DNA of 64,000 nucleotides from Phoronis australis (taxonomy: Eukaryota > Animalia > Phoronida): assembly GCA_002633005.1 (NCBI GenBank), contig NMRA01000804.1, forward strand, positions 1 through 64,000. Direction: 5' to 3'. Below are positions 1 through 64,000 of the stretch, piece after piece. The position numbers were made by a program, and so were the translations under genes. The first letter of the stretch is position 1; each line of letters starts with the position of its first letter. Below the pieces are notes generated by a model that worked only from the letters and a program-made list of their open reading frames with translations, searched no databases and was not told the DNA's origin.

Positions 1-1789
1 GATGTTCTGAAGCTGGTACAACCATAGAATATAGACTACAGTCTATGGTACAACATATTGAACTTCTGCACTGCCACAACTCTAGTAAAAACTGCACAAT
101 ATGCGAGTCCTCCCTCATAAATGCAAATTAGGTAGGGTAAACAAAACAATGCTCGTGCGTTTTCCATCTACTTGGATCTGAGTGTTAGGCCTGTTGATGA
201 CAACGAGAATTTCTAAAAAGATATCAACTACCGGTAAATTATCAAACACTTGTAACTATGGAATTCCCATAATTTTCAGGATTGTCACAAACTCATTCTT
301 CCAGATGAAAACCATCCATTCTCAAGTTAGACTCTTGGAGCGAACTGTATTCATTTGTATTGCCTGTCTGATGATGTTGTCGGCAAAAATTCGGTTCACC
401 GTTCGTGACACGGATATTTGCGATTGTTGTCCGGGATTTGGTAAAATATGCAGCAAGATTCAGAAGTAATTTCACCTAAAATGTCTGATAGTTTAATCAT
501 CTCCATGAAATATATAATAATTTTGATACATTCTGTATACAGTGCTAAGAGTGCAAAATAACCATAGAAAATACGCATGCGCGAGGTTTAATAAAGCTTA
601 CATTAAACCGAGAACCAATAATGATAAGTAATTTAAAGATGGGCGATAAGACACCCACTATAACAATAGCATTACAAATTGATATGCTGGTGGATGAAAA
701 ATGGCCAAGCAATCAAAGGATGCACTTGATAACAAATATCCGATTTGGAATTATGGTGGGTACAACTGAATGTGCAATGTTTCAAAAAAAACAAAATTCT
801 TCAAATTGTTAAATTGTAGCTTTATTACACAACTATCCCTAAAACAAGTGAATATCAATTATCACATCAATCAAAATGAAATGAAACCAAACATTGTATT
901 TTTATCCCTAAAACCTCGAATTGATTTTATTTTCCGAATGGCTGAATCATACAGACTGAAGCACAGAAGTTGTAGGCAACACGTAAACTCTCGGCTGGCT
1001 ATGCCTACGATATTACGGGTGATGTAACTGCCTGCACAGAAAGAAGTACACAATGTGTACCAGTTAGACGTAATTTGATTGTCACTTTTGAAGTTGTATT
1101 TTTCTGGCAGTTGGTTTATTTTCATTTAAAGTTTTTGGTACCGTTTTGTACGAAAGCAGCAACCGAGACTCCGCACTCGGCATAACGAACTGCAGGTTGC
1201 ATTGGCGACATGAAATTTGGAAATGCGAGCCTAGATTATAGACATCTTGTACCTAGCCACCAGGAAATTCCCGGCAACCTACTCGAGCCGTTTTTTTTTG
1301 GGGGGGGGGTGTAAAATAGATAGGCCTACCTGGTTAACATAAAGCAACTCGAAAAACACATTTATTTTACACGCAATATGTACAGATTATCCTATTATAA
1401 TATCACCTACGGCAATATCGCACTGCAGCACTGTCATGAATTCTCATGATGATGAAGTGAAAGTGAGTCATATCCTGTTTTTTCATTGAACTCTGGCAAA
1501 AGGAAGAGTTGTTACATAATAGTTCCTGTGAGTAGTGACCTCAGCATATCAATGTTATTGTTTCAGTGGATATGGTTGTCTGGTAAACAAGTCACTTTCC
1601 ATATATGGCATGCCAGGACCAGATTGTGGAATTCCATTCATAAAAGTTTATTATTTGTGTTGCTTTCACAGAAACTGACTCAAATACACCCAAAACCCAC
1701 ACATATTTTGAGTTGCTATATGGACTGTAGTGAGTCCCAATAAACTTGTTACAAAGTTAAAATTACTCCCCACAGTTGCTGGCTATAAC

Positions 1790-4700
1790 CAGGAAGAGAT
1801 AACCAGGAAGGGACAACTAGCAAAACCGCCGTTTTTGACCTCCTTCCCCGGACAAATTTCAGGACTTAAGTTTCGTTTAAAAGGAAACAGATGATTTTAT
1901 CAGAGAGATTAAAGCTTTTTCTTTAGAAGGATATCAAAAAACTCACTTTGCAACCTTAAACAGTGGTGTAATTGTACTTTGAAAATATCGACTTCAGCGC
2001 ACGCAATCGCAATTTCCCACACGCAGTCACGGGTATTTAAGCTTTTCCGTCGATGTATAGATGGCGCAGTAGTCAAGTACTCCCTCATTTGCATATCAAA
2101 TTTGCGTGTGGGAGTTCTGAGACTCTCGTCAGTTTAGTTGTTGTCGAGCGCTTGAGTGGATAAAGCGGTGACCTCCCGCTGAGAGCACGCGCTGATGAAG
2201 ATACAACAGCTAACTCGATCGCTTCGCAATCAGGAGGTGAAAACACTCTAATGACCGCAGTTCTGAATTCCAGCTAAATAAGCCCTATTTCGAGGAGCTG
2301 ATTGAATTGTTTCCGTCCCCAGACTGTGGATTGCAGAGAAGATTAGAATGAGGTCAACATCGAACTTTCTGCGGCTACCTATCGTGTTGACAAAAGTTTG
2401 AAGTGTCAGAACCGTAGACGGAGCGCGCGGGATTCTTTGGTTCCTGTTCTTCTTCAGTTGACGAAAACATTGCTATCGGCATAAAGAATGACCGTGGGAA
2501 ATTCATTTTGAGGTGGACACCTGTATCCAAGAATAAATATTAATACTCTGTAATATCTCACCCTCCGCGTTTCGTTTCTTTGACGTTGTTTGAGGTTGCG
2601 GTATCGTGAAACAACGCCGTCGGGTGAGAGAAGTTTTACCGAATAACTGGAATTGACTCCAGTTCTTTCCTTTAGAATGCCCGGACTCAATTGTGCCATT
2701 TTCTTGGCAAGTCTCTTGCCTGCCGAAAATTTTCTGAGCATTGAAGACATCGGCCTTCTCCTGCGCCAATCAACCTTTTATCTGCTACAGAAATGTTATG
2801 CCTAATTTTCTACCGTTTTAGCACACTTTGTGGCTCTGCTACAATTAGCACTGCCATATTTCTTAATTCCGCCACAGTATGCATACCTGGAAGTTAGTTT
2901 TGCTAAGTGTTTTTCCAAATTAAGCCACAACAGTTGTTCATCATTAAATGCCCCAGATTCCTCGACGCCATGGACACTTCCGTCAACACAAAACGCAACC
3001 TTGCCAGTCTTAAAAATTCGTATATATGTGTTACAATTGCTTCGAAGGACCGGCAGTAACCGTGGCTGGAATGTCGGCAGCTTCGTGACTAAGTCTACTG
3101 CTAACTCCTGTTGAAATTCTCCATACTTCAAAATTCTTGTTTGCAGGTGCTGATAATTGCCTTCAATGGTTTTCATAATAAGAGACTAGAAATCCGAGTT
3201 GTCACACACGCCCACAGGCCTGGTGCTGCCTTACATTTTCATTGGCCACCTTGCTACAGCCGAATTAGTGTCAACATTTGTGGTCACGTGCCGGGTACAG
3301 GCCCATGAGACAATTTGCAGCAACAAATTCAGTACGAATCCATAAACCCTTTTACATGCACAATTAAATGCGCAAAACTGCTCCTGTATTTACAACGAGT
3401 GCGTGTTGAAACACAACATTGACCTTGGACCAAAGATGGCCGTAACCGTGGCTGGAATGTCGGCAGCTTCGCGACTAAGTCTACAGCTAACTCCTGTAGA
3501 AATTCTCCATACTTCAAAATTCTTGTTTGCAGGTGCTGATAATTGCCTTCAATGGTTTTCATAATAAGAGACTAGAAATCCAAGTTGTCACACACGCCCA
3601 CTGGCCTGGTGCTGCCTTACATTTTCATTGGCCACCTTGTTACAGCCGAATTAGTGTCCACATTTGTGGTCACGTGCCGGGTACAGGTCCATGAGACAAG
3701 TTGCAGCGACAAATTCAGTACGAATCCATAAACCCTTTTACACGCACAATTAAATGCGCAAAACGGCTCCTGTATTTCTTAAACCTTTAATTTAATGCTC
3801 AAGCTATACAACGAGTGCGTGTTGAAACACAACATTGACCTTGGACCAAAGATGGACTCTTTGCATCAGGACCTTAGTAAGCGGGGAGAGGGCGAGTGCC
3901 ACCCCCAAAAAATTGCATGCCTCAGGGTTAAACCATGGCAACCGACAAAGGTGTGCAGCTGGGGAAAGATAAAAAAGAAAGACTTCGAATACTGATCAGA
4001 GAGAAAACTCAAGATAACTTTGACAACTCGGTATCAGTGTATGATTTACCATTTGAGGGCCCTGACCAGGACAATTGTTGTTAGGGTCTCCGTTTTTGCA
4101 GCATAGATCGTCTAAGCGCTCTTGAAAATGTGCATTTAATCATTCATGCATGTATTTCGAAAATTCGAGAAAATTTGTAAAGCAAAAATTTTGCGGAGCG
4201 TATTAATTCAGTCCAAGTTTTTGAGTGGTCCATAGGCGGTGCACTACAGGGGGGCTAAGGGGGCTTTAGCCCCCACTTTTTTCAGTGCTGCACCCTCTAT
4301 ACACCTCCGACATGACACTGCCAACTACTCACGAGGGCAAGTTGAGATTCCAAATTCATCAAAAACACAAAACATTAGTGCACAGCACAGAAGCTACCTT
4401 GTAAGAAATGACGATGTGTCACTGAACTTAGTTGAAGGCTGACTTGGGAAAATTCGACCAATCATCAGACCACCATGTCGCAATGAAGTACAATAACGGT
4501 GACAGTGGTAAGTTCATGAATGTCGAACAGCTCTAAATGTTTTATTGAATTAAAAACTAGACTATAGTGAAATTTAAAAAATGCAAACCGTAGATCCTTG
4601 TCCCAGTAGTATTGTGCAATGAATTTTGGTTCTTCGCGGGCTGAATCGTTTGCTAGCCATTCCCGTGCATAGTGCACAGGCTGGGCACGTCATGACTCAG

Positions 4701-5700
4701 TGACGTACCCACGTTAAAAATAACGTGTAGTCATGCATTAAGCCGACGTAGAATCCGCGGCCAGTGATTGACGAGAATTGAACTTGAAGTGCAGGCGTTG
4801 AAGTGTGTACATTTTTGGGACACACGTTCATTTTCCCCAGCCTCCCGGCACTAAGCTGGACAAGTGGCCTTGTTTCAACAAGGAATTTTGATGAGCTCTA
4901 TAGGCCAAGGATTTCGGGGACCATACCTTTCAAAAAAAAATCTTCAGGGAATGACCCTATTAAAATGAACTTTTCCGGCCGAAACTGGGGATCAAAAAGA
5001 GCCAGAACACGGGTATAGATTCTAGCTAAGCCGCACGTCCCAAATGAATCATAGCGGAGCTGACCAGCGACTAGCATTAGTTCATCGAATTGCACGTGCA
5101 TGGATCAGACTTCCCAGGGACCGCCACGACACCGGCCACCGAAGCTTAGGGCTAACGCTACTGAATTTCTGCTTCTAAATCTGGATTTAAGCAAAATGAC
5201 AAAGTCCACGCATACACACATGCAAGCGTATCCAAATACAATTAATGTATTTTCATGTGAAACCATATGCAATGTTCTTTGAACCTGGGTAAGTTCTTAG
5301 TTTTCTTAGAATCATAGATATACCCGATCAGACCGGTAGACTACTGCGTTTCAAGTCATAAACAAAGCTCGCGCCGTATGACGTCGTATGACGTAGCGAT
5401 GCGAACCTCATTTGCATATGTTAGTGACATCTGTTGGTTCAAAAAAGAGGCTCATGCCCGAGTACATGCCTGGGAAGAGGCATCTTTTGGAAGGGTAAAG
5501 CATGTCACGTTCAAAGCATCCCAGTGCCAGTAATATGCAGTCTTTGAGGACCAAAGTGGTGCTACTTTATAGCTAAAGAGTTAATCTTTCAAACCTAATG
5601 CTTGGATTCCAGATTACTTGAATATTTACTTTTAAAATCACGTTTGAAATCACGTTAAATTGCGCTAAAACAGTTGTCCCTTCCTGGTTATCTCTTCCTG
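1790..5700. mobile_element. TIR DNA transposon, decayed/non-autonomous, possibly P-element/THAP-related
   Basis: Perfect 29-bp TIR CAGGAAGAGATAACCAGGAAGGGACAACT (1790-1818 / 5672-5700) flanked by 7-bp TSD CTATAAC (1783-1789, 5701-5707); broken internal ORFs on the minus strand. Confidence 0.85.
3056..3854. repeat. ~386-bp tandem duplication inside the TIR element
   Basis: GTAACCGTGGCTGGAATGTCGGCAGCTTCG at 3056 and 3442; both copies give ORFs starting MKTIEGNYQHLQTRILKYGEF. Confidence 0.9.
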
Positions 5701-6634
5701 CTATAACTGAATGGCCAGGACCATACTACTGATTCTCTGAATAACACGCATATAGCTCAGTGACCCTGCAACCAGCATCAGTGGTGATGCCCAGCTATCT
5801 GACTGTACCTCTTACTTCACTTCATGGGTGTAAGCGGAGCTGTATGTTGGCACTTGCTGTCTTTTGTAGATAAAATTATCCTGGTTATGTCTAATGAATA
5901 GACGAAACTTGAATCAACATGAACTTTTTTTATTTGTGCGCCGATCGTCCGTTTAGATTGAATACAAAGGGAGTGCTGCCGTGAGCAGGCATTATAAAAG
6001 TTGTCCAAGGGCAAATTGATTCGCAGCGGTGACCAGTGTAAGCGATAAACTCTCCACGTGCAAAATCCGTTTTGCACATTCTAATTTTGTCAGCCTCGCG
6101 CCGCTCTCCCTCGGGTGAGCGGATGCATCCTTCAAGCTTTGATCTGCGGCATATGGCAGAACTGCCACCCACCTTTAGGCCTCTATAGCTCAACATATTA
6201 CATAACGTTTTATTTATCGATATTTGTAGTAGTAGTTCAGCTAGTCATAATACATACTCACCCCCCACCCTCGTTGTTTCACTGTAAACTAGCTTCGTTA
6301 TCGCACTTAGCGTAGAAGATTAATTGCTCGTGGTTGTTTCCTAGAAATATATGCGCATGCAGATACTTGACTAAACTAATGAAGAATTGGTTTAAGATTA
6401 GCAACAAGACTAGTAACACTCATGAAAAGTTGATGAAAGCCAGGTGAAGCACACTATTCAAAATAAAAATAACCTACTATCTGGGCATTGAAGACTGACC
6501 ATCAACTTCAAAAGCCGTTACATGGTAAAGCTGGACCAGTTTCGAAGAAATTAGCAATTTCATCACGTGTCAAAGTCAAGTCCAACCTTTAGCGTAGCGT
6601 TCAGTGATTGGCTGCTTTCTAGCTAATGTAAATA

Positions 6635-6818
6635 CATGGGCGGCGCACCACAGGCCGGGAGTTGAAGGGGAGGGGGGGGGGGGGGGCNGGGGGGGGGGCT
6701 ACAGCCCTCCACTTTGTTCAGTGCTACAGGGCTCATGGTCAATAGACGGTGCACCACAGGGCGGGACTTGGGGATTTACCCAGCCTCCCCACTTTTTTCA
6801 GATTCTGCGCCGCTCATG
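6635..6818. mobile_element. MITE-like element with 5-bp TSD
   Basis: TIR CATGGGCGGCGCA / TGCGCCGCTCATG; TSD AAATA at 6630-6634 and 6819-6823. Confidence 0.7.
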
Positions 6819-7062
6819 AAATAGGTCGTGGCCTATATGTTCGAGCAGCATTTCAGCGAGCACTTGCTGGTAAATCTGACTATTATTAACGCTTGGTTTA
6901 GACATCTTGTCTATTTGCATTGCGTCGAGACAATAGACAAATTGAAGAAGTCGGTCGACCAAGAGATTTTAATAATAGTTGTAACAATACATGCCACCAT
7001 CTCGAGCAATTTAGTTAAGTCATTTACTAGTGAATCTATGGCAGCGTATCTGGAGACTTGTG

Positions 7063-7199
7063 CAGGGGCGGATCCAGGATTCTGAGTGGGGGGGGGCAAT
7101 TAGACACCATTTTGCCCGTTAGACATTCGCATCCCCGAACTGCCTAATGGAATCTGGAGTATTTTAGGGGGGCATGGCCCCCTTCTAAATCTGCCACTG
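7063..7199. mobile_element. MITE-like element with 5-bp TSD
   Basis: Ends CAGGGGCGGAT / ATCTGCCACTG; TSD TTGTG at 7058-7062 and 7200-7204. Confidence 0.7.
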
Positions 7200-9700
7200 T
7201 TGTGCATCGTCTGCATCATGCATGTACCTGGCTAGAGTTCAATAACGCCAGGACCATCCTCAAAATTTAACCAAATCTCGCGTTCCCATTTAATACACGG
7301 CACTCATGATATCTTACGTAATCTCGCGAAGTCTTGCTTTTTTAGCGAGAGGGTTACTGAGCTTGGCTACCTTGAATTGATCTTTAAAACACTTGGTTTA
7401 GTGCAGTAGGCTATGGCCCGTGAGCTGAGGAGTCATAGAGTCCGACACGAGACAATAAATACAAGCGGACTCAGAGAATTCTGAAGTGGTTGAAATGACG
7501 AGAAATGAAATCAATCTGGATAGTATGCCAAAGAAAGGCCAAATGTCGATTCAAATTCAAATGCTACAGCCCATGACTCCGTGATCACCCACTTTTTAAG
7601 AACAGGATTGTGTAGCCGTGGAGTTTAAAACCTCCACCACGTCAGTAACTGTATGAAACAATATACAACTGTTAAGGAAAGTCGGCTTGGGATGGTACGT
7701 CATCGTTTGACGGTATACTTAATTGGTCACTTATGCTGGAACTAAAAGTCAAGTAATAAGAGTCATGTCTTAGAACACATTTATTTATGAAGCGAACACC
7801 AACACTACAGCAAGCAACAGGAATGCATCCCCTAACAGCAAAACAAATACACAGTGGCTGAGTGGATTGTTTAATAAAGACAAATAACGACAAAGTGGTT
7901 AATTTTGCATCTTTTGGGTCAGCAGCTGTTTTTAGACGAATATATATTTTTGGCAACATGAAGACCATGTGCGCACGCGCTGCCTTCAAAAATGATCTCG
8001 ATGAAAAGGTCTACATTCATTCAGGGTACAGAAAAACATGCTATAAGGTTGACGGACCAAACTTGTTTCTCGAGCATCAAAATGGACAGAAAAGACAAGA
8101 CGCATGGTTATCTGGAAGTCAACCTGCAAAACCCATGTGCTAGTCGTCTTAGTTACGAACAAGCCAGTCTCAGAAACAAGATGGTTCCTCTTTGCTGTGG
8201 GTAAATGCATTTATCATCGACAAAATAGCGCACCCTAAAAGCCTCTTGAACTATCTCTGCCCGGTTTCTTGAAAACTTAAAGGAGTATCACCGGCACAAG
8301 CGCTGTCACATTTTCTGAACATTTAGCGCGGTCAGTGTTATCACAAAAATCGAACTTGCGAATTGACAAGTTCCATGAAACACGGATACAGAACTGTCTG
8401 ATCAGAAGTTGGCGATCAAGCATTTTTAGCTGTTTTATTCTACAATTCCAGCTTCCAGCAGCACACGGATGAGAGTGGGACATGCGAATTAGTTGTGGTA
8501 GAGCTAACAATATCAGCTAAACACAGGACTGTGACTATACATCAGAATAAACAAGCCCTAAGTGAAATATTCGTGAAGACGCCTTTAGTTTAAAATTTGC
8601 TACTTTGGCAACAAATTCAAAAGAATTGTCACTTGACACTGGCTACACAAAACATACATCACGTTTTACATTTACATTAAGCTACAGACTTAAAGGAAGC
8701 AGAAAAGTAATCTAACAAAAGCTCCCCAATTCTGAATGTTGTTGATCAGTTGACCACTCCAAAATCAGTGATTGTCATTTCTTGTTATGGGTTGGTAAAG
8801 TTTTTCATATTTGTAGTTTTCAATTCAAAAACAGTTTTCTTTTGGAAAAGAAAAATGTCTTCTGTCAAACACGGAGCTCCATGGTCTTACACACGTTTTC
8901 AAAATGATGAAAATTTCCTAATCAAAATGATTTTTTTTTAAATTTTTCTTTAAAAAGAAAAAATCGCACTATTCATTGATGGTTCGCAATCCTCTTTAGG
9001 ATTTTTGATGTAACTTCAATGTTACTCAATGACTCACCATCATTTGCAGAAACTTATTGTTGTGTGCTACAACCACAACTAAAATCTTACAATCATTATT
9101 AAAATGAAACAGAATATTACATTGTAATATGCAACCACTCAAACACTCTCAAAGGAAATGCCATAAATTTCTAAACACAATCATTTTTTTGCTTTAGCAA
9201 AACTAGGTAGATCTGTTACTTTTGCATCCACTCAATAGCCACTCCATAGAAATCAACAGTACCCCTCACCAAGAATCTAACATGACATCTGCTGTGATTT
9301 CCTAAATGACAACTGCTCATGAACAACTCCTAAACAATGTAGTATTCACAAGGGTTAACGCTTGGGGTGTTTAAATGTGAAGCAAAACGAGGGTAATACA
9401 GAGAGCTGATCTGCACCAACTGCATTGCAAGTGTTGAAAATCAGGAGTGCTAATTTCTCAAACAATTCAGATTTCGTGTGAAAATAAAAGAAAAAAAATG
9501 ATTTCACACAATAAGTTTAAATGAGAAATGGGCATGAAATCCAGCTTTATAGAACAAATAGAGTTCACTTCATCAATTAACATTGAGTGAAAACTAAGCA
9601 TGGAATATTAGGGTGCAGAGGCTAAGCCTCACAAATAGGGTACCACACAACCCATGTCTCTTTTTTTGATAAATGTACTGCAAATTAAGAGCAGACAATC

Positions 9701-9936
9701 CACGCGTGCACCAAGGCGGGGATCAAGTGGCGAAGTGGGCAAAAAGGTCCTCTACAGAGAAACGAAGAGTCCAAAAAAGTAGAAAACGAGACAAAAGTCC
9801 ACTAAAAAGTCAGGAACTACCAAAATTCGGTGAATGCACAATTCACAGTTCTTAGCGTACCCGTTTTTTTTTCAGTAAAATGTCCACATTCTCAAATATT
9901 TGAGCCCCCCATTTTTTTAGGCTGGGTGCGCGCATG
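9701..9936. mobile_element. MITE-like element with imperfect 5-bp TSD
   Basis: TIR CACGCGTGCACC / GGTGCGCGCATG; flanks CAATC / AAATC. Confidence 0.55.
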
Positions 9937-10561
9937 AAATCATATTAAGTTAAATCCTGCCATTCTTCAGGAAGTAACCATGTATGCTTGAACAGATACA
10001 TCAAGCACACACTGTTCAACAAGTTGTTAAACCAATCAGAATATCATTCTGAATATAATTAACATCACATTATATATGTAGCTGAACAATATTTCTCATT
10101 TTGTCTGTTTTTTTACTTCAACTTTATGTCGCCTCCTTTTAAACTGGCATCAAAACAATGAGTAAGACCAAGTTTCATAGAGGAACAAAGGAAATGGACG
10201 TCACCAGCTGTAGCAATATTTGCAAAACCATCACTGGTCCACTGTTTGTTTTGCGACAGGGCCTTGAACGGAATACAAACCCACAAAGAGAACATCTCTC
10301 ATCAGCATTTCCACCAGGAACCTCAAACTACAGAAAAATTGGTTTGATTTATGAAATCAGCAAACTATATTAATGAGTACAACTTTCAAAATGGGGGATA
10401 AGAAACAACTATGACACAATCTAAGTTCGCTGTTTTGGAAACATTCAACCACAAAAATAGCATGAAGGCTCTCTACCAAACTCCCTTCTGAAGTTTTTCT
10501 TTCAAATGTATGGTTTACCCCAAAGTTGCTCATTTTCAATCAAAACTGCAATGGCTTGCTT

Positions 10562-11681
10562 TCACTGTATGCAGCATTCATCCTTCTTTTTTGGAGCAGA
10601 CGGATAAGACATAGGATATCCAACTGGGTAAGCTGCAGTGCTGGACTGTGGCTCATAGGGGTTACGGTAAATTGGCCTCGTAGCCAAGCCAACATTCAAC
10701 CCACTGGCTGTATCCGCAACACTCACTGGGTTATTAAGGGAAGATACAGGGGTACCTAACTTGGACTTTCGTGGGGTAATGGCAGGTCTTCCCCCAGCAC
10801 TAAGTGGAAGTGCTGACCTCTGTTGTTGGCTCTGTTCATTACCAAGAACCTCACTTTTGACATTTTGACGACTTAGCGAGGGTGCTAATGGATTTCTTTC
10901 AGGGCTAACATTCTTCACCGTGTGAAGACTAATGGCATGTTCATTCCTGTCATTCAGTAGGGGATGTGAAATAGGGGCATGCGAGGTAAAACGGGTGGAA
11001 GGGGTTTGACTTGGAATTACTTCCTTCACAGTCATTGTAGGGACATCGGACACTGGCCTGGTCGGGGGAGCTGGACCGATTTGAACCGAGTTCCTCAAAA
11101 ACTGGACCACAGGAACGCGGTTTCTCGCAGAACTACCTCCAAGCTGCTGGTCAATCTCTGAGTAAGGTGGTGGCATGTCCCCCACAAGGATATCATGGCG
11201 AGACGTAGCGACCTTACCAGAAACTGCTGCAGAAGTTGCAATGGAGGAAGCGGGTTCTAGCATGGACTCAGACGTCAGCAATGGTGAGTCAGTGATGTCA
11301 TTGACTGTATACTGTATAATATACTCGGGGTAACACTGCTGGCGCTCCGTTGCCATGTAAACAGCAGGATTGGCAAAATCATCCAATACTGTGTGAACAG
11401 ACGATGCCTGTGTACCAGATCCAACCAGACCAAGGGCAACACGGCCCACAAACATAAGCAGGGGGCCATCTGCTTTAGATGGCATTAAACGATGCATGAG
11501 GTGAGACGTTTTAGTAAAATAAACGCCGGAACCCAGGTTAACAAGGCCCTCGAGTTGCGGGCACTCAGACAGGAAGTTGTTCTTCACAATAAAGTTGACC
11601 AAATGTTTGTCACATGACCAACCATAGAAAAGCCTTGCTTCAGTATTAGTGCCGCTTGTCTGGGAGAGGTGCCGCCGTTTC
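10562..11681 (-). CDS. PARP12: PARP12/ZAP-like exon 9: PARP core (degenerate), low-complexity tail, CaaX
   Basis: EARLFYG...GSGVYF...MFVGRVALG...NPAVY...QCYPEYIIQY; ends KKKDECCIQ*; acceptor tttcttacag. Confidence 0.9.
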
Positions 11682-14600
11682 CTGTAAGAAACGAGAAAAA
11701 ACTGTCAATAAAATGGTTACACAAGTTTCACATTTACGTGACAAAAAATATAAATCACAACTTCTGGAACTTTCTGTGAAATAATCTTCCCGACAATGTG
11801 GACCAACCTGACTCCTTCTACTGACTGAATGCTTCCGTGAAAAATTTGTCCACCTCTGTCGGTGTTCCTATATACACAACAACTACAAGTCCCTGGAGCA
11901 TGGATCACACGACTTAAATGCATGGAAAATTGACTGATAGTGAATTCCAGAAATTGCGATTGATGATCTTTTCACATCTTGTTATTCACCAGAATGAATG
12001 ATATTGTTCAACGTCTAAGCTTTAGATATGAAACAATAGCAGTCGTCAGTTTAGAAGCAGGAACAAAAATTTGTTGAAGAGTGTTCACTGGCCTTTGTGG
12101 ACATCATTGGCCAAAAATGTGTCATCTGTATCCTTAAGTGGGTGACCACCTTAAGTGGGTGACCACCTTAAGTGGGTGACCACCTTAAGTGGGTGACCAA
12201 TGGTCATCAAACGGCGATACTGTACACTCAAGTCCCATCACACATTTACATTTAAACTCTGATACGCTGAAAACCCGTAAACTTGTGATTTTCTCTCTGT
12301 AGCACTGAATCTATGGAAAATATTGGCCTAATTGGGTCTACCTAAAAAGTTTTCCTGTAATAAAACATCCATTTTTACCCCAAGCGACGGTGCGTTTCTC
12401 TGGATGTTTATTACCACAATAACGCCTCAATTATCACAGCTGCAATCAGTATGAACAACTACTGAAGCAAAATGTACACTGCTGGTGAGCTTAAAACTCC
12501 ATAATCTGTCCAAATCATAAGATAACGCAAAATATACCCGACTTAACAAAGCCACTACCAGGCTGCATCACTAAAGGTCAAATAACCAGCCCTGACCTTA
12601 ATTTTGAATGCATTTTGAAGCCACAACGATGTAATGTCAAAGGTCATAAGTTCACAGTATATGCACATTAGTGAAGTGCAAAAAATTTTTATATCTCTTG
12701 ATGATTTCTAGGAAATAAGACTTGAATTCTTGACTTAGGATTCACTCAAGTTGTTGCTGTTCATAAACCATTAATAGCCGATCAACATCATCAACTTTTT
12801 CGTTTTCTGCTGATACCAATCTCCATAATTTACTTAAACGTGGTACATTTTACTTAAAGGTGATACATTTTACTTGAAGGTCATACATTTTACTTGAAGG
12901 TCATACATTGTACTTGAAGGTCGTACATTTTCCAATCACACTAACGGGACGATTTTCTTAACTATGAATTTAAACTTTGCCTTGAGCCTTTTCCTAGTCA
13001 AAAAATGTCCACTGACATCCTGCTCCCATTTACCCAAATTGTGAGCAATTAAGTGTTACCTGTCATAATCTCTCCACAGTTGGCTGTTAGAGATCTTCTG
13101 AACTTCTCGTATTGTAACCATACCAGCCGGCATGGATTCATGAAACATGTCACGTATTTGCCCAAACTCTTGCTGTTGCAACATAGAGAGAGTGGCACCT
13201 TCATCTCCATCATGGAACACAGGGTCAGGATAGCGTGATGTGAATGGAGCAGAGACAGTTGAGGCTGGAATGACCTGCTTGACTCTCGTGCTGACAGGCT
13301 CTGCACTGGTCAGTAAAGACGGACTGGTCAGTGAAGCTGAACTGGCCAGTAAAGATGGACTAGTCAGTGAAGGTTGACTGGTAAAAGAAGGTGGACTGGT
13401 CAGTGAAACCTGCTTCAGAGCACCAACAATGCTTGGCTGAAACACGTTAGACGATTCCCCTCTGCAACAGATATACATTCACTATAATAATTTGAAAACT
13501 ATAATTTGATCACAGAACTAAAGTTGGTCACCAAGTGTGAAGTTCACATGGATTGTTATAGATGTTCTGCATCCTTGCAAGACAGAAACTATTAACACAG
13601 CAACTTTATAATTACTAGTCGCATTTTCATCTTCAGTGCCACTTTGGATAAAAGATAATTCTAAAGTTGTGTTCAATTCTTGCTTAGTTAAAAAATAATT
13701 ATTTATGATCAACCGTGGCATCACAGAAGGAAAATCTATAATCACTTACTTTATACTAAATATATTTGTTCCCACTACCATGTTTGTACTTTGCCTCCAC
13801 CCCCACGTCACACAACAGCCAACCCCCACCCTTCAATGCCCCACCCCCAAACTATACGTTCAGTCTCATCATGCAAATGCATGTACCTTTTCACAGACAA
13901 CATACAACTTGAATGTTTGGCTAAGTTCAGGTATATATACACACACCGTGACCCCTTACTCGCTTTCCCACTCCATTGCTACACCGTCACACTCACCTTG
14001 CAAGCTCCTGTACCTCTTCAGGACTCACATACAGTGGTCGGCTGCGTATAGGCAGGCGTGTACCTGTCTCCTCGTGCAAGAAGTACATCTCCTCAAAGTT
14101 CACCTCATAGTGGTCGCCATCTGGTGAGCGGAACTTGTACTTTGCCTGACCCTCAGCATACTTCCTCTCCAACTCTTTCATAAAGGGACTACCTTCGTCT
14201 TCCTGTATTAATGACACTTGGGTAAGCGCACTATATATATATGTATATCATGGTTTATGTCCACACAGAACCTGGTTGAGTAGATAAAATTCACAACAGC
14301 ACCCCCTTTGAGATTATTTAGTAATCGTTGGTATTTCATACATACTTGACTATGTGCCAATTTATTTCTCAGAAATTGACCTATCACAAGCTCAATCCCA
14401 TGCAATAAGTCAACAAACAAACAATAAGTTTTACCCGATGTGTCTATTGTCTGGTAAAATGGCGGCTTGGAAACGAAGGTGTGTCAAGAATGCATCGTTC
14501 TGCTTCATCCGTTAACCCGTCACTCAAAATCCCAGCGATGATTCATTGGCTGTTCAGATTCTGATGAAACTTTAAGATATGATGCTGTTTTCTAAAACGC

Positions 14601-17600
14601 TTTTAAATTGCTTTTAAATGTTCTACTTTTGCATGTGGGGCTATAAAAAATTATAGGGATTTTATAATTCCCTAATCATATCAAACAAAATGAAATTTAA
14701 TTTCTCCACTTCTCAAACTAAAACGAGAACAACACACAAGGTTGAAATATGTCCATGACTTCAACGCGAACAATGTGTTTCTAGGTGTTTTTATTAGTAT
14801 CATAAAATGGCCACTAGATGGTGCAGAATACCTCAAAAGCATCCCAAAATGGGAAGATGTCGTAGCCTTTCGGCAAACAGAAAGCTACTTGCTATATTTC
14901 AAGCAAATCAGTACTTGATTACAGAGGCGAACATGAAAAAACAAATTTCCATTAGGAAAAAAGCGACAGTTCAAGAAGTCCATCTAATGGGAATACACTT
15001 TCCAGACTTCCAAAAGATCTTGCTTGGGGGCTTAAGGAGAACCGCAGATACAAAAACTTTCACCAGTGGGCAGCAGAGTGGTTGAATTTCCACAATGAGC
15101 CTCTTAACGGTTAGGCGAATACATAAGGAGATGACTCCAAAAATAACAAAACTGGCCACTAGGTGCATATCTTAAGAAATGAGCGTCTTCCTTGTTAGCG
15201 TATTATTCACAACAAGAAGCTAGAGAGGCAAACATAAAAACAAAAATTACAACAAAGGAGCACAGCGGTAGTCAGAACAATCCAAAAGTCTTAGGCAACC
15301 ATAGTCTCATTTATAGTACAACACTTGCAAAGTTTCACGAAGATCCTTCAAAGGAGATACAGAAGAGCATGTAAAAAAAGACAAAATCACCACCAGGGGG
15401 CAGCCATGGTCTTTCTATCAGGAACACATTTGTCAACTTTTTCAATGATCCTTTAAGTGACTCATTTGATAAAGAGGCAGATGCTAAAAACAAACTCGCA
15501 AAAATAAAAATGTCCACTAGGTGGTGGGAAAATACATCAGATCTGTACAAAAATGCAAGAGCAATGTCATCACCTTTACAGAAATCTATTTGCCAAATTT
15601 CAATCCAACAATCAACAGAGATATAGAGGCAAAATGAATGCAAGGAAAATAAAATTCCCACTAGGGGGCACAGCCGTAGTCGGATTATTGATCTGAAACA
15701 GGTCATAATCCGTCGTCAGTTGACAGGAACACATCAGCAAAATCTCACAGTGGGTTACGAAAACACAGCCATTGACTCAAAAATGCCACTAGGGGGCACC
15801 AAAGTAGTTAAACCTTTCCAAACATCAGTGTTATCTGTGGTCTTCTCATCAGAAACACATCTGCAGCCAAATGAATTTTTACAAAGAACTTTCGAGCAAA
15901 TTGGCTGATAGAGAGGCGGCTGCCAAAAACGGACTAGAAACTTTTAAAAATCACCACTAGGTGGCGCAGAAAATGTCATATTGTTAGAAGACAGGACAGC
16001 ATTATCGTTTCCTCAATAAAAAAACCTATTTGCCAAGTTTCATGAAAATCCAATAACAATGAACTCAGAAAATACACAAGAAAAAGTAAAAATATAAGGG
16101 ACACACCAGTCGTTGGATTGATCTAAACATGTCAGGGCAGACACATGCTAAACTATGTAGGGCATGCATACTAATAACCAAACGCATAACAATGGGAATG
16201 TCTCCTTATATTTGGGGACTATTTTAGTTTAGAGGTTATTTCCAGAATTTTAGAAAATCATGTTGTCAAAAGAAGAAACTTTAGTGTCCCTACATAGTAA
16301 AAATAGGTTTGATTTTAATCCAAAGTTTTGCAGATGATCTTGGCAAAGTAAAGAAAGATTTGAATATTTCTTTTAATTAACTCCCATTATCAAACCCATG
16401 ATACAAAATATGCTTTTGTTTTTATCAATTAAACACTGTTTAGGGGTTTATTCACACTAATTCCATTGCCACGCATGTGTTCTTAGAGACTCTCAACCTT
16501 TGACCTCTTCTACCAAGCAAAACAGATACGTTTGAAAACTTGGGATGACAGTGGGCCAAGTGCACCAATATTGCAAAAGATGATTTACAGTCACGACAAG
16601 GAACTTGGGGTTTATTAAACGTTTTTTGCAACAACATTAGTTGTATATGAAACAAATCAACAACTTCCTGTGCTGTCCATAGCTATTAGAAGATCAAGCT
16701 GAGCAGAGCTTCAGTTTTATGGACGATTCCACCAGCAGGGTGTTAACGTTTGTTACAGTGTGACACACTGACGACTCACACCTGCACCTGGCATGACCAA
16801 GTCTATATACTTCTGTATCAAGACATATTGAATGGGAAAGTGCTTCTATTAGCCACGATTGGGTGAATTTGAAAGGAACTTCACCAGATTTAAAAATTGG
16901 CACCAAAAGCAGCTTTTACCCTAGACAAGTACCAACCATCTGAGCTGAGCCTGCACGGCTGGAGTAGGGCCACCATACGCTGAAAGCTTTCCGGAAAATA
17001 TATGGCTCACAGTGACTAAGTCACCAACCTCATGTTGCTAGAAGTACCTTTGCAGGTAAACATTGTAACCACAATCAACATTTTTTAAAGTAGTCCTTCT
17101 CTCTGTCAAAGAAATGGAAGACTGAACGTCTTTGATGTGAATGTGCTCAGGGTGAAACAACGGAAACGTAGAGGATTATGGGAGATCCCCCATCTACTAG
17201 CCACGCGAGAGGCAGCAGCTCAGACAGGAACAAGATTGTCCACTTCTGTGCTAAACAATGCTTATCTAAGCCAAACTTGAGAGGACTGATAAGAGTTAGG
17301 TAAACACTGTTAGCTAAACAAGTTAGAAGAGGGTAGGACGAGCGCAGGAGAATTGAAAAACAGCACAAGATCAACAGCTGAAATTAAGTGGCGCAACAAA
17401 ATGTTGCAAAAAATGGAGAGGATCGTCATTAAAGGAAACAGCAGCAGCGTTTCTGAGATGTCACCTTGAACGCTTATATCCAATAAACTGTGGTATTGGT
17501 ATCGTTTTACTATGTACCTTGCTTTTTTGCAAAATTTTACTTCACGGACATAGCCACATGACCTAATATATGTCAGATTGGAAAAATGTTAAAAATCAAA

Positions 17601-20600
17601 TTCCACAGGATTAATTTATGCTTTCACAAAATATACACCTTGACTAAGTTAAACAAATTAACCAGGAATAATATACACCTTGACTAAGTTAAACAAATTA
17701 ACCAGGAATTTCTTAAAGATTGCATCACAAATATTACCATAGTGACCCTACGTCAAAGGTAAATAAAAGATTTAGATCTTATACTAAAACTTTGATACCA
17801 ACACGACATAAGTGTAACCTTACCCCTTTCCATTCGCCATTTGGCAATCCATAATACCAACGCCAACGGGTCGAAAAGGGCGAGTTATCTTTGTCTGGGT
17901 TGAAAGGAGGTGTTGACAAGTGACGGATTTCAAATACTTTTACTTCACCACTTCTTTTGTCACAACCAGTTAACTCCATGGAATCAAAGGCAATTTTACA
18001 ATCACCAAAGAAAGGAAGTGGTTCTCTAGAACACATTCAAACGGAAGAGTCAAACTTAGAGCAAGAAAGCAGAAAGTATCACATCATGGCGAATACATTT
18101 AGGGGCCAGTTAACTCACACCACAAGGTGTAACTGAACTCAAGGTAATTAGTTCCCGTATTCAGATCCTGAACCATTACGGAGATGAAGCGCGCTGGTGG
18201 GGAGGATATTCAGGCATGCATGACATCACTAATGGACATTAACAAAGTTGGATGGAGCAGAGCAGTTTCAGAAGAACAACAGTTCTTCACACAGCACGTA
18301 ACATCAAACAAAGAAACATGAATCCAGCTCAACATCCAAATTTAACAGCGGATTTGACTTATGACACATACATAACAATTAAAAAGATTTGAGTATTAAT
18401 TATCACAACCTATAACCAGGATACAGCAAACAATTAAGTCACCTTTGAGACTCGGACTTGACAGGGAAAGTCAGGTTCAGTTTGAGAATGGCTGGATCGC
18501 AGAACTTCTGCTCCAGAACACAGCACCAGTCTCCCTCAAACAGCTTCCAAATGCTCCTCTGATTCACTGTAGTCTTGTATTGCCAGTAGTACGGCAGTTC
18601 ACAATGATGGTTGTGACAGTCAAGGGCACTGGAGACAAGCAAGAGAAGGAGTACAATAGTGATGCTTGTGACAGTCAGAGGCAATGGAGACAAAAAAGGC
18701 AGTACATTAGGGATGGTTGAGGTGTGTGTACACAAGTGGGGTTTACGAAGGCATCCTGCTGGCAGACTTGGGGACGTTATCTGTTCATAACTGAGGTGGC
18801 TATGTAAGTATCATCAAGAGAAGACTGCACTTAAAGTCTTAGTAAAACAACTTTCCAGAGAACTTCACAAAATGTTCATACTCTGACCAGAAGATCGTAA
18901 AGCATTCTGACAAAGCTGTTTACATATTTTCTCTGTGATTCAAGAGCTTTCATTGTGTTGCACTCTACTAAACAGTCGAATCATTTAAACGTGCAGGTAT
19001 TTTAGTTAAAATCCATAAGCACATAATCCTAAAATATGGCATAGCATCCTTTTAAGCAGAACAAACAAACAAACAAACCAACAAACAGCAAATACACTCA
19101 CTAACACTTGTTACTCAGAAAATCCACACAGATGTCTCTGAAGTCATCATCATCATACACACGAACTTCACAGTTATCGTCATCAGAGTCTGTGCCCTGC
19201 CGTTTCATGAATGAAGAGAAGCCACTGTCAGTAGAAATGTTACGATGAAGTTGACTCGTTTTGACACCTTTGGATGAGACCTTATCTCGAGGAGAAGCAA
19301 AGTTGTTGTCAAGATTTGCAAGCATCGAGTCTGTCACATCTGGTTTAGACACCTCAGCCTTTTTCTTTTTCATCTTGTCTTCTTTGGTGGCTGGAAGTTT
19401 CTCCTCTTTCTCCAAAGGTGGTGCTGGTGATGCTGACATAGCCACTTCTTTAACAGATGTGTTAAGTGAAGACGATATTGGTAGAATGACATGTTTGACA
19501 ACTTTTATATCAACTTGGGCTAATCCAAACTTCTTCAAAACATTCATATTTGACTTGATGTTGAGGTCATGCCATTTGCCACATTTCACATTTGACTTGC
19601 AAGTGCCGTCTACATAACCCTGACAGACATGTAGCTTTCCACAAGCCTCAGAACACGAATCTTCGTTATAGGCGGTGCATAGGGCCGGAAAAGAATGCGC
19701 GACGACATACTTAAGATTAACTTTAGACATTCGGTCAAAGCCACGAGTACGGAGAAGCTTTCTTAGTTTGGCATCTTGAAAATCATGAGCTTTTGAACAA
19801 AGCTGATCATGCTCCCTATCTCCAATGTAGTCGCGACAAACATGCAAAAACTTGCAGGTATCGACAGAACAACCAACAGGTGAGTTGTAGTCTTTACACA
19901 ACCAGATAGGGAACTTCAAACAAATCTCCAGCTGTCTATCTGACAGGTAGCACACAAATTCATGAGTGTGATTAAGTAGCCAAGACTGAAAGTTGGATAA
20001 AGTGGTAAACAACTGCAGAACGGCATGGTCCTCAACCAGCACAGAATAGGAGCAGAAACCACCGTGAGACAGCAGCAGTTGCTTGATAGATGTCACTAGA
20101 GTTGCATCACTCTGTTCCTCCACCACTGGTTCCGACGTGACACTCTCTGCATCTGAATCACTGCCACTGCCCAGGACAGAACTCGACAGATTCTCCATGC
20201 TGACGCCAGGCTTCAGCTTCTTTCGGACTCGAGGCGTGCGCTTTGTCTTTTTTGCACTTGCACTGCTCAGTGGCATCTCCTGCTTCAAATCATGCATTGG
20301 CGAAGTACTATCCTCTGATTTCCATCTTACCAACACATTCACCCGCGTGTTTTCGTCTAAAGCGTCCTGGCTAAAACAGTACTCACTTCGCAGACGCATG
20401 CAGTTCTCATCATGATAACTGTGGTTCCTGCTACAGTTGGGCTCCCTACAAACACCCAAGACAAACCAGCGACAGATATGGGCATTCTGACAGTTGATCG
20501 ACTGTCTGCAACCAATAGGTTTATTGTAGTATCTGCAGACGGTGAGAAAACATTGCCTGATGTACTCTAACATTTCATCACTAGAGTTACTGATGATGGG

Positions 20601-23600
20601 CACCTTCCGTGCCTTCAAGACCTTCAGGTTTTGAGGACTGGTGAGCGTATGGCCTAGTTTGCAGGATTCAGTCTTGCATGAACCTCGCTCCAACCACATT
20701 TTGCAGATGTGTAGAAAACCACAGGTGGTGTTGCTACAGTTGCCATTGCTTTTGATGTAAGTAGGACACAGCTTCACTTGCCCCGGCTTCAAAGGTGGGT
20801 TACCATCAGAGGTGGATCTTAAATCTGAAAGTAGAGAGGGAGAGAGCGAAATAAAAATTTGTTAACTTACATAACAATTTGTGAATTTCAATAAAAAATT
20901 AACACAGTTGGACATACGTGTGTGTGTTTGTGTGGATTAAAGCCAGAAATAACTTACCTAAATGCAAAAGCATCCGATTGAGGACCACCGACTTATACAA
21001 ATAAAATAGAATGCAACGTAAAACTAACAAGGAATAGAAACATAACAGTAATTCCTATTTTTATGGCATACGATTAGAACACTGGCATAGGAAATCAGTA
21101 ATGTAAGTACTTCCATAAATAAACAAGTAAATAAAAGTGATCCCTTAGTAATTAAAGGTGTACTACATATTCGCAGACTACAACATGTCTATAAGTAGTA
21201 ACTCATGCATTTTAAGCTATGCATGTATGTGTGCAAAAAATAGCAGAGCTTCTATGGAATTTGTATATGGTTAATCATGGTGGACACTAAGTTGAAGATG
21301 GAGTAGCTTGAGTCAATTTCCTAGTGACTGCTCCTGAAATTCAATAGCGATTCAATACACTACAGCTAGAATTTCTCTTAAGTGCTGAAATTCAATCGCC
21401 ATTCAATACTTTCAATAACCATTCAATTGACTCACAATCAGGTTGGAGGGCAGTGCCAACTGAATTTTCATTCAATAGACATATTCAATAGAAATTCAAT
21501 TTTCTATTGTATCTCAATTAAATCTCAACTGAAACTCAACTTCTCCTTTTCGTATGGGGGATTCTAAGCTAACCCTAAACACTGGCCACCAGGACGCAGC
21601 TTACTTTACTCGGGCAACCCTTAATGTTGAGCCATGCAATGTTTGCACTTGTTCTATTGCTCTATCTGACATCCACTTACCCTGCACACTGTGGTACTTT
21701 CTGATTAAGCTAGACACTGGTGCACTCTGGGGCATCTCGTCAATGTCTCCAACAACAAGCACAGAGCCAAAGATGGTCTTTGTCGCTTTAGTCGTGTCAA
21801 TGTGATACTTGGCTAGAAGTGCCCTGATGTGGGGGTCAGCGAAATTATGGCACTTGCCACATGCCTTGGGCGACTGGCAGGTGCCCAAGGCAAACTTGGC
21901 ACAGACGTGGAGGCGAGAGCATGAGTGGTCGGCACAACCTTCCGGGCTAAAGTTGTAATTCCAGCATACCTGGCCAGAACAGAGAAAAGGATTGGTCTTT
22001 TCTAAGGAGTGTGGTTATTACATAAGTTCATGCCTAGCGTTTACACACGGAGGAAGGTCATGAAACAACAAGCTATCGTAACAAATGAGGAAATGTTTGA
22101 TAAATTCTCTAGTTATACATCTTTTGCCCACAATTCTATAGGAATCGGAGCACTTACTGAAGTGTCGTTTTATTTTGTTGCTTTAGATAATTCGAAGTAC
22201 TGCTTCTAATATGATTTATTTTTCATTTAATGATGTCTCTTGGGGAGCTTAACTCCACAGATGAGATACGCACTCAAGGATGTATTTTTAGACAATAAGA
22301 GAAATGCAGAAAAATTAATCAAACAACGAAAGTCTTATTGTTTTTAACGAACTCTAAACCAGAGTATATGCACTACAGTATGCGAAAACACCTTCAAAAT
22401 TGTGAACGTAACTTCAATAGACAACAATGTTAACATACCTTCAACAGACTGTCTCGGATACAGTCAAGCAGGTGCTCATTGTCGGTGATGGGAACCTTGC
22501 AATGACGCAGTACTTTAATGTTGTGCTCCGTCAGAAAGTTGTGGCACATCGAACAGTGTGGTGGGCAGCGTCTTCCACTCAGCCATGTCTTACACACGTG
22601 CAGGTAAAAACAATCGGGTTAACACAGTTTCCGTTCGACAGATGGTACTGTAGACACAGCTTGGCTTGACTAGGCTGTAGTTGCACATCTGGGAAAAGCA
22701 GGCTCTTTGGCTTCTCTAATGAAAAAGCAGTCAGCATATTAAAGCATTGTCAATCATCAGGGACAATTATGTGTTCTCATAGCCGATACATGTAGATTCG
22801 ATATTTCAAAAAGCTGCGCCCTCTGGTGCAATTCTTGGGAAAGACCGGAGTTGCATTCATGGATGTTTAATGGTGGCTTGTTAGCGTACTTGATGGGAGA
22901 TGCTGGAGCATTTACTTGTGTGCCTGGATATGACTTTACAACAAACAACTAAAAAAGTGCATACAGATCTGAAGCACTATTATAGTGAAAAATATAACAG
23001 TTACTTTGTTTTTTATTAAACTGCTTGTCAGCAAGTTGGAACGACATCCAGATCAAGGCATGATTTAATAGAAGACATTTGATTCAGTGATGGGGTCTAA
23101 CGCTTGCAACATTTTTGTTTGGCTGATTTTCTAAGTGAAAAACATCACTCAACCGCCTGGAGAAAATCAGTTTAAAGATTTAGCAGCATATCTACAAAAT
23201 TTTTGTGAAGGTGTGAAAATATATAGTGAAAAGGGATAGTACACTAAGTATATGTCTTGCAACAAGTTTGACGCCCTTCGTGCTTGCAATTCTAATGCAG
23301 TCTACGTTTGAGCTCGATCTGCGTGACGGTGCACGCTTCAAAAGGCTTGACAGCCTCTTCCATGTCTACTTCTGTCAAATTTTCTGTTTATGAGCCGAAA
23401 CTTGGTTACTCTGGTCAATCCCCGTTTGCAAAGCTACAACTACTTCTTGACTATGTGCACTATGTTTCAGCATATGGGATATTGCCTATTGAATTCAGAA
23501 GTCTATATATTGCTTATTGAATTCAGAAGTCTAAACTGACTTAGCTATCGCCAGGCTGATTGGGTGAAGACTTCATTGACAAATCAGAACGCAGCATTCA

Positions 23601-24810
23601 CACAGACACACCTTCATTTCCAAGCCGCCAGTTTACCAGACAAACAACACGTTGAGGGTTAAAACTTATTGTTTAATTGTTTGTCGACTTTCCGCAAGGC
23701 AGAGCTTGCGATAGGAGACTTGGGCTATTATATGCTCCTAATTATCTACCAGTTGCATGGTTAAACTGTGCCGAACTTAAAAATTTCTCTGTGTAGTCAA
23801 AGCACTTACAAAAATGTTTAAGAATTGTAGAATTTTGAAATGTGTACAAGAAAGATCGTGACTATAAATAACTGGTGAGGCCACTTGTGACAATTACAGA
23901 CATTAGAAATTCAATCTTTTCTTAGTAGGAATGGCAGAATTTGGAAAATAAATTGCTACAAGAATGCAGCCAAAAACAAATTGACACTAGATGGTGCAAT
24001 CTTCACCTTAAGTTCGTCCAATAAGCTAATGGCTTCAATTCTTGATGAGGACATATTTGACAAGATTTTGAAGATCCACCACAAAGAAAAATATAATTGC
24101 CAATTAAGTCAGAGCCTAGTTCATCCAAAAGTGCACAACTGTGCTATGCTCATTGATAGAAGCACAATTGTCAAACTTCATGACGAAGCTCTATATGCAA
24201 GAACTTGGCAGACACTGAGGCTCTATACAGCTGGCACTGAGGCAGCATCGTCGTATACCCATACATCCAGTGCTCCTCTCAATAGGATCACACCAGTCCT
24301 GTTAAATTTCACAAATTTGAGGGAGACGCGCAAATATAACTATAACTATGACGCACTAAGTTGACTATTTTCACAATTAATGGACCTTCAACTTGGTGGA
24401 TAGAGCAGTAGACGGCAAAAGAAAACTGGCCCCACGAGGAGCATATTATGTACGTCGAAGAATTTATGAGAACGATAGCTTTTTGATGAAAATCCGTCCA
24501 TGAAATCCAAGGATACAAGTAAACATAAAAAAGCACAATTGCCAATAGGGACGACACTGGTACTTTCTAATATCAATTAAATGTGCTGTAGCCAGATTAC
24601 TGGTAATTAATCTGTGTCTGCATGACTGGCTCCGCCCTTACCTTCATAGTTGCCAGTACCGCCTTGCCCACCACCTCTAACTCCATAGTTACCACCACCG
24701 CCACGCCCGCCGCCTCTAACTCCATAGTTACCAGAGCCACGTCCATTGCCTCTAATGCCAGAGTNGCCGCCTCTTCCACCATGACTGCTACCGCCCCTCG
24801 TCTGCTCCAT
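10562..24810 (-). CDS. PARP12: PARP12/ZAP (ZC3HAV1)-family CCCH-WWE-PARP protein, whole gene span, 9 coding exons, ~1524 aa
   Basis: Exons 24810-24642, 22715-22439, 21969-21681, 20824-19102, 18628-18443, 18025-17824, 14202-13997, 13461-13060, 11681-10562; all GT-AG with compatible phases once one base is restored near 22617; domain order CCCH-WWE-WWE-PARP as in PARP12/PARP13; symbol marks the family, not proven orthology. Confidence 0.85.
12132..12199. repeat. 17-bp tandem repeat x4
   Basis: CCTTAAGTGGGTGACCA, four exact copies. Confidence 0.95.
12828..12931. repeat. 20-bp tandem repeat x5
   Basis: TTTACTTGAAGGTCATACAT-like units. Confidence 0.9.
13060..13461 (-). CDS. PARP12: PARP12/ZAP-like exon 8: Ser/Thr/Pro linker and start of PARP domain
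   Basis: EFGQIRDMFHESM...IREVQKISNSQLWRDY typical of the PARP domain N-terminus; phase 2/2 splice sites. Confidence 0.85.
13997..14202 (-). CDS. PARP12: PARP12/ZAP-like exon 7: WWE2 C-terminal half
   Basis: ELERKY...YEVNFEEM...TGTRLPIRSRP; AG/GT sites, phase 0/2. Confidence 0.9.
14811..15967 (+). repeat. Degenerate intronic repeat array carrying same-strand CCACYAGRKGG (CTCF-like) motifs
   Basis: Motifs at 14811, 15390, 15514, 15658, 15786, 15954 (weaker at 15060, 15156), mostly 124-168 bp apart. Confidence 0.65.
17629..17709. repeat. ~41-bp direct tandem duplication
   Basis: AATATACACCTTGACTAAGTTAAACAAATTAACCAGGAAT twice. Confidence 0.9.
17824..18025 (-). CDS. PARP12: PARP12/ZAP-like exon 6: end of WWE1 and start of WWE2
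   Basis: IAFDSMEL...IRHLST...TRWRWYY...GEWK; phase 2/0. Confidence 0.9.
18443..18628 (-). CDS. PARP12: PARP12/ZAP-like exon 5: end of 13th CCCH finger and WWE1
   Basis: (ICVDFLSNKC)YALDCHNHHCELPYYWQY...LEQKFCDP resembles the PARP12 ZnF5-WWE junction; phase 2/2. Confidence 0.9.
19102..20824 (-). CDS. PARP12: PARP12/ZAP-like exon 4: CCCH modules 2 and 3 with an HTH-like segment
   Basis: 1723-bp open exon with eight CCCH-type fingers (e.g. CPTYIKSNGNCSNTTCGFLHIC); acceptor ctactttcag, donor ta|gtgagt. Confidence 0.92.
21681..21969 (-). CDS. PARP12: PARP12/ZAP-like exon 3: CCCH fingers 3-4
   Basis: VCWNYNFSPEGCADHSCSRLHVCAKFALGTCQSPKACGKCH; phase 0/1. Confidence 0.88.
22439..22715 (-). CDS. 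PARP12: PARP12/ZAP-like exon 2: CCCH fingers 1-2, with an apparent 1-bp deletion near 22617
   Basis: KLCLQYHLSNGNCV / PDCFYLHVCKTWLSGRRCPPHCSMCH in two frames; 277 bp is one short of the phase-compatible length. Confidence 0.8.
24642..24810 (-). CDS. PARP12: PARP12/ZAP-like probable first coding exon: RGG/Gly-rich
   Basis: ATG 24810, MEQTRGGSSHGGRGG...NYGVRGGG x2; acceptor ends 24840; donor g|gtaagg phase 1 matches exon 2. Confidence 0.65.
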
Positions 24811-27436
24811 TGCGTGCAATTCTCAAACAGTAATATTCACTGAAACAGAACACAATATATCAAATACAAACAACCAATTGCCAAAATGATAAGCCAACAA
24901 ACAGAGAGTATACAATAGGCTTGGATTTTGATCACGATTATGGCAAAATCCATGAGATAATAACGTTATGAGCCTATATCAACACGTGATTAAATCTCAA
25001 ATCCCTGGAGTACAGAGGCACTGGGGGCTCTGGTTTCCACTGACCACTTGCACGAAACAGTTCCTAACTATCTACGGTACCTTAAGTTTTCACCACATTG
25101 TGGACTTGTGAAAAATTGATAGTTCTTTATTCTCATTACCAAATCAGTTTTTGACTTTGTTATGCACCAAGAGAAAACTCTATGCAGAACTCTCAATATT
25201 ATTTAAAATTAATAAATGGGGACTGTTTCATGCAAGCCCCTAACTTAAGGACTAAGTCCTTGTTTTTTTCATTGAAATAAGTTCTGTTTATGAATATACT
25301 ATTTAGAGTTTGTCAGTACTCATTAGTCACACAGAGGCTCATACAACAAAAGATAAAGTGATAGAAGAAAATAACAGTTTTGAACTTAGGTGAGTCCCAA
25401 TTTGGGACAGTTTCATGCAAATGATTCTCACAGATCAGCTGCTCTTTGCAGTTTTTGTTCAATACACGTCTTCTTCCACTGGGCGAGACAGTCCACGCTT
25501 GCATGCTTTTCAACAAAACATTATGAAAAGGTCCCTTTGTGGTAGTGGCTCGAAATGCATGATACACAAAACTACAACTGAAATGATGTCAGCTCGTCAG
25601 ATGAGCTTTGGTTGTGAATTCATTGAAAATTGATTTAAAACGTTGAAACCAGACATCTCTGATGACGGCACTGACAAATAATCTATACACCGTAACAAGG
25701 CCGCGATCAAACCAATACTCCATCGACCACAGTTACACATTCGATGCCATTACAATATATATTTGACTTGTTTGAGTCGTCTTCATGTTTAATCACCATT
25801 GTCTCAATTTCAACTAACATTCACGTGAGGTTAGCAAGAAACACGCAAAGCCTTTTCACATCTTCCGACCTTGAACTTTTTGAGCCCGTAAACAACTGCA
25901 CACTGTTGTGGGCAAAACTTTGTTCAGAACTGGCCTAAGCCTCAAGCATCAACGTGCTTGTCGTGGAAAACTTGAAGTGAGACTTGATTCTAATGGACTG
26001 CATGTATAAATTGTGCATAATTCCCTTGGCGGCCTTTCAGGCAATAAGCTCTTTGACTGACAGTTTAAAATGCCTTGCTGTCGAGCCACCTGCAGGCATC
26101 ATGGCTTGGATTCCCAGCTTACGGGCCACAGGTGTGAGTCCATTGATCACCATCAGTACACAGTATATACATGAAGGTGTCACACTTAGTTCCCATCAGA
26201 ATTTCAGAAGTATTCCATTTGAACCAATAGAAAAAAATTCTAAGAAACAGCAGCTATGGTTCAACTAATCATGCACAGCCCTCTTGAAAGACATTGATAG
26301 CACTTATGAGCATTCTGCTGCAGCAGTGTCACACAAAACCTAGTAGGCCACCATTATATGTAACGGAAGACACCTATGTAAACAGTTCCAGATAACAGAC
26401 GAGACAACATGTATAGATTCGCCACAGCGAGAATTAAGGTCAGAGTTTTTCAAATAAACAGTGCATCTCATATCTGTGATGTAGGAATATGAGAACTCTG
26501 GAGTTTTATGTTGTGTACCAATTCACTGGAGCAGGGCATTTTAAATGATCAAAAAAGAACAATAAATGTTTATAGTTATGTTTCTTGGAAATATGCACAG
26601 ATTTAGAATTGTTTGAAATTAATGGGCAACTCTGAAATTCTGGGACAATGTGACATAACTTTGTGTAGTGTACTGCACGAGCAGATGACTAACATGTCTG
26701 GAGCTAGGATCTCACGCAGGATGTTGGGGGTCTTGTAGAGGCCAGTCAGCCAACAGTTATAAGCATAAGAAAACTGCTAGGAAACAATATGCTGTGTAAA
26801 ACTATGTTGACTTAATTATCTTCCACTGTGATGGTGTTAAATGTGTCCGTAGTTTATTTCAGTTTATGTTTTTTAATGATCTGTACACATACCTGTTGTA
26901 TACATCTAATTAGGGAGGACAATCGAAAAGTAGGTGCTCCATATCTGCCTCTGTGTAAAACCCACGTTGGTAAATTACCCGATTTCAGACTTCAAAGTTA
27001 ACTACAAGACAATTTTGTGTTATAAATCGTTACCTTAGTCTTTATCTGTAATCTTTTTGTCTCGACTTATTGCTGATAAATCATCTTTGTAAGCTTTTTT
27101 AGCACGCGATTTTCCGCCATGCGACCAATTTTTAGATGAAGAATTTATCACTCTTTTAATTGGTAATTATTTCTTTTTCAGACATTCTGTCAAACTGCTG
27201 CGCATTGACACTTTTCAAACAGCAGTCGTTAGTTCACTAAGTCGCCGCATGTCAGCGCCACCTGCGGCTACGTTGAAGTTCAATGGCATCGCAACTTCAT
27301 CATTCAAAATAAAGTTGTTACAAAGAGTTTTTGTTGCGTAAATGATGAAATCCTTCATGTTAAGAGTGATTTGTGTTCCCAAATGGTCTTTTGTCTACTT
27401 TCTGATGTTTTTTTGCCATGATACGATCTAATAGTA

Positions 27437-27529
27437 CATGGGTGGCACCCAGCACTGAAAAAAGTGGGGGAAGCTATAGCCTTCCCCGGCGACCCCAGCC
27501 CCCTTTCAGGCAATGATGTGTTGCCCATG
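27437..27529. mobile_element. MITE-like element with 5-bp TSD (second copy 31533-31625)
   Basis: CATGGG...CCCATG flanked by TAGTA at 27432-27436 and 27530-27534. Confidence 0.6.
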
Positions 27530-28204
27530 TAGTAGTATTCAGGGGCAGATCTAGGATTTTTAGATAAGACGGGGTGCCAGGGCAGAGTATTACGCAGGAT
27601 TTTACCCATAAGATATTNNNNNNNNNNNNNNNNNNNNNNNNNNNNNNNNAACTCATCATTGCTGTAATAATAAGAACTTTTGATGGTGAACTCAAAACCG
27701 CCTCTGGTCGGGTCATAGTGGGACAGTGCAACTGTTTAGATCCAACACAGTGCTTTGCCTTTTAGCAACACTCAGACCAGCAAAAGGCAACATGCTGCAA
27801 GCTAATCGTATTTTACGCTACTAAATATAGATTCAGCCAGTTTGAAATCTCCAAAAAATTCACGAAAACTGAAGAAGGATGAATTCTGAAGCGCAAACAA
27901 AACAAAATACCTACCTAGCGTCTCTCCACCGAAGGCCAAGCATCAACTTCTAAACTGTAACGCTGTTTACGTGATGTTGGTTTGTTTCACCAGTACTAGT
28001 TTCCAAGAAATTGTAGTCTCAATACCATGCTCAATCAAAGACTGTTTTTTGTACTAATAACCTAAACTTTTTTCGACATCAATGTGACTTGAATGGTAAA
28101 AAAAATTTAATGAAATTTGAAACAGGCCATTTAGCTATAATAATTGGCAAAAAATTACAGTTATGGAAAACATAGGAGTTTTGAGAGTAAAAGGCAGTGT
28201 TTCA

Positions 28205-28215
28205 AAGATGGCGGC
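28205..28215 (+). promoter_or_regulatory. YY1-type motif near the probable USP24 TSS (copy at 32890-32900)
   Basis: AAGATGGCGGC ~150 bp upstream of the ATG. Confidence 0.5.
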
Positions 28216-28352
28216 GCACGCGAAAAACTGGAGTGTCCCTTGTTTTCATGTAAATCACTGTAAATTGACCTTTCCTGTTAATTTGAAAGGGTAGTTCATA
28301 TTCATCTAGCTGGATATTAGATTATGGATTTTGAAGAATACCAGAAATAAGT

Positions 28353-28601
28353 ATGGATGTAAACGAGGAACACGTACAGACACTTTTGAGCATGGGATTC
28401 CCCCATGAATCGGAAATCCGGACAGCGTTGCGGTTGGGCAAGAACGACCTGAACGAAGCGGTGGCCATTCTAACTAACGAACACCCTGGCTCAGGATTCG
28501 AAACATTTGATGATGTGGAAATGAAGGATGAGCCAAGAGCCTTAGTGGAGTATGGTCCATCCCTCCCCCCGCCATCTTACGATGATGTTGTGCATACAGA
28601 A
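28353..28601 (+). CDS. USP24: USP24 exon 1 (UBA domain), copy A
   Basis: [16 protein letters not shown]...[19 protein letters not shown]; donor gaa|gtatgt. Confidence 0.85.
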
Positions 28602-29789
28602 GTATGTGGAATTTTAAAAACTACTCTGTGCTTTTGTTCTATAGATACCTTAGTAAAATCGTTTCACATTAGTTATTGTTGTTTACCGTTAGACCTACGC
28701 CTCCTGTCCTGGAACCTAGTCCTGGAGGCCCAGGCAGTATCAGAGTACAGCTCCTCTGGCTTTGCCCTGTTGTAGCCCGACAAGAGAGGCAGTGATATGC
28801 ATTTCAATATTTAAAAAAGAATAACATTGAATGATGTGTGATTCAGAAGAAACTGTTTGAAGCATGCCAAACGAATTATTTAGTCACAGCATTATTAGCC
28901 AATCATATGAATCATAAACATTGGTATTACTCCTGACTCAGCTATTCAATTTACCAATGCCGTATATGGAAAGAATGGGCAGCGCAAATTGCCTTTGCTG
29001 GCAACCTGGCGAAAATCCCAAGTTGGCAAATGAATTCTGGGGCGGCCAAAACTGATAATCACAGGTTGCCAAATGAAATATGAGGTTGCCGATCCAGCAT
29101 AAAAGTTGTCGACTAAAAACATTAAAAAAATTTATGGTCATCATGTGTCTCATTCTCAGTGTTGTGAATATACATTCATTCTCTGACTCAATTCCTCTCG
29201 CCAACGAACGAACATAGAACTCGCACAATTGCATGCACTGGGGGTGCATATTTCACTGATCTTGACCGATTTTTGCGGAATAATTTCTGTCTACTTCTTG
29301 TTGTAATTTAGTGTGTTTGATGTGTGCTGACTCCTGTGGTGGCAAATGCACCGATTTCATGGAGTAAACTGAACAACTACGAATAAAAGGTAATGAATCT
29401 AGGAAAACTGTCAGTAATTTGAAATTTGGGGAAGTCAACACGAACATTGAAACAAATATAGGAGGAATTATTGTCTGACTTTGATACTCACAATGGCGAC
29501 TTTGTGGCGACTTGAGATTTATCCCAGGTCGCCAAACACAATCTAAAGTTGCATTGGCGACCTGCAGGTGGCACTGATAGGTCACTCAGTTTCACTTGAC
29601 CTCACCCTGCCTATCTTAAATTTTGGAACCTCGTAAACACGGGTCCTCAAAACTGTGACATGTATGAGATGGACTCTTAAAAATAAATTGACGGCACAAT
29701 AGTGAATACAAACGTCCATGTATAACTGGCTATTGCAATGCGATTGCGTTGGAAAGCATGTGGTTGTTAAATTTTTACAATACTTGCAG

Positions 29790-29973
29790 AGCTGTGACAA
29801 AACATCGTGTGAGAACAGCGGAGAACAGGTGGAAAGCCAGACATTTGAGTTTCCAGTCACAAACCTGTACGAGCTAGAGGGGAGAGTGTTTACTGAATCC
29901 TGGTCTATTCCATATAAGAAGGAGGAGTCCCTTGGCAAATGTCTCATGGCTGCAATAAGACTGGCAAAGGAAG
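29790..29973 (+). CDS. USP24: USP24 exon 2, copy A
   Basis: [34 protein letters not shown]. Confidence 0.85.
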
Positions 29974-30325
29974 GTGTGTGGTAACATGCGTAAACCTAAA
30001 GCAAAGTCTTCGAAGTAACAGTAACTTCTGTTCAAATTTTCTAAAACATGGTTATCGAAAATTCCATTTTTTAGTGGCTGATCGCGTTTTTAACTTCTGA
30101 GGATTCACCTTGGTTTGTTTCATGGTGACTGTTGTGTACAAAGCATAAGGTGAAGTCGCTGTTTCCTTGATTAAGATTATTTTTGTCCATAAATTTGACT
30201 AATAAAATTTCATCTGTCTGCGAAGTTGTATGCTTAAATGTATACAATTTGAAATAACTGCATGCCATACAACGGGTTGGGAGCACTAGATTAATTGACC
30301 TAATGCTTTTGTTTATCATTGTTAG

Positions 30326-30393
30326 GTCTCCTGGAGGCGGATGAGTACTGTCGGCGTTTTCTTAACAAGTGCATGCCGGAGTGTTTTCACAAG
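30326..30393 (+). CDS. USP24: USP24 exon 3, copy A
   Basis: [22 protein letters not shown]; phase 1/0. Confidence 0.8.
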
Positions 30394-31125
30394 GTAAGTT
30401 GTCTTGGCTTGCTAGAACACGATTCCTCAAAACAAAGTTCCCGTTTTACCAAAAGCCATCACTTCTACACTCTGTCTTGGCACAGACTGTCGTAAGTTCC
30501 ACTGAATGTGGGTCATGAAATTGGTCAATACATGTTCATGCAAAGAACGTTGAAGTTTACTGGTCTTGTAAAAAGCACAGTGTTACATTGACAATAATGT
30601 GCTTACGACCATCTTTTTTATGTCTCAGTATACGAGTGTGGATAAAATGGACACCCAGCTCTTTTTGTTATACTTGTAATGGTTTACCTGTCACGTGACT
30701 TCAGACGACTTTTTGCCATTACAAACTCTAAATTAAGTCGAGACTTGGGAACTAAATCGAAGATTGAAAACATTTGTAAGAAGTTCGTAAAACTCACACA
30801 TTTTGGAAATTGCTGTAAGTACAAAACCAGTGTTGATATTGAATTATGGACAGAAGACACAATCCTTACTGTTGCCTGTTCAAACAATTGCAGACTTTCT
30901 ATGTGATATCTTATGGGCGACAACTCTAACTAAAGCCGTACAATACAGCTCCTTAGCCATATAGATGCTTGCCAGACAGACACGTGGGACGTATCTATGA
31001 TTTCAGCTGATTTCATTGCTGAACAATTGGCTGCGTTTTGTTAAGTTCGCTGGTTTGTTGGACGCGCCTCTTTAGGGGTGTTTAAGCCCAGTGAACTTTG
31101 TCAAGATGGCTGCTGTGTTCACAAC

Positions 31126-31202
31126 TAGACAATAACCCTTGGGTTTTTCTAACGATGCTTTATTAAGCAAGACGAATGTCCGTCTGAAACATACAAAATG
31201 AA
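31126..31202. mobile_element. Left end of a TAG-terminated TIR element (right end at 39882-39953)
   Basis: ACAAC|TAGACAATA here; TATTCTCTA|ACAAC at 39945-39958; both map to one empty site at ~35839-35843. Confidence 0.65.
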
Positions 31203-33037
31203 NGCAATATGCCCCCCCCCCCAATTTTTAGATGAAGAATTTATCACTCTTTTAATTGATAATTATTTCTTTTTCAGAAATTCTGTCAAACTGCTGCGCA
31301 TTGACACTTTTCAAACAGCAGTCGTTAGTTCACTAAGTCGCCGCATGTCAGCGCCACCTGCGGCTACGTTGAAGTTCAATGGCATCGCAACTTCATCGTT
31401 TAAAATAAAGTTGTTACAAAGAGTTTTTGTTGCGTAAATGAGGAAATCCTTCATGTTAAGAGTGATTTGTGTTCCTAAATGGTCTTTTGTCTACTTTCTG
31501 ATGTTTTTTTGCTATGATACGATCTAATAGTACATGGGTGGCACCCAGCACTGAAAAAAGTGGGGGAAGCTATAGCCTTCCCCAGCAACCCCAGCCCCCT
31601 GTCAGGCAATGATGTGTTGCCCATGTAGTAGTATTCAGGGGCAGATCTAGGATTTTTAGATAAGAGGGGGTGCCAGGGCAGAGTATTACGCAGGATTTTA
31701 CCCATAAGATATTTGCACCCTCAAAGTGCCAAATGAAATCTGGGAGTTTTAGGGGGGGGGGGCACGGGCTGGCCCCCTTGCACCTCCCCCAATCCACCAA
31801 TGTCATCTTTGTGGTTTGATGTTATAATTCCTCCTACCTCAGATGTATTTATTTCTGAGCTGATGTGTTATTTTTTGCTCTTTACCTTTTAAGCTGTGCA
31901 ATCCATTGCTTTCATCAAACATGAGGATGATGCATGACGAGCATGTTCCACATGCTAAAAACACATTTAAAGAGCAATATCTATGTAGAAATCGATCCAA
32001 ATTTTATATAATAGCCTACACATCACCACGTTTGTCTCAATGAGACGATTTTTTTATATGCAGCACATTACGAAATTATGTAAACAGCCTAAAAAGGCAG
32101 ATATTTTACGCATAATCGTCGCGTTTCAACGGCCATTTCCTCAGTAACCGCTCACCCAATTTTTCTGATTTTTGCACCATTTCATTTCTCACACCAAGAG
32201 CTTTTCAAAAATGTATGACATATGGGTATTGCAAAAAAAATTTAAAAATGTACGTCCCTAATATAATTTCTTGTCAGCTCACTCGAAAGCATCATGTTCA
32301 CGTTGTTCATCTCCTGCGACAGTCTCATTAATTATAACTCATCATTGCTGTAATAATAAGAACTTTTGATGGTGAACTCAAAACCGCCTCTGGTCGGGTC
32401 ATAGTGGGACAGTGCAACTGTTTAGATCCAACACAGTGCTTTGCCTTTTAGCAACACTCAGACCAGCAAAAGGCAACATGCTGCAAGCTAATCGTATTTT
32501 ACGCTACTAAATATAGATTCAGCCAGTTTGAAATCTCCAAAAAATTCACGAAAACTGAAGAAGGATGAATTCTGAAGCGCAAACAAAACAAAATACCTAC
32601 CTAGCGTCTCTCCACCGAAGGCCAAGCATCAACTTCTAAACTGTAACGCTGTTTACGTGATGTTGGTTTGTTTCACCAGTACTAGTTTCCAAGAAATTGT
32701 AGTCTCAATACCATGCTTAATCAAAGACTGTTTTTTGTACTAATAACCTAAATTTGTTTGGACATCAATGTGACTTGAATGGTAAAAAAATATAATGAAA
32801 TTTGAAACAGGCCATTTAGCTATAATAATTGACAAAAAATTACAGTTATGGAAAACATAGGAGTTTTGAGAGTAAAAGGCAGTGTTTCAAAGATGGCGGC
32901 GCACGCGAAAAACTGGAGTGTCCCTTGTTTTCATGTAAATCACTGTAAATTGACCTTTCCTGTTAATTTGAAAGGGTAGTTCATATTCATCTAGCTGGAT
33001 ATTAGATTATGGATTTTGAAGAATACCAGAAATAAGT

Positions 33038-33286
33038 ATGGATGTAAACGAGGAACACGTACAGACACTTTTGAGCATGGGATTCCCCCATGAATCGGAA
33101 ATCCGGACAGCGTTGCGGTTGGGCAAGAACGACCTGAACGAAGCGGTGGCCATTCTAACTAACGAACACCCTGGCTCAGGATTCGAAACATTTGATGATG
33201 TGGAAATGAAGGATGAGCCAAGAGCCTTAGTGGAGTATGGTCCATCCCTCCCCCCGCCATCTTACGATGATGTTGTGCATACAGAA
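33038..33286 (+). CDS. USP24: USP24 exon 1, copy B
   Basis: Same coding sequence as 28353-28601. Confidence 0.85.
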
Positions 33287-36200
33287 GTATGTGGAATTTT
33301 AAAAACTACTCTGTGCTTTTGTTCTATAGATACCTTAGTAAAATAGTTTCACATTAGTGATTGTTGTTTACCGTTAGACATACGCCTCCTGTCCTGGAAC
33401 CTAGTCCTGGAGGCCTAGGCAGTATCAGAGTACAGCTCCTCTGGCTTTGCCCTGTTGTAGCCCGACAAGAGAGGCAGTGATATGCATTTCAATATTTAAA
33501 AAAGAATAACATTGAATAATGTGTGATTCAGAAGAAACTGTTTGAAGCATGCCAAACGAATTATTTAGTCACAGCATTATTAGCCAATCATATGAATCAT
33601 AAACATTGGTATTACTCCTGACTCAGCAATTCAATTTACCAATGCCATATATGGAAAGAATGGGCAGTGCAAGTTGCCTTTGGCAACCTGGCGAAAATCC
33701 CAAGTTGGCAAATGGAATCTGGGGTGGCCAAAACTGATAATCACAGGTTGCCAAATGAAATATGAGGTTGCCGATCCAGCATAAAAGTTGTCGACTAAAA
33801 GCATTAAAAAAATTTATGGTCATCATGTGTCTCATTCTCAGTGTTGTGCGTTTCTCTGCCATTTCTGCCTTTAAATATACATTCATTCTCTGACTCAATT
33901 CCTCTCGCCAACGAACGAACATAGAACTCGGACAATTGCATGCACTGGGGGTGCATATTTCACTGATCTTGCCCGATTTTTGCGGAATAATTTCGACTTC
34001 CGTCTGTCTACTTCTTGTTGTAATTTAAGTGTGTGTTTGATGTGTGCCGACTCCTGTGGTGGCAAATGCACTGATTTCATGAAGTAAACTGAACAACTGC
34101 GAATAAAAGGTAACGAATCTAGGAAAACTGTCAGTAATTTGAAATTTGAGGAAGTCAACACGAACATTGAAACAAATATAGGAGGAATTATTGTCTGACT
34201 TTGATACTCACAGTGGCGACTTTGTGGCGACTTGAGATTTTTCCCAGGTCGCCAAACACAATCTTAAGTTGCATTGGCGACCTGCAGGTGGTACTGATAG
34301 GTCACTCAGTTTCACTTGACCTCACCCTGCCTATCTGAAATTTTGGAACCATGTAAACATGGGTCCTCAAAACTGTGACATGTATAAGATGGACTCTTAA
34401 AAATAAACTGACGGCACAATAGTGAATACAAACGTCCATGTGTGACTGGCTATTGCAATGCGATTGCGTTGGAAAGCATGTGGTTGTTAAATTTTTACAA
34501 TACTTGCAGAGCTGTGACAAAACATCGTCTGAGAACAGCGGAGAACAGGTGGAAAGTCAAACATTTGAGTTTCCAGTCACAAACCTGTACGAGCTAGAGG
34601 GTAGAGTGTTTACTGAATCCTGGTCTATTCCATATAAGAAGGAGGAGTCCCTTGGCAAATGTCTCATGGCTGCAATAAGACTGGCAAAGGAAGGTGTGTA
34701 GTAACATGCGTAAGCATAAAACAAAGTCTTCCAAGTAACAGTAACTTCTGTTCAAATTTTCCAAAACATGGTTATCGAAAATTCCATTTTTCAGTGGCTG
34801 ATCGCGTTTTTAACTTCTGAGGATTCACCTTGGTTTGTTTCATGGTGACTGTTGTGTACAAAGCATAAGGTGAAGTCGCTGTTTCCTTGATTAGGATTAT
34901 TTTTGTCCATAAATTTGACTAATAAAATTTCATCTGTCTGCGAAGTTGTATGCTTAAATGTATACAATTTGAAATAACTGCATGCCATACAACAGGTTGG
35001 GAGCACTAGATTAATTGACCTAATGCTTTTGTTTATCATTGTTAGGTCTCCTGGAGGCGGATGAGTACTGTCGGCGTTTTCTCAACAAGTGCATGCCAGA
35101 GTGTTTTCACAAGGTAAGTTGTCTTGGCTTGCTAGAACACGATTCCTCAAAACAAAGTTCCCGTTTTACCAAAAGCCATCACTTCTACACTCTGTCTTGG
35201 CTCAGACTGTGGTAAGTTCCACTGAATGTGGGTCATGAAATTGGTCAATACATGTTCATGCAAAGAACGTTGAAGTTTACTGGTCTTGTAAAAAGCACAG
35301 TGTTACATTGACAATAATGTGCTTACGACCATCTTTTTTATGTCTCAGCATACGAGTGTGGATAAAATGGACACCCAGCTCTTTTTGTTATACTTGTAAT
35401 GGTTTACCTGCCACGTGACTTCAGACGCCTTTTTGCCATTACAAACTCTAAATTAAGTGACTTGGGAACGAAATATAAGATTGAAAACATTTGTAAGAAG
35501 TTCGTAAAACTCACACATTTTGGAAATTGCTATAAATACAAAACTGGTGTTGATATTGAATTATGGACAGAAGACACGATCCTTACTGTTGTCTGTTCAA
35601 ACAAATTGAAGACTTTCTGTGTGATATCTTATGGGCGACAACTCTAACCAAAGCCGTACAATACAGCTCCTTAGCCATATAGATGCTTGCCAGACAGACA
35701 CAGGGGGCGAATCTACGATTTCACCCAATTTCATTGCTGAACAATTGGCTGCGTTTTGTTTAGTTCGCCGGTTTGTTGGACGCGCCTCCTAAGGGGTGTT
35801 TAAGCCCAGTGAACTTTGTCAAGATGGCTGCTGTGTTCACAAGATCATGTTTTCCTCGACTTATCCTTATACTGTTTGTACGCAGCTGATGTTCTCAGGA
35901 GCTGTCTACAGGTGGAATTCAGACATACATGAAGGGATTTACACCATGGTGCAGCTGTTAGTTGACCTGGTGGTCACCCAACTCCAGCATGACCCCGTAC
36001 CTGTTGACCTCCTCTATACCTTGGCAGAGGTAAGCAGTGTAACCTTTGAAGAGATATATGTTTTAATGATTTTAACGTAGAAAATAAATATCTAAAACTA
36101 AATAAGGCGATCCAGATCCTCCCGAGGATACTATTGTTTCACGAAATGTAGAATATAAATAGTTGATCCATTCTTGTTGTTTTATTTACCTATTTATATT

Positions 36201-39200
36201 CTGCATTAATGATTTTAAACATTCAAGTGTTGTAACCCATTTTACTAGTACATTTCTAAATATCGATTAATTACAAAGCTACATTTTAGTTCTAAATTAA
36301 ATTTGTTAAACATCTGATGTTCTTGGTGTGTTCGTTGCAGTTCTGTCTGGCTACTTATCACAATCTCTGTAATTACTACTGACTTAACTTTGACAACACA
36401 GCTATTTCATTGTGACAGATTGCTCTTTTCACATGGGTTATTAATTCTGGCGTAAAGTGTGTCAAAGGTTGGCACGACTTTGCTGACCTGCCCAGTTGAT
36501 TGTGAAAGCTAGATGTTACATTTGCAAACCCTTGGGGTGGTGAGGTGACCATTTCAAACACTTGCAGTTTTTGTTTGTTCTCTTTACCTGGATTCTTGAT
36601 TACCTTAAAGGCGAAGGCAACCTTTTTCCATGTCATTTTGAGCTAAAATAAGGTTGGTTGGTTATCCTAGACATATTTTTCACTTAATTACAGCTTTTCC
36701 TAATTTTATTAATTATTCGTCCGCTTTTCCGGAAGTGACGTTTTAGGAGGCAAGCGCTTCCCGCCAATTTCTTTTCACATAGTCTGACTGTGAGAGCTGC
36801 CGAGTCAGTCATTGTTCTATCTCGGTTGTGTTAAGTTCCGTCGTCGTTCGCTTTCATTTACTAGTCAGTCAACATGCCACACTGTTGCTGCGTACCGGGA
36901 TGTAGTAATTATCGGCTCACGCGCGCTTTGGGAGTGCCTTTGCATCGCTTTCCGATGGATGACACACTTCGCCGTACTCGGCTCGTTCGTGTGAAGAACG
37001 CAGCGTTACCCGTCCACGCAACGTACAAAGCAGTGGAGAATTACCGTGTNNNNNNNNNNNNNNNNNNNNNNNNNNNNNNNNNNNNNNNNNNNNNNNNNNN
37101 NNNNNNNNNNNNNNNNNNNNNNNNNNNNNNNNNNNNNNNNNNNNNNNNNNNNNNNNNNNNNNNNNNNNNNNNNNNNNNNNNNNNNNNNNNNNNNNNNNNN
37201 NNNNNNNNNNNNNNNNNNNNNNNNNNNNNNNNNNNNNNNNNNNNNNNNNNNNNNNNNNNNNNNNNNNNNNNNNNNNNNNNNNNNNNNNNNNNNNNNNNNN
37301 NNNNNNNNNNNNNNNNNNNNNNNNNNNNNNNNNNNNNNNNNNNNNNNNNNNNNNNNNNNNNNNNNNNNNNNNNNNNNNNNNNNNNNNNNNNNNNNNNNNN
37401 NNNNNNNNNNNNNNNNNNNNNNNNNNNNNNNNNNNNNNNNNNNNNNNNNNNNNNNNNNNNNNNNNNNNNNNNNNNNNNNNNNNNNNNNNNNNNNNNNNNN
37501 NNNNNNNNNNNNNNNNNNNNNNNNNNNNNNNNNNNNNNNNNNNNNNNNNNNNNNNNNNNNNNNNNNNNNNNNNNNNNNNNNNNNNNNNNNNNNNNNNNNN
37601 NNNNNNNNNNNNNNNNNNNNGCGGGAAGCGCTTGCCTCCTAAAACGTCACTTCCGGAAAAGCGGACGAGTAATTAATAAAATTACGAAAAGCTGTAATTA
37701 AGTGAAAAATATGTCTAGGATAACCAACCAACCTTATTTTAGCTCAAAATGACATGGAAAAAGGTTGCCTTCGCCTTTAATTTTGCCATCTTGAATGCCC
37801 GTAATTGTGTTTGCCTAAGTCAATATTTGTGCTGCTATTTACTGCGAATTGTTTGCGTTAACACTAATCTCTATGGGGAACTGTGTGCTTAAAGAATGCA
37901 ACAGTCAGTTATAGAAGAGACATTATTTTATTAATTTAAACTTATAATCTTACAGTTTGGGAATTGATAGGTTTACAAAAACTGTCGTGGAAATCAAGGT
38001 AGTTTTTAAGACATGTTTGTGCTTTGTGGATCATAACTGGGTCTCATCTCGAAGTTGTTTATGAATTCTCATGGGCCTTTTATTCAAGGCTTTGTGCATA
38101 TATTTGTGTTTTTTTGAATCCTTCCTACTGGATATGATCAAACGTAATCCATTCTAGAGGATGTTATTCAGTTCCCATTCCTTTGTTGCAGGTTCTGAAC
38201 CCTGACTCTGAGTTTCACACCAAGAACCGGTTGTCCAAGCCAGACAGATTATACTGGGAAGACAAGCTGGGGCAAGGGAAAACATTTGGGCAAGGCACAT
38301 CCAACGGATGGTTGACTAACTTTATCAACAGGGTGCGTTACTTGTCATTAGTCTTTTTGCATCCATTAGAAGACAATTTGTCATTATTTTTTTACCTCAA
38401 TACAGCGCCATCTTTGTGGCTTGACCCTTTGTTTTGGTTTCTGATTGCAGCGAGTTCGTGTTGGTAATTACCCATGACGTAATCACAGCACGAATGTCTT
38501 TGAATTTGGATTGTTTTTAACTGAATGCCGAATTCGCTGATGTTCATTTGATGTATTTCATTTCAACTTGACTTGTGTGACACTTAAAATTTTATATAGT
38601 GTAATGTGATATTATTTAGCGGAGCATTTGCGGTGGCATTTAGTGCTTGTAGGGACTCTATTCCAGCTGAACGGTGTCACGTTTTTTCATTAGAAGTTAT
38701 TGCGTGTTGATGGACTTCTTGAGAAGCATCAGCTGATCTCAATTTGGAGACAAGTATCATGATCACTGTGCATTAGATTCTTGCTACAGTTTTGGATTAT
38801 GTAGCACTAACCTTGGGGACTTCAAGATGTTGCCAAGGTAGTAAGTACGGTTGCCATGGAGATGGTTCACAAATCATGGTTTTGGGGTAGAATTTGAAGT
38901 CAGTTTTTAACACTTCTGAATTCCAATTCCAGTGTATTGCGTATGGCATCAGTATGTTTATTTTACTTTATTTTCAGTTTGCCTATAAGGATGGATTCAG
39001 TCATGTTGAGCGCCACCTACGGGCCGAAAACCTTGACTTAGATGTAAGCATCAATTATAGATTGCTAAACTTAATATTCACATTGGTTAATTATACAAAT
39101 GATTTGAAACAAAACTTTATTTAACGTGCATTAAGGCCAGTGTGCCTATATCGGAAATAATGGATTTATTTTCAAAGACCGTATAATGGTTAAATTCCAT

Positions 39201-42200
39201 TGATTCTCAATTCTGGCGTGAAATTAAGCATGAAAAACACTGGAGCCCAGGACAAGACTGCGTTTATTATTTCAAATTTCAAGCCGAACTGCCAAGGCCC
39301 AGCTGGCCACATCCTCGTGAAACACGGTGGGGGATTTTACTGAAGAATGGCTAGCACATGACCCCTACAAATAAACGTGTGACTGGAATTTTCTCACTCG
39401 TACTTTACCCTGCCTCAGGTCCCATGCCAAGCTTTGCTACGTACTAGTTGCCTTGATTACTGTGAGAATTATAGAAAGATCTCTGCATGGTTTGTTGTAA
39501 TGTGGTGAGACTATTGTGTCTACTACCTGAGCTAGGTCAAGTGTGAACTACACCTTAATGTATCATGATTATTTGAAGGAGAGAGTAAAGTTCCATAGAA
39601 ACAAGAACCTTGCAAAAATGCAAGATTGTGGAAGACTGCAAGATATCGCCGCGTATTAAAAACGAAGTACCCAATGGCTTTAGCCTTATCCATTTACGCA
39701 ATTCCCAGCATGCACCATCATACTTGAAGCAGAGGTAAAGAGCCCTCGTGCATTTTTGTTTCTTGTTGCTAACATTGTGTGATGCACCCATCCAGAAGTT
39801 GTTGTGTCGTTTTGCAGGAAATGGCTGCACTGTTGGTCCCTTTTGGTGTGTGTGCCGAGTTCCTGAACCCCTCTCAGCTGNGCAAACGTGAGGACGCTTT
39901 AATAGCTGGCGTGACACGAGAGCGCAATCGCGTGTCACGTAAACTATTCTCTAACAACATCATGTTTTCCTCGACTTATCCTTATACTCTTTGTACGCAG
40001 CTGATGTTCTCAGGAGCTGTCTACAGGTGGAATTCAGACATACATGAAGGGATTTACACCATGGTGCAGCTGTTAGTTGACCTGGTGGTCACCCAACTCC
40101 AGCATGACCCCGTACCTGTTGACCTCCTCTATACCTTGGCAGAGGTAAGCAGTGTAACCTTTGAAGAGATGTATGTTTTAATGATTTTAACGTAGAAAAT
40201 AAATCTAAAACTAAATAAGGCGATCCAGATCCTCCCATGGATACTATTGTTTCACGAAATGTAGAATATAAGTAGTTGATCCATTCTTGTTGTTTTATTT
40301 ACCCATTTATATTCTACATTAATGATTTTAAACATTCAAGTTTTGTAACCCATTTTACTAGTACTTTTCTAAATACCGATTAATTACAAAGCTACATTTT
40401 AGTTCTAAATTAAGTTCGTTAAACATCTGATGTTCTTGGTGTGTTCGTTGCAGTTCTGTCTGGCTACTTATCACAATCTCTGTAATTACTACTGACTTAA
40501 CTTTGACAACACAGCTACTTCATTGTGACAGATTGCTCTTTTCACGGGTTATTAATTCTGGCGTAAAGTGTGTCAAAGGTTGGCACGACTTTGCTGACCT
40601 GCCCAGTTGTTTGTGAAAGCTAGATGTTACATTTGCAAACCCGTGGGGTGGCGAGGTGACCATTTCAAACACTTGCAGTTTTTGTTTGTTCTCTTTACCT
40701 GGTTTCTTGATTACCTTAGTTTTGCCATCTTGAACGCCTGTAATTGTGTTGCCTAAGTCAATATTTGTGCTGCTATTTACTGCGAATGGTTTGCGTTAAC
40801 ATTAATCTCTTTGGGGAACTGTGTGCTTAAAGAATGCAACAGTCAGATATAGAAGAGACATTTTATTAATTTAAACTTATAATCTTACAGTTTGGGAATT
40901 GAGAGGTGTACAAAAACTGTCGTGGAATGCAAGGTAGTTTTTAAGACATGTTTGTGCTTTGTGGATCATAACTGGGTCTCATCTCGAAGTTGTTTATGAA
41001 TTCTCATGGGCCTTTTATTCAAGGCTTTGTGCATATATTTGTGTTTTTTTGAATCCTTCCTACTGGATATGATCAAACGTAATCCATTCTATAGGATGTT
41101 ATTCAGTTCCCATTCCTTTGTTGCAGGTTCTGAACCCCGACTCTGAGTTTCACACCAAGAACCGGTTGTCCAAGCCAGACAGACTATACTGGGAAGACAA
41201 GTTGGGGCAGGGGAAAACATTTGGGCAAGGCACATCCAACGGATGGTTGACTAACTTTATCAACAGGGTGCGTTGCTTGTCATTAGTCTTTTTGCATCCA
41301 TTGGAGGACCATTTGTCATTATTTTTAACCCCAATACAGCGCCATCTTTGTGGCTTAACCCTTTGTTTTGGTTTCTGAGTGCAGCGAGTTCGTGTTGGTA
41401 ATTACCCATGACGTAATCACAGCCCGGATGTTTTTGAATTTGGATTGTTTTTAACTGAATGCCGGATTCGCTGATGTTCATTTGATGTATTTCATTTTGG
41501 CTTGACCTGTGTGAGACTTAAAAGTTCATATAGTGTAATGTGATATTATTTAGCGGAGCATTTGTGGTGGCATTTAGTGCTTGTGGGGACTCTATTCCAG
41601 CTGAACGGTGTCATGTTTTTTCATTGGAAGTTATTCGGTATTGATGGACTTCTTGAGAAGCATCAGCTGATCTCAATATGGAGACAAGTGCCATAATCAC
41701 TGTACATTAGATTCTTGCTGCAGTTTTGGATTATGCAGCAGTAACTTTGGGGACTTCAAGATGTAATGCCAAGGTCGTAAGTACGGTTGCCATGGAGATG
41801 GTTCACAAATCATGGTTTTGGGGTAGAATTTGAAGTCAGTTTTTAACACTTCTGTATTCCAATTCCAGTGTATTGCGTATGGCATCAGTTGTTTATTTTA
41901 CTTTTATTTTCAGTTTGCCTATAAGGATGGATTCAGTCATGTTGAGCGCCACCTACGGGCTGAAAACCTTGACTTAGATGTAAGCATCAATTACAGATTG
42001 TTAAACTTAATATTCACATTGGTTAATTATACAAATGATTTGAAACAAAAATTTGTTTAACGTGCATTAAGGCCAGTGTGCCTATATTGGAAATAATGCA
42101 TTTATTTTCAAAGAATGTATAATGGTTAAATTCCATTGATTCTCAATTCCGGCGTGAAATTAAGCATGAAAAACACCGGAGCCCTGGACAAGACTGCGTT

Positions 42201-45200
42201 TATTATTTCAAATTTCAAGCCGAACTGCCAAGGCCCAGCTGGCCACACCCTTGTGAAACACGGTGGGGGATTTTACTGAAAAATGACTAGCACATGACCC
42301 CTACAAATAAACGTGTGACTGGAATTTTCTCACTCGCACTTTACCCTGCCTCAGGTCCCATACCAAACTTTGCTATGTACTAGTTGCCTTGATTACTGTG
42401 AGAATTATAGAAAGATCTCTGCATGGTTTGTTGTAATGTGGTGAGACTATTGTGTCTACTACCTGAGCCAGGTCAAGTGTGAACTACACCTCAATGTATC
42501 ATGATTATTAGAATGAGAGAGTAAAGTTACATAGAAACAAGAACCTTGCAAAAATGCAAGATGGTGGAAGACTGCAAGATATCGCCGCGTATTAAAAACG
42601 AAGTACCAACGGCTTTAGCCTTATCCGCATAAATCTTGCGTCAACGGAACGCAACATTTACGCAATTCCCAGCATGCACCATCATACTTGAAGCAGAGGT
42701 AAAGAGCCCTCGTGCATTTTTGTTCCTTGTTGTTTAACAGTATATTGCTAACATTGTGTGACGCGCCCATCCTGAAGTTGTTGTGTGGTTTTGCAGGAAA
42801 TGGCTGCACTGTTGGTCCCTTTTGGTGTGTGTGCCGAGTTCCTGAACCCCTCTCAGCTGCGACCTGTACTCGGCCCTGGCATGGAGCGCGTTGTCAAGTA
42901 TATCACTGATATGACAGATAATGAGCTGAAAGACAAAGTAGGCATAATCACATTAAAAATAGTTGTCTACGCGATTTATTAATTAAAGATACTTTTTCCG
43001 TCTTCAAACTTTAATATCTTAAAGATACCCTTTCCGCATCACTTTCATTATCTACGTAGTCACAGAATAATTTCGTCAAAGTTTGCCTTTAAATGGTGTT
43101 CTTTCAACTTGTCGTCAATATTTTAAGAATTCACAGAATTGAGAATCTCATTTTTGTCTCGAATTTTTTAGTACTGAAGTTGAAACCTACGAAATGACTG
43201 CCGTAGACCCAGTTGAAGGATACCAAACATTTCATCTTTTTATAAACTTTACAGTAAAGAACACAAGTATGTAGAGGGCTGCACTTTATGAAATGATCCT
43301 ATTTGAGTGTTATTGTTCGACAGATGAGAGCATTCCCGAATACTGAACTTGGTGATTCGGATTTGATGGGTTGGTCATTTTATGCATTGAAAGCAGTTTG
43401 GCTAAAAATGAGGTGGTTCTATGACATTCCAGTAGATGGGGTTAGTTACTGTTTCATTCATTTGCGAGTGGACAGTATTGGGTTTTGTGCGAAGTGTTAT
43501 GTACACAGAAATATTCCTGACCAGGTTTGAACCTGTGCCCTTTGGATGCACCTGATGATAAAAAGTGTGCCTTTTTCAGACTTAGTGTACTTAAAATGGA
43601 AACATATGAACCAGAAACTCCAAAGGCAATCAAAATAAGAACAAAATCATGTTTTACCCCACTAAGTTGACTAGAATCTTGCATTTTGGGAGGAGTGTTA
43701 CGTTTTAAAAGGTACGCCTGGTGGTCAGACTGCTGCAATGTACTTGGGGTGCTGTAAGCGAATTCAGTAATTTCTGCCGTTATTGCTCATGACAGAAGAA
43801 AATCTTGCGATTGTAGATAGTGATTCACTTTCATTATCTCGTTTAAAACAGAAAGTCGCATGTGTCTCTGAGATACTGGCTAGTGTCAAACTGCTATGCA
43901 AACACCTATGGCAGAACCAGGTCAGTGATGTGGACAATCTCAGACTACAGGTGGCGCTGAGAATGCTTAAGTCTCCAAACTTCAATGCACGGATGAATGC
44001 GCTCAAGGATGTAAGTGTTGGCTAGTTGGAATCGACTTTCTTGAAAAGTGTTGAGGATAATAAAGATGCTGTAATGTGCATTGTTCTTTCATTGAATTCG
44101 AATTTCCATTATTTGTCAATATGACCAAAATCTAACTTTGATTAGTTTTTACCATTGACTGTATGCTGCTGTGCAGTTGTTGGTTAATCTGTGGGCTCAA
44201 ACTCTTGCCTAGCTTCCTGCCTTCTGATGTCATCAAAATGTATACGTCATCAAAGTTGTGTATTGTTCAGAATACTACAGATAACATGACGTTGCTAGGT
44301 TACAAATTTTTTTTTGATATGTGCTATTCTGTCATGATGCAAATTTTCCTATTTGTTGGTGTGATATAAGTTGTCTTGCAGTCTTGACCAATGTGTAAGA
44401 GGTCAAATTCTTTGGTTCTTGTTGAAACCGATTTCAAGATGGCTGTGTAACTGTAAAATTTTTATATTTCGTTGTTTGCTTCCATAGCTCTATTCTCTTT
44501 TGTTTTATATACTGCAGTACTATGCACTATCCTTATGGTTGTGATTGTATCATGGTTTTATTTCAACTGTTTGCCCACAGGTGACCAAGCTTATTGAGGA
44601 CAGTACAGCTTCTAAACCAGTGAAAATAGCTATACCCTCAGACAAACTTCTAGACTGGCTGGTAGACAACAAGGTTTTGTCTGTGGCTCTTGAAGGTAAG
44701 GGTGCTGCATTACACCAAGCTAGTGGTGCACATTTTATTGATTTTTTTGAACATGTGCACTTCGAAGGTTTTGAAGTTCATTAAAGAAACGTGCTTGGGC
44801 AGCAGCCGTTTACTTAACCTGCTTTGTACAGACTGTGATGAACATTATGAATTCTCCGCATTGTATTTGTCACATGGAGCACGCGTCTAAGGTATAAATC
44901 CTGGTGTGTCTCTTGGTGTTATTAGTACTCGGTTGTAACTGGTGGTCATGTCAACGTTGTAAATGTCAAGAGACCCAAGCTTGCCCTCAAAGTGATGTTG
45001 AATTGAGTTGTGCATACACTACACCACTACTTGGATGAAGTATTGCCCCCATCAAGAGTCCTAATTATTAGAGGTGTTGACCAATCATGACTCTTCATTC
45101 CAACAATTTTCTTGCCATAGAATTATACTTCTACTTTGTTTAATATTTTCCCACAATTTTCTGTCCTCAGTGACACGCTGCTGGTCTGACTGTGAGTTTC

Positions 45201-48200
45201 ACTTTCCCTCAACCATCATGCCTAACAATTCCACCTCATTTTGACTGTCACAAAGCTGCGTCAAAATATTAGAAGTCAGCAAGCGGCATTTTGTTTTGAC
45301 ATTGCTCCTTGTCCTGTGACTGTGACAGTTGACAATTATGTCTTCCGTGACTTTTGTCTTCGATGAAATTAACAATTTTGCTGATTTTGGGCTTAAAAAC
45401 TAGCATCCCGTTCAGTAGCTCGTGAACCTCGCTAAAAAGCAACGTAAGATATTGCCGTGTATTTTAAATGAGAACACATGACTTTGGGTCGATTGTAGTG
45501 AGGTCCTAGCATTACTGAATACACACCAGGCCTTGGCAGCTCCAACAGTCCATTCCACAGTAAGTACAAAAGTGGGTCAATGGGTCAACTACTAGAAAAG
45601 ATGAACGGTATACTGTGCCAAAGACTTCAAAAACCTGGGCACAAAGTCTAGTCAAATTGATTCCAAGTTCAATGTTTCCATCTTTTACAAATACTATATG
45701 TGCTTTTGGCTGCTTAAATAGGAATGGAAATACATCAAATTAGCATACGATTACTATGAACACATCAAATTAGCATACGATTACTATGAACTGGAGAGTG
45801 CCTACACTCTGCAGATTATAGGAATCTGGTGTGAGGTGGGTTTCGACCAGCCAGATTATTTACAAATCCAAAGTGTTATAAGAGTACCTGAATTTCCGCT
45901 TGCAAGCAGTCATGGTTTAAGTAGAGCTATGACTGAGCAAAAAAGGTGGGTCAGTGGGTCAACTACTAGCGATCTTGCAGTTGGAACAAACTCAGGCATC
46001 AAACAGATGCAACACAAACCTAGTGGGGAGGTAAATTCAACAATGGCTCAAAAAATGTACATCTTGTTGAAGCTTATCAGTTACCACCTGTGTGCTCTGT
46101 GACCTTGACATTGGAAACCTATGACCTTGATAGCTGATACGTATGACCTTGACACTTGACACCCATGTCTTCTGAGACCTGTTCAACAATTGATGCTTAT
46201 TTTCACTGTTACGTTTACCGTGTCATCTGTGACCATAAACTTCGACACATATTCCCTGTGCTACAGGAAACATTGACCAAAGCCAGTACTGCGACAAGGT
46301 GAAAGGTATCGTGGACTTCCTCGGGGCGCGTCTGTCTGAGGAGGAGCTGACCAAGATCTGGCATATGCAGGATGGTGAGACCAGCAGTGTGATCGATAAT
46401 ATCTACTCCATCATAGCTGTGGCTGTCATCAAGTTCAACTCAGAGCAGCTGGAGCACTTCTTCCTCTTAGTTCAAAAGGTAGAACGCAATGTTGGACCTC
46501 TGTAAAGCAGCATTAAATATGAATTTTCTTTTAAAAACAAGTTATTATTGAAGTCACTTGCCAATTGATTGCAATTGTTCTGAACTCAGAAGTAATTTCA
46601 AGTCTTCAAAAAAGCTGAGTGTTTGTTATTACTTTTGACCAAGCTCATGATATTTCAAGTCATGCCGTGACCTGAAATATTAGGAGCATGTTCTGAAGCG
46701 ATAATGAGCTGCCAGTTCTTGCTGAGCCTAGAGATCGCTTTTGAGCTGAATAAGGAACAAGTTAACGCCAATTTTATAAAGGTTAGAGTGGTTTAAAACA
46801 AAACTTGCTTTTGACAGAAAGCGTGGGTTTAATGTGGCACTGGTCTACTGTCGCCATGTCAACCACTATCGCTATGACAACCACTACGCTATCACACTAT
46901 CATAACATATAGCCAGCATTATCACAGCTGTGACTTTTGTCTGTGTTACTGCATTGATTTAGTCCTTATTAGTTGGCCAATCATGTAGGTTGATGTTTCC
47001 TCAATGGACTAGTTGTGTTTTAAGGCAGTTGTAAAGATATGCAACAAAAATATGCCTTCATGTTGTTGCAACCACCTTACCAAAGTACGTAGCTGTAAAC
47101 AGTACCACCAGTTTTAATGCTGATCAATTGAAAGTATACCATTAAAACTGAAAGTGTTTGGGTTTAGACTTGTCTGCACATCGTAATAGTTTGTTTTCAG
47201 ATGCGCTAGAAATTAATTAGAATTTTATTTTGTTTTTTCCCCAGAGTTGGAAGGATGAGAATGACCGACTACGTGAGAAGCTGCTGGTCTTGATTGGCAG
47301 GATCGGCAAAGATGCAAGGAATTCCAAGATTACCACTAGGGTTGGTATAGCAAGTGTTTATGACTATGAACCTTCACTTATTATTACCACCAGGGTTGGT
47401 ATAGCAAGTGTTTATGACTATGAACCTTCACTTATTATTACCACCAGGGTTGGTATACCAACTGTTGAGTACTGCCTATGAACCATCATTTGTGACTTGT
47501 TCTGAAGTCAAGTTGTCGGTCATGCTTCACGTTAAATTTCTGACTTAGCTGGATATAATGAGATTGGCAATTTTTAGGTGTCGGTCTGGAGTACCTTATT
47601 GTTTATGCATTGGCTTATGAACTTTGCTTGATTTCAGTAAGTTTCTGTAACTCATTTGTACACAGAATTATTTTAGCCTTCTGAGCAAATAATTGTAAAC
47701 CACATTTGTTTGTATTTTGACTCTTGTAAAACTGTCAACAAAAACAAAAGATAGCATTTCAAGGTTCATACCATCTACACTAGGTTATAAGGTCATCCCT
47801 AATATTTCATTTATTCTGATCCATGTCAAATCAGTGGGGCCCATCTCTCTCACCTGCACCCTGTCTTTAGGTGGACTTGTACCTGAATGTATACGGCATT
47901 TCTTTTGGTAGCCTGGTTTCATACTTGCCTCACTGTCCACCGTTTGTCTCCTCAGGTGTTGGAACTCTTATGGGATCTCGCCCACCTGCCCGCGCTTAAG
48001 TTGACCTTGGTTGAACTTGCACTGGACGAGCACCTCTCCATTCTTAGTGACTCCTACAGTGTGAAGGAACAGACGAAGAAAGGTTACGTGATCAAGTGTG
48101 TCGAAGACATAAAGAAGGTAAGAATGGCATGCAGCCAGGTACATATTGAAGTGGGGTTGGGGTCAGAGTTCGCTGTCGGCTTCATTATTTTTCCTATCCC

Positions 48201-51200
48201 TCAGGTGGTTGAAGTGAAAAAGACGCTCCTTTCATAATTAGGTCTCGTCGGGGTAACAAGACATTTGCTATGACTGTGGATCCCTTGTTACTCTGCAGAA
48301 GCACTTCATTCAAAAACCCCTGTCATTGGAATTGAACTCACTAACTGTGTATCACAATATTTTAAAATTGCACTTGGGTGACATCCATCTTTGTCTAATT
48401 TAACACCCGTGTTTGCTTTACCATCCAACAACAAAAATAATTTTAAACGTCTATGTTTGGCTTAACTCACACCCCTCACTGATTACGATCGAGGCATCCT
48501 TGAATGTGACCATCTAAAGTCGACATAAATGTTGTGTCTTGGGCATCATCTCGATCCACCAAACTTTTAATCACGTAATCCCAAACTTTCAGAAAAATTG
48601 TGTTTGAATACCAATACATGACTCAATACCCATGCCCAGATATTGGATTTTCCCAATCAAAGCACCCTCAACGAGGTGCGTAGGAATATTTGAATGACTT
48701 CAACTCAGTCCATAGACTAACCTTGTAAATTAGGAATGTTACATAACTATGATGAAGTGTAGTACAGACAAATGTGAATATTTTAAAATAATTGTGTAAT
48801 AGCTCACATTAATAATTGTCTCGTACCTCCAGGGTGTCTGGGTGTTGCCGGCACTCAAGCAACTGCTGCACATCACTAAGAACATCGCCAAACACAGTTA
48901 TGTGAAAGCTGAAAAAGGCATACTGCATGAGCTCAACAAAGGCCACGAAATCATAAAACTAGTCACCAATAGTTTGGTCAAGTGCCACAAGATGTCAGTG
49001 CAGGCAGCTGCTGGCCAGCCTGTCACTCCCAGCACTGTCGTGGACGGGAAGTACCGCCACGAGGAGGTAAGTCATGTGACCAGAAATCACTCCATCAAGT
49101 CTGTTCCTGATGCTGTGCAGTGGCTTGCAGCTTGATTTGTTAAAGCTTCTTTCTTTTTTAAAAGAGGCAGATCTCCTGAGCCCAAGGTCTTATCTTTGTT
49201 ATCAAACTCGAAATCATTTCATGACTGTTTAGCTCTACTTTCTTGGCGTGTGCTAGTGTGTATTATGGTTTACACAGAGGTGTAGCTTCTTCTAGTTCCA
49301 CTTGATGTTCCCTAGAATAAGCTTCAAACTGGATTAAAGGCTGATAATTTTGAGTGAAAACTTAAGATTTCGAATTCAGACAATATTCAGGCAGTCATCG
49401 ATGTAAACCGTAATATGTTCTCACGTGTATGGAATTTTCTTTTATTGAAGTCTTGTGTGATCCGTGTATCGTGTCTGTAAAACACCATGTATCAGCTTCT
49501 CCACCATTTGAGGACTTGTAAACCACAAGGAAGTCTCCATGTCAGAGTCTTTCGATTTCTCATGTTTCTCTAGTAATAGATGATTACGCCGTGAACAGTT
49601 CCATGGAATCATGTCACTATGTGTTGCCTGCAGTAATCAACACGTCCAGATTGCGAAGTCTTGAATTTACATCACAGCGAAAACAATTCTGAATGTTTCG
49701 CATAACATTCTACGTTGCACATAACATTGCACATTTCACATTTCAGGTGATCTCCAACCATTTGACTATCCTTCACTTTATCCTACAAGAGGGCGTTCTC
49801 TACTTGCACTGGCACCGTGCCAGAGATATCTGGGACACCTTGGTTGCCAGTAGTGACGCCTGCGACTGGGACAAAGAGGTGAGTCTCCGCAAGCACTTCT
49901 GCAGGTCAGAGGTCATTAGAAGCCCGAGTGTTGTGTCATTTGATGACTGCCATCGTCTTGTTGTCAATCTCGAAAAATACATCCTGGAATCGTTTCTCAA
50001 AACTTGATAGTTTTTCTGCAGATTAAAGTTTCACGCGGCGCTAATTAGGTAAAAATTTCAAACTCTAATAGGTCCAGTTTGTGGTGGTGAATCGTCCCGT
50101 TAAAGAAATCAGTGATCTCCTTTCAGTGTATGGTATTGTATGTCACCAGGAACTCTAATTCACTATTTAAATATTTAAAATTTTGTAAGATGGCACTTAA
50201 CATAGTTTTACAGCTTCTTTTTTATATTTCCTGTGTTTGCTTTTTTAGCTGAAGCGTAGCATTTATGTGTAATACGTTAAATGGAGACCCACTGACTACC
50301 GAGCATGTTTGCTTTCTCCACAGACTTGCTTTGATTGGTTCACTAAAGGGATATCTGACCTGGAGCCCGACACTCAGTCTTCACTGTTCCAGAAGGAGCT
50401 GTTGAGGCACGATGCATCCAAGATCACACCTAAAGGTAAGCAGTGCTGGTGGCAATAGTCTGATGTGTAGTGCTCACACTTTGAGAACCAGTTGAGGCCT
50501 GTTATTCAGTTCTGATGTGGAGTGCTCACACTTTGAGAACCAGTTGAGGCCTGTTATTCAGTTCTGATGTGGAGTGCTCACACTTTGAGAACCAGTTGAG
50601 GCCTGTTATTCAGTTCTGATGTGGAGTGCTCACACTTTGAGAACCAGTTGAGGCCTGTTATTCAGTTCTGAAAACTGGTTTTCAAAATGCTGACAGATTA
50701 TTATATCAGACTATTACCGTGGTGGCGATGCTTTGTCTCACTACTTGTATACGTTTGGTTAATGCCTACTCCAGAATTTTTGACAGAATAAAAATTCCTT
50801 ATTTTTCTCCCTGTTGTGTGCTGCCATGTTAAAGTGACACTCTTGGGGAGAAGAACCACTTAACAGAACGCACCAGGAGCATGGAATCAAAGCACTATCT
50901 CTGCAGTAGCAGTCAAATGCTCTACTGCAGACCCCAATCCACACGTTGAATACCTACACTATTTTAAGGATGTTTAAACAGTAAAGACACGTGCCTTGAT
51001 TTCAGCAAATGTCTGGGAGACAGGGACGAGAATTGGCGATTTGTAATAAAATTACAAAAATGCAACAGATTTTTTTTGTAGTTCTGGTCAAAGCTAATAA
51101 CTCCAAGAGCCTGCCCTGTCGAGCAGTGGTCACAAAAATGTGTTATTGTAATGAAATCAATAATTAATATCACGCAAGTCTGTCCTAATGGAGCTGCATT

Positions 51201-54200
51201 GTCACAGTTAGTATGGTATGGACGTGGATGCTGTTTTGAGGCTCATTTATTTGTCTCATTTTGGTAGGGTTCCAGTGTTGGAAGTGTTTCTTTGAGAACG
51301 TCAACCTCTTTGAGCACCGCCTGAAGAGATCAGGAACGTCTGTAAGTTACTTTGGCTTCGGCCTGGTCTCAAGTTCTTGTTAGCTGGAGTCTCATTGTTA
51401 TGGCTTTGGCCTGGTCCCAAGGTCTTGTTAGCTGGAGTCGCATTGTTAGTGGTTTGAAAATCAACTGAGTATGTCCAACCTCCAACTCGAGCTGATGTTT
51501 CAGTCATTTGTGTAACAGTTTCTGTAACATTGCTCTGGAGGTGTTGCTACAGGATTATCATTAACAATGTATAGTTAAAGTAAAGTTTATGTTGCACCAT
51601 AATGACAAGTCCATGCATTAAGCCAAAGTCTTACAAAACTAGATTCTAGTTAAATCTATATACTAAGGATTGGCCGGGAGTGGAAAGACGTAGGATTAGA
51701 TTTTGAACTTTACTCCATTCTGTCGTTAAATTGAACATGAGACCGTGTCTTTTTAGTAAAATTTTGGAAAAATGAAGTTTGTGCATTTGTTGCTATGGTA
51801 TAGCGTGCTCAATAACATGGCCACATTTCATTTGATGTTATTATCTAACATGAAATCTCAAAAATGCTGTCTCGGTTTTCTAACATGTTTCCTTTTAACT
51901 TGAATCTACAACTTTTGAGTTTTTCCACAAACATCATAGAAGTCCTATTTTGGATATCTTTTCATGCAAAAGTTTAAATTATAATTCACCAACTGCATTT
52001 TTAGAAAGCTGTGCATAATGCGTGTTACCTGAAAGATCCACACTAATCACATCAACCATTTCTGAATTACGAATTTGTGAAGTTGGTCTAATTTTGACAT
52101 TTTCTATAGTCCTACACATCATTTACTCCGCTATATTACACTGAGGAGACTCCACTTGTTACTTTCAGTTCAGCGTGGAGAAGTTGGAGCTGATTGGTCT
52201 AGAGTATTTGTGGGAGATCTGCCTGAACACTTCTGATGAGGAGATCGCATCTTCTGCCATACGTCTGCTGATGAGCATGAGTTATACTAGCCTCAACCCC
52301 AAACTAAAGAAGGTTGGTATCGACAGTATGGACTTGAGACATCACTAATTTGTTCAACTAAAACCCGATTTTTCCCATACTGGACGATTGATTGAGAATT
52401 CATCTCTTGCCTGAGTCAAACTTTTATGTTTTTTAAATCACATGTCAGGTTTTGATAAAAGCTGTTGAGATTTTGACAACTCTTCGTTAGTTTTCATTTG
52501 AACTGCACCTGTCCGTCATCATCCATTAACAACACACTATAATGATACTGGCAAACCAGCGTAGGGACAAACAAAGACTAAATACTGCATTATTTAAGGC
52601 TAAAATACAAAACTTTGGATTAAAAATTGATTTCTCTTTCTCATCCAGGATCCCATAACACTTCATAAGAAGTTCATCAAGGAGTGCTACAGCCGGCTAG
52701 AAGCAGCCATGATCACATTCAACGGTGGTGGCTCCCTCATCTACCAGACCCTGTCCTGTGCTAATCGTACCATCATCGCTCCCTGTGTCGCTGAGGCTCT
52801 CAATGTTCCTAAACCCCTTAGGTGCGTATTTCTGTGCTTTGCCGTGTGGTTCTCATTGTCTATTGAAGAAGTCTACTCTTTCTGCTGTTACCACATTGTC
52901 TAAGCAAATGGTCTGCAGTCGTCTTATGACGTCATTCCATGAGGTCCGTGTGACAGTCTGTCCACGAGTGCTTTCCAACACTACTGTTGCGACCTGTTAT
53001 GTCGAGAGCCATACACTGTTGATAAGACCGATTCTTTACCGACTTGCATTTATGTAAAAAGTGGTCATTAAGTTTGAGCATACGTTTAGTTTGAAGGCAG
53101 CTGGTATCATATTCTCTGGTAATCTGCTCTGCTGTAGGTCTGGGAAGTTGTTTGATGGCAGCTGGTATCATATTCACTAGTAATCTTCTCTCCTGTAGGT
53201 ATGAGAAGTTGTTTGATGGCAGCTGGTATCATATTTACTGATAATCTTCTCTCCTGTAGGTCTGAGAAGTTGTTTGATGGCAGCTGGTATCATATTCACT
53301 GGTAATCTTCTCTCCTGTAGGTATGAGAAGTTGTTTGATGGCAGCTGGTATCATATTCACTGGTAATCTTCTCTCCTGTAGGTATGAGAAGTTGTTTGAT
53401 GGCAGCTGGTATCATATTCACTAGTTGCCTTCTCTGCTGTAGGTCTGACAAGTTGCTCAACATTGAGCGTATCCTCAAGATAGCTGAAAAGTATGTACTT
53501 ACTGTTGAGGAGATGCACACCACTCCTCGCACCATCCTGCCTCACGGCGCCTCATTTATGGGCAATCCCGTCACCATGACCTGTGTGTGTGAGACACCCA
53601 AGATGGAGTTCCAGATTATGGTAAGGGCAGGCGTGGTAGTGTTGTTGGATAAATATTGCTTCTAAATTTTATGGAGGTCGTGCCACGTTGTTTCAGTTGT
53701 GGTTGTTTGTTTCACATCTGCATGGAAATCTCTTAGTAAATGAAGAAGGGGAAAGTCATGGAAAGTCATGAAAAGTCATGGAAAGTTTTACGGGGTCAAT
53801 GGAATGCTGGGTCAATGGAATGCTCAGTTTTGTGACTCCCACTGTGAGTTTGTGTATTCAGTTCGATGTGTCAGCAATTATCAACAAGAATTTTATGTGA
53901 AAGATATCTCGAATGTCTTGAACATATTGTGGAGACTAGTTGAATCCGAGAAAGCAATATGAAATTAGATTTAAAAAATCTTAACTGTGTTACTCTACAG
54001 TCCAAAAGAATTCAGACAAAATGACTCAGAATTCCCTGTCATCATGGCTGGCAGAAGCTTACTTGAAGTTTACTTTTGTCTAGTACACTGTATTTGTTTG
54101 TCTTCCATTTTAGGGTCATATGAATGAAAGTCTTGCTTCAGTGAGGCGAAAGATCGCAGACCATTGCAAGACCACACCCGACAATGTGCAGATTTATGCT

Positions 54201-57200
54201 AATGAGAAACTGGTAGGGAAACTGTGTTAAAGCCATTACTAGTGTTCATTATTAAATGGAAACAGGCAGATCTTTCATTATACTTTCTGGGTCCAGTTGA
54301 TTGAATTTACAACTTTGCTCAGAGTAGTGTAGGTCAAGGACTGGATAGAAATATTCAATGGAATACCAGCCATTGGTTGTATGTTAGTAGGAAACTGCAC
54401 CAAATGACCCCACAAGTGTACCAACTGACCTCTGGTTTTTGTTTCCTGGTGATTTCAGTTTCTGATTAGGTTAACATGGAAGTTGATGTTAATGTGTCTT
54501 ACTCTTTATTGTGGTTCTATTCTTGGTTCCAGGACTGCTTTTGTTCTGTTGTCGCATTTTGGCATCACTTATGAATGACTGTGGCACTCCTATTGACTAC
54601 TCATGTAATACTTGTGTGATGAGAACTCTGCGTGTTTAGTTTATCTACAATGCTTGACCCCCATTTATGCTATATTTACAGCTTGGACAAGACCAGAAAA
54701 AGACCAAAGACCACAAACTGCTCCATCAGCTTGGTTTTGCCGACTGTCAACACCTCAATATTAGAGTGTTTGGCACTGTCTTGACTAACATAAGCCAGTC
54801 ATCAGATACAGTGTTCAAGTCTCATGAGGTACATTCAAACAGTCATCCATGTTCGATGTCTTGATGAAGGGCACAACTACATCAATTTCTCGTGTGTAGA
54901 ACCTCTGCATTGCTTTTTTGCTGCTTTGCCGTCTTTTAGTTTCGGTGTTGTTAAAATCAATTTGTCCTGGTTGTTTTAGTTCCTTCGCTGTTTTATAAAA
55001 ATTTTGTGAGTTCCACTTAAAAATGTTAAAAATACCCATACCACTAAATGCTAATTATGCTCAGTTTTTTGTAATGACATTCTAATGTGTCCTCCAGCCT
55101 ACTACACCAACCAAATCATCATACGACCTTGAACAAGAGAAGATGCTCCCTGGCGTTGTCATGGCGATGGAGGGTCAGGTGTTCGGCATGTTGTACCAGC
55201 TGAGTGAGCTGGATGAACCAAAGATTACCACCAGGGTGCGCCAGCTGCTGATGCTCATCCCCACTGACCCCAGTGTCAGCGATAACCTAGACAGTATAGG
55301 ATTAAAGGTCAGTGACATGGTTTATTTTATGTGGGCATTCATTTGCTGCAAGTTATGATGTAGTTTGTTGGAAGTGCATATAGTAGTTTATAGTGCATTT
55401 CTGCAATATGAATTTATGTTGAAATTTCAAAATTATATTTGGGATGGTTTTTTGGTGGTTTCATTGTTTTTATTTGGGGTGAGTTTGAAATAACTAGTAA
55501 GCATTAATTACTGGTTCTCAGTATATCTGATTGCTGGTGCAGTTGGGCTAGTATGTAAATGTGGAAAGGTTTGTGTTTTGTCAATGTTGCAGTCCTTATT
55601 CATGAACTGGGTTTGTTTATTGAATGAAGACTGGAAACACAATGGGTTATTTGTTTAAATCTTGTTGGATGTCTATGTTATGTAATAAAAGTAATCCGTT
55701 CACTCGCTATTCTGTTACGAGTTCTTGGTAAATCTTTTTAAACTTTGACAAATTAAAGTTTCTTTTGAATCATAAAATGAGTCGAATATTTTTTTAACTG
55801 GGGTAAGGTGTAATGACCTTGTTTTCACTATATTCTAGTTGTTGAGGTATCCGTCACCAGATGGCGCTAGTCCTATGCCCAGCCCCAAAGCGAGTCCAAG
55901 GAAAGTCTCATTCACGCCTTCTCCCATGCCGAGTCCTCGGATGCCACCAAAAGAGGTCCTTAAAAACCACTTTGATGCTAACGCCCCTGAAATGTCCACC
56001 TTTAGAGTTCTCTACAACTTGGAGGTAATATAAAGATATTGTTGAATAATAAATTTATTAATTTATTTAAGTGTTAATGAAAAGTTGTGTGCTTTCTTTG
56101 GCATGCAGGCAATTTATTTAATGTACCGCTGGCCTTTTGATTTTGTCTTGCCAAAATAATGGAACAGTTGAATTTAAATTGAATTCAATTATTTTCAACT
56201 GAAGGGGTATTGTCACCAATATCGCGCTTTGTCATGATCTCAGTTCTCTAATATCATTACGAATTAATAATGTCAGACACTCAGTCAGCTGATGACTATC
56301 CTGGAGTGTAGCAAGCCTCCGCAGACACATTGACCAATCAAAACTGTTGTCTGTTCATGATGTCATGTGACATGAATCTACTAAGTTGTTTATTTATGGA
56401 ACGCATTTCTGGCGAGCGATTGTTTGGTCTGAGGAGAAATGGGTGTCATATATGTGACTTCTCAAATTGTAATGTTGTTTAACCCTGATCCCGCCCCTTT
56501 AAGGGTAAACGCATGTCCAATAATATTGAACTCAATCAGTGTACAGACCACACACCCTCTGTTGTCATTATCTTCAATCTCAGGTCCTCAGCAGTAAACT
56601 CATGCCCATCGTCCTGGACCCAGCCGCCCTGCAGAGTGCCATGCTGTTTTGTGAAGAGTTTCTCAACACGGGGGGTCTTGGCCTGGTCATCAACGTGCTG
56701 CAGAAAGACTCCATACCACTGGAGGTAGAGTACTCAACGCGACAAGACTGCTACGCCATCTGTCTTCAGCTAGCCAGGTAAAGTAACCTGTATAATGTAG
56801 TTGGTGGTAAAACTGACTTGTAAGACTCTTATGTGAGCTTCATCACACTTTCTTGTATTTATGATGGCATTGTGTCAAATTGTGAAAGATGATAACGGCT
56901 CCATGTAATCATTTCTTTATTTTGCTTTCACCATGTTCATTTTACGAAGTGCTCGAAGAACGAGACACCTGCCATCAAAATAGAGCTACTTGTAACTGTT
57001 TCAACTTGTTTGTTTGTGATGCCTGTTGGCAATTCACTTTACAACTGCTCAATAGAAGATTTGCATGAGCGAGTGTACATAAAGTGTCCAACGGAAAATA
57101 CAATCATTTTTTTCAAACAAAATTGTATTACAAGTGTACTTTTTTCTGTAATAACCACTTTCAAAGTTCTGAAATTGTAATGTGAACATTACATAACTCT

Positions 57201-60200
57201 TAGAGGACTATGACATCATTTTGGAATACAGTATTGTCATTAATGTTTTTGTGGACAAGGTGACCTTGCATAGCCTTGGATATTTATCTAATATGTTCTT
57301 GGTTAACGCTTACAGCGCTGGGCATTACATTGAACGCTGCATAATGTGTCTCTTAAAATCAAGTGTGTGTTTAGCTAGACGTTAATGTTCACCTGTTATA
57401 ACCATCTCTCTGACCATCTCGCACTATCTCTCACTAGATTCCTTCTTTGTGGAGAGACGGTCACCGGTGAAGACCACCATCAGTTACTGGTCAAACAGCG
57501 CGTTGGCACAGCTCCCCTTGCAACCACAGGTGGCGCTAGTAGCTCAGCACAGGCATCTCCATCTGCAGGCTCATCTAGTTTGTCCGCTGTGACATCTAAT
57601 GGGAATAAACTTGGACCGCTGACCATTGATACATCGCGACCGTCGGCGGCCTCAAGAGCCATCCAGGTAGCTAAACTATGTCATGTTCTGCACTCTGTGT
57701 TTTACTTCTTCCCAAAGCCCATAGTGTTTTTGTCTAGAGACTTCATCCCTTATACACTGAGGCAAGACTATCAACTAAGTCTAAGAACTAAATGAATTTT
57801 TCCATTTTCAAGAAAAGTTTTCACACTCTAGGGTTCATGTGCAATATTTCTTCCACAGCAAAGTAATTTTGAATGAAATATAATTATTTAAAACAACTAT
57901 AAAACATAATTCCCTCAAGTAAACAAACTTTTGGTTTACCTCGCTTACTGCTACAAATTTGATCTCCACTTTTTCCTTTCTTAGGATGCAAGTGGTTTTT
58001 GAGCTAAAGCTTGATGGTTCGTTTTTGCTCGAAACTTCCGCACCATGACAAACCAGCTTGTTGAGTCTTGTCTCGAAGAGTACCATGTTGCCTCAACTCA
58101 AAAATTCCTGCTAGTATGATGAAGCAATGAAGCAATGAATAGAGGTCAATTCCGTAACATATTTTTTGGCCTTGAGGTGAACTTATAGCGCATTTAACCA
58201 TCATTTTGTTTGTCATCATCCATTCTTTGTTGTCCTGCAGCACATGGGAGTGAATGACTTCACTGAGACAGTGGCTTGTCTCATGCGTGTCACGTGGGCG
58301 GCAGCAGCGGGACGCCTCCATCTTGCCTCTTCAATTCAACCAATCAAAGATGCTAATGTTTACAGCGGGGGTCGGCGCAGTCGGCAGAGCAGCACAGGTA
58401 AACGGAAATATTCTTTCTTGTTGTTGGCAACAGAGTCAGCGTTGAATAAATGAATTATTTGCAATTATTAGCATTTCTATGAGCTTGCCTTTGGTCGAAT
58501 AAGAAAATGTAAAGTGGAGTTAAATTGGTAAATTCCTGTGTATTATTATATTAAGGGATGTAAACGCAGACAGTTCACAGACCTTTCTTCATTGATGATA
58601 CTTTTTTCAAATTCTTTTTCATTTTATCATTGAATCTGTCTACTTGTCTTTGCTTCAGAGTTGGTAAACATTAAAATGCATTAGTTGTGTGATACAAAGA
58701 TACGAGACATGATGTATTGTTTTGCTTTTCCTCCACCGTTACTCACTTACTGGTGTCTCATTTACTCACCAGGTAGCAGCACCAGCACTAACAGTGAGAG
58801 TGAAAGCCAGTGTCTACATGCTGGCGTCTGTGTTCAGCAGACAGACGTGTCCAGCAAAGACACTCTGATAGCAAAGGAAGCCCTGGAGCTGCTGGTGACG
58901 TGTCTACAGATCAGGTGTCAACTCATAGGTACGGCAGTGACGGGATGTGTCGTGGTCACATGGTCTGTGTTGCATCATTTGTTGGAATAAAACTGGAGAC
59001 TATTATGCGCATTTTCCCAAACGCTGAATTACCAGCCAGTAGTTTCCAAATGATAATATCCACTTCAAAAGTAACAATTAGTCTTTATACACTCCCATAT
59101 AGTTTGTTGCTACTGATTTCATTGATGTAATAAAAATTCATCTTCACAAATTTTTTTTTGTCACAAAACTTAGTTACTTTCTATCTTCCATTGGTGAAAA
59201 AATTAACTTAAAGAAATGTATTTGAATTTAAAGTCATAAATCTTATGGTTTCTTGTTAATGGTCATGAACTTAGACTAACTTCTGAATTTGGGAAGAAAT
59301 GACAATTCATTGTTGTTTGATGTCATAATCAATACTAAGGGTTGACGTAGCTATCACCTTATGCACTTAAAATAATATGGCTGGCAGCAATCTGGTTCTG
59401 TGATTCAACACTAGATGGAGTCATAACTGGTTCACTGTTGCCTAGTCATTTATATTCATCCCCTTACACGTCTGCCTTTCTTTTGAACGTCTGTCACTCG
59501 TAGTCGTCTGCTGTCTTCCTGTTGCAGCTTCATTCTACTCTCTCCCATGTGTCAGTGACTTTATCATCGATGTTCTGGTCGGATGCACCCAGTCAAGCAT
59601 TCGCTGTGAAGCTGTCAGTCAGTTCTCTAGATTTATGACGACTGACATACCGCCCCTCTCTGATAGCTCTACCCATCAGCCCACCCCCCATCAGTTCTTG
59701 GTACAGGTACTCATGAAGGCTCGTCTTCCATTTTGGATCTCGTCTGCCAATACTAGGGGATCAAGTCAAAGGTAGGAAATGATTAAGATTACATTGACCA
59801 TGTTAACAACTACATGCTGGTTGTGTATATAATGCAACAAAGCTTGAATTGTAATACAAAAAAGCTGGAACCTGGTGGTACGTTTTTGTGGTTTTACTTT
59901 GAAGTGAAACTCCTGATTGGTTGGGTTGAACATAGTCTTTGTCTTATTTTGTATTTGTGCTCAAAGTGTTTTCTTTGATGTCACCCTGTCATTGAGTCAA
60001 TTAAAAGTTCATGTCGTGCCAAAATCTTCGTAGTAAATAATCTCCATGATTATCTAGGGTTTGTGAATGCAACCCTCGTCTAAGATGATAATTCAAGAAG
60101 TGTATCCCAAATAATTATCCCAAAATGGGGTTTTCAACCCTAAACCGGACTGTGCCCTTTCAACGAATACTTTGTTGGGCAGGATAGACTTGAATTTATC

Positions 60201-63200
60201 AACTTGATAGCAACATTTTTGTTGAGTACGTGTTGAGTGTGTTTGCAGAAGATCTTGCGTGCTTGCTGAGATATTTGCAGTAAATATTTCCGTTCATTTT
60301 CAGATTGCTGTCTCAGTGTGGTGAATACTTTGAGTTGCGTTGTCGACTTCTGGAGAACCTGTCTCGTGAGTAGACTCAGTGGTGATGGGATTTGTGATCT
60401 TTGTTACCTGCACTTCCACAATCAATGTAGAGGCAGATCTGCACCCTGTTATGAAGGAGCTTTCAATTGAAAATGCGGTGTTCTCTATGTGGGTGTATTT
60501 AGACCCATGTACCTATATGTTGAACTATGCCTTTGTCCAAAATTGGACAAATTCTGCAAAACTAAAGGCTCAGAGTTTTAAAGTTGCCCCATCTATAGTT
60601 TTACTCTTGCGTCACAAAGTTATAGATGTTCAAGGGTTTTCTATTCAGGACTCTTGGAGAACATGAATTTTGTGTACATTGATGTCAATGTATTGTTATG
60701 TTATCAAATTCTGAAGATCACAGGCGTTTGAGGCTATAATGTTTGGAGTCAACATTGAATCTGCTCGTAGGAACTAAACTAAATATAAACACCATAAAAT
60801 TTTTGCCCCTGTCTAAAGTTTATTTGTCGTCATTAAAATGTTTACAGTTCGTGAATATTTTGTTGAGCAGCTAGAAGGCAATATCCTGATGTTTGTAGAA
60901 TGTCAAAGGGCAGGTCATGACTCTGCAAAGTCAATCATATATCATCATCCCCCAGCCATCCAGAGCCGTCTTCCAGACATCTGGAACTGTTCCCCAGTTG
61001 TCCAAAGCCGTACCCCAACAGTAATGTATGCATGTGGACGCATAGTCTCCACACAAACGTTCGTGCGGTAATCTCCTTTTGGACAAGTAGTTTTCTCAGT
61101 CTCAAAAAGGTATCTTTATACAAACGTTTTCTCTGATTTAACTTCTTATGTCATTCACTAGTCAGTATGTAAGGCTGGATTGTTTTACTTCCCCAGGCCA
61201 TCAACAGGGGGTGCTGCAACTCAATCCTATGGAGATGCTAGAGGATGAGATCGCCTGGCTGCAGAATTATGTGACGTCTGAACATCCGGAGGTACGAGAG
61301 GCAGACAACCTGTTGCTGGAGGGGCACCTGAACCTGATAGGTGTACTGCTCACATGTGAAGGGGTAGACAAAACTGAGATAGGTGAGTAACTCGATCACC
61401 TGGGCATGTAATGCATACCTTGTTCACTACAGGTGTGAGAGACGTGGGCGTCACTCATTAGCTGTAACTTGGAAGTTGTTACTATGACAATACTGATCAT
61501 TACTGTAATACAACTCTGCATATTGTTGTCAACGTCTTAACTCATTCGACCCTGAGCACCATATGGAATAACTTGCCTGGTGGCCTGACTGAGCTGTGGA
61601 ATGTCTACCCCCTTGAAGTCGGAGGGTATTTCACTCAGAACTAGGTCACAAGCACTGCACATAATTAAAACCTCATCACTCAGTCATTAGTAAACATATA
61701 CTTACCAAATTTTCAGCATTACATCTTGAGTAAATGAGCTTCATGTTGATATAAAATTTATCCAAGTTCAATATCGATAAAGGGTTGAACAAGTAGTTTT
61801 ACTTTTTGTTTTCCAGAAACAAAGACATTTGTTTACAAATAATCCATTTAAATTTCCAGAAAACATGTCAAGAAAGTTTTCCGTGTAGCATATCTTCATC
61901 ATAAACTAGATCACTGAAATCTGTATCTAAATCTGACCACTCAGTGCTATAAGTATCCACACTGTCATATCCATAATCACTGAAGTCTATATCTAAATGT
62001 GACCAGTGTCATCAGTATCCACACTATCCTCCATAATAAAAACTTCAAGAACTGTGAGAGAGCAGCAGAGATGATGTCCGTATAATATCAAGGCAGCAAT
62101 TTCAAGTGAGTGTGTGCACAGTGCTAGTCACAGAGTAGAATGTTCCTAGTAATTGAACATTTTGTTATTGTTTCTGGTCAGTTCAAATAAAATAAACAGG
62201 AGCACCCTAGCAGATGATTAAGTGGTGACAGCAGTGTTATGTAACACCAATTAAGTTACAGTTCAGGGCAATTAGCTTCATTCTAGTCTTCAGATCAAAC
62301 AAACATACTATATTTCAGGGAGGAATATCTCTATAACCTTTCAAAAGTTACCACAACAATCACTACAAAGCTAACACGCTTCCTGGTTTTTCCTTGAATT
62401 GATAATTTGCTTGTGAAGAAATGGTTCTAAATTCCAGGAATAACAGCCAATAGGCATTAACTTCACAAACAAGAAGTTAACATAGAGTATGGTGTCTCAA
62501 TCCTCATTGGATAGAAAACTGGGAATACCCTACATATATTTAAACTTAAACCAATAATTTGCTGCCTTCTATCCCTCCTGAAGGCGTGATCCGCTTGTGA
62601 GATACATTGTTTAGATAACGCCTCCAGACGGCATCAGGCCCTGAGTGAAAATAAACAGTCACGCCATAAGGCGTGATCAGGGAGGAATGAGTTAACCGTG
62701 ATGCACTTCTCACAGTGGCTGAAACTTTTCCCATTTTAAGTGCAGCTGCACTCGGTCAATCAGTCGTATTGCCAAAGACTTTCTCTGTGATTTCATATTT
62801 GACACCAGCCTTTAGCAGACTCATGATTTAATTTCCTGTTGCAGGCAAGCATATCATCAAAGACTTGCTCTACGATTTCCTGTTCCCCGCCTCCAAAATG
62901 TTGTTGGACGATTTTGAGGAGAAACGGCGCTCGAAGACTTCCATCATGGACTTCAATCCCAAGTAAGGGCTGTCAATCATAAAGTGTCAGTATTCTTTTG
63001 GTCAAGTATTGTCTGGTGCTCGTTACTAATGTGTTAGTATTTCTTTAAGTTTCACATTTCTCTGTAGAAAATTAAATGTAATGTGCAAGTCCCATAGGCC
63101 TTTGTTCAGACTTAACTAAAAAGAGGGAAAAGACGCCATTAAGGGACATTTTCCTTCGAAAACCGGGGTTGCCCCCTATCTGCCAGCAAGTTAATAGTTC

Positions 63201-63977
63201 ACAGACTGACTCTTCTTACAAGAGTCGTTCAAGTGTAGTAGTAAGTTTTCTCTGCTGTCAACCACAAGACTTCATTCGTGGAATGTGAATGTACAGTTTT
63301 CTGATGTGGAGGTAAATGGTATGTCCTTTGAAAATGCCATGCTAGAAATATTGAACTTCTGTCTGACTTGAAGCTCTTCTTGTGATATTCTAGGTGTTCA
63401 GACAACAGGTCACGTACTGCCGCCTATAGGGTGTTAGTGGAACTAGCCGACCAGTGTCTAGAAAATCTTGATGAGATCTCTACTGAGTTGATCACTATGC
63501 ACCACAAAGCAGAGAGGGAGGGGGACAAGGACTGGGAGGTGAGCAGCCAAATGCTCTTCCAGTGTCTGTGAAGCCAACATTTGGATGTTGTTTTTACAAA
63601 TAATACCCAAATCACAGATTATCTTAGAATCATATTTGTTCAATACCACAGACTCTATGAATGCTATCGATTCAATTTTATTGGAGTATGTTAAAAGTCA
63701 GATTAGTATCCTAAGAGATACTGCTACGGCTTTGTGTAGAAAAGTGTGAAACTACATTTTGAATCTCTTGTTTGTTGAAGTTGTTTAACATTAACTTTTT
63801 CCTGTCTTCCTATTAGTACATGCCCCCTGTTGACAGTCGATCATCAAGTGGGTTTGTTGGTTTGAAGAATGGGGGCGCCACATGTTACATGAACTCCGTG
63901 ATCCAGCAGCTGTTCATGACTCCCACAATTCCTGATTACATCCTCAGTATCGACTCTGACGACGTCGAGGAGAACAG
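33038..63977 (+). CDS. USP24: Ubiquitin carboxyl-terminal hydrolase 24, gene span, 33 exons visible (~1690 aa), continues past the window end
   Basis: N-terminal UBA domain, long helical region, USP Cys-box [16 protein letters not shown] at about residue 1660; all exons join in phase with GT-AG sites. Confidence 0.92.
34510..34693 (+). CDS. USP24: USP24 exon 2, copy B
   Basis: As copy A with 3 synonymous and 1 C>S difference. Confidence 0.85.
35046..35113 (+). CDS. USP24: USP24 exon 3, copy B
   Basis: As copy A with 2 synonymous differences. Confidence 0.8.
35886..36029 (+). CDS. USP24: USP24 exon 4, copy B
   Basis: [29 protein letters not shown]; 144 bp, phase 0/0. Confidence 0.85.
36609..37776 (+). 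mobile_element. Kolobok-like DNA transposon with THAP-domain ORF (interior mostly N gap)
   Basis: TTAA TSDs (36605-36608, 37777-37780); >=156-bp TIR starting AGGCGAAGG; ORF at 36874 [12 protein letters not shown]...LHRFPMD is THAP-like; absent from the duplicate (TTAG at 40716-40719). Confidence 0.85.
38192..38332 (+). CDS. USP24: USP24 exon 5, copy B
   Basis: [13 protein letters not shown]...GWLTNFINR. Confidence 0.85.
38978..39043 (+). CDS. USP24: USP24 exon 6, copy B
   Basis: [22 protein letters not shown]. Confidence 0.8.
39818..39880 (+). CDS. USP24: USP24 exon 7, truncated copy B (ends at N)
   Basis: [21 protein letters not shown], then N at 39881. Confidence 0.7.
40001..40144 (+). 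CDS. USP24: USP24 exon 4, second copy
   Basis: Same as 35886-36029. Confidence 0.85.
41127..41267 (+). CDS. USP24: USP24 exon 5, second copy
   Basis: 4 synonymous differences from 38192-38332. Confidence 0.85.
41914..41979 (+). CDS. USP24: USP24 exon 6, second copy
   Basis: 1 synonymous difference from 38978-39043. Confidence 0.8.
42797..42937 (+). CDS. USP24: USP24 exon 7
   Basis: [18 protein letters not shown]...ELKDK. Confidence 0.85.
43852..44010 (+). CDS. USP24: USP24 exon 8
   Basis: [18 protein letters not shown]. Confidence 0.88.
44581..44695 (+). CDS. USP24: USP24 exon 9
   Basis: VTKLIED...[16 protein letters not shown]. Confidence 0.88.
46267..46478 (+). CDS. USP24: USP24 exon 10
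   Basis: [23 protein letters not shown]...LTKIW. Confidence 0.88.
47245..47340 (+). CDS. USP24: USP24 exon 11
   Basis: [23 protein letters not shown]. Confidence 0.85.
47328..47457 (+). repeat. 54-bp tandem repeat duplicating the exon 11 donor site
   Basis: ACCAC(T/C)AGG|GTTGGTATA at 47340, 47394, 47448. Confidence 0.92.
47956..48117 (+). CDS. USP24: USP24 exon 12
   Basis: [12 protein letters not shown]...[11 protein letters not shown]. Confidence 0.88.
48833..49066 (+). CDS. USP24: USP24 exon 13
   Basis: [11 protein letters not shown]...VDGKYRHEE. Confidence 0.88.
49747..49878 (+). CDS. USP24: USP24 exon 14
   Basis: [29 protein letters not shown]. Confidence 0.88.
50324..50435 (+). CDS. 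USP24: USP24 exon 15
   Basis: [25 protein letters not shown]; phase 0/1. Confidence 0.85.
50459..50670. repeat. 52-bp minisatellite x4
   Basis: TCTGATGTGGAGTGCTCACACTTTGAGAACCAGTTGAGGCCTGTTATTCAGT. Confidence 0.95.
51268..51341 (+). CDS. USP24: USP24 exon 16
   Basis: [24 protein letters not shown]; phase 1/0. Confidence 0.85.
52169..52312 (+). CDS. USP24: USP24 exon 17
   Basis: [19 protein letters not shown]...LNPKLKK. Confidence 0.88.
52649..52821 (+). CDS. USP24: USP24 exon 18
   Basis: [20 protein letters not shown]; phase 0/2. Confidence 0.85.
53096..53454 (+). repeat. 61-bp minisatellite (~6 units) duplicating the exon 19 acceptor site
   Basis: CTGTAG|GT ending at 53137, 53198, 53259, 53320, 53381, 53442. 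Confidence 0.92.
53443..53620 (+). CDS. USP24: USP24 exon 19
   Basis: [12 protein letters not shown]...[10 protein letters not shown]. Confidence 0.88.
54114..54212 (+). CDS. USP24: USP24 exon 20
   Basis: [15 protein letters not shown]...VQIYANEKL. Confidence 0.85.
54682..54828 (+). CDS. USP24: USP24 exon 21
   Basis: [15 protein letters not shown]. Confidence 0.85.
55098..55307 (+). CDS. USP24: USP24 exon 22
   Basis: [12 protein letters not shown]...LLMLIPTDP. Confidence 0.88.
55839..56024 (+). CDS. USP24: USP24 exon 23
   Basis: SP-rich stretch then [11 protein letters not shown]. Confidence 0.85.
56584..56777 (+). CDS. USP24: USP24 exon 24
   Basis: VLSSKLMP...[16 protein letters not shown]...CLQLAR. 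Confidence 0.88.
57438..57666 (+). CDS. USP24: USP24 exon 25
   Basis: FLLCGETV...ASRAIQ; phase 2/0. Confidence 0.82.
58241..58397 (+). CDS. USP24: USP24 exon 26
   Basis: [21 protein letters not shown]. Confidence 0.88.
58773..58928 (+). CDS. USP24: USP24 exon 27
   Basis: LHAGVCVQQ...[20 protein letters not shown]. Confidence 0.88.
59528..59771 (+). CDS. USP24: USP24 exon 28
   Basis: [18 protein letters not shown]...ARLPFW. Confidence 0.85.
60304..60365 (+). CDS. USP24: USP24 exon 29
   Basis: [19 protein letters not shown]; phase 2/1. Confidence 0.82.
61197..61382 (+). CDS. USP24: USP24 exon 30
   Basis: [11 protein letters not shown]...LLEGHLNLI. Confidence 0.88.
61541..62691. mobile_element. 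Non-autonomous piggyBac-like element in a USP24 intron
   Basis: TTAA at 61537-61540 and 62692-62695; imperfect TIR CTCATTCGACCCTGAGCAC vs CTCATTCCTCCCTGATCAC. Confidence 0.7.
62845..62962 (+). CDS. USP24: USP24 exon 31
   Basis: [18 protein letters not shown]...FNP. Confidence 0.85.
63394..63538 (+). CDS. USP24: USP24 exon 32
   Basis: [25 protein letters not shown]...MHH...DWE. Confidence 0.85.
63817..63977 (+). CDS. USP24: USP24 exon 33: start of USP catalytic domain (Cys box)
   Basis: [34 protein letters not shown]. Confidence 0.95.
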
Positions 63978-64000
63978 GTGAGACTTGATTGGCTGTGTTG

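Follow-up and report, generated by a model that had tools for sequence, protein, structure and literature searches.

A fast-evolving PARP12/ZAP family gene of Phoronis australis with a likely dead enzyme domain and a C-terminal CaaX box

The window (the whole stretch of DNA analysed, 64,000 nucleotides of a Phoronis australis contig) holds on its minus strand a gene of nine exons, which runs from an ATG at 24810 to a stop at 10562 and has GT-AG ends throughout. Joined with a placeholder at the single break in the frame, the exons encode 1524 amino acids. The features are the following.

24642..24810, minus strand: exon 1, start codon and Gly/RGG-rich leader with five RGG
22439..22715, minus strand: exon 2, CCCH fingers 1-2, containing the frame break
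22615..22618, minus strand: 1-nt deletion in the window copy, within finger 1 of exon 2; the frame ends at amino acid 102
21681..21969, minus strand: exon 3, CCCH fingers 3-4 (Pfam PF25261, E 6e-5)
19102..20824, minus strand: exon 4, two four-finger sets (5-8 and 9-12) with a linker and a predicted winged helix between them, then a Lys-rich linker and the start of finger 13
19569..20102, minus strand: full ZAP/PARP12-type N-terminal domain, predicted winged helix (about 20102-19905) and four fingers
18443..18628, minus strand: exon 5, which completes finger 13 and encodes the first half of WWE1
17824..18025, minus strand: exon 6, which completes WWE1 and opens WWE2; the Trp equivalent to W611 is retained (17859-17857)
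13997..14202, minus strand: exon 7, remainder of WWE2 (Pfam WWE, E 8e-5)
13060..13461, minus strand: exon 8, linker rich in Ser, Thr and Pro followed by the N-terminal portion of PARP, with stranded RNA cover
10562..11681, minus strand: exon 9, PARP core followed by a tail of about 240 amino acids, the CaaX box and the stop; RNA depth 6-10
11360..11626, minus strand: degenerate NAD site, triad Y (11626-11624), Y (11521-11519) and V (11362-11360)
10562..10591, minus strand: basic patch and CaaX box, KKKDECCIQ-stop, with the Cys at 10576-10574

A preliminary description made from the letters of the window had joined the same nine exons. The exons, their GT-AG ends and the order of the domains stand, but as written they form no single frame, a base being missing at about 22616 in exon 2. 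The RNA contig X1 has one additional base behind 22615 and an open frame. No extra base at about 22615 was listed in the raw reads, whose depth there is 1-3, and one X2 read apparently agrees with the window letters across the stretch. The deletion in the window copy is either an assembly error or a null allele.

All exons are transcribed from one strand in three raw RNA runs of one study, at a read depth of 5-15 per 1.6-1.8 Gb. Exon 1 has a depth of 2-5 at 24663-24880, and its donor at 24642 is without exact read support. Among the rows listed, two of the eight introns are spanned exactly (34 reads for the exon 5-exon 6 junction and 18 for exon 2-exon 3), one imprecisely (7 reads), and contig pieces end at the donor of two. 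The stranded cover of all nine exons bears out the proposal that they are one expressed gene. Separate genes were ruled out: finger 13, each WWE domain and the PARP domain are all interrupted by introns, and depth and strand are uniform. The reads also reveal variation. Differences cluster in finger 1, where eight of ten change an amino acid, and the end of exon 1 is diverged in contig X1. Across exons 2-6, synonymous changes account for 10 of the 34 listed coding differences, against 9.6 expected under neutrality; these differences look near neutral, a pattern as compatible with relaxed constraint as with an arms race. No zinc-ligand or stop change is found among the 24 listed amino-acid differences, a weak result with about 1.5 expected. 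The CpG observed/expected ratio of the gene region is 0.52.

The encoded protein contains, in order, the RGG leader, three four-finger units (12 CCCH), a ZnF-WWE-WWE block that brings the fingers to 13, the PARP domain, the tail and KKKDECCIQ. Zinc ligands are canonical at 51 of 52 positions; in finger 10 a His replaces the second Cys. The domain reading given before, from RGG to CCIQ, is confirmed. Pfam places zf-CCCH_PARP12 at E 7e-14 in exon 4 and WWE, beyond the match in exon 7, at 0.04 in exon 5; the PARP match (1e-4) is below the curated cut-off. The winged helix predicted ahead of the third finger unit is an addition to that reading. An AlphaFold model of this helix and its four fingers has a pLDDT of 89.5, and the five Foldseek matches to the N-terminal-domain model that reach E<=1e-3 all belong to ZAP RNA-binding domains, with TM scores of only 0.39-0.43. 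The PARP model has human PARP12 as its top match (E 2.6e-7), and in this model the fold is retained while the NAD site is lost. WWE2 alone, compared by sequence with ZAP structures, gave no match. The PARP7/12/13 subfamily is defined, in the part of PMC11784840 consulted, by a CCCH finger ahead of a WWE pair and a PARP domain, and that layout is present here. The PARP12/ZAP-type N-terminus corresponds to the third unit, and the other two finger units precede it. The gene is an expressed member of the PARP12/ZAP family.

The enzyme domain is likely dead. Y1171, Y1206 and V1259 align with the Y-Y-V triad of human ZAP in PDB 4X52, as the preliminary description had read them, and the H-Y-I triad and intact NAD site of PARP12, an active mono-ADP-ribosyltransferase whose first triad residue is His, are missing. 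In the AxYS motif, Leu (11500-11498) stands in place of the conserved Tyr. In the ADP pocket of WWE2 the Trp is retained, Gln is replaced by Phe (14082) and Asn by His (14076), taking these residues, from the motif, as equivalent to W611, Q668 and N670 of ZAP; 95 of 97 homologues have Q and N in the two replaced columns. PAR binding by ZAP is reported to require Q668 (PMC8853533, seen in part). Altogether the protein retains 49 of 82 family-conserved columns, compared with 64-82 across the 97 homologues, and the motifs lost (WWE2 Gln/Asn, AxYS Tyr, NFD-R and RPP/YDSCV) include those of the donor and acceptor loops.

On the sequence comparisons, catalytic loss is independent of that in mammals, because the His persists in bird, amphibian and monotreme ZAPs and a grouping with tetrapod ZAP is rejected. 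Independence of this trait had been one of two options put forward earlier, and here it holds. Each triad change is one transition away in the genetic code. The change from His to Tyr recurs in fish PARP12-like proteins: the second domain of Dallia P0007 reads Y-Y-V and Esox P0014 reads Y-Y-I. Since single transitions suffice and these fish show Y-Y-V or Y-Y-I, the agreement with ZAP is less striking than it appears. Paramisgurnus P0138 (Q-Y-V) has, like the phoronid protein, independently lost the triad His and bears a CaaX box; it keeps 71 of 82 family columns. These altered fish proteins belong to the vertebrate clade, with an unexpanded finger array and far less motif erosion than in P. 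australis.

Human ZAP-L binds RNA and restricts viruses with cofactors of the TRIM25/KHNYN type. The gene resembles human ZAP-L in its winged helix with four fingers, ZnF-WWE-WWE block, Y-Y-V PARP domain and C-terminal CaaX box. However, human ZAP has one four-finger unit, a CpG pocket formed with Y108 and F144, and a working PAR pocket (W611/Q668/N670), whereas the phoronid protein has three units and neither Q nor N in WWE2. In unit 2 compared with 6UEI, Y108 is replaced by L and F144 by C, and a 5-residue loop is absent; units 1 and 3, counted from the finger Cys, also lack both equivalents. With both residues and the longer ZnF2 loop absent, a CpG pocket was ruled out, and the suggestion of a ZAP-like CpG sensor was dropped. 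In spacing, without the ZAP ZnF2 loop, the fingers are closer to those of human PARP12, for which RNA binding was undetectable according to the accessible part of PMC8102003. As an RNA-binding factor, the protein would probably be without CpG preference.

In a tree without mammalian ZAP rows, the gene has a terminal branch of 2.68 substitutions per site, the longest present, and identity to the other rows is at most 30%. Placement in the tetrapod ZAP clade was rejected by the AU test (p=0.019, on this long branch), in agreement with the placement outside it that had been anticipated; a position sister to all vertebrates was not rejected (p=0.43). The nearest rows shifted from cnidarian to lancelet between trees, and placement by phylum is unstable. 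No close orthologue appeared among 1.84 billion representatives searched with exon 9 (16 matches at 29-37% identity, best E 7e-10, none above 37%), nor among longer proteins searched with exon 4 (six matches at 21-29%, none close). None of 261 candidate metagenome contigs was confirmed. A search with a neighbouring gene, biased by its length window, gave two matches, the one named being an annelid (65% over 57 amino acids). Several invertebrate genera have more than one PARP12-like paralogue.

The C-terminus reads KKKDECCIQ-stop, so the CaaX box reported before is present; its independent gain is another matter. A CaaX box ends 24 of the 28 retrieved invertebrate PARP12/ZAP-family proteins, in 13 of 15 genera, as well as 10/36 fish, 1/1 lungfish, 35/43 amphibian and 4/4 sauropsid homologues, against a Cys background of 1.6%. 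Carriers include corals, a hydrozoan, molluscs, acorn worms, lancelets, fish and a lungfish. This wide spread rules out convergence of the box and fits the alternative offered beside it, that the trait is older than assumed; the box was probably inherited. Proteins from Porites (P0043), Montipora (P0051), Clytia (P0074), Ptychodera (P0029) and Branchiostoma (P0041/P0047) share with ours 8-14 CCCH fingers, ZnF-WWE-WWE, PARP, a tail, and a basic patch with CaaX; the lancelet proteins end in CTIQ or CSIQ and ours in CCIQ. Arrays of 12-14 fingers are common to cnidarians, an acorn worm and P. australis, but the long-array relatives keep H-Y-I or H-Y-M where it has Y-Y-V and a Phe/His WWE2 pocket. 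These counts conflict with the acquisition of CaaX in tetrapods that a 2025 vertebrate study describes in its accessible part (PMC12204182), and the signal is probably far older than published. As far as the available text of PMC8568172 goes, ZAP-L requires both the CaaX box and its dead triad residues, and PARP12 is without the box.

How these features are best explained was weighed against four other readings. The gene may be a duplicate of an active PARP12-like gene that is under relaxed selection and starting to decay, its dead triad and pocket reflecting lost constraint. The frameshift of the window copy, the near-neutral ratio in exons 2-6, the broad erosion of PARP motifs, the diverged exon 1 end of contig X1 and the low read depth would all suit such a history. 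We nevertheless consider it unlikely: after 2.68 substitutions per site the 1524 codons are stop-free apart from one break, which is open in contig X1, the zinc ligands are kept at all positions but one, the CaaX box persists behind a long tail, and the variants spare zinc ligands and stops, weak as that last point is. RGG stretches with tandem CCCH fingers are frequent in mRNA-turnover proteins, and a non-immune regulator, CaaX-tethered to membranes and acting on host mRNAs or stress granules, would agree with expression in all three runs and with the missing CpG-contact residues. Housekeeping RNA regulators usually evolve slowly, however, and the longest branch of the tree and the many amino-acid differences between individuals make this role improbable.

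A dead partner or decoy, binding protein rather than RNA, could tune an active PARP12-like paralogue or absorb viral antagonists. It would account for a PARP fold kept without its NAD site and recalls the fingers of human PARP12, for which no RNA binding was detected (PMC8102003, as above), and the multiple invertebrate paralogues; tripled finger units with RGG better suit nucleic-acid avidity, and we rate its chances slightly lower still. A fully convergent ZAP-L, with CaaX and Y-Y-V gained independently and sensing CpG-rich RNA, is very improbable. The triad letters are identical to those of human ZAP, the tetrapod placement is rejected and the CpG ratio would make discrimination possible, but most invertebrate genera already have CaaX, the Y108 and F144 equivalents and the ZnF2 loop are missing, and the WWE2 pocket, which ZAP uses, is lost.

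The explanation that we prefer, at about even odds as a whole, is a fast-evolving PARP12/ZAP member that works in innate immunity as a non-catalytic factor, binding RNA and tethered to membranes by farnesylation. Its descriptive part is held with high confidence; the immune RNA-binding mechanism falls a little short of an even bet. The Cys of CCIQ would be farnesylated and, with the Lys patch, would anchor the protein on endomembranes as for ZAP-L. The 12 fingers and RGG would bind RNA through avidity, the dead PARP and WWE folds may serve as docking surfaces that recruit decay or silencing partners, and the targets would be viral or transposon RNAs. A function kept over the long term was counted in its favour, with canonical zinc ligands and a 240-aa tail open to its basic CaaX end despite the long branch. 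Counted against it were the frameshifted copy, the neutral-like exon 2-6 ratio and the undetected RNA binding of human PARP12. The family makes an antiviral role plausible; in the part of PMC11784840 available, the genes with the strongest cGAMP induction include both of its Nematostella members.

If CaaX is ancestral, membrane targeting would predate CpG sensing, and one step of the stepwise model of ZAP origin, as outlined in the available part of PMC12204182, would be reversed. A broader history is possible, though we regard it as doubtful: the ancestral animal PARP12/ZAP was CaaX-tethered, tetrapod PARP12 lost the box while ZAP inherited rather than gained it, and an invertebrate lineage made its own enzyme-dead restriction factor, giving up both the writing and the reading of ADP-ribose, with a tripled RNA-binding module, fingers diversified in an arms race with viruses and another RNA code. 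A ZAP-like defence would then have arisen in parallel. Catalysis has been lost repeatedly in this family (therian ZAP, esociform fish, a loach, a clam). The gene is probably an invertebrate addition to these cases, and it goes beyond ZAP in having lost the ADP-ribose reader too. Viral macrodomains counter ADP-ribose chemistry (PMC11784840, in part), and these losses suggest a recurring route away from it. The P. australis gene would offer a natural test of the ligands of tandem PARP12-type fingers.

The PARP12/ZAP-family gene was spliced from nine exons, all with GT-AG ends:

24810-24642, minus strand, exon 1
22715-22439, minus strand, exon 2, with a frame break inside
21969-21681, minus strand, exon 3
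20824-19102, minus strand, exon 4
18628-18443, minus strand, exon 5
18025-17824, minus strand, exon 6
14202-13997, minus strand, exon 7
13461-13060, minus strand, exon 8
11681-10562, minus strand, exon 9

The domain order of the preliminary description stands: these exons encode an RGG leader (5 RGG), 12 CCCH fingers grouped as three units of four, then a Lys-rich linker, finger 13, WWE1, WWE2, a PARP domain, a tail of ~240 aa and the terminal KKKDECCIQ. They do not join in a single frame, however: exon 2 is 1 base short near 22616, and translation of the sequence as it stands meets a stop at aa 102. Exon phases are consistent everywhere else, and once a placeholder fills the break the joined exons give 1524 aa with a single stop, at the end. 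Canonical zinc ligands are present at 51/52 positions, the exception being finger 10 (second Cys to His). Pfam recognized zf-CCCH_PARP12 in 3, WWE in 2 and PARP in 1 of the 9 exon pieces, part of these matches being under curated cut-offs.

Three raw RNA runs belonging to a single study (18-19% of each run read) were mapped together with a contig set. RNA covered all exon-bearing bins at a depth of ~2-15, with first mates on the plus strand over the exons, the orientation that minus-strand RNA gives in most stranded libraries. Reads crossed the joints of exons 5-6 (34 reads), 2-3 (18) and 1-2 (7, donor not exact), and contig pieces stop at the exon 4 and exon 8 donors; none of the matches listed crossed joints 3-4, 6-7 or 7-8. 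Finger 13, each of the WWE domains and the PARP domain are interrupted by introns, in favour of a single transcript. The RNA contig X1 continues ~55 bases beyond the 24642 donor, with substitutions and a 7-base gap relative to the window, before joining exon 2 (window 24585-24693); its RGG tract has a 36-base insert.

Contig X1 (depth 17.7) also carries one additional base behind 22615 that reopens the exon 2 frame. This insertion was not listed in the raw RNA reads, whose depth there is 1-3 and falls near 22615 as though reads had been clipped, and one read from raw run X2 apparently matches the window letters throughout the stretch. Since the window shows draft-type marks (single Ns and near-identical duplicated blocks), an assembly error is the rather probable cause of the missing base; it could instead belong to a real null allele.

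Coding differences between the window and RNA contigs amount to 2.6-5%. Of 91 difference rows 40 were listed, 34 of them in exons 2-6, where errors in the window sequence would inflate the counts. Twenty-four of the 34 are non-synonymous and 10 synonymous, the neutral expectation for the mutation types observed being 9.6 synonymous. In finger 1, 8/10 listed differences are non-synonymous, and none of the 24 listed amino-acid differences hits a zinc ligand or creates a stop. The pattern fits diversifying selection or relaxed constraint. In finger 5, where exon 4 begins (20711-20824), RNA cover was found at 88% likeness and almost none at 92%, which suggests another hypervariable finger patch. 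Around the third triad residue, still Val, 12 differences cluster at 11342-11375 in X1 and one read of raw run X4; a very divergent allele, gene conversion or a paralogue are candidate readings.

The Y-Y-V triad of the preliminary description was borne out: Y1171, Y1206 and V1259 align with human ZAP (4X52, the best PDB match, E 1.4e-9) and PARP12. The PARP fold is predicted to be retained, because the exon 9 core model (pLDDT 77) matches PARP12 most closely and ZAP at rmsd 2.6. Across ZnF-WWE-WWE-PARP there are 82 columns in which at least 90% of 97 homologues agree; 49 of them are kept here (64-82 in other homologues). The AxYS Tyr, NFD-R, RPP and YDSCV motifs are gone, and WWE2 has Phe and His where the family has Gln and Asn. 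According to the accessible text of PMC8853533, mutants of Q668 in ZAP fail to bind PAR, and N670 touches the ligand. With triad, PARP motifs and WWE2 Gln/Asn eroded, both writing and reading of ADP-ribose have likely been lost, whereas ZAP retains its reader.

ZAP-like sensing of CpG-rich RNA, also suggested earlier, was not borne out. Y108 and F144 of ZAP contact CpG (PMC8568172, accessible text); their equivalents are missing from units 1 and 3 as well as unit 2. A model of residues 485-700 (pLDDT 89.5) places a winged-helix-type helix-strand domain ahead of unit 3. Five of 401 Foldseek matches were significant, all ZAP N-terminal domains, at a TM of just 0.39-0.43, so the packing is unsure. 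The predicted winged helix and unit 3 may together represent the ancestral module of winged helix plus four fingers, to which units 1-2 would have been added in front.

The family was surveyed with the WWE-PARP part of a Ptychodera homologue; 120 of 122 matches of 803-2555 aa were listed, and removing 6 without WWE left 114, in groups that we take from source names and general knowledge. Among the matches listed, Cys at -4 (background Cys frequency 1.6%) occurs in cnidarians (4/6), molluscs (14/16), hemichordates (3/3), lancelets (3/3), fish (10/36), lungfish (1/1), amphibians (35/43), sauropsids (4/4) and unnamed sources (2/2), and in 13/15 invertebrate genera. This length range is biased towards proteins with long tails and omits ~700-aa PARP12s, so the counts should not be read as rates for the whole family; their distribution over phyla holds despite it. 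A Lys-rich run-up like that of the Phoronis protein is common to many C-termini; among retrieved proteins P0003, P0004 and P0028-P0144, it precedes CaaX boxes in cnidarian, mollusc, hemichordate, lancelet, fish and lungfish members. Porites, Montipora, Clytia and Ptychodera have proteins that join 12-14 fingers to CaaX and H-Y-I/M. The CaaX and long finger array have invertebrate precedents. Several fish, coral and acorn-worm members (P0007, P0008, P0030, P0031-P0040) have 2-3 tandem PARP domains, and a fused gene model may explain some of these proteins; one of the two PARP domains has an altered triad in Dallia and in Oculina. The unnamed P0001 (ENA, 1538 aa) consists almost entirely of PARP12-type CCCH pairs; neither WWE nor PARP is recorded for it.

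A tree was built from 34 rows (10 near-duplicates dropped from 44; 389 columns, LG+C20), rooted on two PARP-only mollusc rows and lacking mammalian ZAP, PARP7 and PARP11. The protein falls outside the 100/100 vertebrate clade, at the unresolved invertebrate base, on a branch of 2.68 whose length makes the placement less trustworthy. Grouping with six tetrapod ZAP-like rows was rejected (p-AU 0.019); a single clade with all 14 vertebrate rows was not (p-AU 0.43). The catalytic loss is independent irrespective of the tree, because early-branching ZAPs retain His: platypus and echidna ZAP carry it at the first triad position (PMC12204182, accessible supplement), as do all 43 amphibian and all 4 sauropsid rows. 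The first residue is non-His in 2/114 proteins (Mya, Phe; Paramisgurnus, Gln, with CaaX), and outside those 114 a second PARP domain in Dallia has Y-Y-V and Esox Y-Y-I. The triad change is readily reached and recurrent. Of the convergence proposed earlier, the catalytic loss holds and is the sole convergent trait; the CaaX, with its invertebrate precedents, is not.

Along the window, CpG observed/expected ranges between 0.76 (first 10 kb) and 0.52 (the gene); such variation resembles mosaic methylation. A USP24/USP9-type gene (28335-49132 and beyond, plus strand; UBA exon, PF25010 ARM exons) lies divergent to the PARP12/ZAP-family gene. The named match of the neighbour gene comes from an annelid, weak evidence for an invertebrate source. 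Tandem blocks 94-98% identical (27125-31124 vs 31221-35842; 35839-36607 and 37777-39880 vs 39954-42859) are likely both haplotypes assembled in a row. A THAP-domain fragment (36865-37047, E 2e-4), probably a transposon piece, adjoins a 571-N gap. An intronic repeat (15646-16056) shows one-strand RNA at >100-fold depth in all three raw runs, mostly from copies elsewhere.

Invertebrate ZAP/PARP12-like genes were already known (PMC8102003, PMC11784840, PMC2964712, accessible text). In the literature covered, mostly outside subscription journals, no report of a CaaX on invertebrate members or description of an enzyme-dead one was found. ZAP-L requires its CaaX and PARP12 has none (PMC8568172), and the accessible part of PMC12204182, on vertebrates only, puts the gain in tetrapods. 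The CaaX on cnidarian, mollusc, hemichordate, lancelet, fish and lungfish members conflicts with that origin; it is probably ancestral to the PARP12/ZAP family, the strongest result here and a by-product of the survey. The Phoronis protein is not a ZAP, because it lies outside the ZAP clade and lacks the CpG and PAR pockets; plausibly it is ZAP-L-like in outline: tethered, non-catalytic and RNA-facing.

Follow-up and report, generated by a model that had tools for sequence, protein, structure and literature searches.

The minus strand of the window, by which we mean the whole stretch of 64,000 nucleotides analysed, carries a spliced and transcribed gene of the PARP12/ZAP family in which the PARP domain has likely lost its catalytic activity and has likely been retained as a folded scaffold, and in which the C-terminal CCIQ is predicted to be prenylated. 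We put the probability of this reading at about 0.65. Judged from its sequence, the gene is a PARP12/ZAP family member with a C-terminal PARP (ART) fold; the domain order is about 13 CCCH fingers, ZnF5-WWE1-WWE2, a linker, the PARP domain, a 248-aa tail and a CaaX box. The earlier sequence-only reading had described the PARP domain as a pseudo-enzyme with the catalytic triad of inactive human ZAP, kept for its fold; it was incomplete in that it gave no strand and overlooked both the expanded array of zinc fingers and the CaaX box at the C-terminus.

Gene structure and transcription

The spliced gene model consists of eight GT-AG exons (22439-22618, 21681-21969, 19102-20824, 18443-18628, 17824-18025, 13997-14202, 13060-13461 and 10562-11681), all on the minus strand, with a frame open for at least 1435 aa and no internal stop. 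Among the joints listed, two of the seven are supported by RNA (18025/18443 and 11681/13060), and the remaining joints are predicted. RNA loose ends were found at the 11681/13060 joint in all three RNA runs, and first mates lay on the plus strand, as most stranded libraries would show for a transcript of the minus strand.

The most 5' exon found (22439..22715) encodes a CCCH tandem and contains a one-base frameshift near 22615, where the tblastn match is split (22612/22618); no true gene start was found. It is followed by an exon with a CCCH tandem (21681..21969; gene model and Pfam) and by a large exon (19102..20824) with tandem CCCH fingers of the PARP12/ZAP type and a region of low complexity; this exon matches Pfam zf-CCCH_PARP12 (PF25261) in three stretches (E 7.6e-14) and the ZAP N-terminal domain (E 2.6e-10). 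The CCCH pattern is matched 11 times in the gene model, and about 13 fingers are counted when one degenerate and one frameshifted finger are included. Alignment places a fifth-type CCCH finger and WWE1 in the next exon (18443..18628), which RNA joins to the exon with the end of WWE1 and the start of WWE2 (17824..18025; E 0.001 against the central domain of ZAP). The body of WWE2 (13997..14202; Pfam WWE, E 1.2e-4) lies between predicted splice sites, and this exon gave no significant match in the PDB. The exon at 13060..13461 encodes a linker rich in Ser, Pro and Thr and then the first part of the PARP domain, which weakly resembles the start of a fish PARP (E 0.047); RNA joins this exon to the last one (10562..11681). 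The last exon, identified by Pfam, RNA depth and the splice to 13060, holds most of the PARP (ART) domain (~11291-11681), the 248-aa Ser/Pro-rich tail and the stop. The Atlas clusters for the gene were generic PARP and zf-CCCH only. Within the introns, a short tandem repeat lies at 12143-12199, in the last intron, and in each run a repeat family at 15646-16056 attracted roughly a thousand RNA reads that match it in part.

Two positions of the WWE2 pocket are changed. Tyr (17851-17853) stands at the position matching mouse W585 and human W611, and Phe (14080-14082) occupies the M-x-Q column, in which Gln is the residue of most aligned homologues (fish, frog); we take this column of the fish and frog homologues to be human Q668. 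W611 and Q668 are described, in the text available from PMC8853533 and PMC9720839, as needed for PAR binding in ZAP. Judging by these residues, PAR reading may be weakened too in the WWE2 of the window.

The triad and the donor site

The PARP feature sits in a 380-codon open frame (11704-10562, minus strand). When it was compared with the PDB by phmmer, human PARP13 was the top match (E 1.5e-9), followed by PARP12 (E 1e-6). The alignments pair LFYG with LFHG of PARP12 and LFY-A of PARP13, GVYF with GSYF and GIYF, and PAVY with PSIF and PSVF, and a 36-row alignment gave identical triad columns. Y-Y-V of the window thus occupies the PARP12/PARP13 triad positions, an assignment that rests on sequence alignments because the structure comparisons gave no residue pairs. 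The match to the Y-Y-V of human ZAP, and the codons that the sequence-only reading had picked out by eye, are borne out by both alignments. Triad position 1 (11624..11626, read on the minus strand as TAT, 11626-11624) is the Tyr of LFYG and replaces the NAD-binding His, which is found in 33 of the 35 matches of the representative search, the other two having Tyr. Position 2 (11519..11521; TAT, 11521-11519) is the Tyr of GVYF and is retained, as it is in 34/35 homologues; position 3 (11360..11362; GTT, 11362-11360) is the Val of NPAVY, for which the homologues have Ile (27), Val (7) or Phe (1). Pfam PARP matched the domain with an E of 7e-5, under the curated cut-off, and no second PARP domain was found besides this one within the 64-kb window.

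The sequence-only reading had named CAT at 11624-11626 in raw reads as a finding that would speak against it. RNA runs X6, X7 and X8, with depths of 6.2, 3.3 and 4.7 over 11618-11636, contain no such His allele at their depth of about 3-6, because every A>G change counted sits elsewhere: the per-run totals (3, 3 and 5 for RNA, and 4 for DNA run X1) all fall at other listed sites. At the Tyr codon the window agrees exactly with a DNA contig from X1, which may be the source sample. An assembly error at this codon was rejected on the RNA reads and the X1 contig.

As described in the part of PMC9189837 available, the nicotinamide site consists of two Tyr, a Ser and a Gly, and the His is essential for NAD+ binding; PARP13 (Y-Y-V) is inactive for want of this His, and PARP12 (H-Y-I) is active. 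Of the nicotinamide-site set, the window retains the Gly and one Tyr, and the Ser and the second Tyr are gone. Met (11495..11497) replaces the pocket Ser (the role of which is taken from the same part of PMC9189837), a residue kept in 30/35 homologues, and Leu (11486..11488) replaces the nicotinamide-stacking Tyr, where 33/35 homologues have an aromatic residue (Tyr 27, Phe 6) and human PARP13 has Asn. In addition, Trp (11618..11620) replaces the Thr of the H-G-T motif (Thr 33, Ala 2 among the 35). These changes agree with the earlier remark that the segment after YF lacks the usual Ser and Tyr. When seven donor-site positions were scored, the window kept 2/7, the Gly and the triad Tyr being among the nicotinamide-site residues kept, whereas 7/7 were kept in 26 of the 35 homologues, 6/7 in seven, 4/7 in one and 2/7 in one. 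Because of this difference, the PARP domain of the window is very likely without catalysis. The hallmark of an active mono-ADP-ribosyltransferase, the His at triad position 1, is absent, and Tyr is found there in both the window and the reads. Human PARP13 has Asn for the stacking Tyr and retains the pocket Ser; since the window does not have this Ser, its site, by residue content, is more degenerate than that of ZAP. The term pseudo-enzyme is therefore well supported, with His, pocket Ser and stacking Tyr all lost and with decay beyond ZAP's.

The loop after GRVALG (11384..11428 in the alignment) is shortened, as the sequence-only reading had suspected from a comparison with PARP12. It is 15 aa long in the window, 19-29 aa in 34/35 homologues and 10 aa in one; by our own count from the phmmer alignments it has 27 aa in PARP12 and 20 aa in PARP13. 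This loop presumably lies between strands 3 and 4 and is distinct from the acceptor loop.

Kept fold or decay

An AlphaFold model of the last-exon part of the domain (131 aa) had a pLDDT of 83; its input was a 25-row alignment with 24 of the 35 homologues, mostly His-bearing, and with about 45 N-terminal residues absent, so that the model leans to the family fold. Foldseek returned PARP12 as the top match of the model (E 6e-8), and VIA gave Z scores of 13.8 for PARP13 (rmsd 2.4, 124 aligned) and 13.7 for PARP12 (rmsd 1.9, 121 aligned). Thus the AlphaFold comparison that had been proposed as a check yields a PARP fold. The conserved columns of the last strands (Q-x-Y-P-E-Y-x-I-x-Y) match the consensus. 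Over the whole domain the window loses 19 of 53 conserved columns, the most of any row (median 3), with 11/21 lost inside residues 20-66 versus 8/32 outside, a tilt of the losses to the half with the donor site (Fisher p 0.08, a trend only). Among RNA alleles in the PARP segment, five codons differ silently and two by replacement, both replacements lying before the first strand.

The PARP exon exists in a second copy: over 11214-11536, DNA run X1 yields two distinct contigs at about 85-87% identity; one of them has a 3-base insertion near 11457, and X8 RNA includes reads of one contig. The second copy is probably a paralogue, since the duplicates in other parts of the window that look like haplotypes reach 95-98% identity. 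Its listed changes comprise 11 replacement versus 2 silent codons in one piece and 5 versus 4 in the other, and none of the listed changes affects the Val or brings back the stacking Tyr. This pattern is compatible with relaxed as well as with positive selection. Of the earlier proposal that the domain was kept for its fold, we retain that this is likely, given the conserved core and the PARP-fold model; it is unproven, given an end branch about eight times the median in the tree described below and a second copy with mostly replacement changes.

The same observations bear on a different reading, in which the domain is dead and decaying and is held in frame only so that translation reads through to the CaaX box, the fold having no role of its own. 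The very long branch, the 19 conserved columns lost, the shortened loop and the replacement changes of the second copy all point that way. Read-through needs an open frame only, yet the core glycines, the hydrophobic strands and YPEY are intact, and the RNA alleles in the domain are mostly silent; moreover, fast change is also typical of ZAP's own PARP domain, which is reported in the portion of PMC4038475 available to be under positive selection. We regard simple decay as unlikely. Decay of the whole gene, as a transcribed pseudogene or broken allele in which the triad would have no meaning, is suggested by the existence of the second copy and by the reading frame, which shifts by one base near 22615 of the window. 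Reads with an additional base at 22615, on a haplotype that differs at about ten further sites close by, make up 8/10 in X6, 4/5 in X7 and 0/4 in X8, and an X5 contig carries the base as well. The X8 reads fit a broken allele, but the presence of the base in X6, X7 and X5, the frame open for 1435 aa downstream, the spliced mRNA and the intact C-terminus make a pseudogene highly improbable. The opposite departure from the preferred reading, an atypical but active mono-ADP-ribosyltransferase or a remodelled pocket that binds NAD+ or ADP-ribose, could appeal to the retained Gly and triad Tyr and to the six of 35 homologues in which Val at position 3 occurs together with His. With five of the seven donor-site residues gone, including the His, Ser and stacking Tyr described as needed for NAD+ binding, we consider activity very unlikely.

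Relation to ZAP

The representative search yielded 35 homologues at 29-39% identity and no close relative or orthologue; a word-based search for long homologues matched 0 of 140 candidates with the PARP region and 0 of 3078 with the zinc-finger exon, which is weak evidence. A tree of 37 rows was built from the window, 34 of the 35 matches (the near-duplicate P0019 was dropped) and two added domains, with no mammalian ZAP. In it the end branch of the window measures 4.08 versus a median of 0.49, its placement is weak, and the AU test does not reject its grouping with the Tyr-first domains of fish (p-AU 0.30). The parts of the literature available report that ZAP arose in lungfish and tetrapods (PMC12204182) and that mammalian ZAP is inactive and chicken and alligator ZAP likely active (PMC8102003). 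Because the host is probably an invertebrate and inactivity of ZAP is published as limited to mammals, the His was probably lost separately from mammalian ZAP; our own tree does not show independence. A true ZAP/PARP13 orthologue with an inherited Y-Y-V would account for PARP13 as the best PDB sequence match and for the CaaX box, and the weak placement in the tree leaves room for it. Such an orthologue is hard to reconcile with an identity to PARP13 of only about 29%, with a structure comparison that ties PARP13 with PARP12, with the published origin and mammalian inactivity of ZAP (same partial sources) and with an invertebrate-like neighbouring gene. That neighbour, USP24, matches proteins of bivalves and ticks at 62-63%, and its 5 matches among 46 candidates (proteins of <=2000 aa) include none named as vertebrate. 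Further, about 13 fingers in repeated tandems are found in place of ZAP's four-finger N-terminal domain plus fifth finger; Y-Y-V and the CaaX box are both present but undiagnostic of ZAP, Y-Y-V occurring in a fish domain and a CaaX end in 11/35 homologues. We give orthology with ZAP almost no credence.

The Y-Y-V match itself is less special than it appeared. TAT is one C>T transition from CAT, the middle Tyr hardly varies, and homologues that bear the His often have Val at position 3. In Dallia P0001 the second PARP domain is Y-Y-V, the Esox protein P0018 is Y-Y-I, and the Tyr-first domains of Dallia and Esox form one clade (100/99). On these grounds the special link to ZAP implied by the sequence-only reading was overstated, and identity of the whole triad with ZAP by chance is only modestly unlikely. 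That both non-His matches have Tyr hints that Tyr is favoured as a His replacement, in a search that a Tyr-bearing query biases toward Tyr-bearing homologues. The residues at the triad positions are said to matter for ZAP function in the text available from PMC8568172. The Y-Y-V match would reflect an easy and recurrent route of inactivation and not shared descent. Dallia P0001 is annotated with two PARP domains, H-Y-I followed by Y-Y-V, and may be two fused tandem gene models.

Among known systems, human PARP13/ZAP-L (ZC3HAV1) shares with the window the CCCH fingers, ZnF5-WWE1-WWE2, Y-Y-V, the C-terminal CaaX, the absence of the stacking Tyr and a short loop after strand 3. It differs in having 5 fingers versus about 13; the window also lacks the pocket Ser, has Trp after Gly and Tyr at the W611 position, carries the 248-aa tail between the PARP domain and the CaaX box, is only about 29% identical and probably comes from an invertebrate host. 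PARP12 and invertebrate PARP12-like proteins have an equal domain order and fold, and the family is reported, in the portions of PMC8102003 and PMC4245714 available, from cnidarians, molluscs and lancelet; unlike PARP12, which is H-Y-I, active and without CaaX, the window has a CaaX box and lacks the His. The fish proteins Dallia P0001 and Esox P0018 share the change from His to Tyr at triad position 1, but they keep 6/7 site residues and have no CaaX. Triplophysa P0024 resembles the window in keeping 2/7 site residues and in its long tail (491 aa) ending in a basic patch and a CaaX box; unlike the window it keeps the His and loses other residues. P0024 is possibly a further ZAP-L-like case.

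The CaaX box and proposed function

The protein ends in KKK-D-E-CCIQ (10565..10591, minus strand; CCIQ at 10565-10576), a basic patch followed by a CaaX box with predicted prenylation, and RNA depth is about 10 at this end of the gene. CCIQ is listed in the part of PMC7674641 available as the prenylated CaaX of PDE6A and PTP4A1. CaaX ends were found in at least 11 of the 35 homologues, a floor obtained with our own pattern from sequences some of which are possibly incomplete, versus 8 of 1214 stop-terminated window frames (0.7%). The bearers are two frog proteins, one teleost protein and eight unnamed or hypothetical proteins. The idea that the CaaX box is a second convergence on ZAP was dropped, as 11/35 homologues also end in CaaX. 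According to the text available from PMC8568172, human PARP12 has no CaaX, ZAP-L needs its CaaX, and the dead PARP domain and the CaaX box jointly support ZAP-L function. The gain of the CaaX box is dated to early tetrapods in the portion of PMC12204182 available, a date that fits badly with its presence in the window, a teleost and the eight unnamed or hypothetical homologues. The CCIQ of the window and the CaaX of the teleost suggest, at the level of sequence, that the box is older than early tetrapods or was repeatedly gained.

In the preferred reading, NAD+ could not bind productively to the PARP domain, the zinc-finger array would bind RNA or proteins, and prenylation would tether the protein to endomembranes; the dead domain might offer a partner-binding surface by analogy with ZAP-L. 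The loss would have arisen in the lineage of the window, apart from mammalian ZAP, and the protein may act in innate defence or in the antiviral control of RNA, again by analogy with ZAP-L. A bolder proposal, possible but doubtful, is that a restriction factor resembling ZAP-L was assembled independently in an invertebrate lineage from a multi-finger RNA sensor, a dead Y-Y-V scaffold and a prenyl anchor, with Tyr favoured by plugging the NAD pocket and with a CaaX box far older than tetrapods. If this were true, the ancient CaaX anchor would contradict the published stepwise model of ZAP evolution. The function of ZAP's dead PARP domain is described as still open in the section of PMC11372611 available, and a distant, independently inactivated, membrane-targeted relative would lend itself to comparison on the question of which features the fold has to retain. 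Pseudo-PARPs are already known, so the surprise is moderate. We found no inactive or prenylated invertebrate PARP12-like protein in the portions of the full-text literature available; the CAAX table that supplements PMC12204182 and the invertebrate sequences that supplement PMC8102003 may be relevant to how new this case is.

Elsewhere in the window, two minus-strand open frames (107 and 127 aa) without a Pfam match lie at 2457-3777, together with a 340-base direct repeat at 96%. The USP24-like gene is a multi-exon gene on the plus strand (28335-64000) with a UBA domain and runs past the window end; its exons are 31-77% identical to two bivalve USP24 proteins. Between 27125 and 42626, blocks of 0.5-3.5 kb are duplicated at 95-98% beside N gaps, with the first USP24 exons doubled, and these duplicates are likely uncollapsed haplotypes in the assembly. 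The start of a THAP domain (36865-37050, plus strand; Pfam E 2e-4) leads into an N gap of 571 bases within an intron of USP24, and this fragment is likely a transposon-derived gene.

Follow-up and report, generated by a model that had tools for sequence, protein, structure and literature searches.

A gene on the minus strand of a 64,000-nucleotide stretch of Phoronis australis DNA (hereafter the window) codes for a zinc-finger PARP belonging to the PARP12/ZAP family, and raises the question of whether it truly contains three copies of the family's four-finger zinc-finger module and, if so, what such a protein might do. The gene model, built from window coordinates, comprises the following features:

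24642..24810, minus strand: exon 1 (coding part), Gly/Arg-rich N-terminus; phase-1 donor; RNA depth on the expected strand
22439..22688, minus strand: exon 2, carrying the first two fingers of module 1; exon 2-3 joint in reads
22615..22616, minus strand: 1-nt assembly gap, a C run one base short; frame shifted within finger 1
21681..21969, minus strand: exon 3, carrying the last two fingers of module 1 plus a linker; donor of phase 1; exon 3-4 joint in reads
19102..20824, minus strand: exon 4 (1723 nt), running from module 2 through a linker, the winged helix, module 3 and a second linker to the start of finger 5
20421..20768, minus strand: module 2, four CCCH fingers, without winged helix; sister of module 1
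19905..20108, minus strand: winged helix-turn-helix preceding module 3, resembling the ZAP N-terminus (structure model and fold searches)
19569..19898, minus strand: module 3, four fingers, finger 2 being C-H-C-H
18443..18628, minus strand: exon 5, end of finger 5 and start of WWE1; exon 5-6 joint in 34 reads
17824..18025, minus strand: exon 6, end of WWE1 and start of WWE2 (pocket Trp kept)
13997..14202, minus strand: exon 7, remainder of WWE2, conserved Gln replaced by Phe; acceptor picked by reading frame
13060..13461, minus strand: exon 8, Ser/Thr-rich linker and start of PARP domain
10562..11681, minus strand: exon 9, PARP core (Y-Y-V), Pro/Ser-rich tail and stop codon
10565..10576, minus strand: C-terminal CaaX-type box (CCIQ), following a short basic run; RNA depth covers the end

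With one base restored, the nine exons yield 1515 codons without a stop, in which all four ligands are present in each finger and the CaaX-type end is preserved. The assembled exon 2 is one base short near 22615, and the exon 2 peptides that an earlier sequence-only reading had taken as a single reading sit in different frames. An extra G at this point is carried by 8 of 10 reads from X6, 4 of 5 from X7 and 0 of 4 from X8, as well as by the X5 contig; the short run in the assembly may be an error or a null allele. The gene is expressed: three RNA runs (chosen by species label), with no known infection, cover it at a low, even depth. Exon 2 is spliced to exon 3 in 18 reads from three RNA runs, and exon 3 to exon 4 in four reads, all from X6, with 12 letters between, the number predicted by the model; these reads support the joining of exons 2-3 to exon 4 that a triplicated module presupposes. 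Fourteen reads span the exon 7-8 joint, as does the X5 contig. Stop-free stretches exist in intron 1, but RNA depth over 22840-23353 is near zero and no extra exon was recognized there. A ZAP-S-like short form, which would arise if the exon 4 donor were read through into the in-frame stop directly behind it, has no support, as depth in 18728-18984 is 0.2, 0 and 0. Relative to the assembly, the expressed haplotype has 47 scored codon differences, of which 32 are non-synonymous and 15 synonymous; in finger 1 of module 1, 7 of 8 are non-synonymous. The tally covers the variants listed (244 and 338 more exist) and may include a paralogue.

The model bears out the earlier description of a triplicated four-finger module with a further finger before the WWE domains: there are 13 fingers, 12 of them arranged as six pairs (aa 68-181, 256-371 and 546-655 for the three modules) and the 13th at aa 802-819, immediately ahead of WWE1. 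As also proposed, module 1 is split by an intron, here of phase 0, modules 2 and 3 lie within one exon (1723 nt), and the third module contains a C-H-C-H variant, its finger 2 (C-x8-H-x4-C-x3-H). Pfam PF25261 matches exon 4 (E 7e-14, three stretches), exon 3 and exon 2. The segment ahead of the third module, originally noted as HTH-like, is a winged helix in the structure model and in fold searches: together with module 3 it matches ZAP 9bgl in Foldseek (E 1.4e-8) and ZAP 3u9g (Z 9.1, rmsd 4.5, 126 aligned). Module 2, modelled at pLDDT 91, also has ZAP 3u9g as its best structural match (Z 6.5, rmsd 11.2, 129 aligned). The N-terminal four-finger module with a winged helix that distinguishes the PARP12/ZAP subfamily is represented here by three modules, of which module 3 alone has a ZAP-type winged helix and modules 1 and 2 have none.

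Modules 1 and 2 had been said to align almost residue for residue; they are indeed colinear, but their identity is just 56/139 (40%), with 39/137 for modules 1 and 3 and 37/134 for modules 2 and 3. Alignment scores for these three pairs are 264, 134 and 106.5, versus maxima of 80.5, 69 and 64.5 among 300 shuffles with Cys and His fixed in place. Modules 1 and 2 are mutual best matches and sisters in the module tree (support 97/93), which supports internal duplication. An assembly artefact was rejected as the source of the repeats, since only 121 of 230 aligned bases are identical between exon 2 and the beginning of exon 4, compared with 90-98% identity in duplicated blocks at higher positions in the window.

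The other part of that interpretation was a multivalent or broadened RNA specificity. We sought the residues of the ZAP CpG pocket (K89, Y98, K107, Y108 and F144; PMC8102003, PMC8568172) in all three modules by alignment, and the pocket is kept in none: the positions of K89/K107/Y108/F144 are occupied by K/S/M/D in module 1, K/K/L/Q in module 2 and R/S/K/H in module 3, and the loop of Y98 has 3-4 residues versus 9 in human ZAP. Because no module keeps the pocket, any broadened specificity cannot be from CpG. Multivalent binding of RNA by the three modules, a putative function, is a reasonable inference. ZAP Gly128, part of the KHNYN interface, aligns with an Arg in module 3.

The remainder of the protein follows the zinc-finger PARP plan of a CCCH finger and then tandem WWE domains, as supported by the WWE alignment and a Pfam WWE match in exon 7 (E 1.2e-4). 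WWE2 keeps the pocket Trp (ZAP W611), and the Gln of its M-x-Q-x-N motif, which 22 of 24 rows have and which we take to be ZAP Q668, is replaced by Phe. ZAP Q668 is important for the WWE2 ADP-ribose pocket (PMC8853533). The C-terminal PARP domain is matched by PF00644 (E 7.3e-5, under the gathering score) and by PDB entries for the PARP domains of ZAP and PARP12, with exon 9 matching ZAP best (E 1.5e-8), ahead of PARP12 (5.7e-5). Its triad, overlooked by the sequence-only reading, is Y-Y-V (positions 11626, 11521 and 11362) instead of the H-Y-I of PARP12; it aligns with ZAP Y787/Y819/V876, and the enzyme is predicted to be inactive. Of 35 hand-picked PARP rows, 32 retain the catalytic His, and those that lack it are all three-module proteins. 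A search over 163 candidates for close relatives of the PARP part gave no match at E 0.001, a result of little weight. Equally overlooked was the C-terminus, CCIQ before the stop, a CaaX box and predicted prenylation site; PMC8568172 describes the CaaX box of ZAP-L as required and the protein as enzymatically inactive.

Human ZAP-L/PARP13 (ZC3HAV1) and the Phoronis protein thus share the fold of winged helix and four-finger module, the order finger 5-WWE-WWE, a Y-Y-V PARP domain and a C-terminal CaaX-type box. In contrast to ZAP-L, the Phoronis protein has three modules and not one, no CpG pocket, a Gly/Arg-rich N-terminus (56 aa with 26 Gly and seven RG), no WWE2 Gln, and a ∼245-aa tail separating PARP from CaaX. 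Vertebrate PARP12 has the same domain order, PF25261 finger tandems and, likewise, no CpG pocket, but its site is an active H-Y-I, and in place of the three modules and CCIQ end found here it has exactly one module and lacks a CaaX (PMC8568172). In three free trees, which include no full-length placental ZAP row, the Phoronis protein falls outside the vertebrate ZAP clade on a very long branch; AU tests reject neither its grouping with tetrapod ZAP (p 0.06) nor that with vertebrates (p 0.22). Since the ZAP-like rows of echidna and platypus keep the His, the Y-Y-V triad common to human ZAP and the Phoronis protein is most likely convergent.

Such expansions are also found in other invertebrate PARP12-like genes, which lessens the novelty of the Phoronis arrangement: Nematostella XP_001636351.2 and XP_032241892.1, Montipora XP_068694759.1, Ptychodera XP_070560794.1 and Tubulanus XP_074654094.1 all combine three modules, WWE, PARP, a tail and a CaaX-type end. 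Among the 150 matches listed, 41 have at least six finger pairs, in a search that favours multi-copy proteins. In Nematostella the catalytic His has likewise become Arg and in Tubulanus Tyr, whereas Montipora and Ptychodera retain H-Y-I; the protein of Tubulanus, a nemertean, carries the same set of changes as that of Phoronis. Exon 4 is only about 25-37% identical to its best matches, and a winged-helix profile, too narrow for a family survey, matched only the Phoronis protein, Tubulanus and, weakly, Ptychodera. An Atlas look-up returned the same zinc-finger PARP family only. One ancient triplication behind all three-module proteins was rejected for both the module 1 set (AU p 0.004) and the module 2 set (p 7e-7). 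The module trees point to separate duplications, the modules of the other invertebrate proteins having apparently multiplied apart from those of Phoronis; concerted evolution inside each gene could yield the same trees.

We favour, at a probability of roughly 55%, a membrane-anchored, catalytically dead antiviral RNA sensor whose three modules bind RNA multivalently. Prenylation of the CaaX cysteine would tether the protein to endomembranes, as in ZAP-L, and the three modules and Gly/Arg-rich N-terminus would hold one RNA at several sites, so that a single chain might supply the multivalency that vertebrate ZAP draws from TRIM25 and self-association. As the CpG pocket residues are absent, the target signature would not be CpG, and modules 1 and 2 may be the variable reader heads. 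A partner that brings about decay or a translation block, e.g. an N4BP1-like nuclease, could dock on the dead PARP domain and on module 3 with its winged helix; no ADP-ribosylation is expected, and binding of poly(ADP-ribose) is probably poor. PMC11685948 portrays ZAP as working via multivalent complexes, with KHNYN contacting residues of the ZAP N-terminal helix region, and PMC9888277 mentions N4BP1-like proteins from molluscs and echinoderms. According to PMC11784840, Nematostella XP_001636351.2, with its three modules and CaaX-type end, is among the genes most induced by 2'3'-cGAMP; a term search of the text of the cGAMP paper, PMC8713801, gave no match for PARP or ZAP, making this support second-hand. 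Counting against a sensor is human PARP12, which has the same module and whose RNA crosslink was below detection in the data described in PMC8102003. The Arg that module 3 has at the position of ZAP Gly128, in the KHNYN interface, also counts against it.

The modules might instead be mainly units of protein interaction or localisation, as suggested for PARP12, in a membrane scaffold for stress or immune signalling whose repeats multiply partner sites and not RNA sites, a reading we regard as unlikely. A Gly/Arg-rich N-terminus is a common RNA-binding feature, and the ZAP K89 position is Lys, Lys and Arg in modules 1, 2 and 3, both of which argue against a scaffold. So does the lack, in the two extra modules, of the winged helix, which bears most KHNYN contacts in the account of PMC11685948; in a scaffold's favour are the undetectable RNA adducts of PARP12 (PMC8102003), the missing CpG-pocket residues of all three modules, and the binding of TRIM25 as well as KHNYN by the ZAP N-terminal domain (PMC11685948).

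Somewhat less probable again is a protein without antiviral role whose RNA targets are cellular, as in mRNA turnover, in granules or on transposon transcripts. Regulation of cellular mRNA is common among CCCH arrays, and the low, even transcription in three runs without known infection would fit such a role, but the family is linked to antiviral immunity, its Nematostella three-module member is reportedly cGAMP-induced (PMC11784840), and repeated domain gain and haplotype divergence suit host-virus conflict. A decaying paralogue, with drift behind the extra modules and altered WWE/PARP residues and a possibly null assembled allele, seems to us the least plausible reading: the assembled haplotype is frameshifted, the branch is the longest or near-longest in the trees, and the ratio of non-synonymous changes among the variants listed is near-neutral, yet the missing base is present in expressed reads, its restoration leaves the 1515 codons, all finger ligands and the CaaX-type end unbroken, and the nemertean protein has the same set of changes. 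Also against the sensor reading, relaxed selection could explain the loss of the CpG pocket, WWE2 Gln and PARP His equally well, and the WWE and PARP part forms a very long branch.

The Phoronis locus is a single instance of a recurring pattern and not unique. We propose, tentatively and with more doubt than confidence, that invertebrates repeatedly and independently made PARP12-like enzymes into ZAP-L-like sensors, modules having multiplied within a single chain in at least four lineages and His having been lost in three of these (here yielding exactly the Y-Y-V of human ZAP), with CaaX and winged helix ancestral to the family and not of tetrapod origin; the Phoronis protein would be a single-chain, TRIM25-independent, multivalent, non-CpG antiviral sensor with hypervariable modules 1 and 2. 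PMC12204182 outlines a stepwise vertebrate path to ZAP (RNA-binding fold, helix-turn-helix, CaaX in tetrapods). An earlier survey (PMC8102003) retained five-finger proteins only, and our literature search found no description of multi-module or CaaX-bearing invertebrate PARP12-like proteins, which figures and supplements, outside that search, may show. Among the relatives examined, CaaX-type ends occur in cnidarians, echinoderms, a hemichordate, amphioxus, molluscs, a nemertean, bowfin, teleosts and lungfish, a distribution of predicted motifs that would argue against the tetrapod gain of the ZAP CaaX given in PMC12204182. Together with repeated module multiplication, these ends would place some of the ZAP toolkit in early animals already, and the natural tandem arrays offer a setting for asking if multivalency takes the place of TRIM25 and what the ZAP-like fingers of invertebrates bind to. 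Module repeats are seen, besides Phoronis, in corals, an anemone, an acorn worm and a ribbon worm.

The gene comprises nine exons on the minus strand, read from the window sequence, with AG/GT at every exon end checked; once one unknown base fills a gap in exon 2, its 1515 codons contain a sole, terminal stop. It is intron-rich, its top named matches are invertebrate, and CpG o/e across the window is 0.57. The encoded protein consists, in order, of a Gly/Arg-rich N-terminus, module 1 (M1), module 2 (M2), a linker, a winged helix, module 3 (M3), a linker, finger 5, WWE1, WWE2, a PARP domain, a Pro/Ser-rich tail and the terminal residues CCIQ. All 13 fingers proposed in the sequence-only reading are present in the spliced model, as are its C-H-C-H variant (finger 2 of M3) and its placement of M2 and M3 in one exon (1723 nt).

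24810-10562 (-): ZAP/PARP12-like gene
24674-24695: Gly/Arg-rich repeat of exon 1, with a length variant in contigs of X5 (source of RNA contigs) and X1 (DNA run)
23570-23700 and 14390-16060: dispersed repeats within introns 1 and 6, where numerous RNA reads from other genomic copies pile up
22604-22647: dense read differences within finger 1 of M1
21970-22438: intron inside M1
20729-20790: dense read differences within finger 1 of M2, both forms occurring in X1 (45.6 of 119.6 depth)
28335-64000 (+): long multi-exon gene opening with a UBA domain (PF00627, E 2.9e-8), which we take to resemble USP24
27650-31124 / 32336-35842 and 37777-39880 / 40716-42859: blocks of 93-98% identity in which the opening exons of the UBA gene recur, probably the two haplotypes placed one after the other in the assembly
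36865-37047 (+): THAP-domain fragment (PF05485, E 1.9e-4) adjoining an assembly gap

Exon 2 is 250 nt long, and the reading frame requires 251; the two exon 2 peptides of the sequence-only reading lie in different frames, and its ellipsis covers the change. The extra base occurs in an X5 contig and, across three RNA runs from one study, in 8/10 reads of X6, 4/5 of X7 and 0/4 of X8. The gap shortens a homopolymer run by one base, suggesting a sequencing error; since reads over it derive mostly from a haplotype other than the assembled one, it may instead be a null allele of the assembled animal. Splicing is documented, among the rows listed, for joints 2-3 (11+1+6 reads in the three runs), 3-4 (four reads, X6), 5-6 (12+10+12) and 7-8 (4+7+3, plus one contig), and the matches of X5 contigs break off at positions 19102 and 13059, followed by additional bases, the pattern expected from splicing.

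The three modules are related to one another (M1-M2, 56/139 identical residues; M1-M3, 39/137; M2-M3, 37/134), each comparison outscoring 300 ligand-preserving shuffles. At the DNA level, 121/230 positions agree between exon 2 and the start of exon 4 (score 108, against at most 82 in shuffles). The M1/M2 repeat is thus a duplication of long standing, distinct from the duplicated blocks elsewhere in the window, which are 90-98% identical. Introns 1 and 3 are both in phase 1, making M1 (exons 2-3) a frame-symmetric cassette; the intron inside it is in phase 0, two codons ahead of the first Cys of finger 3. Human ZC3HAV1 presumably carries an intron at this position too, in which case M1 would be the copy with the ancestral intron.

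A model of the winged helix plus M3 (mean pLDDT 89.5) matched only five ZAP structures at E < 0.001 in Foldseek (best 1.4e-8), and ZAP ranked first in a wide fold search (Z 9.1, rmsd 4.5, 126 aligned). For the M2 model (pLDDT 91.3), ZAP is one of just 2/48161 chains reaching Z >= 2 (Z 6.5, 129 aligned); the rmsd of 11.2 indicates that the predicted relative placement of the finger pairs differs from that of ZAP or is uncertain.

Triplication as such is recurrent in invertebrates. In a search with exon 4, biased toward multi-copy proteins and rich in fragments, the best 150 of 571 matches include 94 with at least four finger pairs, 41 with at least six and 16 with more than six. A second set took the best 120 of 850 matches, ranked by how closely their WWE+PARP part resembles that of an amphioxus protein; among its 21 named invertebrate rows, 8 of them Branchiostoma, nine have at least four pairs and three have six. 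The 33 other rows that combine a single PARP domain with two or more pairs, most of them from vertebrates, have two pairs in 31 cases and three in 2. Three-module WWE+PARP proteins from named sources occur in Nematostella, Montipora, Ptychodera and Tubulanus, which lowers the novelty first ascribed to the triplicated module. In the barnacle (Amphibalanus) proteins P0006 and P0016, finger pairs number ten, and neither WWE nor PARP was matched; another database protein, P0005, has 13.

In a tree of 23 modules from 11 proteins, picked from a 128-module set (141 columns, long branches), sister pairs fall inside single proteins: M1+M2 of the Phoronis gene (support 97/93) and of Nematostella (97/92), M2+M3 of Tubulanus (97/94), and M2+M3 (96/90) and M1+M2 (100/99) of Ptychodera. 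Grouping all first modules is rejected (AU p 0.004), as is grouping all second modules (AU p 7e-7). Repeated independent duplication is the simplest reading of this tree; alternatively, gene conversion inside the individual genes could place sister modules within one protein.

CpG contacts of ZAP are reported at K89, Y98, K107 and Y108 (PMC8102003) and F144 (PMC8568172). The residues at K89/K107/Y108/F144 are K/S/M/D in M1, K/K/L/Q in M2 and R/S/K/H in M3, and the long Y98 loop is absent from all three, making CpG reading by these modules unlikely; K89, K107 and Y108 are retained together in just 5/119 scored modules. Among the read differences listed, 32/47 variant codons are residue-changing, as are 7/8 in finger 1 of M1. 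Between X5 contigs and the assembly, divergence is 8.5% in exon 3 and 0.5-4.9% in seven other pieces. These figures, drawn from a displayed subset, are a hint that the extra modules evolve under diversifying selection.

Three quick trees leave the protein outside the vertebrate PARP12/ZAP clade (SH-aLRT 99-100); placement among vertebrates is not rejected by AU tests. The protein sits on a very long branch, and its pairing with Tubulanus in one tree is flagged as possible long-branch attraction. We class it as a zinc-finger PARP, and as neither ZAP nor PARP12 proper.

The best PDB match of the PARP part is ZAP, and its catalytic triad, Y-Y-V, aligns with Y787, Y819 and V876 of human ZAP. Because ZAP-like rows of echidna, platypus, python and frog retain the His, this common triad most likely reflects convergence; in a hand-picked alignment, the His is missing from 3/8 three-module rows vs 0/27 others. 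A WWE2 Gln, which we take to be ZAP Q668, is present in 22/24 rows and absent from the Phoronis gene and Tubulanus. Mutation of Q668 is reported to abolish PAR binding (PMC8853533).

CaaX-type ends follow the PARP domain in P0018, P0032, P0033, P0042, P0081, P0162 (the long form of the Tubulanus gene), P0191, P0214, P0216, P0217, P0267, P0287 and P0305, such relatives being cnidarian, hemichordate, amphioxus, mollusc, nemertean, echinoderm, teleost, lungfish and bowfin. Among the best 150 of 571 exon 4 matches, Cys at -4 occurs in 8/26 rows with a PARP domain and 2/124 without, many of the latter fragments; in the WWE+PARP set, it occurs in 14/21 named invertebrate and 15/33 other rows, bowfin, teleost and lungfish proteins among them. 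The CaaX of ZAP has been described as a tetrapod gain (PMC12204182). On a 24-row tree without a known root the trait needs seven changes, and an ancestral CaaX with later losses is likely but unproven. The literature searched yielded no description of the convergence with the long, inactive, CaaX-bearing form of ZAP (ZAP-L) or of the wide CaaX spread, which, rather than the triplication itself, carry the remaining interest.

Multimerisation (PMC11685948) and membrane anchoring (PMC8568172) are each reported to raise the potency of vertebrate ZAP, and strong induction by cGAMP is reported for a Nematostella relative with three modules and a CaaX end (PMC11784840). At somewhat better than even odds (about 0.55), we infer that the protein acts as a sensor-scaffold, in which three modules in one chain would confer multivalent recognition of an RNA feature other than CpG, the CaaX cysteine would be prenylated, and the PARP part would be catalytically dead. 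Annotated short Tubulanus isoforms (P0008, P0161, P0163 and P0164) end ahead of both the PARP domain and the CaaX, and their relation to the long form resembles that of ZAP-S, the short form of ZAP, to ZAP-L.
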